A stretch of DNA of 64,000 nt from Dendrobates tinctorius (taxonomy: Eukaryota). The stretch spans positions 29,202,001 through 29,266,000 of the forward strand of contig NW_027361684.1 of the NCBI RefSeq assembly GCF_039654945.1, in the 5' to 3' direction. Both the position numbers and the translations under genes were made by a program. Below, piece after piece: positions 1 to 64,000 of this stretch (position 1 is the first letter of the stretch; each line of letters begins with the position of its first letter). The notes beneath the pieces are model-generated. The model saw only the letters and a list, made by a program, of their open reading frames with translations, had not been told where the DNA came from and did no database searches.

Positions 1-146
1 GCTCCTGTTTAGTAGCTAAATTCTCTTCTAATATAGTAATAGACTATTTTGTGTTCATCACCTTTATTTGATGGGGGTCCTTTGCACTCTCATGTATCTT
101 TCCTCACTCCTTGTCTTTGTCCCAGCGCTTTGCCTTATAATACATA

Positions 147-1225
147 AAGCTCTGGCAAAAATTAAGAGACCACTGGAAAATGTTCAGTTTCTCTGATTTT
201 TCTCTTTATAGGTATATTTTTTTTTTTATTAGTAAAATGTACATTGTTTTATTCTATAAACTACTGACAACATGTCTCCGAAATTTAAAGCTAAAAATTT
301 TGTAATTTGCAGCAAATGAGAAAACAATAATAAAAATGAAACAGTGCTTTCAGACCTTAAATAATGCAAAGAAAACCAGTTCTTATTCATGTGGAAAACA
401 ATACTCATGCTTTAACTTGGGTACAGTTCAGATATCAATATTTGGTGGAATAACCATGATTTTTAATCACAGCTTTCATGCGTCTTGGCATGCTTTCCAC
501 CAGTCTTTCACACTGCTTTTGGGTGACCTAATGCCACTCCCGGTACAAAAATTTAAGCAGTTCTTTGTTTGATGGCTTGTGACTATCCATCTTTCTCTTG
601 ATTACATTCCAGAGGTTTTCAATGGGGTGGTCCTTTATCCACACATTGATTGACCTAGCTGTGTGGAATGGGGCATTGTCCTGTTGGAAAAACCAGTCCT
701 CAGAGTTGGGGAACATTGCCTGAGCAGACCTTGTAAGCGGCTTGATTCATATATCCTTCGCAAATATTAACCTGCCCAATTCCAGCCTTACTGAAGCATC
801 CCCAGATCATCACTGATCCACCACCAAATTTCACAGTGGGTGAAAGACACTGTGGCTTGTACGCCTCTCCAGGTCTCCATCTAACCATTAGATGACCAGG
901 TGTTGGGCAAAGCTGAAAACTACACTCAGAGAAGATTACTCCAGTCCTCTATGGTCCAATCCTAATTGTGTTTGGTAAACTTCAGCCTGGCTCTCCTTTG
1001 CTTCTCATTGATGAAAGGCTTGTGAACACCACAGCAGGGTTTTTTTTTTTTTTTTACACTTCCACTTGTTAAATAAGATTTGGTTCAGGTGATCACCTAA
1101 TCAGAAGCACATTAAGTAGAATGCCATGTACTCTGGTTGGAATTCAACTGACACTGGAATGGAATGGCTGTCAGAGATGGTGATTTTTAGAAAACTGTGC
1201 AGCGGTCTTAATTTTGCCAGAGCTG
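147..1225 (-). mobile_element. Internally deleted Tc1/mariner transposon
   Basis: TIRs (a/c)agctctggcaaaa(a)ttaag at both ends, flanked by TA; minus-strand transposase fragments [17 protein letters not shown] (700-888) and FQQDNAPFHTA...PIENLW (528-716). Confidence 0.85.
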
Positions 1226-1894
1226 TACATTCCCGTTATTAACCTTTTTAGTATTAGACCTTTATGTGCCTACTACATTGCGACTGATACAATATCTACC
1301 TTAGACTCTTGCACTACAGGTACTCTCTTTGCACATGTTCACTTTGTCGCAACCTCATCTTTTACACTGTTATTCAGTCCTCCGTGTGTTACATCACATG
1401 TTGTCATCTTTTGATAGCTTACCAGCGCTACACATAAGTTAGCTCATCACAATCCCATACTATTTACAGGGATACATGTTTACTGCTAATGTAGGCAACA
1501 TACTTCACATCATAATTCAATACTTCACTTTTTGTAAGAACACAAACACCTTTACGTTGCGTATTCTCCTCCTGAGTTCGTTGCATAGAATGCATGTATG
1601 CTCCTTTTCCCATAGACACTCTGGCGAGTGGCAGGTTTTGACACGCCTGCGCAAGCATAATGGCGGTGGAACGCTTGCATGTCACAGGGCCACAAACCAG
1701 AGCATCCTCCATATATGGATGAGATGGGCAGCGCATGCGCTGTACCATATACAAGCACACACTGCTGGTATGTCACCGCTACACGTGAGGCACACATCCC
1801 TCTCGTCCTATTCTTTGATTGGCAGCTTACCGCTTAAAAACCTTACCTATCCCTTCCACAACACACACCTCCATTCTGTAATGCTGTTGGTAAG

Positions 1895-2373
1895 CCCCAG
1901 ATGTAACCTGAAAGCTAAGAAAAATGAGTTATATACTCACGTCGCGGTTCGGCGCCTCCAATCTTCTAACGGTGACGTCCTCTTTGCTGCCTGCCTTGGC
2001 TCCTGCGCAGGTGCACTGCTCTGCCCTGTTGAGGGCAGAGCAGAGTCCTGCAGTGCGCAGGAGCTGGGAGAGGTCCAGCGCCTGCGCACTGCAGTATTCT
2101 GCTCTGCCCTCAACAGGGAAGAGCAGTGCACCTGCGCAGGAGCCATGACAGGCAACAAAGAAGAGGATGTCACCATTAGAAGATGGGAGACGCCGGACCG
2201 CAACAACCATCGGACCACGACCGGACCGCCCCTGGGAGAGTATAATATAACTCATTTTTCTTATCCTTCAGGTTACATCAGGGGCTTACCTACAGCATTA
2301 CAGAATGCTGTAGATAAGCTCCTAATGGCGGTGCCGGCAGCTGATACTCAAAGAATGGGGTGACAGATTCCCT
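1895..2373. mobile_element. Kolobok/T2-type palindromic MITE, left end not found
   Basis: Long internal inverted repeat (~1960-2190); right end tgacagattccct followed by TTAA. Confidence 0.6.
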
Positions 2374-3229
2374 TTAAGGCCCTCAAACATATTAGTCAGC
2401 CCTACAGCCATTTGGCAGACAGCTCTCTCACCTGACTATCACACATACACAGGAGGGCTTTGCCAAACATCTTTGTGCTCTCTATTAGAGAGCAGATGTC
2501 AGGGTCCTCTAGGCGGCAGCTTATCTTCAGACAGAAGAGGAGGATCAACAATTGGACTTCTAACATGCCGGAGCCTTCTCTTTCCTCACAAAGTATGGAA
2601 GGAAAGTCGAGGCCTCAATACACATCTGATTGTGGCTGAACCTTGCTGACTTTAGCTTTCTGGGGAGACATGTACACAAGATTACAGCCCTGATTCATGA
2701 ACACTGACTGGCATTTTGCATGGCAGCCATAATGAAGGGTTAGCTGGAGAAAGCTGTGACACTTTGTGCAGGAGTTTTTTTTTTTTTGCAATAAAATTTG
2801 CATTTTTATCATCGCTTTTCGTAATATAAAAAAGCCACACACAGCACTGATTATTCAGCTTTGATAGAATTCGACTTTGCCCGAATATACACAAGTCTCG
2901 ACCTGTACCACCATTTTTAAAAGTGGGCAGAGCTTCGCAGGTAGGGGCATGACCCTGACTGAGTGGAGGCAACGGATTTATCATTTACATCACAAAAGTG
3001 GCATAGATTACGACAAACATCATCTAGCAGCCTCGTACATTTTGGCAATTGTGATAAAAATTATGATAACTGCCGGCTGTGCTCCGCTATGCTGCTCCAC
3101 GTGATGCTCTGCCCACAAAATAGATTATATAAAACTAAAAAAAAAAAAATAATTAATGTACAATTTTTGATGTGTGCTCCATTAAAACTTCAGCAACAAC
3201 CAAAGAAAAGCATTAAAAAGCCAGTCCAA

Positions 3230-3637
3230 AATGACAAGTCTGCAGTGACTGTGACTTGTAAATTCCCCCCACAGCGTACGCACTGTGTGATGAGGGGATG
3301 CACCGGTTTCTGAGCCGGGATCGGCCGGTATGGATGTGTTATGCATACTGCTGGCCAGTGGGCACGGTCTCGCTCCATACACTTGTACAGAGTGAGACCT
3401 TTCCCACTAGTCGGCCACATCCACTGGCCGGACGTGTCTCTAGATGAGGCGCGGCCTTGATCAATACAAGTGTACGGAGCGACACCGTGTCCACTGGCCA
3501 GGAGTATGCATAACATATACGCACCCGCCGATCTCGGCTCAAAAACCGGGGAATCCCCAGCTCTCCAGTGCGTTTACTGTGGGGATTCAGAAGTCTGTAG
3601 TCACTGCAGACTTATCGATTTGAAACGGACAACCCCT
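3230..3637. mobile_element. Palindromic MITE (T2/Kolobok-like)
   Basis: Inverted arms acaagtctgcagtgact / agtcactgcagactt and gcatactgctggccagtgg / ccactggccaggagtatgc; ends acaacccct-TTAA. Confidence 0.55.
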
Positions 3638-3684
3638 TTAACAATATATTAATTCCAATTCAAGAAAAAAAAAAAAAAACTTCC

Positions 3685-5421
3685 CGTAATGTCAGGATTC
3701 CTGGGCCTCATTATCTCCCCCCCCTGTAATGTCAGGATTCCTGGGCCTCATTATCTCCCCCCCCTGTAATGTCAGGATTCCTGGGCCTCATTATCTCCCC
3801 CCCCCTGTAATGTCAGGATTCCTGGGCCTCATTACCCCCCCCCTCCCTGTAATGTCAGGATTCCTGGGCCTCATTACCCCCCCCCCTCCCTGTAATGTCA
3901 GGATTCCTGGGCCTCATTATCTCCCCCCCCCCTGTAATGTCAGGATTCCTGGGCCTCATTACCCCCCCCCTCCCTGTAATGTCTGGATTCCTGGGCCTCA
4001 TTACCCCCCCCCCCCTCCCTGTAATGTCAGGATTCCTGGGCCTCATTACCCCCCCCCCCCTCCCTGTAATGTCAGGATTCCTGGGCCTCATTATCTCCCC
4101 CCCCTGTAATGTCAGGATTCCTGGGCCTCATTACCCCCCCCCCTCCCTGTAATGTCAGGATTCCTGGGCCTCATTACCCCCCCCCCCTCCCTGTAATGTC
4201 AGGATTCCTGGGCCTCATTACCCCCCCCCCCCTCCCTGTAATGTCAGGATTCCTGGGCCTCATTACCCCCCCCCCCCCTCCCTGTAATGTCAGGATTCCT
4301 GGGCCTCATTACCCCCCCCCCCCCTCCCTGTAATGTCAGGATTCCTGGGCCTCATTACCCCCCCCCCCCTCCCTGTAATGTCAGGATTCCTGGGCCTCAT
4401 TATCTCCCCCCCCCTGTAATGTCAGGATTCCTGGGCCTCATTATCTCCCCCCCCCTGTAATGTCAGGATTCCTGGGCCTCATTACCACCCCCCCCCCCTC
4501 CCTGTAATGTCAGGATTCCTGGGCCTCATTATCTCCCCCCCCTGTAATGTCAGGATTCCTGGGCCTCATTACCCCCCCCCCCCTCCCTGTAATGTCAGGA
4601 TTCCTGGGCCTCATTATCTCCCCCCCCTCTGTAATGTCAGGATTCCTGGGCCTCATTATCTCCCCCCCCCCTGTAATGTCAGGATTCCTGGGCCTCATTA
4701 CCACCCCCCCCCTCCCTGTAATGTCAGGATTCCTGGGCCTCATTACCCCTCCCTGTAATGTCAGGATTCCTGGGCCTCATTACCCCCCCCTGTAATGTCA
4801 GGATTCCTGGGCCTCATTATCTCCCCCCCCCTGTAATGTCAGGATTCCTGGGCCTCATTATCTCCCCCCCCTGTAATGTCAGGATTCCTGGGCCTCATTA
4901 CCCCCCCCTGTAATGTCAGGATTCCTGGGCCTCATTACCCCCCCCCTCCCTGTAATGTCAGGATTCCTGGGCCTCATTACCCCCCCCCTCCCTGTAATGT
5001 CAGGATTCCTGGGCCTCATTACCCCCCCCCTCCCTGTAATGTCAGGATTCCTGGGCCTCATTATCTCCCCCCCCTGTAATGTCAGGATTCCTGGGCCTCA
5101 TTACCACCCCCCCCCTCCCTGTAATGTCAGGATTCCTGGGCCTCATTACCCCCCCCTGTAATGTCAGGATTCCTGGGCCTCATTATCTCCCCCCCCCTGT
5201 AATGTCAGGATTCCTGGGCCTCATTACCCCCCCCTGTAATGTCAGGATTCCTGGGCCTCATTACCCCCCCCCCTCCCTGTAATGTCAGGATTCCTGGGCC
5301 TCATTACCCCCCCCTGTAATGTCAGGATTCCTGGGCCTCATTATCTCCCCCCCCCTGTAATGTCAGGATTCCTGGGCCTCATTACCCCCCCCCTCCCTGT
5401 AATGTCAGGATTCCTGGGCCT
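3685..5421. repeat. Minisatellite: 29-bp constant core plus variable poly-C linker (~37-45 bp unit, ~40-45 copies)
   Basis: Repeated tgtaatgtcaggattcctgggcctcatta followed by C-runs such as tctccccccccc or cccccccctccc. Confidence 0.95.
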
Positions 5422-5494
5422 TACTTTCCCCCCTCCAACATGCAGCGCCCATATAGTAACAACACTCATGTGTCTTTGCCCTCAGACCGCTCAC

Positions 5495-5630
5495 CCTTAG
5501 TGCTGTGCCCTCTCCTCACACGGCTCCATGGCGCAGCCCCTCAGACCTCTCCTCTCCAGCAGCCTCACCACCACAACGCTGCTTCCTGGTATCGGGTCTG
5601 CATCGGCACCGAAATGAATGAGGCCCCGCC
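5495..5630 (-). other. Putative non-coding first exon of a divergent gene (TNFAIP1 by synteny)
   Basis: Minus-strand donor AGG|GTGAGC at 5495/5494 in a CpG-rich block head-to-head with IFT20. In human, IFT20 and TNFAIP1 are head-to-head. The start is estimated and no coding sequence is seen. Confidence 0.4.
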
Positions 5631-5800
5631 TCTTCCGGTGACGCCATCTCCCATCACAGGCGCAGCTCCGTTCGTTCTGACACTGCCCATACAAGCTGGC
5701 TGTAGCCGAGAAGCCTTCCGCCTCGTCTCTATGGTACCAGGAGTGCATTCCCGGAAGTGACGTCAGTAAACACTAGCCAGCTGTCTCCGTGGCAGCCGGG
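5620..5800. promoter_or_regulatory. CpG-rich, probably bidirectional promoter with ETS-CRE composite and X-box-like motifs
   Basis: CCGGAAGTGACGTCA at 5751-5765; CTTCCGGTGACG at ~5632-5643; GC box ggccccgcc; RFX X-box-like GTCTCTATGGTACC (5725-5738) and GTCTCCGTGGCAGC (5783-5796). Confidence 0.7.
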
Positions 5801-5843
5801 GTCGGAGAGGGAGCTGTGCGGTCGGTGACAGCTGTGAGAGCAG
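5766..5843 (+). other. IFT20: IFT20 putative non-coding exon 1
   Basis: Downstream of promoter motifs, ends at donor CAG|GTAACC (5843/5844). The ATG exon at 9161 is preceded by an acceptor, so an upstream UTR exon is required. Start is approximate. Confidence 0.55.
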
Positions 5844-7894
5844 GTAACCTGGAGGCCGGCAGCGCCTTACTGCTGCTCTCTGTTATCAGCCATTTCAGGC
5901 AGGGGACTGGTAACTGTAGTGTTCTGTACTGGGATCAATGACTGGGTGTCCTGGAACCAGACCAGCCAAGCTGTGCTACCTCTCAGGGGGTCGCCCCAGC
6001 TGAAACATTCAGGGTCACGCTGGGTCCACAGGAGAGAGATGCGGGCTGCCTCCATGTCTCCCATAGATGTGACTGCAGCCATTCTCCGCCTGGATGAGGC
6101 GTCTGTCAGGTGCCCCTGATGAAGTGGGGTGTGACCAGACCCCCGAATCTTCAGATAGGAGTCTACCAGACACTTATCCTGTGGATGGGACCTAATTGTC
6201 TAAGGTGGAATACCCCTTTAAATTTAAGGAAAATCTGTGACCAGGTTTTTGTTCCTCAACCTGATGTAGGGGCAGAGACCCTGATTCCATTTACTGGGCT
6301 GCTTGTTGTAGTTTTGATACAATCCCTGTTTTCCCTGTTGAGGATCTCCCAGTTCTCTGAATGCTGAGCCCTGTATAACCCATCCACACCACTGATTGAT
6401 CGCTTTCACTGTGCATAGGCAGAAATCTGCCAATCTAGGGTTGAGTTATACAGATCTCGAGAATCGGGGGGGGACTACATGGCAGCTGCTTTACTAGTCC
6501 TCCCCTTCTGGGCTTACAATCTACAGTGTAATAGGAAGAAGGCAATAGCTTGGGGGGTTTCAGCAGCTCCGGTGGTGGTGAGGTGACGGGGAGGGTTACA
6601 GCACAGTCTCAAACATTACAGTTACTAACACACTATGTCATCATGGATTAAGATCCTGCAGGGCACGCAAGGTCCACTGCTCTCACCAGCACATGCCCAG
6701 GCCTGTTTGAAGTTGCCAGTGAACATCCGGACGCTCCAGAGGAGGCATGGGAGAAGGTCGTGTGGTCAGAAGAGACCAAAATAGAAGAGGAGTAAAAAAT
6801 GAATATGCAAAACCAAAAATACCTCTGGTCGTTAAGGGGTTAAATGGAACCTGTCACCAGGTTTGACTGATATGAGATGTGGCCACCACCTTTCAGGGCT
6901 GATATACAGCATTCAATAATCCTGTATATCTGCCCTCATCCCGACCTGCAAGATAATGAAAAGATCTTTTATTATCCTCGCCTGCAGGGCGGTCCGATCC
7001 GGGGGTGTAGCTGGTCCTGGCCCAACGCCTCCCTTCTTCTCACAACCTTGTCATCCACAGCCTCCCGACATCACGCTCCTGCCTCCTACACAGGCTCGCT
7101 TCTCTGCCCTTTTGATGGCAGGGTAAAATACTGCATTGTGCTTGCTCTGGGATTCTTTGACTTTTCCCACCACTTGCGCACTGCAGGACAGAGAAGTGAG
7201 ACTGTGCAGGAGCGCGATGCCGGGGAGGCTGTGGATGCCGGAGGGACGCATCATCCACAGGAAGCAAGAAGAAAAGAGACACTGGACCAAAAAGAAAGAC
7301 AACTCTCGGACCAGACTGCCCCTCATGTCAATTTCTCTTGCAGGCACGCATTTGAATTTTCCCCATAGACTTGCATTAATGATTCGCATGTGTAAAAAAT
7401 GTAAATGCGTGTCCGTTAATTTGCATAATAGGTGCGGACATTTTGCAGTGTCAAAACTGCAGCAGATCCTGAACGTGGGACCGTACCCTCAGAGCTACAC
7501 TGGTAACTCGGTCCGTCAGGTGCAACCTTTCTCCTCCAATTGGACTTTTTGGCACTAAATGAACTCTAACTAGAATACAGTTGTCTGAATGCACCATTAG
7601 CTGTAATAAACGCTTCACCTTTTGGCACATTGAAATGTAAAGTGCTGCGGAATATGTCGGCGCTATAGAAATAAAATGTAGTATTATTATTATTTTGCAC
7701 CTGAACTTGTCCCCACAGAAGGCAGCTGCTGTTGTGGAGCGGAGCTGGATCCAGCTGACTGCAGCCGAATGTTCCCAGGCGTATTTGTGTGCGCTGGAGA
7801 ACATGTGATTCCTGCAGGGGGGCAGCCTGGGAAGCCATGTAGTTACAATGTGCCACAAAACTAAATAAAATAGCACCCTAATATACGTGTTTAA

Positions 7895-8869
7895 CCACTT
7901 CATGACTGGACTTTTTTGTTCTTTTTCGGTTTTGTGCTTTGATTTTTCCCTTTCTTCTTTTTCAAGCGTTTTTTTTCTTCTCCATCAAGTAGCCATATGA
8001 TGTCTTATTTTTATTTTTTTTGCGATGAGAGATGTAGTTTTGAATGGTGCTATTTTACCATGTAATGTACTGGAAAAAACATGAAAATGATTCAAATGGG
8101 GGAGAAATGCAAGTACAACACTTATTTTTCTGGGGGCGTGGGATTTTATTTCTTTTACAGTAACGATGACTGATGGATGGTTTTTATGTGGCCAACTGTC
8201 AATTTTTATTAATACCATTTTGGGGTAGATATGATGTATCTTTATTACATTTTATGTTGGAGATGCTGTAACCAAAGAAACGGCAATTCAATTCTACGTT
8301 TTTTTTTTTCTCATTGCAACATGGTGCGGATTCATTTTAGATTTTATTAGACTGAACTTTTCCAGATTCAGTACTATATACTGTATGAGTGTGTATGTGT
8401 GCAGTTATATAAATATATATATATTTTTTTAAACTGAGGAAAGGTGGAATGGTTCAAATATTTATTTTAATATTTCGTTGTTTTTTTTTGTTTTGTTTTG
8501 CCTTTCTTGTAGAGTTTTTGCTATCTCTTGTTCTGTATACTGCAGTATGACAGCATTGCAGTATCTAGTAAAATTACTAATCTGTTATAAAGCCCTGTTG
8601 TAACATGGCGGCATCAGGGACCTTCAGTAGGCACCCAGCTTCTATTGGAACTTATCGCAATCTTGTCATAGGATCGATGGTCACAGGAACAATCGCTATT
8701 TAAATGCCGCTGTTGTTGATTAACAGTGTTCAGAGCTCGCTGGTGTTAGAGGCATGTATAGGCTGTGTAACGCAGCCGGCACCCAGCTTGCAAGGAGCGG
8801 GCTCAGCTCCTGAGCCAGCTCCATGCACTTGACATAGGATCTACTGGTATGTCCTGTGTTGGGAAGGGG
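7895..8869. mobile_element. Non-autonomous piggyBac-type element
   Basis: TTAA-ccacttc ... gaagggg-TTAA termini; no coding sequence. Confidence 0.55.
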
Positions 8870-9160
8870 TTAATTTACTTGCCTTTTTAAAGATCTCTGT
8901 TGATGGAAAAATTCATTGGCTATAAATGTATTAAGACCTAATGTATGTTTGCTAGTATTGAATCCATTGTGTGTAGACAATCCTCTGTGAGACGGAGCCC
9001 CAGCAGCACAAATCTCTACACTGTTCTGGTAGTTTGCTACAATGTATCGTTGTGTGTAAGATGTATCCGGCCCGAGTCCTGACTCTCTAAGTCACTGGGG
9101 ATTCTTCACACTAGTATTTTGCCATAGACATCTCATGACATGTTTTTCTTACCAGCAGCA

Positions 9161-9287
9161 ATGGCTAAAGACTCGCTATCGGAGGCCGGGTTTCACTTTG
9201 ACGAACTCAACAAACTGCGCATCTTGGATCCAGATGTCTCTCAACAAACAACAGAACTGAAGGAGGAATGCAGGGAGTTTGTAGAAA
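9161..9287 (+). CDS. IFT20: Intraflagellar transport protein 20, coding exon 1
   Basis: [42 protein letters not shown]; acceptor ttcttaccag upstream, donor GTAAGT; 127 nt. Confidence 0.96.
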
Positions 9288-9709
9288 GTAAGTCACTGTC
9301 TTGACCTTTTTTTTTTCTAAGAACTTTGATGTTAGTGAGTTGAATCAGTAATTCCATCCTGAGTCGGTAAGCCTTTGCCAGTCTAATACTATAATTTCAG
9401 GATGGCTCTAGTCTAAGTAAAACTTCTTATTAAGCAGGGTCTGGTTCTGAGATATATATATATATGCATTAGCTTAGGAATCCGCTCTCTGCTCCATCAT
9501 TGATGATGCTCCAGCTGGTTCTGCAAGACTGGAACAGATGGCATCCCAGTCACCTGACCCTGTGGCCTCCGAGGACTGGTGGTCAAGATGTAATCTCTTC
9601 CAGTCTAGCAGACATAGCCATAGAGAGGGCAGTTTCCGGGGGTATGAATGCCTTTATATTCTATAAGCATACAATCCCGACTCTAAAGAATATCAGAAAA
9701 CTCCTTTAA

Positions 9710-10563
9710 AGGGAACCTGTCACCATTTTTTTCATGTATGAGCCACTACCTCCACCTTTCTCAGCGCCTGTGCTGCATTCCAGAAAGTTTTATATTATGT
9801 CCTGACTCCCTTGTATATCCTCCCACACCTTTTGAAGTGCTCCAGTGAGATATGCAAATTCGGATGTTCCGGTCTGATGGACGTCATTGCACCGGTGTTT
9901 GTCCCTCCTCTTCCCCACTAAATGCCGTCCTCCCACTGTGATTGATGCGTGTGACATGTCCTGTGTCATCCACATAGCCCAACGAAATCTCATGCCTGTG
10001 TAGGGACGTTGCCGGCTCGCACAGGCGGACTTTGCTCTGCTGTGCTGCAGAGCTTAAAACCTTACCTTGCATGTCCCGCTATACTTTATTACAGCTCCTG
10101 CTTACTGGAAACACTTCACCCTTATTGTTTTATTCTGTGTCGCCAGACTTAAACTCTGTTCCAGCGGCGAAGATATATATGGGCAAATTGGTTCCAGTTT
10201 TAGGTTTTGGCTCTGCCTGCAGTACGGCAGAGCAAAGTGCGCCTGTTCAGGCCGGCGATGTCTCTGCACAGGTGCAAGATTTTGTTGGGCTATGTGCTTG
10301 ATGCAGGACTCGATATCCACATCCACAGCAATCACAGCAGGAGGAAGGCATTCAGCTGGAGAGATGAGGGGCAGGCGCAGCTGCAATGACCCCATCAGAC
10401 CAGAAAATCCAAATTTCTACACCTCGCTGGGGCACTTCAAAAAGTTTTTTAGGGATACACAGGGGAGTCAGGACATAATATACAACTTTATAGAATGCAT
10501 CACAGGTGCTGAGGAAGGTGGTGGTATTGGTTCATCCATGAAAAAGCTGGTGACAGCTTCCCT
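9710..10563. mobile_element. Kolobok/T2-type MITE in IFT20 intron
   Basis: TTAA TSD; TIRs agggaacctgtcacc / ggtgacagcttccct; long degenerate inverted arms. Confidence 0.75.
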
Positions 10564-12421
10564 TTAACATCTTTGTATGTATCTTGGTAGGTATGTGGGG
10601 TCGCAATGTCATCAGCAGCAAAGGCTCTGGACCGCAGCCGATAACCCCTTTAATATCAAAGTGACCTCTTTGTATATAACATTCACTTCTGTGTAGCCTC
10701 CTGGACAGACAGAGTTATCTGCAGCCATGATTACATGGAACCTAGTGCGGATAGTCTGGATCGCAAATAATGTGTTGCCTAAAACCTACCATAAGCAAAT
10801 GATGTGAATCCTGGTATAAATGGACCAACTTTGTTTAGAAAGGGTTGTATAGAAGTAAATACTAGGAAAAATTCTGTAAAACTGTCTAATTTTTAAAGGG
10901 GTGTGGGTTCATAGGAAAAGGGTGTTACCAAGCACCAATAGATGGTGTGAATGTAAAGAGTAATTGTTTCATCTTTTTTCACCATCAATCCAAATCAAGA
11001 CAACGTGTGAAAATAAGCAACTTTGTAATATATCTTATCAGAGAAATCTGCTTTTTTTTTTTCTCCTCCTGGACTGTGCATTCATTCTGAAAATTTACAG
11101 GTAAAAATGTGTCTTCAGTGAATACAGACTCTCATTACTGAGATAGGAAATGGCAGTTGGTGCTCATAAAGTTCTGTGGAGAACTGGAACTGTCATTTCA
11201 TGAGAACTTGCCACAGAATGTCTGTGTCTGCCTCAAGCTCCTTCCTCCTTCTCCCATTTCCATAGAATTTTTTTAAAAGCACCAGTTGCCATCTTGTATC
11301 CCAGTAATGGGAAAGTCTGTCTTCACTGAATATAGATTTTATACCTAAAGTTAAAGATCAGTCCAGGAGATTTCTTTACTAAGATGTATTACGAAGTTAC
11401 CCTCTCACCTGCAGTGATGGGTCTCTTGATGCCTCCATGTATACGGAGGGACCTGTCAGAGTGTGAGAAGCTGCCAGGGAAGCCCTGGTCTGACTAGTCT
11501 CCCATGCAGCTCGGTCATCAGCATCTTTTGAATTCTGTTTTTCTCTGATACACCCCAGTATTTCGGAGTCGTTGAATTTGCTTGCTCACTGGAATAGGTG
11601 CCCAGAAGAAAAGGTGTCATCGTAAACAATACTTCGGCACACAAAGAAATTAGTTATGTTGAACGTAATGGTTTACTTGTTATCATTCTCAAAAATGTTT
11701 CCAATGTTTCAGCCTTTGGGTTTTTTTTTTAAAGTTTTTATTTGCACGTGAGAAAATCGGGGCATACTGGAGTGACTGATCTTGTTGCGCTGTGGCTCAC
11801 AGGGTCCGCAAATCCTGCTTGCCCTAATTTTTTTCATGTGCGGATAAAATCTTGAAAAATCCCCCAAGGGCCGAAATGTTGGAAACATTTTTGCGAATGA
11901 GAAGTAAACAATTCCGTTCAGTATCATTATTTTGTTTGTGTGACGAAGTGTTCATGATGTTATTTCAGAGTGAAACATACCTGGCTGAAGTCACACAACC
12001 ATCAGGTATCCGGCACTGACCATGTATCGGGCAGCATGGATCTGCTGTACAGTTACCTCTTAAGCCTCTCGTCAGCCACTATGGGTCACACTGGTTGCAT
12101 CTTTAGACTTTCTAGTCTAAGCTTACTTCACTTATTAGTTGACTTTTTTTTTTTACAAAAATTTTGGCGCATTTCTTGCATCATGATATTACACGTTCCA
12201 GTGAAGCCATGCTCCTTGTCGGATGAATTGTAGGAATTGCCTAAAACACAATATAAAAGCAGTTAGCAAGTAAATATCCCCCTAAATTCACAAGGGTAAA
12301 TGTTCTGAGAGGGTATCACGATTTACAACTGTACTCGAGTTTCCGGTTTATATTCTTTCGGCACGACAGAAGTGTGTACCTGTGACATGAGCCTCTTGTT
12401 TTTTTTTTTTTTTCATTTCAG

Positions 12422-12507
12422 AAATAGGTGATTTTCAAAAAATAGTAGGCGGTTTAATAGAACTAGTGGATCAGCTGGCTAAAGAAACTGAGAATGAGAA
12501 AATGAAG
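12422..12507 (+). CDS. IFT20: IFT20 coding exon 2
   Basis: [29 protein letters not shown]; AG/GT boundaries; 86 nt, phase-compatible. Confidence 0.96.
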
Positions 12508-13898
12508 GTAAGAGCCTGTGAGACTTCTGGCACCGGTGTGACAGCCGTACGTAGATTAACCATAGCGTGGTGCCACAGCTCGGAGCGGAGACGGGCATAA
12601 ACATCAGCACTAAAATATGGGATTATCAGTCTGTTCTCAGCATCAGTGAAAATCTGAATCACAGATGTGGGTTTCCAACATCTGCTGCTTGACTAAAACA
12701 TGAGTTAATCTGCTGTAACCTCTGAATTCCACACAGGCCGCATATTGTTATATGTACTCAAGAGACTCCTATATAAATGTTACTTATGAAAGTAAACACA
12801 CTGTTAATATTCATTGATTCCTGATTATCAGCTGTGTATACATTCTGCCGATCAGCTGATAATTGAGCCAATGCTCTGGCTGATTGGATCATTTACACCT
12901 TCATGTGAATGGACTATTAGATGAGCACTGAATGACTTGTGTGTAGGTGGCTATATGGGCTGAAATTGGCCAACCATTGAGCGCTCACTGGTTATTAGCT
13001 GGCCCATGTTGATCTCACTTAATTCAGTCTCATTAACTTCAAAATAGCTGAGCTGCAATTCTGAAAGCAACCTACTTGGCTCTCTTTTTAGACTTTTTAG
13101 CTTTTTTTTTTTTCCATCCAGTATAGTCACATTTAAAGCTCCTCTCGCCTTGTAAAAGCTTTTTCAAGAATACATGGGTCCCGGGTGAGTCCCACTACCT
13201 GAGCCACCATCAGTAGTGGAAGGACTTATGTCTCCCTTTTTGACAAAAGGTGAGGGTCACTGGAGTGTGACCGACTCCGATCTAACCAATACTACCCATC
13301 CTGTGGATAGTTAATTATTTTTGTGGACTGGCATACTCTATTAGTCATTATAAGGTGCCAAATAATAATAATTGGCCGTGTGCCACTCCTTGCAGCAGAT
13401 ATTCGCTCTGGCTAATAGACTCCCCTTCATTATACATCTCTGCTTAGAGGGCATATAGAAAGGGATTGTCCAAAGCAACAACTATCACACTTTTACTTTT
13501 TTATTAAACAATAAAAAAAAAACATGGTTTCTCACTTTGGAGAAATCTTTCCTTTTGATTAAAGGCTCCTATACACATTGCACATTAGAGTGGCTGCTCC
13601 CGCAAGTATCAGCAGATCAGCCAACAGTCCAGTATGTATGGGGGCCGCTCTACTTATTCCTTATAGATAATGTAGTGGGAGAGAAGTTTCTATGGGCGAC
13701 CATTTTCTTCTGCTCAGAAATTAACTCCTCCAACAGCGGCTTATCAGCGGATCTCACAGAAGAACACGGGGGAGGTCCCTGAGGTTGGACTCTATCGATC
13801 AGGAAGTTATTCCCAAATCCCTTAGATGGGGGATAACTTCCAAACTTGTGAATGCCCCTTTAAGAAGGCCAATGTATATCTTTTCTTCTGTCCATTAG

Positions 13899-14002
13899 GC
13901 CATTGGAGCCCGTAATCTGTTAAAATCTATTGCCAAGCAGCGAGAAGCCCAGCAACAGCAGCTGCAGGCGCTGATAGCAGAGAAGAAGATGCAGCTTGAA
14001 AG
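13899..14002 (+). CDS. IFT20: IFT20 coding exon 3
   Basis: [34 protein letters not shown]; AG/GT boundaries; 104 nt. Confidence 0.96.
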
Positions 14003-14106
14003 GTAAGATCTCCGCAGCAGTGTATATAACTTGATGTTGTGGTTTTCACTACATGCACTGGTCTATACTAGGCTTGTGCTTAGGAACAAAAGTCTGAACA
14101 GGCAGA

Positions 14107-15540
14107 GCTGCAGCGCAAAGTGCAAGGGAGAAGAGGCTGCAGCACAAAGTGCAAGGGAGAAGAGACTGCAGCGCAAGGGAGAGAGTCTGCAGCGCAAAGT
14201 GCAAGGGAGAAGAGTCTGCAGCGCAAAGTGCAAGGGAGAAGAGTCTGCAGCGCAAAGTGCAAGGGAGAAGAGGCTGCAGCGCGAAGTGCAAGGGAGAAGA
14301 GGCTGCAGCGCGAAGTGCAAGGGAGAAGAGGCTGCAGCGCGAAGTGCAAGGGAGAAGAGGCTGCAGCGCAAAGTGCAAGGGAGAAGAGGCTGCAGCGCAA
14401 AGTGCAAGGGAGAAGAGGCTGCAGCGCAAAGTGCAAGGGAGAAGAGGCTGCAGCGCAAAGTGCAAGGGAGAAGAGGCTGCAGCGCAAAGTGCAAGGGAGA
14501 AGAGGCTGCAGCGCAAAGTGCAAGGGAGAAGAGGCTGCAGCGCAAAGTGCAAGGGAGAAGAGGCTGCAGCGCAAAGTGCAAGGGAGAAGAGGCTGCAGCG
14601 CAAAGTGCAAGGGAGAAGAGGCTGCAGCGCAAAGTGCAAGGGAGAAGAGGCTGCAGCGCAAAGTGCAAGGGAGAAGAGGCTGCAGCGCAAAGTGCAAGGG
14701 AGAAGAGGCTGCAGCGCAAAGTGCAAGGGAGAAGAGGCTGCAGCGCAAAGTGCAAGGGAGAAGAGGCTGCAGCGCAAAGTGCAAGGGAGAAGAGGCTGCA
14801 GCGCAAAGTGCAAGGGAGAAGAGGCTGCAGCGCAAAGTGCAAGGGAGAAGAGGCTGCAGCGCAAAGTGCAAGGGAGAAGAGGCTGCAGCGCAACGTGCAA
14901 GGGAGAAGAGGCTGCAGCGCAACGTGCAAGGGAGAAGAGGCTGCAGCGCAACGTGCAAGGGAGAAGAGGCTGCAGCTCAAAGTGCAAGGGAGAAGAGGCT
15001 GCAGCGCAAAGTGCAAGGGAGAAGAGGCTGCAGCGCAACGTGCAAGGGAGAAGAGGCTGCAGCGCAACGTGCAAGGGAGAAGAGGCTGCAGCGCAACGTG
15101 CAAGGGAGAAGAGGCTGCAGCGCAACGTGCAAGGGAGAAGAGGCTGCAGCTCAAAGTGCAAGGGAGAAGAGGCTGCAGCTCAAAGTGCAAGGGAGAGAGG
15201 CTACAGCGCAAGGTACAAGGGAGAGAGGCTACAGCGCAAGGTACAAGGGAGAGAGGCTGCAGCGCAAGGTACAAGGGAGAGAGGCTGCAGCGCAAGGTAC
15301 AAGGGAGAGAGGCTGCAGCGCAAGGTACAAGGGAGAGAGGCTGCAGCGCAAGGTACAAGGGAGAGAGGCTGCAGCGCAAGGTACAAGGGAGAGAGGCTGC
15401 AGCGCAAGGTACAAGGGAGAGAGGCTGCAGCTAAAAGTGCAAGGGAGAGAGACTGCAGCGCAAGGTGCAAGGGAGAGAGGCTGCAGCCAAGGAGCAAGGG
15501 AGAGAATCTGCAGCGCAACGAGCAAGGGAGAGATGCAGCA
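14107..15540. repeat. 29-bp (distally 28-bp) purine-rich minisatellite in IFT20 intron
   Basis: ctgcagcgcaaagtgcaagggagaagagg, ~48 copies. Confidence 0.95.
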
Positions 15541-16584
15541 GTCACAGCTCTAAAGAGAGGAGGGTCAAAAAGCCCAATATGCAAAGCTACTAAGCTGCTG
15601 TCATGGGAAACTTTGTGGCCTTTCTTGCTTTCACTGCAGCTGCATCTGTTCGAATAGCTCCAAGGCTCTGAAGAGCTGTATGGATCAGACTGGTATCTGG
15701 GAGCCGCTTTACCATCTTTCTCCTTTTGAATAAAGCATGCATGCCCTCCAGTTCCAGAGTGCATATTGACAGTGGGCACCGCCAGCCTGGCGACAGCTGC
15801 TGGATGTATTCCGGCAGCATAAAGTATTAATGGCCTTCGGCCTTCACTACTGCCCGTCATAGTCTGATAAAAAGCGGTCAAAGGGCAGTTTTGGAATTTT
15901 GTGGTCATAAGATAACATACTTGGTTGGTCGTGATGCAACACCCTCCGACTCAACATATTAACCCTGATTTGAAAAAGGCTCATAGTAATAATATGATAT
16001 AAAGTTGCATTAAATAAAATATTTACAGTAATCCAGTATAAAGTAATGTAAGCCATTAAACATAATGGACCTTGGTGCCCATAACAGCCAATCACAATGC
16101 AGCTTTTATTTATATTTTCCTGAGCAATTTAAGAAATTAAAGTGGAGAAACCGGTTCTTCTCTTAGATCTCTTTAGTAAATGTTGGGGTTAAAGGGATCT
16201 CTCTGCTATATGGGGAGCATGTAACTAAATTTGGACCTTCATAACAGTCCATGAATTTCTTATCCTGGCAATGTAAATCCCTATTGACCCCCATAAATGA
16301 TCTTTTTATGTTCCCGATAGAATTGTACACGCTGCAGAGATATCCCAATGAAGATACAGACAAAATCCTAGAGCTAATCTGAGAGTGTGGATAGATCCCT
16401 TTTCTGCACCAAAATGCACAGTATCTTTGATCGTTGTTTTTTTCTAAGCACTGCATAGTAGGGCCAACGCTATATTATTGCCTGTAGATTTACTATGGGA
16501 CGTCATAAATACTCCCGTAGGTGTAACGTATAGTGCGCATTTCAGAAATACAGCATATTCTCCTCTGTTTTCATTTTTTTCCAG

Positions 16585-16666
16585 GTATCGAATAGAATAT
16601 GAGGCTCTTTGTAAAGTAGAAGCAGAACAGAATGAATTCATAGATCAATTCATCCTACAGAAGTGA
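16585..16666 (+). CDS. IFT20: IFT20 last coding exon
   Basis: [27 protein letters not shown]; spliced CDS 127+86+104+82 = 399 nt = 132 aa plus stop, the canonical IFT20 length. Confidence 0.96.
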
Positions 16667-17027
16667 CGTCTGGTACATTTCATGCAATCCTCTCCTGGAC
16701 ACGTTACATAGAGACCATTTACCCTAGACCTGTGTTGCGATCTCTCTCCTTACGAGGACACAATTAGTAAAAGGCCGTTCAGATTTCATTGTACGGAGCC
16801 TCTTGTTGGGACCAGTCTCACCTCCATGGACGAGCAGCTCTGACAATCATCATATGTTACATAATTGATTTTGTACAAATACTTTTCTTGTTTATAGAGT
16901 GTAAATGGGCATGGATTTCTCATATTCCTTCCTGGTTTTGATCCGTGGATTATCATGGATGTCTGACTTTCATTAATACAGAAAGCCATTCATTTATAGA
17001 GTATTTCAATAGCTGAAACTGGTCTCA

Positions 17028-17411
17028 GGCCTCATTCAGACGTCAATGATTCTTCTACAGAAAAGAGAGCTCCGCATTCCATCACTGGTTTTAATCAGTT
17101 TCATCTTTGTTTGGTCATCGTGTGAGGTTTTACCATCAGTTTTTTTTCAAGCTTCTCGTAATAGACCGTCTGTAAAAAAAAACAAAAAAAAACCCCACGT
17201 GCAGCACATGGACCCATAGACTTGCTTTGGCGAATCCGTTTCCAGACTCGGATCAAAATTGGACGTGTCTCCGTGATTATGTACTGACCGCTCAGTATGC
17301 AAAAATACACAGACGTGAACAGCCCCAAAAGACGATAATAGGTGAGAGTTCTATCCAAGCAAAAAAGTGGATAAGACTTGTAGGAGAAAAACTGACGTCC
17401 GAATGAGGACC
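17028..17411. mobile_element. Harbinger-like MITE
   Basis: TIRs ggcctcattcagacgtca / tgacgtccgaatgaggacc. Confidence 0.55.
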
Positions 17412-17660
17412 TAGGCTCGATAAGTCCAGTAGTAACTGCTCTCCATTACATTCTGCGGCCATCAATTTACTATCCTAGGAATAGAAAGCCCCACTATTCC
17501 CTCTAATGGTAGACCCCATTGACATCAGTGTTTTACCACTATTATCACAATTATCACAATGGGGGGAAAAAAATAATGTGCCAGATAATTTATATGATAT
17601 GTGATCATCACTGTTCGATTAGGAGGCAAATACACCCAGCATTAATTTCTTAACACTTCA

Positions 17661-17957
17661 GGTGGCCATACACATTACATGAATGTTGCCCAGAGCCACC
17701 AGTTTTGGCTGGACATGAAATAAAAATCCAGTATGTATGGTGGTGTCCCAATGCCGCCTCATTCACAGATGTCAGGGAGAGAAGCGTCGGACATGTTGGA
17801 TGCTTGATTCTCTTTTTCTCACCAGAACTAAGTGGCTTACTTCCCTCTCCCCATTGAGAACATACACATGCTTGGCTATGTATATCGGATTGACCGTCAT
17901 GGCCATCAACAAAAAATGCCCATTCAGCTGACTGGTATCTAAAGTGTATGGCCGGCT
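17661..17957. mobile_element. Harbinger-like MITE
   Basis: TIRs ggtggccatacacatta / taaagtgtatggccggc, followed by TTA. Confidence 0.5.
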
Positions 17958-20633
17958 TTAGGCTACTTTACACGCGTTATTTTTCGCACTTACAGCAACG
18001 CATTAGATGGCTGTTGGCCGTATGATGCATTGTCTGACCGCCATCTCTCCTGTACACAGGAGTGTTCGTTCACACAAGCGCTCCTGTATTTTCTAGGAGA
18101 AAGCTTCTGACCGGTACGTCGGCCTGCGGCTTAATTCCAGGAGAATAAGGGGATCGACAGTCCAAAATTGGACACGCGTGATTCACAATGCCATGGGCAT
18201 CAGTCGTCCGGCTGCCCCGTACCCATTTGACACTAGGCTGAACCCATCGATAGGGGCAGGTTCTGGCCGACATTAGTCTGTGTATGGGGGTCTTTATAGG
18301 ATAGCTTCCAATGCCTTTCATGTGTCACATTCCACACTTCCATTAGGCAAGCGTTATCACTGTGACATTTCTATGTCTGTAGGGTCCGTGCAAGTGTTAT
18401 ATATGTATTTATCAATAGGTGAAATCCGCAGGGAAAAGCAAAAGCATTTTCACCAAACAATTGGCGAACAGCAGAGGTTTTATCCAGCCTGCCATGAAGT
18501 CCTGCCATGTTGTGTGTGGATCAGGTTTGTTCTGTAAAACCGCTGTGGATTTTCGTATACAGCCACGGCTAAATCTAGCGTTCCTGATATGCACCAGGAG
18601 CCGTGAATTCTGGCTGTTTTAATAATGACCATTTGTTACAAGGTGCAGCTCCCGAAAATATGCTCCAGTTACAGCAGAGAGGTGCGGACCCTCCAAGTCT
18701 CCTCTATGTCCTCTTTGCTATTTCCATACAACTACATGTGACGGAGCAATATTATTCTTTGGCTCTTATTGAAGCCACAAAGTTTTCTTCCATGTGATCG
18801 GCCTCCTGACACAAAACTATTCCAGAGTCCCTGTATAGGTAAAAAGGGAACATTTTGTGTAGCAAACACTAGAATTGCCCGGGGAAGCAAGAATTCTCCC
18901 AATACACATCTCTAAATACTTTATCAACATTTCAAGACAACGTGAGCGAAACCTCACTGCACCGTTTCATGCCACCAGAGCAAGTGAAATATTACAGGAT
19001 TATTAACATTGCATTCCCCAGTTGTCCTGTACATCATTGTTCTTTGGATATTTATATATGTGCATTTTATTTCTTATTTTCCGACATATAATCTTATTGT
19101 GATGTGTTTTTCATTTTTTTTTTTTATGCCAGTGTGCGGATTTGTGTTCTTGCATATTGCATAGGTTTGGAAGCAGAACTGTTTGCATTGCATTTATATT
19201 TAGTAACCTTTTCCCTACCTACAGCATTTCAACATAACACCTGAAGCACACCACCCAGATGCCACAAGTCCGGCTCCAGAATGACAAAGAGAGAACAATA
19301 CACAGATCAAATAGCAAATGTGAATTTATTAATTCAGAAAAAAAATAATAAAAAATGTTACATCAAACAAAGATAGCTCAAGAGGGACGGACACAATGTA
19401 TAATGGACATAATCCTAGTAACAGCGTGAGAAAAAAGACAGTGCTAAACAGATGTATGGTCTACTATTTCCCCAGATAAAGCAAGCTCTGCTGCACATAT
19501 GGCCCAGCTAGCATCAATGGTATGAATAAAATTACTATACCTTAAATAAAGAAGAGCTGCTGTATATCATGTCTCTGCGCCCATGTGCGCGTTTCGCCCA
19601 GCTTTTCCAGGGGGGCGTCTTGTTTGTTTTAACATTTTTTATTTTTTCTGAATTAGTAAATGTATATCTTATATTTGATCTACGCATGGTTCTCTCTTTT
19701 TTTTTTTTTTCTTTCTGGAACCATTATTGTGGCATCCAGGTGGTGTGCTTAAGATGATAAATGGACTGAGGAGGATCCACAATAGAGCCGCCTTCACACT
19801 TGCATTCTGTTGACACATTTGCTCTAGATTAATTTGCAATTCGAACCTGCTCACTTTTTGTATTTTGTAATAGAGTGCCTTATGTGCAGTTTATTTGCTT
19901 TTATTTTATAAAATCATGTGGTTGAAATAAAACGCTTGTGCTGGTTTTGTGTTTAACCGTTTGTCTGCATTCCCTTTTGGATTTTTTTTTTTTTACTAAG
20001 ATGATATGTCTGTACAGTAAAACAAGTTTAATTTAACTCCATTCCTAGGAGGCTAGTCTGCAAGGTACAGCTGAACTGCGAAAACTTGACAAATGATTCA
20101 TTTAAACAGAACATCGCTTACAGGAGATATCCAGCACTTTCATTATTTTTGTGTACTAAATGGAACTAACATTGTGGTAGATTCTAAATATCTGCCCGTT
20201 CTGCACCGGGATGATTTCTACTGGCACAGCCACCAAATCCCCTGCTTCATGTCACCTCTTGTCAACAGAGCACTTGAAGACGAAGGTCTTCTGGTCTGGT
20301 GCATCGCCGAGGTGTCACTGCGGACATCATGCTGATTGACAGTCGGATCTCTAGAATTAAGCAGCGGAGAGCCAGCTGTCAATCAGCATGACTTCAGCAG
20401 AGACGCCCGTTCAACAGAATGGAAGAGAAGATGCTGCTCTGTTGATGTGATGTCAGCGGAAGCAGGTGGAACGCCCGTACGAACAGTCCGTGACTGCTCT
20501 GAGCCAACAGACATCGCTGTCATTTAAAAAGGGCAGATGGTTTGCGTCTACCTGCCTGTAAGTTCTTAAACCTATATGCAGAAATAATAAGAGTCCCAGA
20601 TAACCCTTGTAAATGTAAAGAGTCATTGATTAA

Positions 20634-21004
20634 AGGTACTGTCACACTTAGCAATGTACCAGCGATATGACGCGGTCAGGATCGCTGGTACATCGCTAAG
20701 TGGTCGCTAGTGAGCTGCCACACAGGCAGATCTCACCAGCGACATCGCAGGGGACGGGGGTCGCTACTTACCTGTCACACCAGGCGATCCTGCGTCCTCC
20801 CGTCCGGCTCCACGCGTCGCTCGTCGTCACAGCAGGAAGCGCCGCAGGAAGCTGACGACGAGAAACAGTCCAGGATGTTCTCGCGCGATCAGTGATAACC
20901 AGAGGGGGAGCGGGTTGTAGGTAAGTATCAGACATAGCAATATCGCTATAATGTCACAAGTTATAGCGATATTGCTAGCGATATCGCTTAGTGTGACAGT
21001 ACCT
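20634..21004. mobile_element. Harbinger-like MITE
   Basis: TAA TSD; TIRs aggtactgtcacact / agtgtgacagtacct; internal gcgatatcgc-type repeats. Confidence 0.7.
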
Positions 21005-21149
21005 TAAGTTTTTGTGCTACATTTGTTTTTGTTTCTTTTTTCACTGTTTTTATCTGCAACCGGAGACATCCAGTTTTGATCCAAGTGATGGATCAAGCGC
21101 ACCCATTCACATCAATGGGTCTGTGAAAAAAAAGAAAGAAAATGGACCC

Positions 21150-23783
21150 TAAAAATTGTGCAATTTTCCCTGTGTACACCGATACCCTATATGTGATGGA
21201 AAACTACAGTTTGGGCGCATGGCAGAGCTCGGGAGGGAACGAGTGACGGTTTGGAGCACAGACTTTGATGTAATGGTCTGTGCGCACCATGTCGTGTTTG
21301 GAGAGCCCCTGATATGCCTAAACAGTGGAAACCCCCCACATGCGACCCTATTTTGGAAACTAGACCCCCCAAGAAATGTATCTAGATGTGTGGTGAGCAC
21401 TTTGAACCCCAAGTGCTTCACAGTCATTTATAACGTTGAACCATGAAAATAAGATTGCAAAAAAAAAAAAAAAAAATGTAGCTAAAAAACTTTTTTTGTG
21501 GGAAAAAATGTGATTTTTTTTTAAAGGCAACAGGATAAAATTGATCTAAAAAAAATAGTTGTGCAATTTCCCTTGAGTATGCCGATACCCCCATATGGGA
21601 TAGAAATCTACTGTTTGGGCACACGGCAGGCTTGGAAGCAGTGATGGTTTGGAGGGCAGACTTTGATAGAATGATCTGCGCCCGGCATGTTGCATTTGGA
21701 GAGACCCTGATGGAAATCCTTCACAAGTGACCCCAATTTCGAAATTACACCCCCTAGATGCATAGTTACAGTAATGATAATGCTTTTGGTTTTTATTGGT
21801 GTATGAATTTATTATATGGTGTTGTGCAGAGTACACCAGATTATAAAAGTGTGTTGTGTCAACAGGGTAAAGACAAACTTTATTAATTTATGAATGTGTG
21901 GTACACTTTGAAGCAATCCTTAATGCAAAGGCCAGGTTTCTCAGGCAGGTTTCACAATGGTATTGTCTTTTCGGATTCCCCTCTTGGAGCATGCTATGCA
22001 CCTTTTCTGTGTTCTTTCCTTCGCTGTTTGGAGAACCTCTGATGGAAAATGTTGACCTGGTACCATACCAATACCTTCAGTTTCAGAAGTACTGGCACCC
22101 TCACCTTCCTTACTGCCAAACATTAGGACCTTGATGAGTAACTCCTGAAACTGAAGGAAGGTCCCTTATTGCCTGGAGATTGAAACAGCACAAAAGCATT
22201 GTTCAGTGCCATCTATACAATGTGCATGGCCAATTTTTTGTACCATGCTATAGCTTTTGGCATGGCCCTGTATGGTTTGAGGACCTGATCTGAGAGATCT
22301 ACACCACCCAAGTACTTATTATAATCCAGGATACCATCTGGCTTTGAGACTTGTGTTGTGGTAACCCGGACAGTAGCGGGAGCTGTTGTCTCGGTGTATA
22401 GTGGTCAAGATTAGGACATCCCTCTTTTCCTTGTACTTGACCACCATCATGTTGTCGCTGCATTGGGCTCTGCTTTTGCCCAATTTGCGGCAAATTTTTC
22501 GCACAGTGCCAAATGCAACTATATTTCTGACAGGGTCTTGAAGAGTGGGATGCTGGTAGAAAAGTTATCAATGTAGAGGAGATAACCCTTATCCAGCAGT
22601 GGGTGCAGCAATTCCCACACAATTTTCCCACTTACCCCCAGGACACGGGGGCATTCATGGGGTTCAGTCTGACTGTCCTTCCCTTCGTAGACCCTAAATC
22701 TGTGGATGTACCCTGAGGTATTGTCGCACAGCTTGTACATTTTACTTCCGTACCTGGTCCACTTACTGGGCAGGTGTTGTTGTTTTACCATGTGAAAAAG
22801 AAAGAAAGGATGGCACTCACCATTCTGTCGTGATAGGTCCACCTATTGTACATTCTTCCCAAGCCTATGCTTCTTATCCAATAAAAATCATCATGACAGA
22901 ACAATGAGTGCCATCCTTTTTCTTTTTTCACATGATATATTTTTGTGTTTTTGCTGGATTGAGCACCCGTTCCGCAGGTAGAATTGCGCACAGTCCAGGT
23001 GTGTGAATTTGCATCATAGCTATGGAGCTTCATTAAGGGAGACACAGCAGTGCCAAATGTTTTCTTCCATTTGGACTCATTGTTGGAATTTTAGCCTCCC
23101 TCTTAAATGAACCAGAGATTCCTCTATACAGATGTCCCTTTGGGGTGTGAATGCCTCAGGACATTTTCTGCTGAAGAGTTTAATTACTGGCCAAATTTTA
23201 TACAGACAATCAAAGCTGGGATCGTCTCGGGAGGACACTGCGCATTATCACTAGAATACAAACATTTATGGATCGCTTCAAATGATTTCCTTGTCATGGC
23301 CATGCGGAATACCGGTGTACTGTCGAGAATATCAGTACTCCAGTATTGCCGAAGCTCTGGTTTTCTGACTATGTCCATGTGCAGCACAATTCCCCAAAAT
23401 GTAATTTCTGACGCATTTACAGGGGTCCATCTGGCATCTGATTTTGGGTGAAAAATTGATGGGCGTACAAATTTGTCTGGGACATCAAAGTATTATTTCC
23501 TCCCTGAAATTTTTTATTTTTAAAAAGTCATTTTGAGTGAGGCTAGTGGATTCCGGAGCTGCCCCTGAAATCCGGAATAACAGGCTGATAAGTTTCGGGG
23601 GGTGTGTGCAATCCATATTGGATCGATTGCTGTACGGGGTGCATGGGTGCCTTGCTGGGGGTCCTTCCTCACTAAATGAGGAGGAAGAGGAATTTGGGAT
23701 CTTCCCAACGGCCTGAATCCATGTTGGAGGCATGGAAAGCTTATGCCTCTTCTGGGGAAGAGTCTTCTTGACGAATGGGCCAT
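21150..23783 (-). mobile_element. Decayed piggyBac element (PGBD4-like transposase pseudogene 23783-21883 plus subterminal repeats)
   Basis: Fragments KPELRQYWS, MTRKSFEAIHK, LPSK.TRYGSKMYKLCD, YLLYIDNFSTS, QKRCIACSKRGIRKD; 21150-21760 matches the reverse complement of the 47000-47650 subterminal repeats. Many stops and frameshifts. Confidence 0.8.
22788..23079. mobile_element. Small palindromic insertion interrupting the piggyBac transposase (Penelope-like relic)
   Basis: Inverted arms catgtgaaaaagaaa..aaggatggcactca / tgagtgccatcctttttctttttcacatg plus a one-sided extension; interrupts the RLKFQQ/HLPS reading; degenerate tgttg..tttta duplication at flanks. Confidence 0.5.
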
Positions 23784-24379
23784 TTTTATTTTATTATTCA
23801 AAACACTTTGGGTGTGTGTGTGTGTGTGGTGCTGGGTTTGTGTAAAGGGAACTATTATAAAAAGTTCAAAAAGTCCCGACAGTGCTTCACGGCAGGGCCA
23901 ATCATTTATATACACCTTCCCACCTGCCTGTACTTGGTTGAACAGTCATTCTTGTGCTGACACTCCCTTTAAAATATCGCTATTCTCAGCAGCACATTGT
24001 CCTGTGTAATAAGGAGGCAGCACGTAGAGAAATATGGCAGCCTGTGTGCACACAACGATGTAGGACTGATTCTTCTGCGCAGATTAAATACACAAGCTAT
24101 TAAATAACTGCCGGTAAGCAAACAAGCAGCTGCTCAGCAGTCGTTTACTGCCGCAAGTCAGGTGGTATAAACCCACCTTTGGATCTCTTGGGCCCTAGGT
24201 GCCCAAATAATATTTATTAAATAAGGATACAGTGGCGCTCAAATGCACAAAGACTCCAGCAGCACAAGTAAAAGACAACAGTCACCACATCTCAAAATTA
24301 GATAATGATAAATTACTATTGCGCTTAGAGATTAATTTGAGCGACACAGCAATTGCTTATAACAGCTGGATATTATATA

Positions 24380-26016
24380 CAGTGTTGGCCAAAAGTATTG
24401 ACACCCCTGCAATTCTGTCAGATAATACTCAGTTTCTTCCTGAAAATGATTGCTAACACAAATTCTTTGTTAATATTATCTTCATTTAATTTGTCTTAAA
24501 TGAAAAAACACAAAAAGAATTGTCCTAAAGCCAAATTGGATATAACTCCACACCAAACATAAAAAAGGGGGTGGACAAAAGTATTGGCACGGTTCGAAAA
24601 ATCATGTGATGCTTCTCTAATTTGTGTAATTAACAGCACCTGTAACTTACCTGTGGCACCTAACAGGTGTTGGCAATAACTAAATCACACTTGCAGCCAG
24701 TTGACATGGATTAAAGTTGACTCATCCTCTGTCCTGTGTCCTTGTGTGTACCACTTTGAGCATGGAGAAAAGAAAGAAGACCAAAGAACTGTCTGAGGAC
24801 TTGAGAAACCAAATTGTGAGGAAGCATGAGCAATCTCAAGGCTACAAGTCCATCTCCAAAGACCTGAATGTTCCTGTGTCCACCGTGCGCAGTGTCATCA
24901 AGAAGTTTAAAGCCCATGGCACTGAGGCTAACCTCCCTAGATGTGGACGGAAAAGAAAAATTGACAAGAGATTTCAGCGCAAGATTGTGCGGATGTTGGA
25001 TAAAGAACCTCGACTAACATCCAAACAAGTTCAAGCTGCCCTGCAGTTCGAGGGTACAACAGTGTCAACCCGTACTATCCATCGGCATCTGAATGAAAAG
25101 GGACTGTATGGTAGGAGACCCAGGAAGACCCCACTTCTTACCCCGAGACATAAAAAAGCCAGGCTGGAGTTTGCCAAAACTTACCTGAAAAAGCCTAAAA
25201 CATTTTAGAAGAATGTTCTCTGGTCAGATGAGACAAAAGTAGAGCTTTTTGGGCAAAGGCATCAACATAGAGTTTACAGGAGAAAAAAAGAAGCATTCAA
25301 AGAAAAGAACATGGTCCCTACAGTGAAACATGGCGGAGGTTCCCTGATGTTTTGGGGGTTGCTTTGCTGCCTCTGGCACTGGACTGCTTGACCGTGTGCA
25401 TGGCATTATGAAGTCTGAAGACTACCAACAAATTTTGCAGCATAATGTAGGGCCCAGTGTGAGAAAGCTGGGTCTCCCTCAGAGGTCATGTGTCTTCCAG
25501 CAGGACAATGACCCAAAACACACTTCAAAAAGCACTAGAAAATGGTTTTAGAGAAAGCACTGGAGACTTCTAAGGTGGCCAGCAATGAGTCCAGACCTGA
25601 ATCCCATAGAACACCTGTGGAGAGATCTAAAAATGGCAGTTTGGAGAAGGCACCCTTCTAATATCAGGGACCTGGAGCAGTTTGCCAAAGAAGAATGGTC
25701 TAAAATTCCAGCAGAGCATTGTAAGAAACTCATTGATGGTTACCGGAAGCGGTTGGTCGCAGTTATTTTGGCTAAAGGTTGTGCAACCAAGTATTAGGCT
25801 GAGGGTGCCAATACTTTTGTCTGGCCCATTTTTGGAGTTTTGTGTGAAATGATCAATGTATTGCTTTTTGCTTCATTCTCTTTTGTGTTTTTTCATTTAA
25901 GACAAATTAAATGAAGATAATAATACCAAAGAATTTGTGTTTGCAATCATTTTCATGAAGAAACTGAGTATTATCTGACAGAATTGCAGGGGTGTCAATA
26001 CTTTTGGCCAACACTG
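24380..26016 (+). mobile_element. Full-length Tc1-family transposon, IR/DR type (~1.64 kb)
   Basis: TA TSD; ~210-bp TIRs starting cagtgttggccaaaagtattgacaccc with inner direct repeat caaaagtattggcac. Confidence 0.95.
24762..25797 (+). pseudogene. Tc1 DD34E transposase pseudogene
   Basis: MEKRKKTKELSEDLR HTH, GRKRK, WSDETK, QQDNDPKH, SPDLNPIEHLW, KGCATKY*; premature TAG at 25206-25208 and ~25548, frameshift in the G-run near 25355. Confidence 0.9.
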
Positions 26017-26029
26017 TATATATGTGTAT

Positions 26030-26450
26030 TGTGGCAGGGCTAAGGGTCGTGTAATCGATGGGAGATGTGTCTCATAAATGGCTTGTCTCCATAATGTAAG
26101 GCATAACAAATATTGCTGTATTATTATTGTTTGAAGGACCTGTGGTGAGGTCACAGTCATGTGACCAGTCAGCTGCTGGGTTCGTGGGTGTGGCAGCTAC
26201 ACCCTTATAATGTGGTCTGCTCTTGAACCAGGCAGCTGTGTGTGAGGGGGGTATACACCTCCTGTGTGCGCTGAGGCTCGCAGACTGAGCCTGAAGGAAA
26301 GGACATTCGTTGTTACTTTGTCTCCTGAACTGAAGGCTGTTTATTTTGGTGACGTTCTGTTTGGTTTATGACGTAATAAGCCGCATGAACTTTAAGGGAA
26401 CCTGCCTCCTGACTGTCTCCCGTCGCACCTAAGCGAGTAGAATCCCTACA
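26030..26450 (+). repeat. 5' LTR
   Basis: Direct repeat of 30673-31076 with roughly nine substitutions and a few indels. Confidence 0.93.
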
Positions 26451-26553
26451 ATTGGTGCTAGATGTGCGGGCAGAGTTCCCAGCAGAGACTTGACTCCGTT
26501 GCTGCATGTCCTGGGTAAAGTTTTCAGCGAGGCAGCAAGCTCTACCCGGAATA

Positions 26554-27772
26554 ATGGAGGACCTGCTGAAACACCTGGTCCAGGCCCAGACACAGGCTGT
26601 TCTTACAGCAGCTCCAGCAGAGCCAGCAGGAGCAACGGCAGCTGATGCAGCTTCTGGCATCCGCCATCCAGGAGGGCAGGACGAGGCCCCAACCCCAGGT
26701 CCGGCTGATGCCACCCCACGTCATGAAGGCGGTAAGACACGCATTGCAAAAAATGACCCCCGAGGATGATGTGGATGCCTTCCTGACGGTGTTTGAGAAG
26801 GTGGCTGAGGAAAAACTTCAGCCAGAGCGGTGGGCAGAGGTACTGGCCTCATACCTAACAGGGGAGCCCCAGAAGGCGTACTTTGACCTAACTGTACAAG
26901 ACGCCAGAGAGTATCCCAAATTAAAAGCGGAAATTCGCGCACGCTTGGGGGTAACAATGTCTACCAGGGCACAGCAACTTCATCGCTGGGCCTATCACCG
27001 GGACAAACCGCCGCGCTCCCAAATGTTCGGCCTGTTGCACCTGGTCCAGAAATGGCTGCAACCAGAGTCGTCTTCCCCAGCACAGATGGTAGAGCAAGTG
27101 GTCATGGATCGGTTTGTGCATTCTCTACCGAGACCCCTACAGACTTGGGTTGCCCAGGGTGATCCCCAAAATGCCGATGAGCTGGTTGGGCTGGTCGAGA
27201 GATACCAGGAGATGGAAGGTTCCTTGGGGAAGCAGCCCATTCCGTATTGGGGTCCCAGCAGGGGGCGGAGTCCCAAAAAGGGGTGGCGCGTCCAAGGTCA
27301 AAAGGGGCAGGGGAGGCCCAAGGACCCCACGGGTGATATTATTTGCAGGAAGTGCCACGGGCCTGGACATATAGCTGCCCGTTGTTCCCAGACCACGGAG
27401 CAGATGGACTGCAGCATGGGACGCCGTAGTTCATACTACGCATATCCAGTTTGCAGTGTGAATTCGCCACCTAACAAGGGGCCACAAGCATGTCCCGTGA
27501 AGGTGAACGGGCGAGCAGCAATGGCGCTTCTAGACTCCGGGAGCTTGGTGACCCTTTTGAGGGCCAGTTTTCATCTCAACATACTCCCGGGTAAAAAGAT
27601 TGGCGTTCGGTGCATACATGGCGATGCAAAGGACTGCCCTATGGCCAGGGTGAACATTGAAATGGCGCATGGCACAGAGTCGCATGAAGTTGGCGTTGTT
27701 CGAGATTTGTTGCATCCTATAATTATTGGCCGGTATTTCTGTGTTTTGGGATCTGTGGGGGAAGGGTTCTGA
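26554..27772 (+). pseudogene. Gypsy gag (SCAN-like capsid, CCHC knuckle) plus aspartic protease
   Basis: MEDLLKHL start; DDVDAFLTVFE..W; KWLQPE..EQVVMDRFVHSLP..WV; CRKCHGPGHIAARC; LLDSGS; frameshifted. Confidence 0.88.
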
Positions 27773-27924
27773 GTGTGCTAGCAAGAGCAGGGAACCAATC
27801 CACCCCAAGGAGGTATCGCCACCACCAGAGGCAGACGGGTTTCCATTATGTGTCCTTGTTGGGGATGAAGAGAAAGGGTCCCCTGTACCTGACATCCTGG
27901 AGTTAGGGGTGGCCGGGGAGAATT

Positions 27925-29113
27925 TTGGGACTGCCCATCATAGGGACCACGCTGAGGGAAGCCTTTAACAATGTCACCGTCATTAATGGGGTTGCACAAG
28001 AGCCGGGAGCAGACACAAGGTTTCCCCATTTTATGTTGAGTGGGGAATTGTTGTACTGGGTCACGAAAATAAGGGAAGAGGTGGGAGAGCAGTTAATAGT
28101 ACCAGGCCCCTATAGACGGAAAGTGTTGGACATGGCCCATTCACACATCTTGGGGGGACACCTGGGGGTGGAAAAAAACGCAGGAACGGATTGTACAGAG
28201 GTTCTATTGGCCTGGGTGTCACTGGGAAATAGCAAACTATTGCAGGTCTTGCCCGACATGTCAGTTAACTGCCCCCACATCTCATTTTCGGAACCCTCTT
28301 GTGCCACTGCCCATTATTGAGGTGCCATTTGAGAGAATTGCCATGGACTTGTTCGGTCCCTTGTTTAAATCAGCTCGGGGCCATCAGTATATATATATAT
28401 ATATATTAGTCATCCTGGACTACGCCACACGCTATCCTGAGGCCATTCCCCTGAGAAACTCCTTCACGAAGAGTATAGCCCTCGAGCTGGTCCATGTGTT
28501 TTCCCGGACGAGTTTGCCGAAGGAGATCCTGACCGACCAGGGGGCACCTTTTATGAGCAAGGTGATGAGGGAGTTGTGCAGAGTCTTGCAAATCTCCCAG
28601 TTGAGGACTTCAGTGTACCATCCGCAGTCAGATGGCCTTGTTGAGAGGTTTAACAAGACACTGAAGAGCATGCGGAGAAAAGTCATAGAGAAAGATGGTA
28701 GAGACTGGGATTGTCTCTTACCGTATTTACTGTTTTCTATACGTGAAGTTCCCCAGGCCTCCACAGGGTTCTCTCCCTTCGAGCTTCTGTACGGCCGGCA
28801 TCCGCGAGGTCTCCTAGATATAGCCAAGGAAACCTGGGAAGCCGAAGTCACGCCCCACAGAAGCGTCATTGAGCATGTGGCACTGATGCAGCAGAGGGTT
28901 GCGAAGGTGATGCCCATTGTTATAGAACATCTCCGCCAGGCACAAGAGGCTCAGGCCAGGGTCTACAACCGGTCAGCCAAAGTGAGGCAGTTCAATCCGG
29001 GAGACAGAGTTCTTGTGCTAATCCCGACGGTGGAGAGTAAGTTCTTGGCCAAGTGGCAAGGGCCATATGAGGTGGTGGAGAAGCCGGGAGACGTAAACTA
29101 CAAGATCCACTAA
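27925..29113 (+). pseudogene. Gypsy integrase (upstream of RT)
   Basis: HSHILGGHLG zinc-binding part; PFERIAMDLFGP, LTDQG, DGLVERFNKTLK (DDE); WQGPY module; frameshift near 28178. Confidence 0.9.
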
Positions 29114-29197
29114 CCCGGAAGATGGAAGCCATACCAGGTTTACCATGACAACCTCATCAAGCCGTGGCAAGATAGAGAGCCAGCGGTAACTCCGTGC

Positions 29198-30660
29198 TTG
29201 CTGGGCAACCTAGAAGGGGAGGTTGGAGCAGTTACCATAGCGGAGACGCTATCAAAGGCCCAGAAACAGCAGTGCCGGGAGTTACTCCAGAAAAACAGGG
29301 ACCTCTTCTCAGAGTTTCCGGGGTGCATGAAGGTGGTGGAGCATGAAGTTCTGACCAAGCCACATGTGCGGGTGAACGTGAAACCGTATCGTATTCCTGA
29401 GGCCTGGCGAGAGGGAATCTCCAAGGAGGTGCAGCGTATGTTGAAACTCGGGGTCATTGAGGAATCCAAGAGCGGCTGGTCGAGCCCGATTGTCCTGGTC
29501 CCAAAACCTGATGGTGAATGGAGGTTCTGCAACGAATACCGGAAGCTGAATGAGGTCTCCAAGTTCGATGCTTATCCCATGCCACGCGTTGATGAGCTCA
29601 TCGAGAGACTTGGACCTGCCAGGTACATAACCACTTTGGATCTGACAACGGGATACTGGCAGATCCCCATGGCACAGGAAGCCAAGGAGAAGACGGCATT
29701 CTCCACACCAGACGGGTGCTTCCAGTATGTCCGGATGCTGTTTGGCCTGCAGGGAGCTCCGGCAACCTTCCAGAGGGCTATGGATAGAATCCTTGCACCT
29801 CATAAGCTATACGCTGCCGCGTACCTGGATGATATAGTCATCTTTACCCCGGACTGGGAGTCTCACCTGGAAAAGGTCCAAGCAGTGCTTGACGCTCTAA
29901 GGGAGGCGAGGTTTACAATAAACCCGAAAGTGTGCCTTGGGTAAGGAGGAAGCCAAGTACCTCGGATATGGAGAGGGGCGTGGCGAGATCAAACCCCAAA
30001 TCAATAAAGTGGAGGCAATTCAAACATGGCCGATACCACTGTCAAAGAAGCAAGTTAAAGCCTTCCTGGGGATTGTGGGATATTACAGGAGGTTCATCCC
30101 AAACTTCGCCACAATGGCTGCACCTCTAACTGATCTGCTTAAGGGGATAAAGTCAGTGATGGTCAGCTGGTCCGAAGAAGCAGAGTCAGCCTTCCAAGAA
30201 ATGAAGGGAGCTCTTTGTAAGCAACCCGTTTTGGTGGCCCCAGACTTTAAATGTGAATTTGTCCTCCAGACAAGATGCCTCAGATGTCGGGGTAGGAGCA
30301 GTCCTTTCCCAAGAGATACGTGGGGAGGAGCATCCTGTTCTCTACTTGAGTAGGAAGTTGACTTCTTGTGAGAGAAATTACTCAGTTGTAGAGGAGTGTT
30401 TGGCCATAAAATGGGCAGTGGATACATTACGGTACTACCTGGTGGGACGGAAGTTTAGATTAATATCCGACCATGCCCCACTCAGGTGGATGAGGGAAAC
30501 AAAGGGTAAGAATGCTAGGGTCACCCGCTGGTTCTTAGCCCTTCAAGACTTTAGCTTCCATGTAGAGCATAGGGCCGGGAAGCTACATGGGAATGCCGAT
30601 GCCCTCTCCAGAATCCCTTGCCTGGTAGGTGAAAGTGCCAAGCCCCACGGCTTTAGGTAG
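29198..30660 (+). pseudogene. Gypsy reverse transcriptase plus RNase H
   Basis: WSSPIVLVPKPDG, LDLTTGYWQI, FGLQGAPATFQ, YLDD; DASDVGVGAVLSQ, ECLAIKWA, SDHAPL, NADALSR; two frameshifts. Confidence 0.92.
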
Positions 30661-30672
30661 AGAGGGGAGGTA

Positions 30673-31076
30673 TGTGGCAGGCTAAGGGTCGTGTAATCGA
30701 TGGGAGATATGTCTCATAAATGGCTTGTCTCCATAATGTAAGGCATAACAAATATTGCTGTATTATTGTTTTGAAGGACCTGTGGTGAGGTCACAGTCAT
30801 GTGACCAGTCAGCTGCTGGGTTCATGGGTGTGGCTACACTCTTATAATGTGGTCTGCTCTTGAACCAGGCAGCTGTGTGTGAGGGGGGTATACACCTCCT
30901 GTGTGCGCTGAGGCTCGCGGACTGAGCATGAAGGAAAGGACATTCGTTGTTACTTTGTCTCCTGAACTGAAGGCTGTTTATTTTGGTGACGTGCTGTTTG
31001 GTTTATGATGTAATAAACCGCATGAACTTTAAGGGAACCTGCCTCCTGTCTCACCTAAGCGAATAGAATCCCTACA
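30673..31076 (+). repeat. 3' LTR
   Basis: Direct repeat of the 5' LTR, preceded by the polypurine tract. Confidence 0.93.
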
Positions 31077-32504
31077 GTATATATTTTATTTTTTTCTCTC
31101 TCCTAACCCCATCAAACGAGATCTCTAAGCTCAATAGTAATGTATCATTATATATTTATTGGCTGGTCTTGATGACCTACTGAAAAAAGAATATGGGCAG
31201 ATATGAATCCTGCTGACCAAATACAAGGGATCAAAACTTTCAAGAATTACATGATAAAATATTCGAAAAATACATTTATTTAGTAAACTGTATGAAAGAT
31301 TAAGCGAATTCCCCCCCCCCAATATTTGTAAATATAAAAACAAAATTATAAAGTTTACTAATTAGGCGTCCAAAATATACATAGTAGAGCATAACAAAGT
31401 AATCACAAACAATTTTCAGTCTTTATGAAAAGATTTTGTAATATAGGAAATTGTCACTTGCTAGTGTTCTACATGTGGTCCGCCAATGTCTGGAATGAAA
31501 AGCGCAAATTATGGGTCTCTAGCTCATCCTATTAAGCCTAAGTTCACATGGGCACCGAGTCCTGCAGACCGGTCACACGTCAAATTGTGGACATGACTGG
31601 CTCCCCATACAGCACCATGTGCTTGTCCGCATAGCTTATATCCGAAACAGGATTTGGGCGTATGCGATAATTGGGCCATTGACTTTAACGATGCAGACGG
31701 AGTGCATCATTTTCGGCCATACGCGCCACATCAAATGTGTATGGGGGGCTTTGTCCAGTCCTTTCAGCCAAACAGAAGTCTCCCAGCTTTTTCTTACAGC
31801 AAATATTTTCAGATACAGAAACTGCAAGTCGTGTTTGATACCATTTTGCAGCAGAGTCTACTGTAGGACAGAGGTTTCGGAACATTACAGAGAGCGTGCA
31901 GAGGGGAAGAGGCCATAAAAATGGACATGTGAATTTCTCTTGCTTCATCCATTGCAATCTTTTCCCTTTTTTGGACTCACATTCGCATTGTGCAAACAAG
32001 GCCTAGTAGATAAGAACATGATCATGTAACTGAGCAATCATTACTTAATATCAGAGATAACTTTACCCGTTATCTTTGTCCTTCGCCCGTTATCATATTG
32101 CAATAAGACTTTGGCACAGACAGACAAAATTTAAAAATGGTGAACAAAAGACAAATTTTCCATTATTTATAGTGTTACACTCGATCGCACACTCGCATAC
32201 GGCCACCAGCCATGATTGCAGATGGCCAAGACTAGGACAGCTTCAGAAGAAAGACCAATTTTCATTAATGACTGATTGGAAAAAGATTTCCATGCTTTGT
32301 TCTAATGGAGAATTGTATCTATTAACGTTCGCATCTAAAGTAGGACGACTAGTGACATTTTTCTTATTTTACATCAGATGTTAGTCCAACTAAAAAGAAA
32401 AAAAAATCAAATCGGTAAATGATTTCATTTAGGAGCATCACCGTCCATAATTCTCCAACATTAGGTTGTATTAAGACGCTTTATCTGCTCGTCTGCCATG
32501 GTCT

Positions 32505-32755
32505 TTACTTTCTCTTCCGCTTTTCTTCTTTAGAATATCGAGGACTGAACAACATGGTGAGCAGGATGAGCAGCGGGATCACCAGGTATGGGGAGTAGAT
32601 GGACACCAGGGTTAGACGCTCCTGCTGGCTCGGAGAATCTACTTGGCTTGTTTTTGGGAAGTCGCCATAAAGAAGATGGGCAAGAATGGGCAAAACTGTA
32701 GTGGCTACATGGGATGAATAGACAATGGCAGGAATTCTGATCCAGCGACATCCTC
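32505..32755 (-). CDS. TMEM97: TMEM97 (sigma-2 receptor, EXPERA domain) exon 3
   Basis: GCRWIRIPAIVYSSHVATTVLPIL...ERLTLVSIYSPYLVIPLLILLTMLFSPRYSKEEKRKRK*; lysine-rich ER-retention-type tail; spliced CDS 120+145+251 = 516 nt = 171 aa. Confidence 0.95.
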
Positions 32756-33556
32756 CTGAATATGGAAGGAGCAGAAATAGAATTAGTCTTCACTGATAAA
32801 GATTGTAATACTCATGGTTATCAGTTCAAAGGCCGAATGTGATTACCGACAGCCCAATGTCCAAGGAGCAGAGAAGAAAGAGCATTCCCAGAACTAACCA
32901 AAGTAAAACAGGGCAGGGGCTACACACAGATATTACGGGGGCTATCCAACTCAAATTTATGTTTTATATAAAGATGGTATAAAACAAGAATAGATAAACA
33001 ATATTCACCTCTTGTCCTCTAACTATCCAACACTAATGCTGCGGCAATCTTCTGAGTCTGTGTGCGCCTGCACCGGTCACATACTAATCGCTTGTGATCA
33101 GCGGCCTCAGCAGTCACATGTAACTCACTGCCAAGCGGTGATGCCAGTAGTTTAGCACCTGGCTCCTGTGGCCGGTGATTGGCTGTGACTCACCACGTGT
33201 AAAAGTGGACTGGGAGGACCGCTACCGTAGGAGCATCAGTTTTGGATTGCAGGTAGTTGGTGCGAATTGATTTGCAGGACCCGGTCATGCGGAAAGGCCG
33301 ATGTTCTGTGCCGTTGGATGGGAGCCCTGAGAACCTCCTCATAACTTCTGACATCAGTCACTCAAATTCTGATTAACCGGCCTGATGAAACGTGTGTCAG
33401 GCCGCACAATGATATGATGCCAGTCTGGCCAATTAAAACAAGAAAAAAAGCTCAGGACGTTCTCAGGGAAAAGGCAGTACACAGGGCTCCTGTCTGAATG
33501 CCACAGATTACAGACCCTGCCCTACTAATTGATTCGCTCCAACTCTGTGGTTTTAA

Positions 33557-33967
33557 AGGGAACCTGTCACTTGTTTCATGCTGCTCTAACCATAACTCCG
33601 TGAGCCAGAGCCTGGCTGCACAATTAGTCATGTATGTTTCAAGATCTGGCCGTAGACCATAGGCGGAGATGAGATTGGTCCAACGCTGGCCCAGTTGGCT
33701 TTTCTAAGCACCACTAGAAGTGATTGATGGGTCTCTCACCAAGTATACACCTAAGAGAGACCGGTCAGTCACCTGGAGTAGTACGGCGAGAAGCCAGCCT
33801 GGTCTAGTCTCTGCCTATGGTCCCCAGCCAACATTTTGACCAATACATTGGCTCTGGAATATTGGGGAATTTCAGAGTAAAATATCCCTGGCTACAATCA
33901 TGCAGCCAGACTCAGATTCATGTTGATCGTGGGTTGGGGCAGCATGAACCGACTGACAAGTATCCAT
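33557..33967. mobile_element. Kolobok/T2-type MITE in TMEM97 intron 2
   Basis: TTAA TSD; agggaacctgtca / tgacaagtatccat termini. Confidence 0.6.
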
Positions 33968-34469
33968 TTAAATCATTATAAATCCCCAGTAGGTACAAAG
34001 CCAAGAATAAAAAAAAAAACAAAAAAAAACCATTTACTTTTCTGAACTTGATCTGCAGACACAAGCTGTGGACAGCCATAGCGTGGTTTCTGGAAGAAAG
34101 AAGCCATGTGTTCTCTAATCCCGAACAACCCGTTTTGGATTTGTAGGGGTATATTCACATGACAAGGGTTCATAGGAAAAGCTGAAATCTACAGCTTGCT
34201 TCTTCACATGCAGGGTATCGCATGTGTATTATTTTAGCGAAACTGACTTTTCTGCAGGGAATCTGCATGAATACCAGGAATGCGGCAGATTACAACATCA
34301 GCAGTACAGTCATTATTCTGCACGGATTATCTCCACAGCACACGTACCTCTTCACGTGCATTGCTCAAAATTTTTACCGCATCAAGGCACAGAATAGGAA
34401 TCATACCCACCATGGGTGAGCATCGTCTAATGATAGCTTCAAGACAATAAGTGACTGGATGACACTCAC

Positions 34470-34614
34470 CTTTCAGGAAAGCATATGCAGCCACAGGGAA
34501 GAATGGAAGCTGCAAGATGCCTTCACAATATACAAAGCTCTTAAACCATGGAGGGGGGTTCATCATCAGGTGGTCTTTAAAGGTGACCGTGTACCATTTC
34601 ATCAAATCAAGGAG
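34470..34614 (-). CDS. TMEM97: TMEM97 exon 2
   Basis: LLDLMKWYTVTFKDHLMMNPPPWFKSFVYCEGILQLPFFPVAAYAFLKG; tttcag acceptor, GTGAGT donor; 145 nt. Confidence 0.95.
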
Positions 34615-35621
34615 CTGAAAAACAGAAAATTGCACAAAATATTTTTTTTTATTATTAACAAATCTTGCCTGTAACTTCTGAACATTTTTGACATGTCAAA
34701 CTTAGATCAGTGAGGGTCAGGCTGCTGAGACCCTCATTGTTGGCTGAAATTAAGGGGATAAATCACTTGGGTAATTGCCATGCCCCCCCCTGAAGAAGGA
34801 TAGGAGGCCATAGAAATCAAAGAGAAAGTGCAGAGATTCATATCAGTGATGGTCACCGCACCCCCACTGATGAAAGACTCTTCTCACATGCCGCAGTGGT
34901 GCTCACGGTCTTCAGCAGGTTCGCTCGCACTTGGCTGTTCCATGATTCTGTTAGTGCCTGTGCTAGACACCCTAGATATTGCAGCGCTGTTTCATTGAAG
35001 TGAATAAGAAAACAATGTATCACTGCTGACAAGAGTACCAACCAGCCTGCAAGCTGCTGTAACCGGGCGCCACAGCCTTTTCTGAATGCTGATCAGAGGT
35101 GGTCCCGATAGCTGGACCCTCAACAATATAATACTGATAAAGCCATCAAATTCTAAAGGCTGGATATTCCCTTTAAATTTTTCAGGCACTGACCGGCCTG
35201 CAGAGATCGTACCCGTCATCTTCCAATGGAGGTCAATAAGACATGTACAGGCTCTCGGGGAAACCTTATCCATTCAAGCCAGACGCGCTCCATATACGTA
35301 CGAGGTCCTCTGATCATACACTGCACATGGAAAACTGCAGAGGAACTGCCCAGCGAGTCCAGAGGGCGTCCTGCTCAGAATACGGGGCCATTCTGAAGAA
35401 CTGGGGTCAGACCTGCGGACCTCCACGTGCTCTGACCCAGGCATGTGACATAGCGCCCACCATACAGTGCAGCCATTACCAGCTATGGGTCACTAGGGTT
35501 ATATTCACACACAGATTTGTTTCACAAACGATTTAGAACCTCGCTCTTCATCAGACCACGGGCGGCAGGAAACCACGTGCAGGAGTGTCTGCACCAAACG
35601 TGACACTTCTGAATCTCCCCT

Positions 35622-36798
35622 AAGTAGGTGAGGAGCCGCTGCTGCGCCGATAACCCCTCATTGTAAGCGAGGAGCCGCTGCTGTGCCGATAACCTCTCAT
35701 TGTAGGTGAGGAATCGCTGCTGCGTCGTTAACACTCATTGTAGGCGAGGAGCAGCTGCTGCGCCGTTAACCCTTCAATGTAGGTGAGGAGCCGCTACTGC
35801 GCCGTTAACCCTGCACTGTGCGCGAGGAGCTGCTGCTGCGCCGTTAACCCCTCATTGAAGGCGAGGAGCCGCTGCCGCGCCGTTAACCCTTCACTGTACG
35901 CCAGGAGCCGCTGCTGCGCCGCTAACCCTTCACTGTACGCCAGGAGCCGCTGCTGCGCCGTTAACCCCTCATTGTAGGCGAGGAGCCGCTGCTGTGCCGT
36001 TAACCCTTCAATGTAGGCGAGGAGCCGCTGCTGCGCCGATAACCCCTCATTGTAGGCGAGGAGCCGCTGCTGCTGCGCCGTTAACCCTTCACTGTACGCC
36101 AGGAGCCGCTGCTGTGCCATTAACCCTTCACTGTATGCCAGGAGCCGCTGCTGCGCCGTTAACTCCTCATTGTAGGCGAGGAGCTGCTGCTGCGCCGTTA
36201 ACCCTTCATTGTAGGCGAGGAGCCGCTGCGCCGTTAACCCTTCAATGTAGACGAGGAGCCGCTGCTGCGCCGATAACCCCTCATTGTAGGCGAGGAGCCG
36301 CTGCTGCGCCGTTAACCCTTCACTGTAGGCAAGGAGCCGCTGCTGCGCCATTAACCCTTCACTGTAGGCGAGGAGCCGCTGCTGCGCCGTTGACCCTTCA
36401 CTGTAGGCGAGGAGCCGCTGCTGCGCCATTAACCCTTCACTGTAGGCGAGGAGCCGCTGCTGCGCCGTTGACCCTTCACTGTAGGCGAGGAGCCGCTGCT
36501 GCGCCTATTAACCCTTCACTGTAGGCGAGGAGCCGCTGCTGCGCCGTTGACCCTTCACTGTAGGCGAGGAGCCGCTGCTGCGCCTATTAACCCTTCACTG
36601 TAGGCGAGGAGCAGCTTCTGCGCCGTTGACCCTTCACTGTAGGCGAGGAGCCGCTGCTGCGCCGTTGACCCTTCACTGTAGGCGAGGAGCCGCTGCTGCG
36701 CCTATTAACCCTTCACTGTAGGCGAGGAGCAGCTTCTGCGCCGTTGACCCTTCACTGTAGGCGAGGAGCCGCTGCTGCGCCTATTAACCCTTCACTGT
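35622..36798. repeat. 39-bp CpG-rich minisatellite in TMEM97 intron 1
   Basis: aggcgaggagccgctgctgcgccgttaacccttcactgt, ~30 copies. Confidence 0.95.
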
Positions 36799-37114
36799 GC
36801 TGTAATCACTGCCCCATGCGCCCATCGCTGAAGCGTAACTGTGACTCCATTCACAAGAACAGAACAATGGCGCGAGGATGAGCGACGTCCGCAGCATCAC
36901 CAGTAATCCGGAGATTTTATGCATGAAGTGCAACCAAAATGGAGCCGTTGCCCCCAGCAACCAATTAGGTTTGTGAGATGTGGTTGCTAGGGGCACGTGC
37001 TCCGCTTGTCTCCTGCCGCTGTTTTGGTAAATCCCCCATCGTGAGTCTGTGGGACTCTGGTAACCAGCACCAGGGAATGACAGCACAATCCGCCGCCTCT
37101 GCCCGGACACTCAC

Positions 37115-37234
37115 CTGCGGCGGGTACCAGCTGGCGGGCAGGATGGGCTGCAGGTCCACTAGCAGGGTGATGGGGATGTGGGAGAAGAAGTAGAAGAAGA
37201 ACAGCCACTCCAGCAGGCGGGTGACAGAGGCCAT
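37115..37234 (-). CDS. TMEM97: TMEM97 exon 1 (coding part)
   Basis: accATGG Kozak; MASVTRLLEWLFFFYFFSHIPITLLVDLQPILPASWYPPQ; CAG|GTGAGT donor; 120 nt. Confidence 0.95.
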
Positions 37235-37279
37235 GGTGTCCGGGAGCAGCGCCGCGCAGACGGCAGGCAGAGCGCTCAC

Positions 37280-37410
37280 CGAACACCCCACACTGCGGGC
37301 TCCGCCTACTGCCACAGGCCGGCCAATCACAGCACAGCCCGTCATATCACATGACAACGGGAGGAAAAGGTAAAAGGCAACAAGCGGCAGTGACTGAGGC
37401 GGGAGAGGCG
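37280..37410 (-). promoter_or_regulatory. TMEM97 proximal promoter
   Basis: CCAAT box 37323-37327, SRE-like AACACCCCAC 37282-37291, E-box ATCACATGAC 37346-37355, GC box gaggcggg. Confidence 0.5.
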
Positions 37411-37583
37411 TTCAGCGGTGGAAACGAAGCACAGCAGGCATGGCGGAGAGACGCCTCTAACCACGGTGTACATAGACCACACAACATAACAGTGTCCCCC
37501 ACAATGCCAGAGCACCCAAATAAGTGCCCCCATAACATAAGTGCCCCCACATCAGAGCACCCCCATAACAGTGCCCCCACATC

Positions 37584-40500
37584 CAGGGTCGGACTGGGGT
37601 GTCTAGGGCCCACCAAGGGAATAAATTTTAGGGGCCCACCTACAGTAATGTACAACTCAACATTTAGGCTTTGAGACTGCGGAATTACACCATGGGTTCT
37701 TTTGCCGTATATCCCACGCCAAATCTGCATCATTTCAGCATCCTAATTCTACTAAAAGCTGCACCGTTGTTCATATGCTGCAGATCTTTCCGCACTACAA
37801 TTCATTTAATCCTTTAGGGCCGCAGGCCTGTTTTCACCTTAATGCCCAGGCCATTTTTTGCAAATCTGACCTGTGTTACTTTGAAGTTAAAAAGTGACCC
37901 CATTTTGGAATCTACACCCCCAAGGATTGACGTAGGGGGTATAGTGATCACTTTGTCCCAACAAGAGTTCCATGGTAGATGCTACACAGCCCAGCCAATC
38001 GAAGCGTTCGTATCTGCAGGGGGGGCTAAAATTCGCCCGGACCAGCCAGGCAGCGTTGCTGCCTGCAGGTCTTAGCGACGAAAGCCTCCCGGTACCCGTG
38101 CGATTAGCTGCCCCAATAGGCAGCACAGGTCCCCAATAGGCAGCATTGGTCCCTATAGGCAGCACAGGTCCCCAATAGGCAGCACAGGTCCCCAAAAGGC
38201 AGCACAGGTCCCCAAAAGGCAGCACACGTCCCCAATAGGCAGCATTGGTCCCAAATAGGGAGCAAAGGTCCCCAATAGGCAGCACAGGTCCCCAATAGGC
38301 AGCACAGGTCCCCAATAGGCAGCACAGGTCCCCAATAGGCAGCACAGGTCCCGAATAGGTAGCATTGTACCCAATAGGCAGCACAGGTCCCCAATAGGCA
38401 GCACAGGTCCCCAATAGGCAGCATTGGTCCCCAATAGGCAGCACAGGTCCCGAATAGGCAGCATTGTACCCAATAGGCAGCACAGGTCCCCAATAGGCAG
38501 CACAGGTCCCCAATAGGCAGCACAGGTCCCCAATAGGCAGCATTGGTCCCGAATAGGCAGCACAGGTCCCGAATAGGCAGCACAGGTCCCGAATAGGTAG
38601 CATTGTACCCAATAGGCAGCACAGGTCCCCAATAGGCAGCACAGGTCCCCAATAGGCAGCACTGGTCCCCAATAGGCAGCACAGGTCCCCAATAGGCAGC
38701 ACAGGTCCCGAATAGGTAGCATTGTACCCAATAGGCAGCACAGGTCCCCAATAGGCAGCACAGGTCCCCAATAGGCAGCATTGGTCCCCAATAGGCAGCA
38801 CAGGTCCCGAATAGGCAGCACAGGTCCCGAATAGGTAGCATTGTACCCAATAGGCAGCACAGGTCCCCAATAGGCAGCACAGGTCCCCAATAGGCAGCAC
38901 TGGTCCCCAATAGGCAGCACAGGTCCCCAATAGGCAGCACAGGTCCCCAATAGGCAGCACAGGTCCCCAATAGGCAGCACAGGTCCCGAATAGGTAGCAT
39001 TGTACCCAATAGGCAGCACAGGTCCCCAATAGGCAGCACAGGTCCCCAATAGGCAGCACACGTCCCCAAAAGGTAGCACACGTCCCCAAAAGGTAGCACA
39101 CGTCCCCAAAAGGTAGCACACGTCCCCAAAAGGTAGCACACGTCCCCAATAGGCAACACACGTCCCCAATAGGCAACACACGTCCCCAATAGGCAACACA
39201 CGTCCCCAATAGGCAACACACGTCCCCAATAGGCAACACACGTCCCCAATAGGCAACACACGTCCCCAATAGGCAACACACGTCCCCAATAGGCAACACA
39301 CGTCCCCAATAGGCAACACACGTCCCCAATAGGCAACACACGTCCCCAATAGGCAACACACGTCCCCAATAGGCAACACACGTCCCCAATAGGCAACACA
39401 CGTCCCCAATAGGCAACACACGTCCCCAATAGGCAGCACACGTCCCCAATAGGCAGCACAGGTCCCCAATAGGCAGCACAGGTCCCCAATAGGCAGCACA
39501 GGTCCCCAATAGGCAGCACAGGTCCCCAATAGGCAGCACAGGTCCCCAATAGGCAGCACAGGTCCCCAATAGGCAGCACAGGTCCCCAATAGGCAGCACA
39601 GGTCCCCAATAGGCAGCACAGGTCCCCAATAGGCAGCACAGGTCCCCAATAGGCAGCACAGGTCCCCAATAGGCAGCACAGGTCCCTAGTAGGCAGCACA
39701 GGTCCCCAATAGGCAGCACTGCACAGGTCCCCAATACGCAGCACATACAGACAGTAACTCACTGACCCGGCATTGGCCTGTGTACCAGATACACAGGCGA
39801 CAGGCTGCGACGCGTCTGACTCTGAAGAAGAAGACGACTGTCACTGTAATCCCGCGGCCGCAGTTGAGGCCTCCTGGATGGCCAGGCCCCGCACCGCCCG
39901 TCCTGCTCCTCCGGCCTCCGGGTGTGCGCAAATCACCGGTCCGTCACGCTGCCTGGGCTCAGCTCACATTGACTTGACAAGTCTGGGCAGTGGCGGTGAC
40001 TACTCACAGGTCCCCAATAGGCAGCACAGGTCCCCAATAGGCAGCACAGGTCCCCAATAGGCAGCATTGTTCCCTATAGGCAGCACAGGTCCCCAATAGG
40101 CAGCACAGGTCCCCAATAGGCAGCACAGGTCCCCAATAGGCAGCACAGGTCCCTAGTAGGCAGCACAGGTCTCCAATAGGCAGCACAGGTCTCCAATAGG
40201 CAGCACAGGTCCCCAATAGGCAGCACTGGTCCCCAATAGGCAGCACTGGTCCCCAATAGGCAGCACTGGTCCCCAATAGGCAGCACAGGTCCCCAATAGG
40301 CAGCACAGGTCCCCAATAGGCAGCACAGGTCCCCAATAGGCAGGCACAGGTCCCTAATAGGCAGCACAGGTCCCCAATAGGCAGGCACAGGTCCCCAGTA
40401 GGCAGCACAGGTCCCCAGTAGGCAGGCACTGGTCCCTAGTAGGCAGGCACAGGTCCCCAGTAGGCAGGCACAGGTCCCCAGTAGGCAGCACAGGTCCCCA

Positions 40501-41572
40501 ATAGGCAGCACAGGTCCCCAATAGGCAGCACAGGTCCCCAATAGGCAGCACAGGTCCCCAATAGGCAGCACAGGTCCCCAATAGGCAGCACAGGTCCCCA
40601 ATAGGCAGGCACAGGTCCCTAGTAGGCAGCACAGGTCCCCAATAGGCAGGCACAGGTCCCTAGTAGGCAGCACAGGTCCCCAATAGGCAGGCACAGGTCC
40701 CTAGTAGGCAGCACAGGTCCCCAATAGGCAGGCACAGGTCCCTAGTAGGCAGGCACAGGTCCCTAGTAGGCAGGCACAGGTCCCCAATAGGCAGCACAGG
40801 TCCCCAATAGGCAGCACAGGTCCCCAATAGGCAGCACAGGTCCCCAATAGGCAGCACAGGTCCCCAATAGGCAGCACTGCACAGGTCCCCAATACGCAGC
40901 ACATACAGACAGTAACTCACTGACCCGGCATTGGCCTGTGTACCAGATACACAGGCGACAGGCTGCGACGCGTCTGACTCTGAAGAAGAAGACGACTGTC
41001 ACTGTAATCCCGCGGCCGCAGTTGAGGCCTCCTGGATGGCCAGGCCCCGCACCGCCCGTCCTGCTCCTCCGGCCTCCGGGTGTGCGCAAATCACCGGTCC
41101 GTCACGCTGCCTGGGCTCAGCTCACATTGACTTGACAAGTCTGGGCAGTGGCGGTGACTCCTCCAGCGAGCTCCAGTTACCCGCCAATGCCGCACTGCGT
41201 GCAGGAATCAGGGCGGGGGGCGGGGGCCTCCGGGGTGTGCTGTGCTCTGTCCAGTAGTCAGAGACAGAGCAGAGAACGACCCGACGTATCAATGCGCGGT
41301 ATCCGGCGCGGCGGGCAGGACTAGGAAGCAGAGCAAGAGTCCTAATCTGCTCCTTGCCGGCTGCACTGTAGGAACATCAAAGTACCGGATCGCGGCTGTG
41401 AATCTCCCCGGTTCGGGGAACTGGCTGCTTTTTTAACAACCGGTTCCACCGAACCGGGGAGAACCCGCTGAATGCCACCCCTGGGTACGAGCGACCAGTG
41501 AGTGACAGTGACATTCGGGGGCAGGGCCCACCGAGGGATCCAACGGTACCTCGGTGGGCCAGTCCGAGCCTG
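37584..41572. mobile_element. Non-autonomous hAT element (~4 kb) carrying a minisatellite
   Basis: TIRs CAGGGTCGGACTGG / CCAGTCCGAGCCTG; perfect 8-bp TSD CCCACATC (37576-83, 41573-80). Confidence 0.88.
38110..40900. repeat. 20-bp minisatellite, interrupted by a duplicated unique block
   Basis: ccccaataggcagcacaggt with 19- and 21-bp variants. Confidence 0.95.
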
Positions 41573-42500
41573 CCCACATCACAGCACCCCCATAACAGTG
41601 CCCCCACATCAGCGCACTCCCATAACAGTGCCCCCAGATCAGCGCACTCCCATAACAGTGCCCCCACATCAGCGCACCCCATAACAGTGCCCCCACATCA
41701 GCGCACCCCATAACAGTGCCCCCACATCAGCGCACCCCATAACAGTGCCCCCACATCAGAGCACCCCATAACAGTGCCCTCACAATATAAGTGCCCCCAC
41801 ATCAGAGCACCCCACAACAGTGCCCCCACATCACAGCACCCCATAACAGTGCCCCCACATCAGAGCACCCCATAACAGTGCCCTCACAACATAAGTGCCC
41901 CCACATCAGAGCACCCCATAACAGTGCCCCCACATCACAGCACCCCATAACAGTGCCCCCACATCACAGCACCCCCATAACAGTGCCCCCACATCACAGC
42001 ACCCCCATAACAGTGCCTCCACATCACAGCACCCCCATAACAGTGCCCCCACATCACAGCACCCCCATAACAGTGCCCCCACATCACAGCACCCCATAAC
42101 AGTGCCCCTACGAGACCAGTCTGCCCCACACAGCATTACAGTGCCTCCCCAACGCCATAGTCCCCCCACAATGCTAGTGCCCCCCCAACACCAGAGTGTT
42201 ACATTACCCACACAGCACAAGAGTCCCATAAAATACCAGTGCCCCCCCAACGCCAAAGCGCCACCCATAACAGTGCCCCCAACACCAGTGTCCCATAACA
42301 TAAGTGCCCCCAATGTCAGAGTGCCCCATTGACAGAGCCCCCACAGCATCAAAGCTCCCCCATAACAATGTCTCCACACCAGTGTCCATAACATAACAGT
42401 GCTCTCAATGTCAGCATGCCCCATAACAGTGCCCCCACAACGCCAGAGTGCCCCATAGCAGTGCCCTCACAATGCTGCCCCATAACATAATAATGCCCCT
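41573..42500. repeat. 29-30-bp minisatellite (continues 37484-37583 on the other side of the hAT insertion)
   Basis: cacccccataacagtgcccccacatcacag units, degenerating rightwards. Confidence 0.9.
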
Positions 42501-44465
42501 GTTCACATGTTCATTCTGTTGAGTGTCTCTTAACCTCTTCAGATCTCAAACACACCAAGTGGTGAGAAGTCAGTGACTATTCTTCAGACTTTTCTAGCTT
42601 GGGAGGCAACCTACTTTTCGAATTGGAAAAAAAAAAAAAAAAAAAAGACCCTGGAGACACTTGGGACCCCATTTGAGCATTTTGTAAACATTTTTGCCTC
42701 AAAAACAAATTATTGCATTCAGGTTAGACTGTCAGGTTGGACTGTCGGGTTGGTGCCATTTAGCTACAGCCAGAGTTTTCTTTTCTCCAGCTTGCGCAGT
42801 AGCATCTGTCGGTAGGAGATTCTACAGCGCAGGCCCTGCCACGATGAATGTAATTTTCCCCCCAAACAATAAGTTATACATTATGCAATCTAGGGGGCCG
42901 GTCAGTGAGGGATCAGTGACCTGTCAGGAGCCATACAGACCCCACACAGGCCGCGCCGCAGCACGAGCATATCATTAACTCAAAACTGACAAAGATGATC
43001 ACAATCCTGCTGACAGGTTCCCTCTAATAGATTTTAAAACTAAGAATTACCCAAAAAAGTTTACAGAAAACGCCAGAGAAAAACATTAAATAAAACGTCT
43101 TTTTTGCCCAGCTGAAAAAAAAAAAGTGTAAAAAAAATACCCTTAGGATTCAGCTGTAATTGCCTGTTCCAGCAAGCATCACGTGACCCGATTTGTGGAC
43201 TGGATTTTTTTCTGGGTTCTCTCAATACTCTATTAAGGTTCAGCCTCCTGGTGCCAGAAGAAAATGTATCAAAGACTATGTGCACATGTCGAGTATTTCG
43301 GTGCAGAAATTTCTGCATCTCTTGGTAGGAAAAATGTGCATTTTTGCTGCATTTCCGTTTTTGGACAGCAGTGAATGTTAACCCCTTTCTGACATCGGAC
43401 GTAATAATCCGTCCATGTTCCCTGGGCCTGTTTGACCAGGGACAGATTATTACGTCATTTTTTAAATGCGACCGAAGTCGCGGTGATCACACTAAGATTC
43501 CGGTGTCATCAAGAGCACCGATCATAGGCTGCTGCCTAGCAATGCCAGGCATGGCCTGGACCCACTCTGATTGGTGCAATCTATATAGTCGTTGATCGTG
43601 CCAATCACAGGGCCCAGCCGCAGTGTGACCATACTGTGACCTGCTTAGGATCAGAGCTGTAAGAGCACCAATCCTAGGCTGGTGCCTGGCAATGCTCTGT
43701 GACCTGTGTCACCACGCTGCACATCCTCACAGTAGCTGAGGATTTCTGCAGAGCCGTCATGGTATCAGATTGTCGCTGTGCTGGGCCTTATGGTGCCAAA
43801 GAAGCCTGTGACACCACAATCCCTCAATGCTGAAGAGAGAAGAAAAGAGAAGACAGCTGTAAGTGTTTTGATCCCTGCCAAATCTCTTCTCATCCACACA
43901 AATCCCCCTCTTCTTACCCCCTCCACCCCACTTTGCGCCACCTCTGTACACACATCCAGCAGCCGCTGAGCTTTGATTAGTGACGCAGTTCACCGATCAG
44001 CACACGTGCTCGCTGTTTTACACTTTTCTTTTCACTTTCTTTTCTCTCCAGTTGCTGCTTTTTTTCTTTTCGCTTTTTCTTTTCAAATGAAAAAGCTTAC
44101 AATGCAGAAAACAGAAAAAGATAATGTGAGCTCAATGTTGAAGTCTATAGAAGTCGAACATACATGGAACCACAAGCCGACCACTCATCTGTAGCAATTA
44201 AAAAAAAAACAAAACAAAAAAAAAAACCACACAAAACAAAAAGGAGAACATTCCATCTTCTGGTAAAAATTTTCAGAGTAATCTTTATTCCATCAAAAAA
44301 GAACTTAAGAGACATGATGGACAGGAACAAGCGACGCGACTCGAATACGGTTGTTCTTTATCAAGCTTGGAAATTTTATCAGAAGCTGGAACATTTTTAC
44401 TTTTTTTTTTTTTTTTTTTTAAAGTTTACACCAAGCATACTCTCACATATACAACTAAATAAAGT

Positions 44466-44894
44466 TTCACATGTAGAAGAAGAAACAGACCAGCACTGCT
44501 GCAATGTTCCTGGACTTTCAATGCGATACTGGATCGGGACATACGGGTGCCAAGCCACAGGAAATGCAAAAACCAATGTCCATAATCCTCAGAAGTGAAA
44601 AAGTGACAAATGGCACTCGCCGTCCTCAAATGTCCTTTTTTTTTTTTTTTTTTTTTACATAAAACAGGTGAACGTGGAATGAAAAAGTACCGGACGACGG
44701 CCACTTTGCGCACACAATGCTCTTCTACGGGTCCGTAGAAGCGCATTGTGTACGCGAAATGGCCGTTGTCCGGTACTTTTTCATTCCATGTTCACCTGTT
44801 TTATGTAAAAAACAAAAAAAAAACAAAAACAAACAAAGGACATTTGAGGACGGCGAGTGCCATTTTCCACTTTTTCTTTTCTGAAGATTATGAT
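44466..44894. mobile_element. Palindromic Penelope-like insertion with degenerate hammerhead-like core
   Basis: 14-bp TSD CAACTAAATAAAGT (44452-65, 44895-908); ~150-bp inverted arms meeting at ~44731; core ccgtaga-agcgcattgtgtacgc-gaaatggccgt. Confidence 0.7.
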
Positions 44895-46396
44895 CAACTA
44901 AATAAAGTACTGACACAATCACATGAAAAAAAAAAAAAAATGTCGTCCTGCTCGTCCCAAAAACGCTATTCAGAGGAGGAGGAATATGCTTTACTCGTCT
45001 TCGACACAGAGAGCGAGGGAGAGGATCCCACCTTTCTTTTCAGATTCGACCACCTCAGGTGCTGCCGATCCGCCACACAGACTTCCGAGGATAGGGGAAA
45101 CAGCACTCCCACCCCCATTACAGACCCCGAATGGACCTCGCCCCCCGAAAATTATGAGCCACCGATTCCGGATTTTGTGGCATAATCAGGAATCAAGTTT
45201 GGCACCACCGGCCTCACAGAACTAGTCTTTCTCATAGTCTTTTTCTCTGAGGATTTTGTTAACCTCATGGTGGGCCAAACTAATTTGTATGCTCATCAAT
45301 TTTTGGCACAAAACCCTGATTCATCATTTTCTAACTGGTCTCCTGTAGACACAGTTGAAATAATGCAGTTTTGGGGCCTGGTCCTTCACATGGGGATCTT
45401 GTAGAAGCCAGAACTTTGGCAATATTGGAGTGTTGATGTTTTACACAACAATCCAGTGTCCCGAATGGTCATGGCCCGGACACGTTTTGAGGCCATCCAC
45501 AAATTTCTGCATTATGGTAATGCACGGTGTCCTCCCCGAGATTACCCCAACTTTGACCGTCTCTGTTCAAAGTTCAGCCGGTCATCAAACACTTCAATAA
45601 AAAGTTTGCTGAAGTGTACGTGTCTCAAAGGGACAGCTGCGTGGATGAGTCCCAAAAACGCTAATTGGGCAGATGCTTAGAAGGGGTGACAGCAGAGCCC
45701 AATGCAGCGACCATCTGCTGGTCGTCAAGTACAAGAGGGATGTCTTTTTCTTGAGGACCCTCAGCACTGTACTAGGGACCTCTGCTCAGGTCTGCAAACC
45801 AGACTGTGTTCTGGGGTATAACAAAAACATGGGAGGAGTTGATCTCTGATCAAGTCATCCAGCTTAACAATGCTTTGAGAAAGGCCAAGGTGTGGTACAA
45901 GAAGCTGGCCATGCACATCGTACAGATGGCAATGCTCAATGCTTTCCTGCTGTCACGATTTGCAGGCCAGTCTGCTACGTCTTACCTTCAGTTCCAGGAG
46001 GTAGTGATCAAGGCATTAATCTTTGAAGATCAGGAAGGAGCGAGCTCCAGTACCTCCGGAACTGATGTTGCTTGTATCGTACTAGGTCAATATTTCCTGG
46101 GGGAGGTCCCTCAAAGTGGAAAAGGCAAGTCACAAAAGAGGTGCTGAGTGTGTTATAGAAGGGGAAGTATCATTTCTCCTTGCGGAGAATGACATGCTAA
46201 GCATGTCGAGGTGAGGAGACTTAAAGCCGCAATGCTCCTCTGGGAAATATGCTAATTATGAAAATTGTCTCTTCAGAGAGGAAGAGGACTAGAACTCTAG
46301 TGCCACCTATTGGAGGTAGCAATCCTAAAAGTCAATGTTGACCCTTTAACGAGCCTAGTTACATGACTTAGGATAAAAGCCAAGCCAGAATCTCCA

Positions 46397-46441
46397 TTTG
46401 CAGACACTGTGTTTCGGGGTACTGCCCCTCATCAGTGCAAA
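46397..46441 (-). ncRNA. Type-I hammerhead ribozyme (minus-strand copy)
   Basis: Exact reverse complement of the 46550-46594 motif. Confidence 0.82.
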
Positions 46442-46549
46442 GTGGGAGATCTGGTTTGGCTGTGAGAGAGGCGTCTTCTTACTTCTTACTTATGATACTT
46501 CTTGGATATCGTTCAGACGCCTCTCTCACAGCCAAACCAGATCTCCCAC

Positions 46550-46594
46550 TTTGCACTGATGAGGGGCAGTACCCCGAAACACAGTGTCTGCAAA
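46550..46594 (+). ncRNA. Type-I hammerhead ribozyme (plus-strand copy)
   Basis: Stem I TTTGCA/TGCAAA, core CTGATGA (46556-62), stem II GGGG-CAGTA-CCCC, GAAA, minimal stem III CAC-A-GTG, GUC triplet; predicted cleavage after C46588. Confidence 0.85.
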
Positions 46595-49132
46595 TGGAGA
46601 TTCTGGCTTGGCTTTTATCCTAAGTCATGTAACTAGGCTCGTTAAAGGGTCAACATTGACTTTTAGGATTGCTACCTCCAATAGGTGGCACTAGAGTTCT
46701 AATCCTCTTCCTCTCTGAAGAGACAATTTGCATAATTAGCATAGAAGGGGAATACGCAAGGACTCCATTTATCAATGCGACATCTCCCCAATAAACCTGG
46801 CCTGTGTATGAAAGAATGCTTCAGACTGTACCACACCTCCATGGACTACTAAAATTAATTTCTGACTTACCCAACTGACATATGACAACCTGACAAACAC
46901 TACACAACTCACGTATGCCACTACATTATAAAATTCACATACTATTAAACAGTAGATTAGTTCCAAAAGGGGGCACTTGTGGGGCATTGCCACCGTTTAG
47001 GAACATCTAGATAAGTTCCTTGGGTGGTCTAGTTTCCAAAATGGGGTCACTTATGGGGGGTTCCTACTGTTTAAGCACATCAGGGGCTCTGCAAATGTGA
47101 CATGACGCCAGCAGACCATTCCATCAGTCTGCATTCCAAAATGTCACTACTTCCCTTCCGAGCCCCGACGTGTGCCCATACAGTAGTTTTCTCCCACATA
47201 TGGAGTATCAGCGTACTTAGGACAAATTGCACAACAACTTTTGGGGTCCAATTTCTCCAGTTACCCTTAGGAAAATAAAAAATTGGGGGCTAAAAGATCA
47301 TGTTTGTGGAAAAAAAAACAACAACATGATTTTATATTTTCACGGCTCTACGTTATAAACTTCTGTGAAGCACTTGGGGGTTCAAAGTGCTCACCACACA
47401 TCTAGATAAGTTCCTTGAGGGGTCTAGTTTCCAAAATGGTGTCACTTGTGGGGGGTTTCTACTGTTTAGGCACAACAGGGGCTCTCCAAACGCACCATGG
47501 CGTCCGACCTCAATTCCAGCCAATTTTGCATTTAAAAAGTCAAACGGCGCTCCTTCCCTTCCGAGCTCTGCCGTGCGCCCAGTGTTTTTTCCCCATATAT
47601 TGGATATTGGCATGCTCAGGAGAAATTGCGTTACAAATTATGGGGTTCATTTTTTTCTGTTACCCTTGTGAAAATAAAAAAAAAAGTCTAAAGTTACATT
47701 TTAGTGAAAAAAAAAAAAAAAAGTTAAATGTTCATTTTTTTCCCTTCACATTCCATTAATTCATGTGAAGCACCTGAAGGGTTCATAAACTTCTTGAATG
47801 TGGATTTGATCAGCTTGAGGGGTGCAGTTTTTAGAATGGTGTCACTTTTGGGTATTTTCTGCCATATAGACCCCTCAAAGTGACTTCAAATGTGAGGTGG
47901 TCCCTAAAAAAAAAAATGGTTTTGTAAATTTTGTTGTAAAAATGATAAGTCGCTGGTTAAATTTTAACCCTTATAACTTCCTAACGAAAAAAAATTTGTA
48001 TAAAAAATTGTGCTGCTGTAAAGTGGACATGTAGGAAATGTTGTTTATTAACTATTTTGTGTGACATATTTCGCCAATTTAAGGGCATAAAAATGTAAAG
48101 TTTGAAAATTGCTACATTTTCCAAATTTTTGATTTTTTACACAAATAAATGCAAGTTATATCAAAGAAAATTTACCACTAACGTGAAGTACAATATGTCA
48201 CAAAAAACAGTCTCAGAATCACCGGGATCCATGGAAGCGTTCCAGAGTTATTACATCATAAAGAGACAGTGGTCAGAATTGTAAAAATTGAAGCGGGCAT
48301 TAACGTGCAAACCACTCTGGGGGGTAAAGGGGTTAAAGAGATAAATAAATATAGATATATAAAATTGCACAACCCCACTTCACCCGACATATAAAACTGC
48401 ACCCTGTGGACAGCTTTTTCTGATTAAATAAACAAAATATGGCCCTGGCCACTGCAGTCGTGCTCATACTGTTTTGCACTGATGTCTGCACGAACACATA
48501 TATATATATAGCCTGCAAATATTTCAAAGTGACAATTATCAGTCCTGGAGATAGGCAAACTTAAAGTTCATGGTCGTTGACCGGACTTTGGCTTCACAAT
48601 AGCAGCCTCTTATGCAGTTAGTGATTCAAGACTTTGCCGATTACAAATGTTAAGAATGTTATATTACATCACTATTGTCAAAATCAAGATTACATTAATC
48701 TGCTGCTCAAAGTTGACATTTGGACTGCAATATGGGTAAAGGGTCATTTATCAAACATGGCAAGATGAGATTAAACCTGATTAATGGTTAACACACTTCT
48801 CGTCCTGCATTCACCTAAATAGTTGCACAGGCACAATAACGGTATGTGCACATGTTGCAGATTTGCCTGCGGAAATTTCTGCTCAGAATCTGCATCTCTT
48901 GGCAGAAAACGCAGGTAAAAATCATCGCGCATTTGATGCGGATTTTCATGCATTTTATTCATGCGGATTAGTATGCATTTTTTTAAGCTAAATAAAGATA
49001 TGTTATTTAACAAAAAAAAAAAAAAGAATTGTGATGTCATTTCTTTGTCCAACCTCTTTTACATACTCCATTGAAGAATGTTACACACACACACATAGAT
49101 ATATATCTATAGGTAGAAAAAAATCTGCGTTA

Positions 49133-49304
49133 GGCTGGGGTCACACTTGTGAGAAACTCGCACCTCAATACCCATCACTCGGACCGGAGCATTCAGCTGC
49201 ATAGAAATACATTCAGTCGCTCACTCCAGTCCCGAGTGCAAGCGGCAGTGCCGGGTATTGAGGTGCGAGACTCATGGGAGTTTCTCGAAGGTGTGACCCC
49301 GGCT
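49133..49304. mobile_element. Small Harbinger-like MITE (nested)
   Basis: TTA TSD; TIRs ggctggggtcacac / gtgtgaccccggct. Confidence 0.7.
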
Positions 49305-51064
49305 TTAAAACACAATATCTGTTTAATTTTAGCCAAAAAAATTGTGTGGGCTCCCACACAATTTTCCAGTCCAGAGAGGGAAAGCCAGCAACTGAGAACC
49401 GATGTTTATTACCTGGGAAGGGGGTAATACCCATGGATCTTCCCAAGCTATTAATATCAGCACGCAGCTGTCTGCAATTATAATTAATAGCCAGAAAAGG
49501 CTATGCAGACAGCTGCGGGCTGGTTTTCATAGCCTTGGAAGGGACCATGGATATTGCCCCCACCCCCGGGTACAAACACCAGCCGGCAGCCTCCCCAAAA
49601 ACAGCGCATCTGTAAGATGCACCAATTCTGGCGCTAAGCCTCTCTCTTCCCACTGCCATGTAGCTGTGGCATATGGGGTAATAAGGGATTAATGTCACCT
49701 TTGTATTGTAAGGAGACATCAAGCCCGGTTAGTAATAGAGACACATCAATAAGACGCCTGTCCATTACTAATCCTATAGTAGTGAAAGAATTAAATAAAG
49801 ACACACACAGCCGGGAAAAGTATTTTAATATTCTTAATTTTGCCATACTTACAACCACGCCTAATTCCCCAATGCCCTTGATCACCTGCAAAAATAAAAA
49901 ATAAACCAATAGTATACTCCCTGTTCCAACGTAGTCCAATTAATAAAGTGTCCCACGACGATCTCCCTTATAGAGCAGTAACATTGGGTGATGTCACTGC
50001 TCTACAGGGCCCCCCACGATGCACCGACAGGAGATAATGGCTCCTGCAGTGCATCACTGAAGAGGTTACCTGAGTTCAGGCTCTCACTTTACGGCAATGC
50101 TGCGTGGGAATTTTCTCACACTGCACTGCCGGTGAGAGAATGAACTCAGGTGACCCCTCTCCTGGGGGCGGAGGGATACATTGCGGAGGATTACCTCCGC
50201 CTGTCAGTTCATCACGGGAGCCCCTGTAGAACACTGACATCACCCGATGTCAGTGTTCTACACGGGAGATCGTCGTGGGACACCGTTATTAACTGGACTA
50301 CGGTGGATAGGTCAGTTTATTATTTTTATTACAGGAAATCAAGGGCTTCGGGGACTAGGTGAGTATGTACTCTGTTATATGTACTGTCTAATGTATGTAC
50401 TGTTTTTTTTTCTATTGAACACATGCATTGTCTGATGGAACTACTTTCCCATCAGCGGCAATGCTGTCATTGTGAGCATTCATAGACAGATGGAAGCAGT
50501 ATTCCCATCAGACAATGGCTGCTTACACAGACACGCACACGCAAGGACATACGCAGTCACACGCACACCCCCACATACACGCAGGCCCCCGCACACAGAC
50601 ATGCACAGTCTCCGCCTACACACTTCCCTCCTCCCGATCTGCAGCATTTCTTGCACCCACATCCACAGATCTTTTTTACACTTCTGGTCTTGTGGATGTG
50701 CGTGACTCAATGTCAGTCAATGGGTGCAGAAACGATGCCGATCCTCAAAAGGAATTGACATGCTGCAGGAAAAAAATAGCTTAGTTACTCACCGATAACG
50801 GTGTTTCTCGGAACCCATGACAGCACCACGGAGAGAGGGGGTCCGCCCATCAAGGACAGGAACCTACAGACAAAAGAGCGGCACCTCTCCTCCGCCCCAA
50901 GTTGGTTACAGAGCATCAGAGGGTCTCCCGGTTAGTTAACAACAAAAGTATATACATAACATTACAATTTGTATACTTATAGAGAAGTCTCGTGTCTAAG
51001 AACACACTCTGCACACATTAAATCGTGCTCACCGCACACGTGAAAAAAGGGGGGGAATTAAGAG

Positions 51065-51148
51065 GGTGCTGTCATGGGTTCCGAGAAACACCGTTATCGG
51101 TGAGTAACTAAGCTATTCTCCCTCACCCATAACAGCACCACGGAGAGA
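51065..51148. repeat. DIRS internal complementary region (ICR)
   Basis: First half is complementary to the left terminus (50775-50827), second half to the right terminus (56087-56119); joined at agctatt|ctccc. Confidence 0.9.
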
Positions 51149-51166
51149 ATTTCAGAGATTGGTAGC

Positions 51167-53746
51167 TTAGGGAGGGACCACCGCCTGAAGGACCCTTCTC
51201 CCGAAGGTCAGGTCAGACGTAGAGGCTAGATCTAGGCGATAGTGTTTGAAAAAGGTAGAAGGTGTTGACCAGGTGGCCGCCTTACAGATCTGTTCTATTG
51301 ATACCTCTGATCTTTCTGCCCATGAGGTCGCCATTGCTCTCGTAGAGTGGGCTTTTAGACCCTCCGGGACGGTATTCCCGCTGCATGAGTATGCCAGGGC
51401 AATCGCATCCCTTATCCATCTTGCCAGGGTACCTTTGGACGCCCCGAGCCCCTTACGAGGTCCCTGGAAACACACAAAGAGAAATCCTTCCTTCCTACAT
51501 CCCTTGGTGGCCTCTAGGTAGTGCACTAAGCACCTCTTCACATCTAATGTGTGAAATTTCTCCTCTCCTCTATTCGTAGGGTTTGGGCAGAAGGAAGGAA
51601 GGACTACCTCCTGTGATCTATGGAAGTGTGTTGCTACCTTGGGCAAATATGCAGGGTCAGGTTTCAATATAATTCTATCCTCCATAATTTTAATGAATGG
51701 GGGTAATGCCGATAAGGCTTGTATGTCACTCACTCTGCGAGCCGATGTTAGGGCCACTAGCAATATCGTTTTTAATGATAGGGTCTTTAGTGGAGCTGAC
51801 TGAATAGGCTCGAATGGGGGTCCTGTTAGGGCTGACAACACTAAGTTCAGATCCCATGATGGTACTTTCTGGGTAGCTATTGGTCTAGACCTGGCTGCGG
51901 CCCTCATAAACCGTGATACCCAAGGGTCGCTTGCCACCTCCTGATTATAGAGGGCGCCTAGGGCCGCTACCTGTACCCTCAGTGTGTTAGTCGCTAGTCC
52001 CTGTTCTAACCCCCTTTGGAGGAATTCCAGGATTTTATCCATTTGTATTCCATCCTGAACCTTTGCCCCCGAAATGGATAGGAATTTCCTCCAGGTTCTA
52101 CCATAGGCTTTGATTGTAATTGGTTTTCTACTTTTTTGTAACGTAGAAATTAGATTTTCTGAAAATCCTTTCCACCTCAGCAGTGACCTTTCAAATTCCA
52201 TGCTGTTAAATGGAGGTTCACTGCTTGGGGGTGTAGCACAGGACCCTGCGATAGAAGGTCGGGGAGTTCTGGTAGAACCCAGGGGTCGGTTACTGACATT
52301 ATTCTGAGCCATGAAAACCATGTTCTTTTTGGCCAGAAAGGGGCTATAAGTATTACCCGAGCCCCCTCTTCCCTGACTTTCCTTATCACCGCCGGGAGGA
52401 GAATGGTCGGTGGGAAGGCATACAGTAGTCCCCGTGTCCATGGGAGCATAAATGCGTCCAGGGTCTGAGGATTCCCCTTGGGATTTAGAGAACAGAATGC
52501 TTCCACTTTTTTGTTTTTGTGGTCTGCAAATAAGTCTATGTCTGGGGTTCCCCACATTTCCACAATCTTCTGAAAAACGGACTGATTTAGAGCCCACTCC
52601 CCTTGATGTAGTTGGGTACGGCTCAGAAAGTCTACTGTTTGGTTCTCTACTCCCCGTATGTGTAGCGCCGATAGGGACAGTAAGTTTTCCTCGGCTAACC
52701 TGAATATCTCGGAGGATGCCTCCATTAGCGTTCTGGACCTGGTTCCCCCCTGGTGGTTTATATAGGCCACTGTTACTCGGTTGTCCGAGAATATCCAGAC
52801 ATGATGGCCCTTTAATGCTGGCAAAAAGTGACTCAAGGCATAATTTACTGCTAGCAGTTCTTTTTGATTCGAGGAGGCTTTTAGTTCTTGACTTCTCCAT
52901 CCCCCTTGAGCCACACTGATGCCCATGTGTGCTCCCCATCCCACAGGACTGGCGTCGGTGGTAATTACATGTGTGATCTTGGCCTCCCAGGGGATCCCTT
53001 TGGACAAGTTGTTTTTGTCCTCCCACCAGGCTAGGGAATGAATAGTTTTTGAAACTAGCGTAATATGATGTTCCAAGTGGTCTCCTAAGGCCCGCTGGTT
53101 GGTCAGGATATCCCACTGCAGATCCCTCATGTGTATTTGTGCCCACTTGACCACCGGCAAGCATGCAGAGAGGGACCCTAACAGGGACATTGCTCGTCTT
53201 AGTGTCATAGAAGGGTTTTGCCTCGCTTTTTGTACCATATGGATAATTCTGTCCTTTTTGTGATCTGGCAAGTAACACACTTGGATGTTTGAATCCAGTG
53301 TCAGGCCTAGGAACTCCTGGACTCTCCTTGGCTCCAGCCTTGACTTTTTCAGGTTCAGAAGCCACCCGAGGTTTTTTAGAGTGCTCATCACTCTGTCCCT
53401 CTGTTCTGTGCATTTCTGGCCTGAGTTGCTCGCTATTAAAAAGTCGTCCAAATAAGGCACTATCAGAACATCCTGTTCTCTTATGTGAGCCATCATCTCT
53501 GCCACCAATTTCGTAAAGACCCGTGGAGCCACTGAGATCCCAAATGGCAGGGCCTTGTATTGGAATTCTCTTATTTCTCCTGCTATCGAGACTGCTAGCC
53601 TGAGGTATTGCATGGATTCTTTGTGAATGGGGACATGGTAGTAGGCATCGCTGAGGTCTAAGACCACCATAAAGCATTGCGGAAAGAGAATTTTGATGGT
53701 CGATTTGATCGATTCCATCTTGAATTTTTCGTTCTTGATATAGCAA
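51167..53746 (-). CDS. DIRS tyrosine recombinase ORF (YR domain from Met ~52201; upstream part overlaps RT in another frame)
   Basis: TSARRVSDIQAL, HSTRAMATSWA, AATWSTPSTFFKHY: complete R-H-R-W-Y catalytic set. Confidence 0.9.
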   Translation of the reverse strand: MLYQERKIQDGIDQIDHQNSLSAMLYGGLRPQRCLLPCPHSQRIHAIPQASSLDSRRNKRIPIQGPAIWDLSGSTGLYEIGGRDDGSHKRTGCSDSALFGRLFNSEQLRPEMHRTEGQSDEHSKKPRVASEPEKVKAGAKESPGVPRPDTGFKHPSVLLARSQKGQNYPYGTKSEAKPFYDTKTSNVPVRVPLCMLAGGQVGTNTHEGSAVGYPDQPAGLRRPLGTSYYASFKNYSFPSLVGGQKQLVQRDPLGGQDHTCNYHRRQSCGMGSTHGHQCGSRGMEKSRTKSLLESKRTASSKLCLESLFASIKGPSCLDILGQPSNSGLYKPPGGNQVQNANGGILRDIQVSRGKLTVPIGATHTGSREPNSRLSEPYPTTSRGVGSKSVRFSEDCGNVGNPRHRLICRPQKQKSGSILFSKSQGESSDPGRIYAPMDTGTTVCLPTDHSPPGGDKESQGRGGSGNTYSPFLAKKNMVFMAQNNVSNRPLGSTRTPRPSIAGSCATPPSSEPPFNSMEFERSLLRWKGFSENLISTLQKSRKPITIKAYGRTWRKFLSISGAKVQDGIQMDKILEFLQRGLEQGLATNTLRVQVAALGALYNQEVASDPWVSRFMRAAARSRPIATQKVPSWDLNLVLSALTGPPFEPIQSAPLKTLSLKTILLVALTSARRVSDIQALSALPPFIKIMEDRIILKPDPAYLPKVATHFHRSQEVVLPSFCPNPTNRGEEKFHTLDVKRCLVHYLEATKGCRKEGFLFVCFQGPRKGLGASKGTLARWIRDAIALAYSCSGNTVPEGLKAHSTRAMATSWAERSEVSIEQICKAATWSTPSTFFKHYRLDLASTSDLTFGRRVLQAVVPP

Positions 53747-54060
53747 TTCAGTCTTTTTAAATTTATGATGGTGCGGAAGGTGCCGTCTGGTTTGGTTACC
53801 AGGAAGAGAGGCGAGTAGAACCCCCTGCCTCTCTCCTGTGGGGGAACCTCCTGTAGGACTTTTTTGTCCAACATACTCAGGACCTCCTTTTCGAGGGCGT
53901 CCTGTTCGCTTTTTGACGACCTTATCGGGGTAATTATATATTTTTGCGGCGGGAGAGAATAAAAGTTTATCCTTAATCCTGATCTTACAAGATTTATCAG
54001 CCAGGGATTGTTGGATATTTTCTCCCAGGCTGGGAGGAAAAAACTTAGTCTCCCTCCCAC
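52177..54060 (-). CDS. DIRS reverse transcriptase, RNase H and methyltransferase-like domain
   Basis: GFYSPLFLV.KPDG, LDLSDAYYHVPI, LPFG, YLDD; TTDAS..GWGA, ELLAV, SDN; DLFA...YAFPP...APFWP; 627 codons with no stop. Confidence 0.93.
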   Translation of the reverse strand: MGGRLSFFLPAWEKISNNPWLINLVRSGLRINFYSLPPQKYIITPIRSSKSEQDALEKEVLSMLDKKVLQEVPPQERGRGFYSPLFLVTKPDGTFRTIINLKRLNCYIKNEKFKMESIKSTIKILFPQCFMVVLDLSDAYYHVPIHKESMQYLRLAVSIAGEIREFQYKALPFGISVAPRVFTKLVAEMMAHIREQDVLIVPYLDDFLIASNSGQKCTEQRDRVMSTLKNLGWLLNLKKSRLEPRRVQEFLGLTLDSNIQVCYLPDHKKDRIIHMVQKARQNPSMTLRRAMSLLGSLSACLPVVKWAQIHMRDLQWDILTNQRALGDHLEHHITLVSKTIHSLAWWEDKNNLSKGIPWEAKITHVITTDASPVGWGAHMGISVAQGGWRSQELKASSNQKELLAVNYALSHFLPALKGHHVWIFSDNRVTVAYINHQGGTRSRTLMEASSEIFRLAEENLLSLSALHIRGVENQTVDFLSRTQLHQGEWALNQSVFQKIVEMWGTPDIDLFADHKNKKVEAFCSLNPKGNPQTLDAFMLPWTRGLLYAFPPTILLPAVIRKVREEGARVILIAPFWPKRTWFSWLRIMSVTDPWVLPELPDLLSQGPVLHPQAVNLHLTAWNLKGHC

Positions 54061-54073
54061 CCTGGGCCCACAG

Positions 54074-55583
54074 TCACTTGGCGGGTTTTTTATCCCGGGA
54101 CGAGTTACCGAAGATGAACCCCCTGTCCCTTCTTCTGTCTTCCCATTTTTGGTCTCTTGGGGGTCTCCTCTGAAAGAACTTTTTGTTCCGAAAGGACCGT
54201 TTAAAGCCTGTGGCGCTCACTGGTCCTAGGTTTGGGAAGCCTTTCTTTTTGTCGCCTGCCTTTTCGAGGATGTCATCCAAGGTTTCCCCGAAGAGGAATT
54301 TTCCTTCACAGGGAATGGCGCATAACCTCATTTTTGTCTGGAGATCCCCAGGCCAACATTTTAACCATAAAGCTCTTCTAGCTGCATTCGACAAGGCTGC
54401 CGTTTTAGATGACAATCTTATCGAATCAGCCGAAGAGTCGGCCAGGAAGGCTGCCGCCCCTCTTATCATTGGCATGGATTCCAGGATTTTATCTCTGGGA
54501 ACCCCTTCCCTTATCTGTCTCTCCAATTGGTCTATCCATACCATAAGAGCTCTGGAGGTGCAGGTTGCCGCTACCGCCGGCCTGATGTTTCCCCCTGCTG
54601 ATTCCCAGGTGCCCTTAAGTAGGGTATCCGCTTTTTTATCTAACGCGTCTTTCAGGGTACCCATATCTTCAAAGGGGAGAGCAAACCTTCTCGAAGCTTT
54701 GGCTACCGCCACGTCTAGTTTGGGGGCCTTATCCCACGATGTGGATGCCTCCTCATCAAATGGGTACTTTCTTTTGATGGAAGGAACCGTAGAGCTTTTC
54801 CTATCCGGTTTTTCCCATTCTTTATCTATTAGGCCTTGGACGTTCTTGTTTAACGGAAATACCCTCCGTTTCTTTTGACCCAGTCCCCCGAACATAATGT
54901 CCTGGACTGATCTATCAGTCCGGGGGTGTTCCATCCCCATAGTGGATCTTACCGCCTTTACTAAGGCATCCGCTTCGTCCAGGGGGAAACAATGACGACC
55001 TTCCGTCTCCTCTTCGGAGGATGACGAGTCGGTATTTACAGTATGGGAGGTGACTGCCCCTGACGATAAGCTCTCTGATTGGGACTCTATTACCACGTCC
55101 CCCTTCCTTCCTTTCCCGTTTTTTGGATGAAAGGGCACTCTGAATTTCTGCGCGGATTACCGCCCTTAGGTCTGCGGCATGATCCGGGGTTTCACCGCCG
55201 AGGACCTCCTGTATACAGGAGTCACACAATTTTTTCTCCCAGGGCGTTGGTAATGGCTTCTTACAGGTGGGGCATTCCCTGTTCTTGGTTTTTTCTTTCT
55301 TCTTTCCCTGATAAGGGAAAGAAGTCTATTACAATGGGGAACATTCACGAAGATCCACTTACCCCTCATGCGCGGTTGCAGGTACCGGTTCTGGAAGTGG
55401 ATCCAAATCCCTCACTGGGCGATCCACGGCAGGTGACTTGCTCCTTGCAGTTGAATGTTGCGTGGAGTGGCTACTGGACCGGCTCCCCCGTCCGTCTTTA
55501 TCCTTTTGGCGGTGCTGGTGATGCTGGCTATGTTGTTGCTGCTGCTTAGGCTGCTGTAGCTCCTCATGCTGGTCGCTATCCAT
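54074..55583 (-). CDS. DIRS gag-like ORF1 (interrupted by an intron-like segment and a frameshift)
   Basis: Met 55583 low-complexity leader; CPTC..LCDSC zinc-finger-like part; main ORF 55138-54074 with EWEKPD, PKLDVAV, LKDALDKK, ARRALWLKCW, LFGETLD typical of vertebrate DIRS gag. Confidence 0.75.
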
Positions 55584-56803
55584 CGCGCCTGAACGCTTCC
55601 AGCCCTGAGGCTGCTTCAGCGTTCCAAATTTGAATAAGCCGCCCTGGCGTCACCTGTCTTCCCGGCCTGCACCGCTGCTTCCCCCGGGGAGTGCGCACTG
55701 CGCATGTGCCGACCGCGGGGACCCGGAAGTTCCTCCTTCTACTTCCGGGGCAGCGCCATCTTGGTACACCTCTGTACCCGGCGCTGCCCCTATACCGGCG
55801 TCCCCTGGCCCCTACTCCTCCCGGAGCGGCGGCCCGGTCCTCCCCGCCCGCTCACCCTGGACAGCCCCTCAGCTGCAGTGGTGGCGGCTTCGGCAACCGA
55901 CCCCACCGCGACAGGGGCCTCCCCGCTGTCTGACCGCGGACGGGACGGTCCCGGATCTTCACCTTCCGGTAAGCGCTGAGCTCCTGCTGCCGTGGTTCAC
56001 CCGTCAAGGACAGGAACCCAACTGGGGGCGGAGGAGAGGTGCCGCTCTTTTGTCTGTAGGTTCCTGTCCTTGATGGGCGGACCCCCTCTCTCCGTGGTGC
56101 TGTCATGGGTGAGGGAGAAAAACGCTGCAAATCTGCGCAGATTTTTATGCAGCATGTGCACACCAGTTCTTAAATTCACATTGAGTAACATTGGCTGTGT
56201 ACTACACTGCAGATTTGATGCAATTCCCTGAGTCCAAAAACGCTGCAGAAACGCATCTAAATCTGCAACGTGTGCACATGCCTAAGGCCTAAGCCTTTCC
56301 GCACAGAAATGGACGAAAAACGCTATGCCAGCTAAATCAATGACAATCCTGGAGTGTTGTGCACATGATCAGTAATTTTCCTCGAGTAATTGTAGTGTTT
56401 TTTTTCTGCAGTATGTCAATTCTTTGTGTGGATTTTTAGCTTTTTTCACCCTTTGACTTCAATTGAGTCAGTCAAATCTGCAGCAAAAACGAAAGTATAA
56501 AAATGTTTGTGGATTTGTTGGGTTTTTACGGGCTTCATAAGGTGTTTCCCACGCTGTTATCTGACAGTCAGAGCACTGCGGGGTCACACTGAGATGTCAG
56601 CGTGTCCACATAGCTGTGATTCGCGGTAAAAAGCTTACCACAGGTCGGCAGGCGTCGGCTTATGAAAGACTACTACTACTAATAAAAAAAACTGGACACG
56701 TAGGTCACAGCAAACAGGAGATCGCCTTGTTGGCTGCTGGGCATGCCTGCATAGGCCAAATTATGTGCTGAGCATTTCAATTTTTTTTTCTTATTATCTA
56801 GAG

Positions 56804-57799
56804 CAAGGGTCCCCAACCACCGGTCCGCGGCCCAGCACCGGGCCGTTGCAGTGCCCTTGCCGGTCCGCAGACACAAGGGGAGCCGGCGGCGGTGCAGCAG
56901 CTGATACTCACCTAGCAGTCCCTGTCGGCGCGGCGGCTTCATCCAGCGCTGAGCGGTCAAGTGTACCGCTCATTTAAGGTCATGAATATGGACGCCACTC
57001 ATCTCCCATAGGCGTGGCGTCCATATTCATAGACCTTAATGAGCGGTAGCACGTGAACGCTCCGCACAGGAGCTGAAGCGCCGCGAGATGCAGGGAGGGA
57101 AGTTCAGCGGAAGGAAGGTCAGCGATGTGAGGGTAAGTATGATGGGGGAGCTTAGCGGAGTCATATATACAAGGAAGAGAGAGTGGGAGCGGAGCCATAT
57201 ATACAAGGGAGGGAGGGTGGGAGCGGAGCCATATATACCAGTGAGGGAGAGTGGAAGCGGAGCCATATATACCAGTGAGGGAGAGTGGAAGCAGAGCCAT
57301 ATATACAAGGGAGGGAGGGTGGGAGCAGAGCCATGTATACAAGGATGGGACAGGGGAGCCATGCATACAACAGGGGAAGCCACACAGAGCTGGACAGGAC
57401 GGGGGGAGCCACACATACATTTTCTGATGATTAGAAAATAATCAGCGTGTACAGTACTCCAGTACAATCTTTCTTAAGTGCTCAATGCTCCATTTCCTTG
57501 TAGGTTCCAATCATCATTAGCAGTGACGGTCATCAGTAGAAGTAGCCCAGTGCTCACACAAACAGAGAAACAAGCCAGGTGCTCCCACTAATTCAAAACC
57601 TACGGGGAGTTGAGTCACATTATAAATGTTATAATTAAATGATAAGTATGCACTGCTAAACTACAACCCCGTCCATAGCCCCAACCCCTTATGACCAAAG
57701 CCCCGCCCCTGTCACACCTCCATCCCCGCCCTGCCGGGCCATGGAAGAATGATCTTGCTTGAAGCCGGTCCCTGGTGCAAAAAAGGTTGGGGACCACTG
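56804..57799. mobile_element. hAT (Charlie-type) MITE with internal minisatellite
   Basis: 8-bp TSD ATCTAGAG; TIRs caagggtccccaacc / ggttggggaccactg; ~36-bp gagccatatatac repeats at 57160-57400. Confidence 0.88.
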
Positions 57800-57871
57800 A
57801 TCTAGAGCAGTAATGCTATTCATATTTAGATGCTTTAGCACTACAGAGTGCAACTTTATTATATATAGAGA

Positions 57872-59841
57872 CAGGGGCAGACAGACTGTAGTGGGCCCCT
57901 GTGCAAGAAGTTTTTCGGGCCCCCCCCCTACTAGCAGCAGATCCGGCAGACTTCCGCATCTCTGCCGCCTAACGGGCGACTTGTGGCACCGATCCAGCAA
58001 GCCCCATTCATTCTCTATCGGGCTTGTGGACGGTCGCGGCAAGTGCAGTTGTGCTAGATCCACGTTACATGGTGCCACTAAAATATACAGCGGATATGCT
58101 GCGTTTTTTAGAGCGGGAAAACCTACACAATGTCAATTTTTGCTAAGGATTTTCCCACCGTAAATGTACTGTATATCTAATATCGAGGCTATGCAGGGCT
58201 GGATATAATATCTGTAGGGTGCTGATGGGCTGTATTTATTATTTGCCAGCTGCAGCCTCCAAATAACATATATAGCCCACTAGCCCAGCATTGCCTCTAG
58301 TTATTAATATATACAGCCCAGCACAGCCTCCAAATAAAATATGGTATACAGCCCAACATAGCCTTCAGTTAATATATACAGCCCGGCACAGCATCTAAAT
58401 AACATATACAGTCCAGCACAGCCTTCAGGTAATATATACAGCCCACCACAGCCTCCAGTTAATATATACAGCCCAGAACAGACTCCAGCTAATATATATA
58501 GTACAGCAACAGCCTTCAGGTAATATATACAGCGCCCAGCACAGACTCCAGGTAATATATAATACAGCCCATCAAAGCCTCCAGTTAATATATACAGTTC
58601 TGCATAGCTTTAAGGTAATAGATACAGTCCAGCATAGCCTTCAGGTAATATATACAGCCCAGCATAGCCTCTAAATATATATAGCCCAAGACAGCCTCCA
58701 GGTAATATGTATAGGCACCCCCGTTTCCCTTTGTTTCATAATGCTCTCCCCCAAATGCAGTCTACTTTTGGCATAGTGCTTCTTGCCTTATGTGGCACCC
58801 CCAGTTTATGCTGCTTCTCCTCATGTGGCCCACCTGATTCAGGTTTCTTCTCCCCTCATGTGCCGCCCCATTCATGAGCAGCCAAGGCCATGCTTCTCCA
58901 CAGGCCAGGGGCCCCCCCATTCATGAGCAGGCAGGCCATGCTTCTCCCCAGGCCAGACCCCCCTATTCATGAGCAGCCAAGCATCTCCCCCAGGGCCCCC
59001 CATTCATGAGCAGCCATGCGTCTCCCCAGGGGCCACCCATTCATGAGCAGCCGATGCCATGCTTTTCCCCAGGCCAGGGCCCCCCCCCTATTCATGAGCA
59101 GCCAATGCCATGCTTCTCTCCAGGCCAGGCCCCCCCATTCATGAGCAGCCATGCTTCTCCCCAGGGGTCCCCCCATTCATGAGCAGCCAAGGCCATGCTT
59201 CTCCCCAGGCCAGGGCCCCCCATTCATGAGCAGCCAGGCCATGCTTCTCCCAAGGCCAGTGGCCCCCCAATTCATGAGCAGCCAGGCCATGCTTCTCCCA
59301 AGGCCAGTGGCCCCCCCATTCATGAGCAGCCAGGCCATCATGCTTCAGTTCTCTCCCAGGACGGAGTCCCCCAAAATCATGCCTGCCATACTTCAGTTTT
59401 CTCCCCCACCCAAGGAGCTCCCAAAATCATGCCTGCCTCCTCTGTCCCAGTCCCTCAGTCCTGCTCAGCTCCGGTACTCTTACCTTGTGCAGGCAGGCTA
59501 GAGTCCAGACCAAGAGGATCCACACTGTGTACACTCTGCTCTCCAGTCACAGTGTCCGCACATTCCTCCTGACTGAGCTGCTGCTATGGGCAGGGCAGGG
59601 CACGGCCACACAGACTCAGACAGACATGTGATGTCACACAGTGACCTGCGGCTGAACTGCAGCCACCGTCTGACCGGCGCCACAGGGCAGGCAGTGTGAG
59701 TGACAGTCAGTCTGTCTTCCCTCCTCTCCTCCCCCACGGCACTGACGCTGCTGGCTGATCTCCGATGATCTCTCACCTCAGCCCTCAGGGCTGGCTCCTC
59801 TGCACTGGGCTGCGCTGGCATGGGCGGTAGGTCCACCCCTG
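57872..59841. mobile_element. Non-autonomous hAT element with two internal minisatellites
   Basis: 8-bp TSD TATAGAGA; TIRs caggggcagac / gtccacccctg; ~31-bp repeats at 58300-58710 and ~40-50-bp repeats at 58870-59340. Confidence 0.85.
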
Positions 59842-60953
59842 TATAGAGACAGCTTCTAGTTCGCACCTAGTTTTCTGATTTGGAAATGCCAGTCTTTTTA
59901 TTTGGAAAATTAAAATACAGTATTGTGATCTATAGATTTATGTTACATACATTTATTCAATGCACACAACATTGGATGCTTCACTGTAAATCAGGATAAT
60001 ATCAGGAACCCAAATAGTATATTTATATGGGTTACAGATCTCCAGGATGACTTAATATTCTATAAAAAGGTATAATACAGCAGGACATTATCCCTTATTA
60101 TGGATTCTGCAGCTTCTACAGAAACGCTTTATATTGAAATTTAAGTTCTCTGTTCACTATTGATTTAACAACTTCATTAAAAAAAAAAGAAGTCTGCAGC
60201 CCCTGAAGTATGAATTATGATGTTCTGCAGCAGTTTGTACATAGAACTGTATCACACACACTACACTACAGCCACTGGAGACCTGCTTATTTTCTAGGGG
60301 AGAGAGCACTACATGCCAGTCATTAAGTGGACTTCTGTTCGAGTTTGGATACTGAATAAAGTTTTTTGAAAGATTGCAGCGCAGCCAAATCAACAAGCCT
60401 GTAGGCTGTGTGCACTTCCGAAGTCATCACAGCGATGCCATCTTGCATAATTAGGATTAAATGCTGTGTCGTCACAGCACCCAAATCAAACACCTTCTTC
60501 TGGTGCATGCAGGTGACAGGATGTTCTGGATGAAGGGTGAGGCTAGAATATGTGGAGGCTGTTTTACATTGGACAGCTGAGAGTGCCTCCAGTTCATTGG
60601 CATTGTCTTCCATCCGGTCCACTGCTGAAAGCTCAGAAATGGCACCTGCAGACCATATGCATCTGTCTTCCACCTCACTCCCTTGCAACTCATCCAAGTA
60701 GTCTGACTACCAAGTCATGTAGCAGTCACTTCTGCTTTTTGGGAACTACACTGGCTGTTTTTCTGTGGCCATCTACCTGGCCCTGCCCCACATGTGGAAG
60801 AGATTGAGTGCACTGATGTCCAACCACTTATTCTGTTTGAGGATTAGTATGTGCCTTCAAGAGCCTGAAGCAATGAATAAATGTTCTGAACCTGACCACC
60901 ACTTGCATGACGAGGCATCTGAATTCAAAGCACAAGCTACAGCTACCCATCTG

Positions 60954-63606
60954 AAAAAGTGAATTAGACCTACCGGTAATTCTGTTTCCTGTAGTCCCTC
61001 AGGACAGCACCATGGAGGTAGTCATTCCTTGACCTATAGCGGGACAGGATCACAGAGAAGTTAAAAGGCCCCTCTCACCTCCCCCCTCCAGTGTTTTTTA
61101 AAAGTACCACCAAGGATGGATGGAAATGGTCTAAACGCGTCTTTACAAACACGTACGTAAGACCCTTTAACGGCTCCATCCCAATCTTGAGCCACGATGA
61201 CCTGATGGATGAACGATCTGCTGGACGACCGATCCCATGCAAGCCTAAACACAAGCCAAAGGGAGGGAACCAAGGGTGCTGTCCTGAGGGACTACAGGAA
61301 ACAGAATTACTGGTAGGTTTAATTCCCTTTTTCCCTTACGTCCCTCTGGACAGCACCATGGAGAATACCAAAGCAAAGGTACAAAGGGTGGGTACAGAAG
61401 CCCAAGGATCAAAGTACTAGGCAAGACCCAGGCTAGATATAGAAGTTATAAGATGAGAAGAAATAGATATCGAAAGGGATCTACAAAGGTAATCACCGTA
61501 GTGAGTGTCTGATATGTGTCTATAATGGCCAATTTCATTATGAATGTGGTAAACAAGATCTGCAGTGGACACAAACCTGCTGTACCCCAATACCCTTAAT
61601 GAACCGCAGTGAATTACAGTTTGTGATAGATACTTATGAACACCGCAGTCACAGAAATAGGTTTAAAAACCTTATTGCCCAGCAAAAGGTATGGTGATGA
61701 CCACAGCCACAATACAATGAGGACTGTACAGACCAGTAATTCACTGTATGTGCTTATAACAGGATAGTTTCTTCGTCGGTCCTCCTGGGCTCGCCTTAAA
61801 CCTTGGCTAGAGACCAGCTTACCATACTACAAGGAGACCTGCAAGCCAGAGACCCTGCACCACTGGAAGATCAAAGCAATAACAGTACATGGAAAATAGC
61901 AGCAGAGCATTGAGACGTATGTCCCCTACTCATCCAGGAGATCATGTGTATTCTGATTCCTTTATATGTCTAAACCCCAAGAAAGGGTTGGATATTATTT
62001 GAAACTAAGGAAATATTCCATCTGGCAGGTAACATCTCCTGCCACTACCAACATTGGGCTTCTCATTAGAAGCATTGAAAGGGAAATGTGGATCCTCACT
62101 CCTGTTTTACTGATGTTAGACACCGGGAGTCTGGACTCTGGAATTGAGGAGCGTAAAGGCCCCGTTACACACAGCGATCTCGCTAGCGAGAGCACTGATT
62201 TTGTGACGTCACAGCGATCTCGCCAGCGAGACTTGTAGTCCCATCGGACGATGCCTGCACAGACCCCCGGACAGTCGGCACAGACCACCGGCAGGCCGGC
62301 ACAGCCCCCCGGCAGGCCGGTACAGACCCCCGGCAGGCTGGCACAGCCCCCCGGCAGGCCGGTACAGACCCCCGCAGCCTGCACAGACCTCCGGACAGTC
62401 GGTACAGACCACCGGCAGGCTGGCACAGCCCCCCGGCAGGCCGGCACAGCCCCCCGGCAGTCGGACGGACCCCCGGCAGGCCGGTACAGACCCCCCGGAA
62501 GGCCCGAACTGACGGCGCATCATGACGCGCACAGACTGTGCACCATGATGTCATTTCGGCAGCCAATCAGAGCCACAGCAGTGGCTCTTTGCATTATGGG
62601 AACTTCCGATTCCGATATCGAAAAAATATCAGTACTCTGTATCGGAATTTCGATACAGCGAATATTGTCCGATACCCGATATTTGCAGTATCGGAATGCT
62701 CAACACTAGTCAAGACACATCTCAGCACATGAGGCTCTAGCCTCAGCTTTGGCACCAGGGCATGAGGCTAGTATCAGCCCAGAGGCCCAGGCCATGAACA
62801 CAACATTCCAACGTGCTCTCACCTGTGCTGGCTCCATACCTGCAAGACAGACAGGGGGGAGCTGGTAACGCCGAGAGCCTACCATGGAGGGAAGCGGCGT
62901 TCGGTCAGGAATATTGTATTACTGCCAGTGATTTCCTCTCCTGTGCCCCATGAGATCCAGGAAACTAGCCAGTTGCCTGTCTCGTTCTGCACTTTCGCGT
63001 TCCGCCGTGGAACGCATGCCGACCTTATGCTGACATCGCCGGCCTTCTCCACCGCCTGATTTTCGGAAGTAGCGGTGTTTTGCCGGCCGGCGTCCGAGCC
63101 GAGAGCCTTCCACCGGGAGGAGCGGCTCAACCCAGGAGCACGTCCGCTCTACTGGTCTTTGGGGCAGAGGGACTCCCCACCGGGGAGTGTCGGCCCTGGG
63201 CCACTTGACAGGGGAAAGGATCGGACGTGCCGCATGTTACCCCTGAGCCCATCATGCAGGCTGGCTGCAGAACTTCGGTATCAGCCACGGTCCGCTTGAC
63301 AGGGGGGGGGGGGGGGGGGGGAGAGAAGGCCAAGACCATCTAGTACAGCGATTGATGGCTGAGGGACCTCTACCCAGAGAGGAATCAGCCCCGCACCACC
63401 TGCCAGGGGGAATTGAAAGCTGTAAAATGTCCACAGGTTATCTTCACTCTAGGAGCAACCTCTCATACAACCGTCCCCTGCTGGGACAGGAAAAAACACT
63501 GGAGTGGAGGTGGGAGGGGCCTTTTAACCTGTTATCCTGTCCCGCTATAGGTCAAGGAATGACTACCTCCATGGTGCTGTCCGGAGGAACGTAAGTGGAA
63601 AAAAAA
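60954..63606 (-). mobile_element. Deleted, non-autonomous DIRS1-like element of a second family
   Basis: ITRs ~61002-61098 / ~63492-63582; ICR ~61275-61363 complementary to both ends; termini in A-runs; no intact ORFs; nested MITE and GC-rich repeat at 62155-62500. Confidence 0.85.
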
Positions 63607-64000
63607 CCCAGAAAAGATCTGATGTGGTCTTGGTCTCGTCCTCATGGTCCCAATCAACAGTGCAACCTGACTCATCACATTGAGAGGAAGGGACAGCATC
63701 ATCAGTGTCACCAAGAAGCTCCACTCTATCCCATAGAAACGTTCAGCTGTTCATCCCTTAAACACTGGAAAGTACCCACCTACTCATACGCACACACTGT
63801 GTCCTAAATTCCTGGCCTTTGAAATGCTGCTATTTCGACTGGTGGAAACAGACAATTTTGAAAAAGAGTAATGGTGGTGGCTGTCCCAGAGTACCAGCTT
63901 CCCGTCTGTACTTTTCCATGTGAACCATCTCTGCCCTGCACACACGTTGCAGACAAAATCAGGTGTGCACTGCGCAACTCCATAAGTGGCAAGGTCTACA

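What the first reader, a model, noticed from the sequence alone, without database searches (positions are those of the whole stretch)
46167..46740. Young TSD-flanked palindrome carrying a canonical hammerhead ribozyme on each strand
Seen: a 574-bp non-coding insertion with a 12-bp TSD, an ~80-bp one-sided extension with small hairpins, and ~229-bp arms with ~2 mismatches. Each arm holds a complete type-I hammerhead (CUGAUGA, GGGG/CCCC stem II, GAAA, CAC-A-GUG stem III, GUC site; stem I extends through TCTCC/GGAGA and CCAG/CTGG). Known: minimal type-I hammerheads with unstable stem III act as dimers and mark Penelope-like elements, retrozymes and newt satellite 2. Inference: a recently mobile non-autonomous family mobilised in trans by a Penelope-type RT/GIY-YIG protein. 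A read-through transcript from either strand would hold one sense ribozyme and its antisense copy, so hairpin formation could compete with self-cleavage and yield ~230-bp dsRNA.
Basis: partly seen in the sequence, partly recalled or inferred. Interest (0 to 1): 0.88.

Follow-up and report, generated by a model that had tools for sequence, protein, structure and literature searches.

The report
Inverted double hammerhead-retrozyme insertion
This is a real, recent retro-insertion of two facing copies of an abundant ~326-nt non-coding repeat that carries a self-cleaving hammerhead ribozyme; both the repeat type (animal retrozyme) and the inverted insertion form (Penelope-type) are already described, so it is a clean example, not a new kind.

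Summary
A 574-bp non-coding insert (46167-46740) lies between perfect 12-bp target duplications. It has 229-nt inverted arms with 2 mismatches, a 38-nt centre and an 81-nt one-sided extension. Each arm carries a complete type-I hammerhead core facing outward. My descriptor found only these two hits in the window and none in 300 shuffles, but Rfam does not call it.

Public-run contigs show the arms belong to a very abundant family in at least three labelled organisms. The family unit is about 326 nt and closes head-to-tail. The "extension" is the unit's own 3' part, and 23 nt of the centre are the unit junction. The mobile thing is therefore a ~326-nt hammerhead monomer, an animal non-LTR retrozyme (salamander satellite-2-like). 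The palindrome was made at insertion.

Four features match the published Penelope-like-element insertion signature: two outward-facing 5'-truncated copies, a one-sided tail, the duplication, and 3-nt microhomology at both junctions. The Penelope enzyme is reported to cut and extend both DNA strands and to start at two sites.

Not shown here: cleavage, transcription of this locus, and which reverse transcriptase acted.

First-stage notes report the same architecture elsewhere in this genome. Verdict: new member of a known kind, modest interest.

The parts
46155..46166 (.). Left copy of the 12-bp target-site duplication ATAGAAGGGGAA. Its last 3 nt (GAA) also match the family sequence, giving junction microhomology.
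   Evidence: D2, 100%; family continues ..CGATATCCAA-GAA-GTATCAT
46167..46247 (-). One-sided 81-nt extension. It is the 3' part of the family unit (the 'tail'), present only in the minus-sense copy. It holds two small hairpins.
   Evidence: Loose ends of other copies run from the right-arm end into this same sequence (46738 behind).
46248..46476 (-). Left arm: the minus-sense copy of unit positions about 17-245.
   Evidence: (I1)
46385..46454 (-). Type-I hammerhead on the minus strand, with extended helix I. Predicted cut after C46403 (minus strand).
46477..46491 (.). 15-nt filler (TCTTACTTCTTACTT) at the join of the two cDNAs. It is not part of the unit.
   Evidence: RNA-run contig X15 has CCGCAAGGAGAA here instead.
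46492..46514 (+). The 5' end of the plus-sense copy: the last 7 nt of one unit (ATGATAC) joined to the first 16 nt of the next. This is the head-to-tail unit junction.
46515..46740 (+). Right arm: the plus-sense copy, ending at the internal 3' end site. The next 3 nt (ATA, 46741-46743) are shared by the target and the family (microhomology).
46537..46606 (+). Type-I hammerhead on the plus strand. Helix I is 6 bp, plus an internal loop and 5+4 further bp. Helix II is 4 bp with loop CAGUA. Helix III is ACAC-A-GUGU. Predicted cut after C46588.
46726..46733 (+). Octamer ATTTGCAT near the 3' end of the right copy. The left copy has ATTTTCAT (46258-46265), caused by the private change at 46261. About 95% of family depth has the intact G.
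46741..46752 (.). Right copy of the target-site duplication.
45267..46852 (+). Host: a decayed piggyBac-type transposase remnant, interrupted by the insertion near its C-terminal Cys-rich end.
   Evidence: two colinear weak hits to PF13843: profile 18-52 at E=3.6e-4 and 317-349 at E=0.1; reading of the sequence

Best explanation
The insert is one retrotransposition event of a non-autonomous, non-coding, ~326-nt-unit hammerhead repeat (an animal non-LTR retrozyme). The event left two 5'-truncated copies head to head. The proposed mechanism has three steps, all inferred from the anatomy and the literature.

1. The target was opened with nicks 12 bp apart, leaving two 3' overhangs.
2. Each overhang annealed by 3 nt to retrozyme RNA and primed reverse transcription inward. 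The top strand (..GAA) started at the distal start site and gave the 310-nt minus-sense copy with the 81-nt tail. The bottom strand (..TAT) started at the internal start site about 81 nt upstream and gave the 249-nt plus-sense copy, which runs across a unit junction.
3. The two cDNAs were joined in the middle with 15 nt of filler.

The template was therefore multimeric or circular RNA, uncut at the ribozyme site. The most likely enzyme is a Penelope-like RT/GIY-YIG protein acting in trans.

The ribozyme itself probably works only in a double-hammerhead: helix III cannot form within one molecule but pairs between two copies. In the family's life cycle it would trim multimeric transcripts to monomers. 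In this palindromic copy a read-through transcript would fold into a ~230-bp hairpin instead.
For: Shown here:
- Anatomy, target duplication and arm identity.
- The hammerhead is far beyond chance.
- Helix III is 0 kcal/mol as a hairpin and -8.4 as a duplex. Two 70-nt ribozymes cofold into a double hammerhead at -56.6, against 2 x -26.6 apart.
- Family abundance: summed contig word depth is 1e5-5e5 over the element, about 7e3 on the repeated host flank and 75-300 beside it. In DNA run X1, 13,599 contigs match at >=90% identity and 2,166 at >=99%. Figures are similar in X5 (organism B). The family is also present in RNA-labelled runs X15 (organism A) and X17 (organism C).
- Unit closure: loose ends and 'opposite strand' joints 46164>46502 join unit end to unit start. 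An X15 contig reads CCGCAAGGAGAA directly before 46492. All these strings map to the predicted places.
- Two classes of 3' end: many contigs leave the family at about 46257-46262 and 46734 into dissimilar A/T-rich sequence, while others run on into the tail.
- A contig of a diverged paralogous host copy lacks the insert and has a single target.
- In the ribozyme core the family varies only at N7 (46560/46431) and in loop 2 (46569). C46546>A and the partner G46596>U (seen as 46395 C>A) are both majority alleles, which fits a compensatory C-G to A-U change in helix I.
- The 326-nt unit folds well as a circle: -103.8 kcal/mol, z = -6.4.

From papers:
- Amphibian type-I hammerheads sit in 330-350-nt retrozymes, are expressed as linear and circular RNA, and cleave well only as dimers (PMC7229834).
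- Retrozymes are related to Penelope terminal repeats (bioRxiv 10.64898/2026.07.22.740005).
- Penelope insertions are typically 5'-truncated, often with an adjacent inverted 5'-truncated copy and a one-sided tail (PMC8557442).
- A purified Penelope-type protein cuts and extends both strands and starts reverse transcription at two internal sites that define the tail (PMC11167929).
Against: - No Rfam hammerhead model reaches threshold.
- No cleavage evidence: the runs are held as contigs, so molecule ends could not be read (table 6 is empty). Contig ends at 46590 occur in DNA-type run X5 too, so they say nothing.
- The window has no Penelope ORF, and homology of the unit to a Penelope terminal repeat could not be tested.
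- The tail here is about 81-95 nt, longer than the 30-40 nt reported.
- Indel variants near the octamer blur the exact internal end.
- Twin priming is also known for LINE-1, so the enzyme is not proven.
- No read spans the palindrome centre, so its existence rests on the assembly plus structural arguments.
Confidence: 0.7

Rival explanations
1. Same retro-insertion by dual (twin) priming, but the reverse transcriptase came from a LINE (L1, L2 or CR1 type), not from a Penelope-like element.
For: Twin priming with a 5' inversion and 7-20-bp target duplications is classical for LINE-1 (established knowledge). A 12-bp duplication and junction microhomology fit that too. Cervera & de la Pena leave LINEs open as possible mobilisers.
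Against: There is no poly(A) or A-rich 3' end at either outer end. The two alternative 3' ends (tail) and the frequent inverted copies are described as specific to Penelope-like elements. Retrozymes co-occur with these elements and are related to their terminal repeats.
Confidence: 0.13
2. The arms are not a separate non-autonomous family. They are the heavily 5'-truncated 3' end (terminal repeat) of an autonomous Penelope-like element.
For: Penelope insertions are mostly strongly 5'-truncated and carry hammerheads in their terminal repeats. First-stage notes report Neptune-type Penelope elements in this genome (untested).
Against: Contigs from several runs join unit end to unit start after about 326 nt with no ORF between. 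The hammerhead is the 'canonical' 6-bp/4-bp type with loops, typical of retrozymes, not the minimal Penelope type. Depth is roughly even along the unit.
Confidence: 0.08
3. A single cDNA folded back and primed on itself (snap-back), or an inverted duplication arose after insertion. In either case only one priming event on RNA took place.
For: The arms are 99% identical and share subfamily-specific alleles.
Against: The left copy holds 81 nt of family sequence that the right copy lacks. The centre holds 23 nt of unit sequence in plus sense, and 13 of these have no complement in the left copy. Neither copy can therefore be a pure copy of the other. The right copy ends where many other family copies end.
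Confidence: 0.04
4. An assembly fold-back artefact, or a DNA transposon (MITE or foldback element).
For: Palindromes are a known long-read artefact. No read or contig spanning the centre was obtained.
Against: The palindrome is confined to an element bounded by an exact 12-bp duplication inside colinear host sequence, and a paralogue shows the empty site. The arms have 2 mismatches, unequal length and a non-palindromic centre. The outer termini are not inverted repeats of each other, and 12 bp is not a DNA-transposon duplication length.
Confidence: 0.03

Closest known systems
Animal non-LTR retrozymes / salamander satellite 2 (Epstein & Gall 1987; Cervera & de la Pena 2020, PMC7229834)
   Same: A non-coding unit of about 330 nt (here about 326). 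One type-I hammerhead per unit, with 6-bp helix I, 4-bp helix II and a helix III too weak to act alone, so a dimer is needed. Head-to-tail copies, very high copy number, target duplications longer than 4 bp, GC under 50% (45%), presence in RNA libraries, and an octamer motif in the unit.
   Different: Helix III here is ACAC-A-GUGU. That is neither the 1-bp stem with palindromic tetraloop of HHR_Amex1 nor the 2-bp stem with tetraloop of HHR_Amex2 as described in the text. This copy is an inverted pair rather than a tandem or solo copy. Circular RNA and cleavage were not tested here.
Penelope-like element insertion architecture (Craig et al. 2021, PMC8557442; Frangieh et al. 2024, PMC11167929)
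   Same: Strong 5' truncation, an adjacent inverted 5'-truncated copy forming inverted repeats, an extra tail at one end only, a hammerhead in the repeat, and a target duplication. In vitro the enzyme cuts and extends both strands and starts at two sites.
   Different: No RT/GIY-YIG ORF is present. Both copies are short non-coding pieces. The tail is about 81-95 nt rather than 30-40 nt. [quoted passage not shown]
LINE-1 twin priming (5' inversion)
   Same: Two cDNAs primed from the two strands of a staggered break and joined internally, flanked by a target duplication.
   Different: There is no poly(A). Both segments cover the same part of the unit, which needs a multimeric or circular template or two RNAs, whereas L1 inversions join adjacent parts of one mRNA.

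Membership tests
Hammerhead ribozyme, type I | Conserved core C3 U4 G5 A6 N7 G8 A9 ... G12 A13 A14 ... A15.1-U16.1, H17, with three helices and open helix I | tested here: met
   Every core position is present on both strands. Helices I, II and III are 6, 4 and 4 bp. 0 hits in 300 shuffles.
Hammerhead ribozyme, type I | Match to a curated Rfam hammerhead covariance model at gathering score | tested here: not met
   No hit at gathering score. Only RAGATH-1-hammerhead at 13.6 bits against a cut-off of 56.3, E=4.1. The 1-nt loop of helix III probably costs the score.
Hammerhead ribozyme, type I | Self-cleavage at the predicted site | not testable with these tools
   The runs are held as contigs, so no molecule ends are available. 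Needs in vitro transcription of a monomer and a dimer.
Hammerhead ribozyme, type I | Conservation pattern across copies respects the core and the helices | tested here: inconclusive
   At >=5% of depth, variants in the 33-nt core lie only at N7 and in loop 2. A possible compensatory C-G to A-U change is seen in helix I. Linkage on single molecules was not seen, and 14 variant rows were not shown.
Animal non-LTR retrozyme | Short non-coding unit (170-400 nt) with one type-I hammerhead, occurring head-to-tail | tested here: met
   A 326-nt unit was rebuilt from this copy. End-to-start junctions are seen in contigs of runs X1, X5, X15 and X17. No ORF exceeds 62 aa.
Animal non-LTR retrozyme | High copy number, dispersed, with target duplications above 4 bp | tested here: met
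   Depth is 1e5-5e5 against 75-7e3 in the flanks, with thousands of distinct contigs. 12-bp duplication.
Animal non-LTR retrozyme | Expressed as linear and circular monomer RNA | tested here: inconclusive
   Family contigs are present in RNA-labelled runs X15 and X17, including a unit junction, but DNA carry-over cannot be excluded.
Penelope-like element insertion (mobilised in trans) | Inverted 5'-truncated copy plus a one-sided tail within one target duplication | tested here: met
   compared
Penelope-like element insertion (mobilised in trans) | Sequence homology of the unit to the terminal repeat of an RT/GIY-YIG element in the same genome | not testable with these tools
Metagenome pattern scans were blank.

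The most novel reading that the evidence does not exclude
Palindromic retrozyme inserts such as this one are in vivo footprints of the dual-strand priming that has so far been seen for a Penelope-type enzyme only in vitro. Their outer ends would map that enzyme's two reverse-transcription start sites on a non-autonomous RNA (here about 81-95 nt apart, each used with 3-nt microhomology). Their centres would show that the template was multimeric or circular and uncut. A genome-wide census of such inserts would then give direct, architecture-based proof that Penelope elements mobilise retrozymes. It would also identify thousands of built-in long-hairpin RNA sources.
Probability: 0.45. Interest if true: 0.45.

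Novelty: new member of a known kind. Interest (0 to 1): 0.3.

Why it matters
It is a well-preserved natural record of a single retrozyme integration: perfect duplication, two near-identical arms, tail, junction microhomologies and a central join. It therefore bears on an open mechanistic point, namely how hammerhead retrozymes are reverse-transcribed and by which enzyme. The link between retrozymes and Penelope elements currently rests on co-occurrence and on similarity to the terminal repeat. Insertion signatures like this one add independent, mechanism-level support. Beyond that it is ordinary: one of probably tens of thousands of copies, sitting in a dead transposon.

Tried and rejected
- Rfam at gathering score over the whole window and at permissive E-values on the element and on one arm. 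No hammerhead family reached threshold. The miRNA, sRNA and lncRNA hits are below threshold and are artefacts of the perfect hairpin.
- BLAST of the element against the window: no further copy within the 64 kb.
- Two pattern scans of metagenome contigs with the ribozyme core: blank, as expected for an animal repeat.
- A look-up of earlier findings by sequence: blank.
- Contig ends at 46590, considered as evidence for the cleavage site. Rejected because the DNA-type run X5 shows the same end.
- The snap-back model and the MITE model: rejected on the asymmetries.
- Pfam on the largest host ORF alone gave nothing at E<=0.01. Only piecewise weak hits to the piggyBac-type transposase family were found.
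- The second palindrome at 44466-44894 was checked with my hammerhead descriptor: no hit.
Full report
**1. Observation**

The repeat finder reports inverted arms 46248-46476 and 46515-46743: 229 nt, 99% complementary, 38 nt apart. It also reports an exact 12-nt direct repeat ATAGAAGGGGAA at 46155-46166 and 46741-46752. The two arm mismatches are at 46261/46730 and 46289/46702. The insert is therefore 46167-46740 (574 bp), with an 81-nt stretch (46167-46247) present only on the left. It holds no ORF longer than 62 aa.

The hammerhead core lies on the plus strand at 46556-46588 and in mirror image on the minus strand at 46435-46403. It reads CUGAUGA, then helix II GGGG/CCCC with loop CAGUA, then GAAA, then helix III ACAC-A-GUGU, then C17. 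Helix I is 6 bp (UUUGCA/UGCAAA). It continues across an internal loop into 5 bp and then 4 bp. A type-I descriptor of my own found only these two sites in the 64-kb window and none in 300 dinucleotide-preserving shuffles, both strands. The motif is not chance.

Rfam does not support it formally. There is no hit at gathering score. On the isolated arm there is only a 13.6-bit match to RAGATH-1-hammerhead, which aligns the CUGAUGAG, CGAAAC and GUC blocks. The sub-threshold miRNA-type hits simply reflect a long perfect hairpin.

**2. Host and empty site**

The flanks are a decayed piggyBac-type transposase remnant. Two colinear ORF pieces hit PF13843 weakly: profile 18-52 at E=3.6e-4 and profile 317-349 at E=0.1. 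By my own reading, the sequence around the insert encodes the usual C-terminal Cys-rich end, with an in-frame TGA at 46145 and a frameshift.

One contig of run X5 carries 30 letters of a diverged paralogue of the left flank, joined directly to the right flank with a single copy of the target. This is an empty site. With the duplication it shows that the 574 bp arrived as one insertion.

**3. What the arms are**

I laid Logan contigs of four public runs on 45900-47000.

- The summed word depth is 1e5-5e5 over the element. It is about 7e3 on the repeated host flank and 75-300 on the less repeated flank.
- In DNA run X1 (organism A) 13,599 contigs match at 90% identity or more, and 2,166 at 99% or more.
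- Figures are similar in X5 (organism B).
- The family is also present in the RNA-labelled runs X15 (organism A) and X17 (organism C).
- The tool warns that depth is not a copy number. I read it only as "very abundant, with many near-identical copies".

The loose ends of these contigs are the informative part.

- Contigs that leave the window at 46738 continue with ATTTCCCAGAGGAGCAT. This is the reverse complement of the left extension.
- Contigs that leave at 46164 continue with ..CGATATCCAA. This is the reverse complement of the centre, 46502-46511.
- An X15 contig has CCGCAAGGAGAA directly before 46492. This is the end of the extension in sense orientation.
- Contigs in X1 and X17 show a joint "46164 > 46502, opposite strands".

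I checked that each string maps where this predicts. Together they say that the family sequence runs from the end of the extension (..GGAGAAATGATAC) straight into TTCTTGGATATCGTTC-AGACGCC.., the inner start of the arms. The family unit therefore closes on itself after about 326 nt, as tandem DNA or circular RNA.

Built from this copy, the unit is 326 nt with 45% GC. As a circle it folds to -103.8 kcal/mol, against a shuffle mean of -71.9 (z = -6.4, 61% paired).

So the extension is not an appendage. It is the 3' part of the unit. Likewise 23 of the 38 central nucleotides (46492-46514) are a unit junction. Only 46477-46491 is filler.

**3a. Two kinds of 3' end in the family**

Many contigs leave the family at about 46257-46262 and at its mirror, about 46734. 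They go into mutually dissimilar, A/T-rich sequence (agreement about 0.4). Others run on into the extension. At the far end they leave about 11 nt beyond 46164.

The family thus has an internal 3' end, close to where the right arm stops, and a distal 3' end, at or just beyond where the left copy stops. Indel variants next to the octamer blur the exact internal position by a few nucleotides.

**4. Mechanism**

The ribozymes face outward, so each copy has its 3' end at an outer boundary. At both boundaries 3 nt are shared between target and family: GAA on the left, ATA on the right.

The simplest reading is as follows.

- Nicks 12 bp apart left two 3' overhangs.
- Each overhang annealed by 3 nt to retrozyme RNA and primed cDNA synthesis inward, one at the distal site and one at the internal site.
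- The two cDNAs were joined with 15 nt of filler.

Snap-back synthesis and later inverted duplication are excluded. The left copy holds 81 nt that the right lacks. The centre holds unit sequence whose complement is absent from the left copy.

Both copies cross the ribozyme cleavage site, and the right copy crosses a unit junction. The template was therefore uncut and multimeric or circular. Both arms share several minority alleles of the family, for example at 46315/46676 and 46357/46634. They came from the same source.

**4a. Ribozyme action**

Helix III cannot form within one molecule: 0 kcal/mol as a hairpin. As a duplex between two copies it gives -8.4 kcal/mol. Two 70-nt ribozymes cofold into a double hammerhead at -56.6, against 2 x -26.6 apart.

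At 5% of depth or more, the 33-nt core varies in the family only at N7, the one free core position (46560 and its mirror 46431), and in loop 2 (46569). C46546>A and the change of its partner G46596 to U (seen as 46395 C>A) are both majority alleles. This fits a compensatory C-G to A-U exchange in helix I, but linkage on single molecules was not seen.

A transcript through the whole insert folds into a hairpin of about 230 bp, at -477 to -483 kcal/mol. This would sequester both ribozymes. No read evidence bears on it: in X15 the flanks have zero depth, and contigs give no molecule ends.

**5. Comparison with what is known**

- Cervera & de la Pena 2020 (PMC7229834) describe animal non-LTR retrozymes. 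These are 170-400-nt non-coding tandem units with type-I hammerheads, GC under 50% and long target duplications. In axolotl the units are 330 and 350 nt, with more than 120,000 motifs. They are expressed as linear and circular RNA and cleave well only as dimers. The authors name Penelope elements as the likely mobiliser.
- Cervera & de la Pena 2014 (PMC4209133) define the canonical metazoan type-I motif as 6-bp helix I, 4-bp helix II and a short palindromic helix III acting as a dimer. That is the form seen here.
- Li, Clavereau & Pollet 2026 (bioRxiv 10.64898/2026.07.22.740005) find retrozymes in all seven amphibians sampled, with a mean unit of 316 bp. They show co-occurrence with Penelope elements and relatedness to their terminal repeats.
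- Craig et al. 2021 (PMC8557442) describe Penelope insertions as strongly 5'-truncated, often with an adjacent inverted 5'-truncated copy and a tail at one end only.
- Frangieh et al. 2024 (PMC11167929) show that a purified Penelope-type protein cuts and extends both strands, and that it starts reverse transcription at two internal sites whose interval is the tail.

The present insert combines the first three descriptions (what it is) with the last two (how it was put in).

It differs in four ways. The helix III sequence is different. The tail is about 81-95 nt, against 30-40 nt. Microhomology is visible at both junctions. Both copies are short non-coding pieces.

The window has no RT/GIY-YIG ORF. 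Pfam found only SCAN, rve and RVT_1 of an LTR-type element at 26.6-29.9 kb, and a LAP2alpha-like domain in the DIRS-like element. Any enzyme therefore acted in trans. Its identity is inferred, and a LINE remains a minority alternative.

**6. Earlier notes of this scan**

First-stage notes on the same genome list many similar items: TSD-flanked palindromes with hammerheads, retrozyme monomers of 318-351 nt, 5' inversions, and Neptune-type Penelope elements. I did not test them.

They agree that the architecture recurs. One such item lies in this window at 44466-44894. There I confirmed the 14-bp duplication, the inverted arms and a one-sided 115-nt extension. My descriptor found no hammerhead there.

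**7. Verdict**

The mobile unit is a ~326-nt hammerhead retrozyme, and the palindrome is a product of integration with a Penelope-type signature. This is a new member of a known kind and a clean specimen, of modest interest. Not shown here: cleavage, circular RNA, transcription of this locus, and which enzyme acted.

Noticed in passing
window 44466-44894: A second, unrelated insertion with the same architecture, 1.3 kb upstream in the same host remnant. It has a 14-bp duplication CAACTAAATAAAGT (44452-44465 / 44895-44908), inverted arms of about 150 nt (89-92% identical, with an internal A/T tract), only 2 nt between the arms, and a one-sided 115-nt extension on the left. My hammerhead descriptor finds nothing in it.
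   Followed up: partly
window 45267-46852: The host is a decayed, internally shortened piggyBac-type transposase remnant. It has an in-frame TGA at 46145-46147, where a paralogous contig reads CGA, and a frameshift in the C-terminal Cys-rich part.
   Followed up: partly
window 46726-46733 and 46258-46265: A perfect octamer ATTTGCAT sits a few nt before the internal 3' end of the unit. The left copy carries a private change to ATTTTCAT. About 95% of family depth keeps the G. Next to it the family has indel variants (ours has GCATAATTA-GCATATTT, others only GCATATTT). From memory, newt satellite 2 is reported to use an snRNA-type, octamer-containing promoter; this was not checked in a paper here.
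   Followed up: partly
window 26645-29944: ORFs with SCAN (gag-like), integrase core (rve) and RVT_1 domains on the plus strand: an LTR/retrovirus-type element.
   Followed up: no
The 858-aa ORF at 51167-53743 beside it has no Pfam hit at E<=0.01.
   Followed up: no
window 14031-15908 and 37887-42424: GC-rich, strongly skewed stretches with long ORFs open in several frames on both strands. This looks like low-complexity or tandem repeat DNA rather than genes.
   Followed up: no
window 46432-46559: Sub-threshold Rfam hits to miRNA precursor families (MIR533 at 67 bits against a cut-off of 80, mir-4679, MIR1514) on both strands. They come from the perfect hairpin at the palindrome centre and are not evidence of a miRNA gene.
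   Followed up: yes
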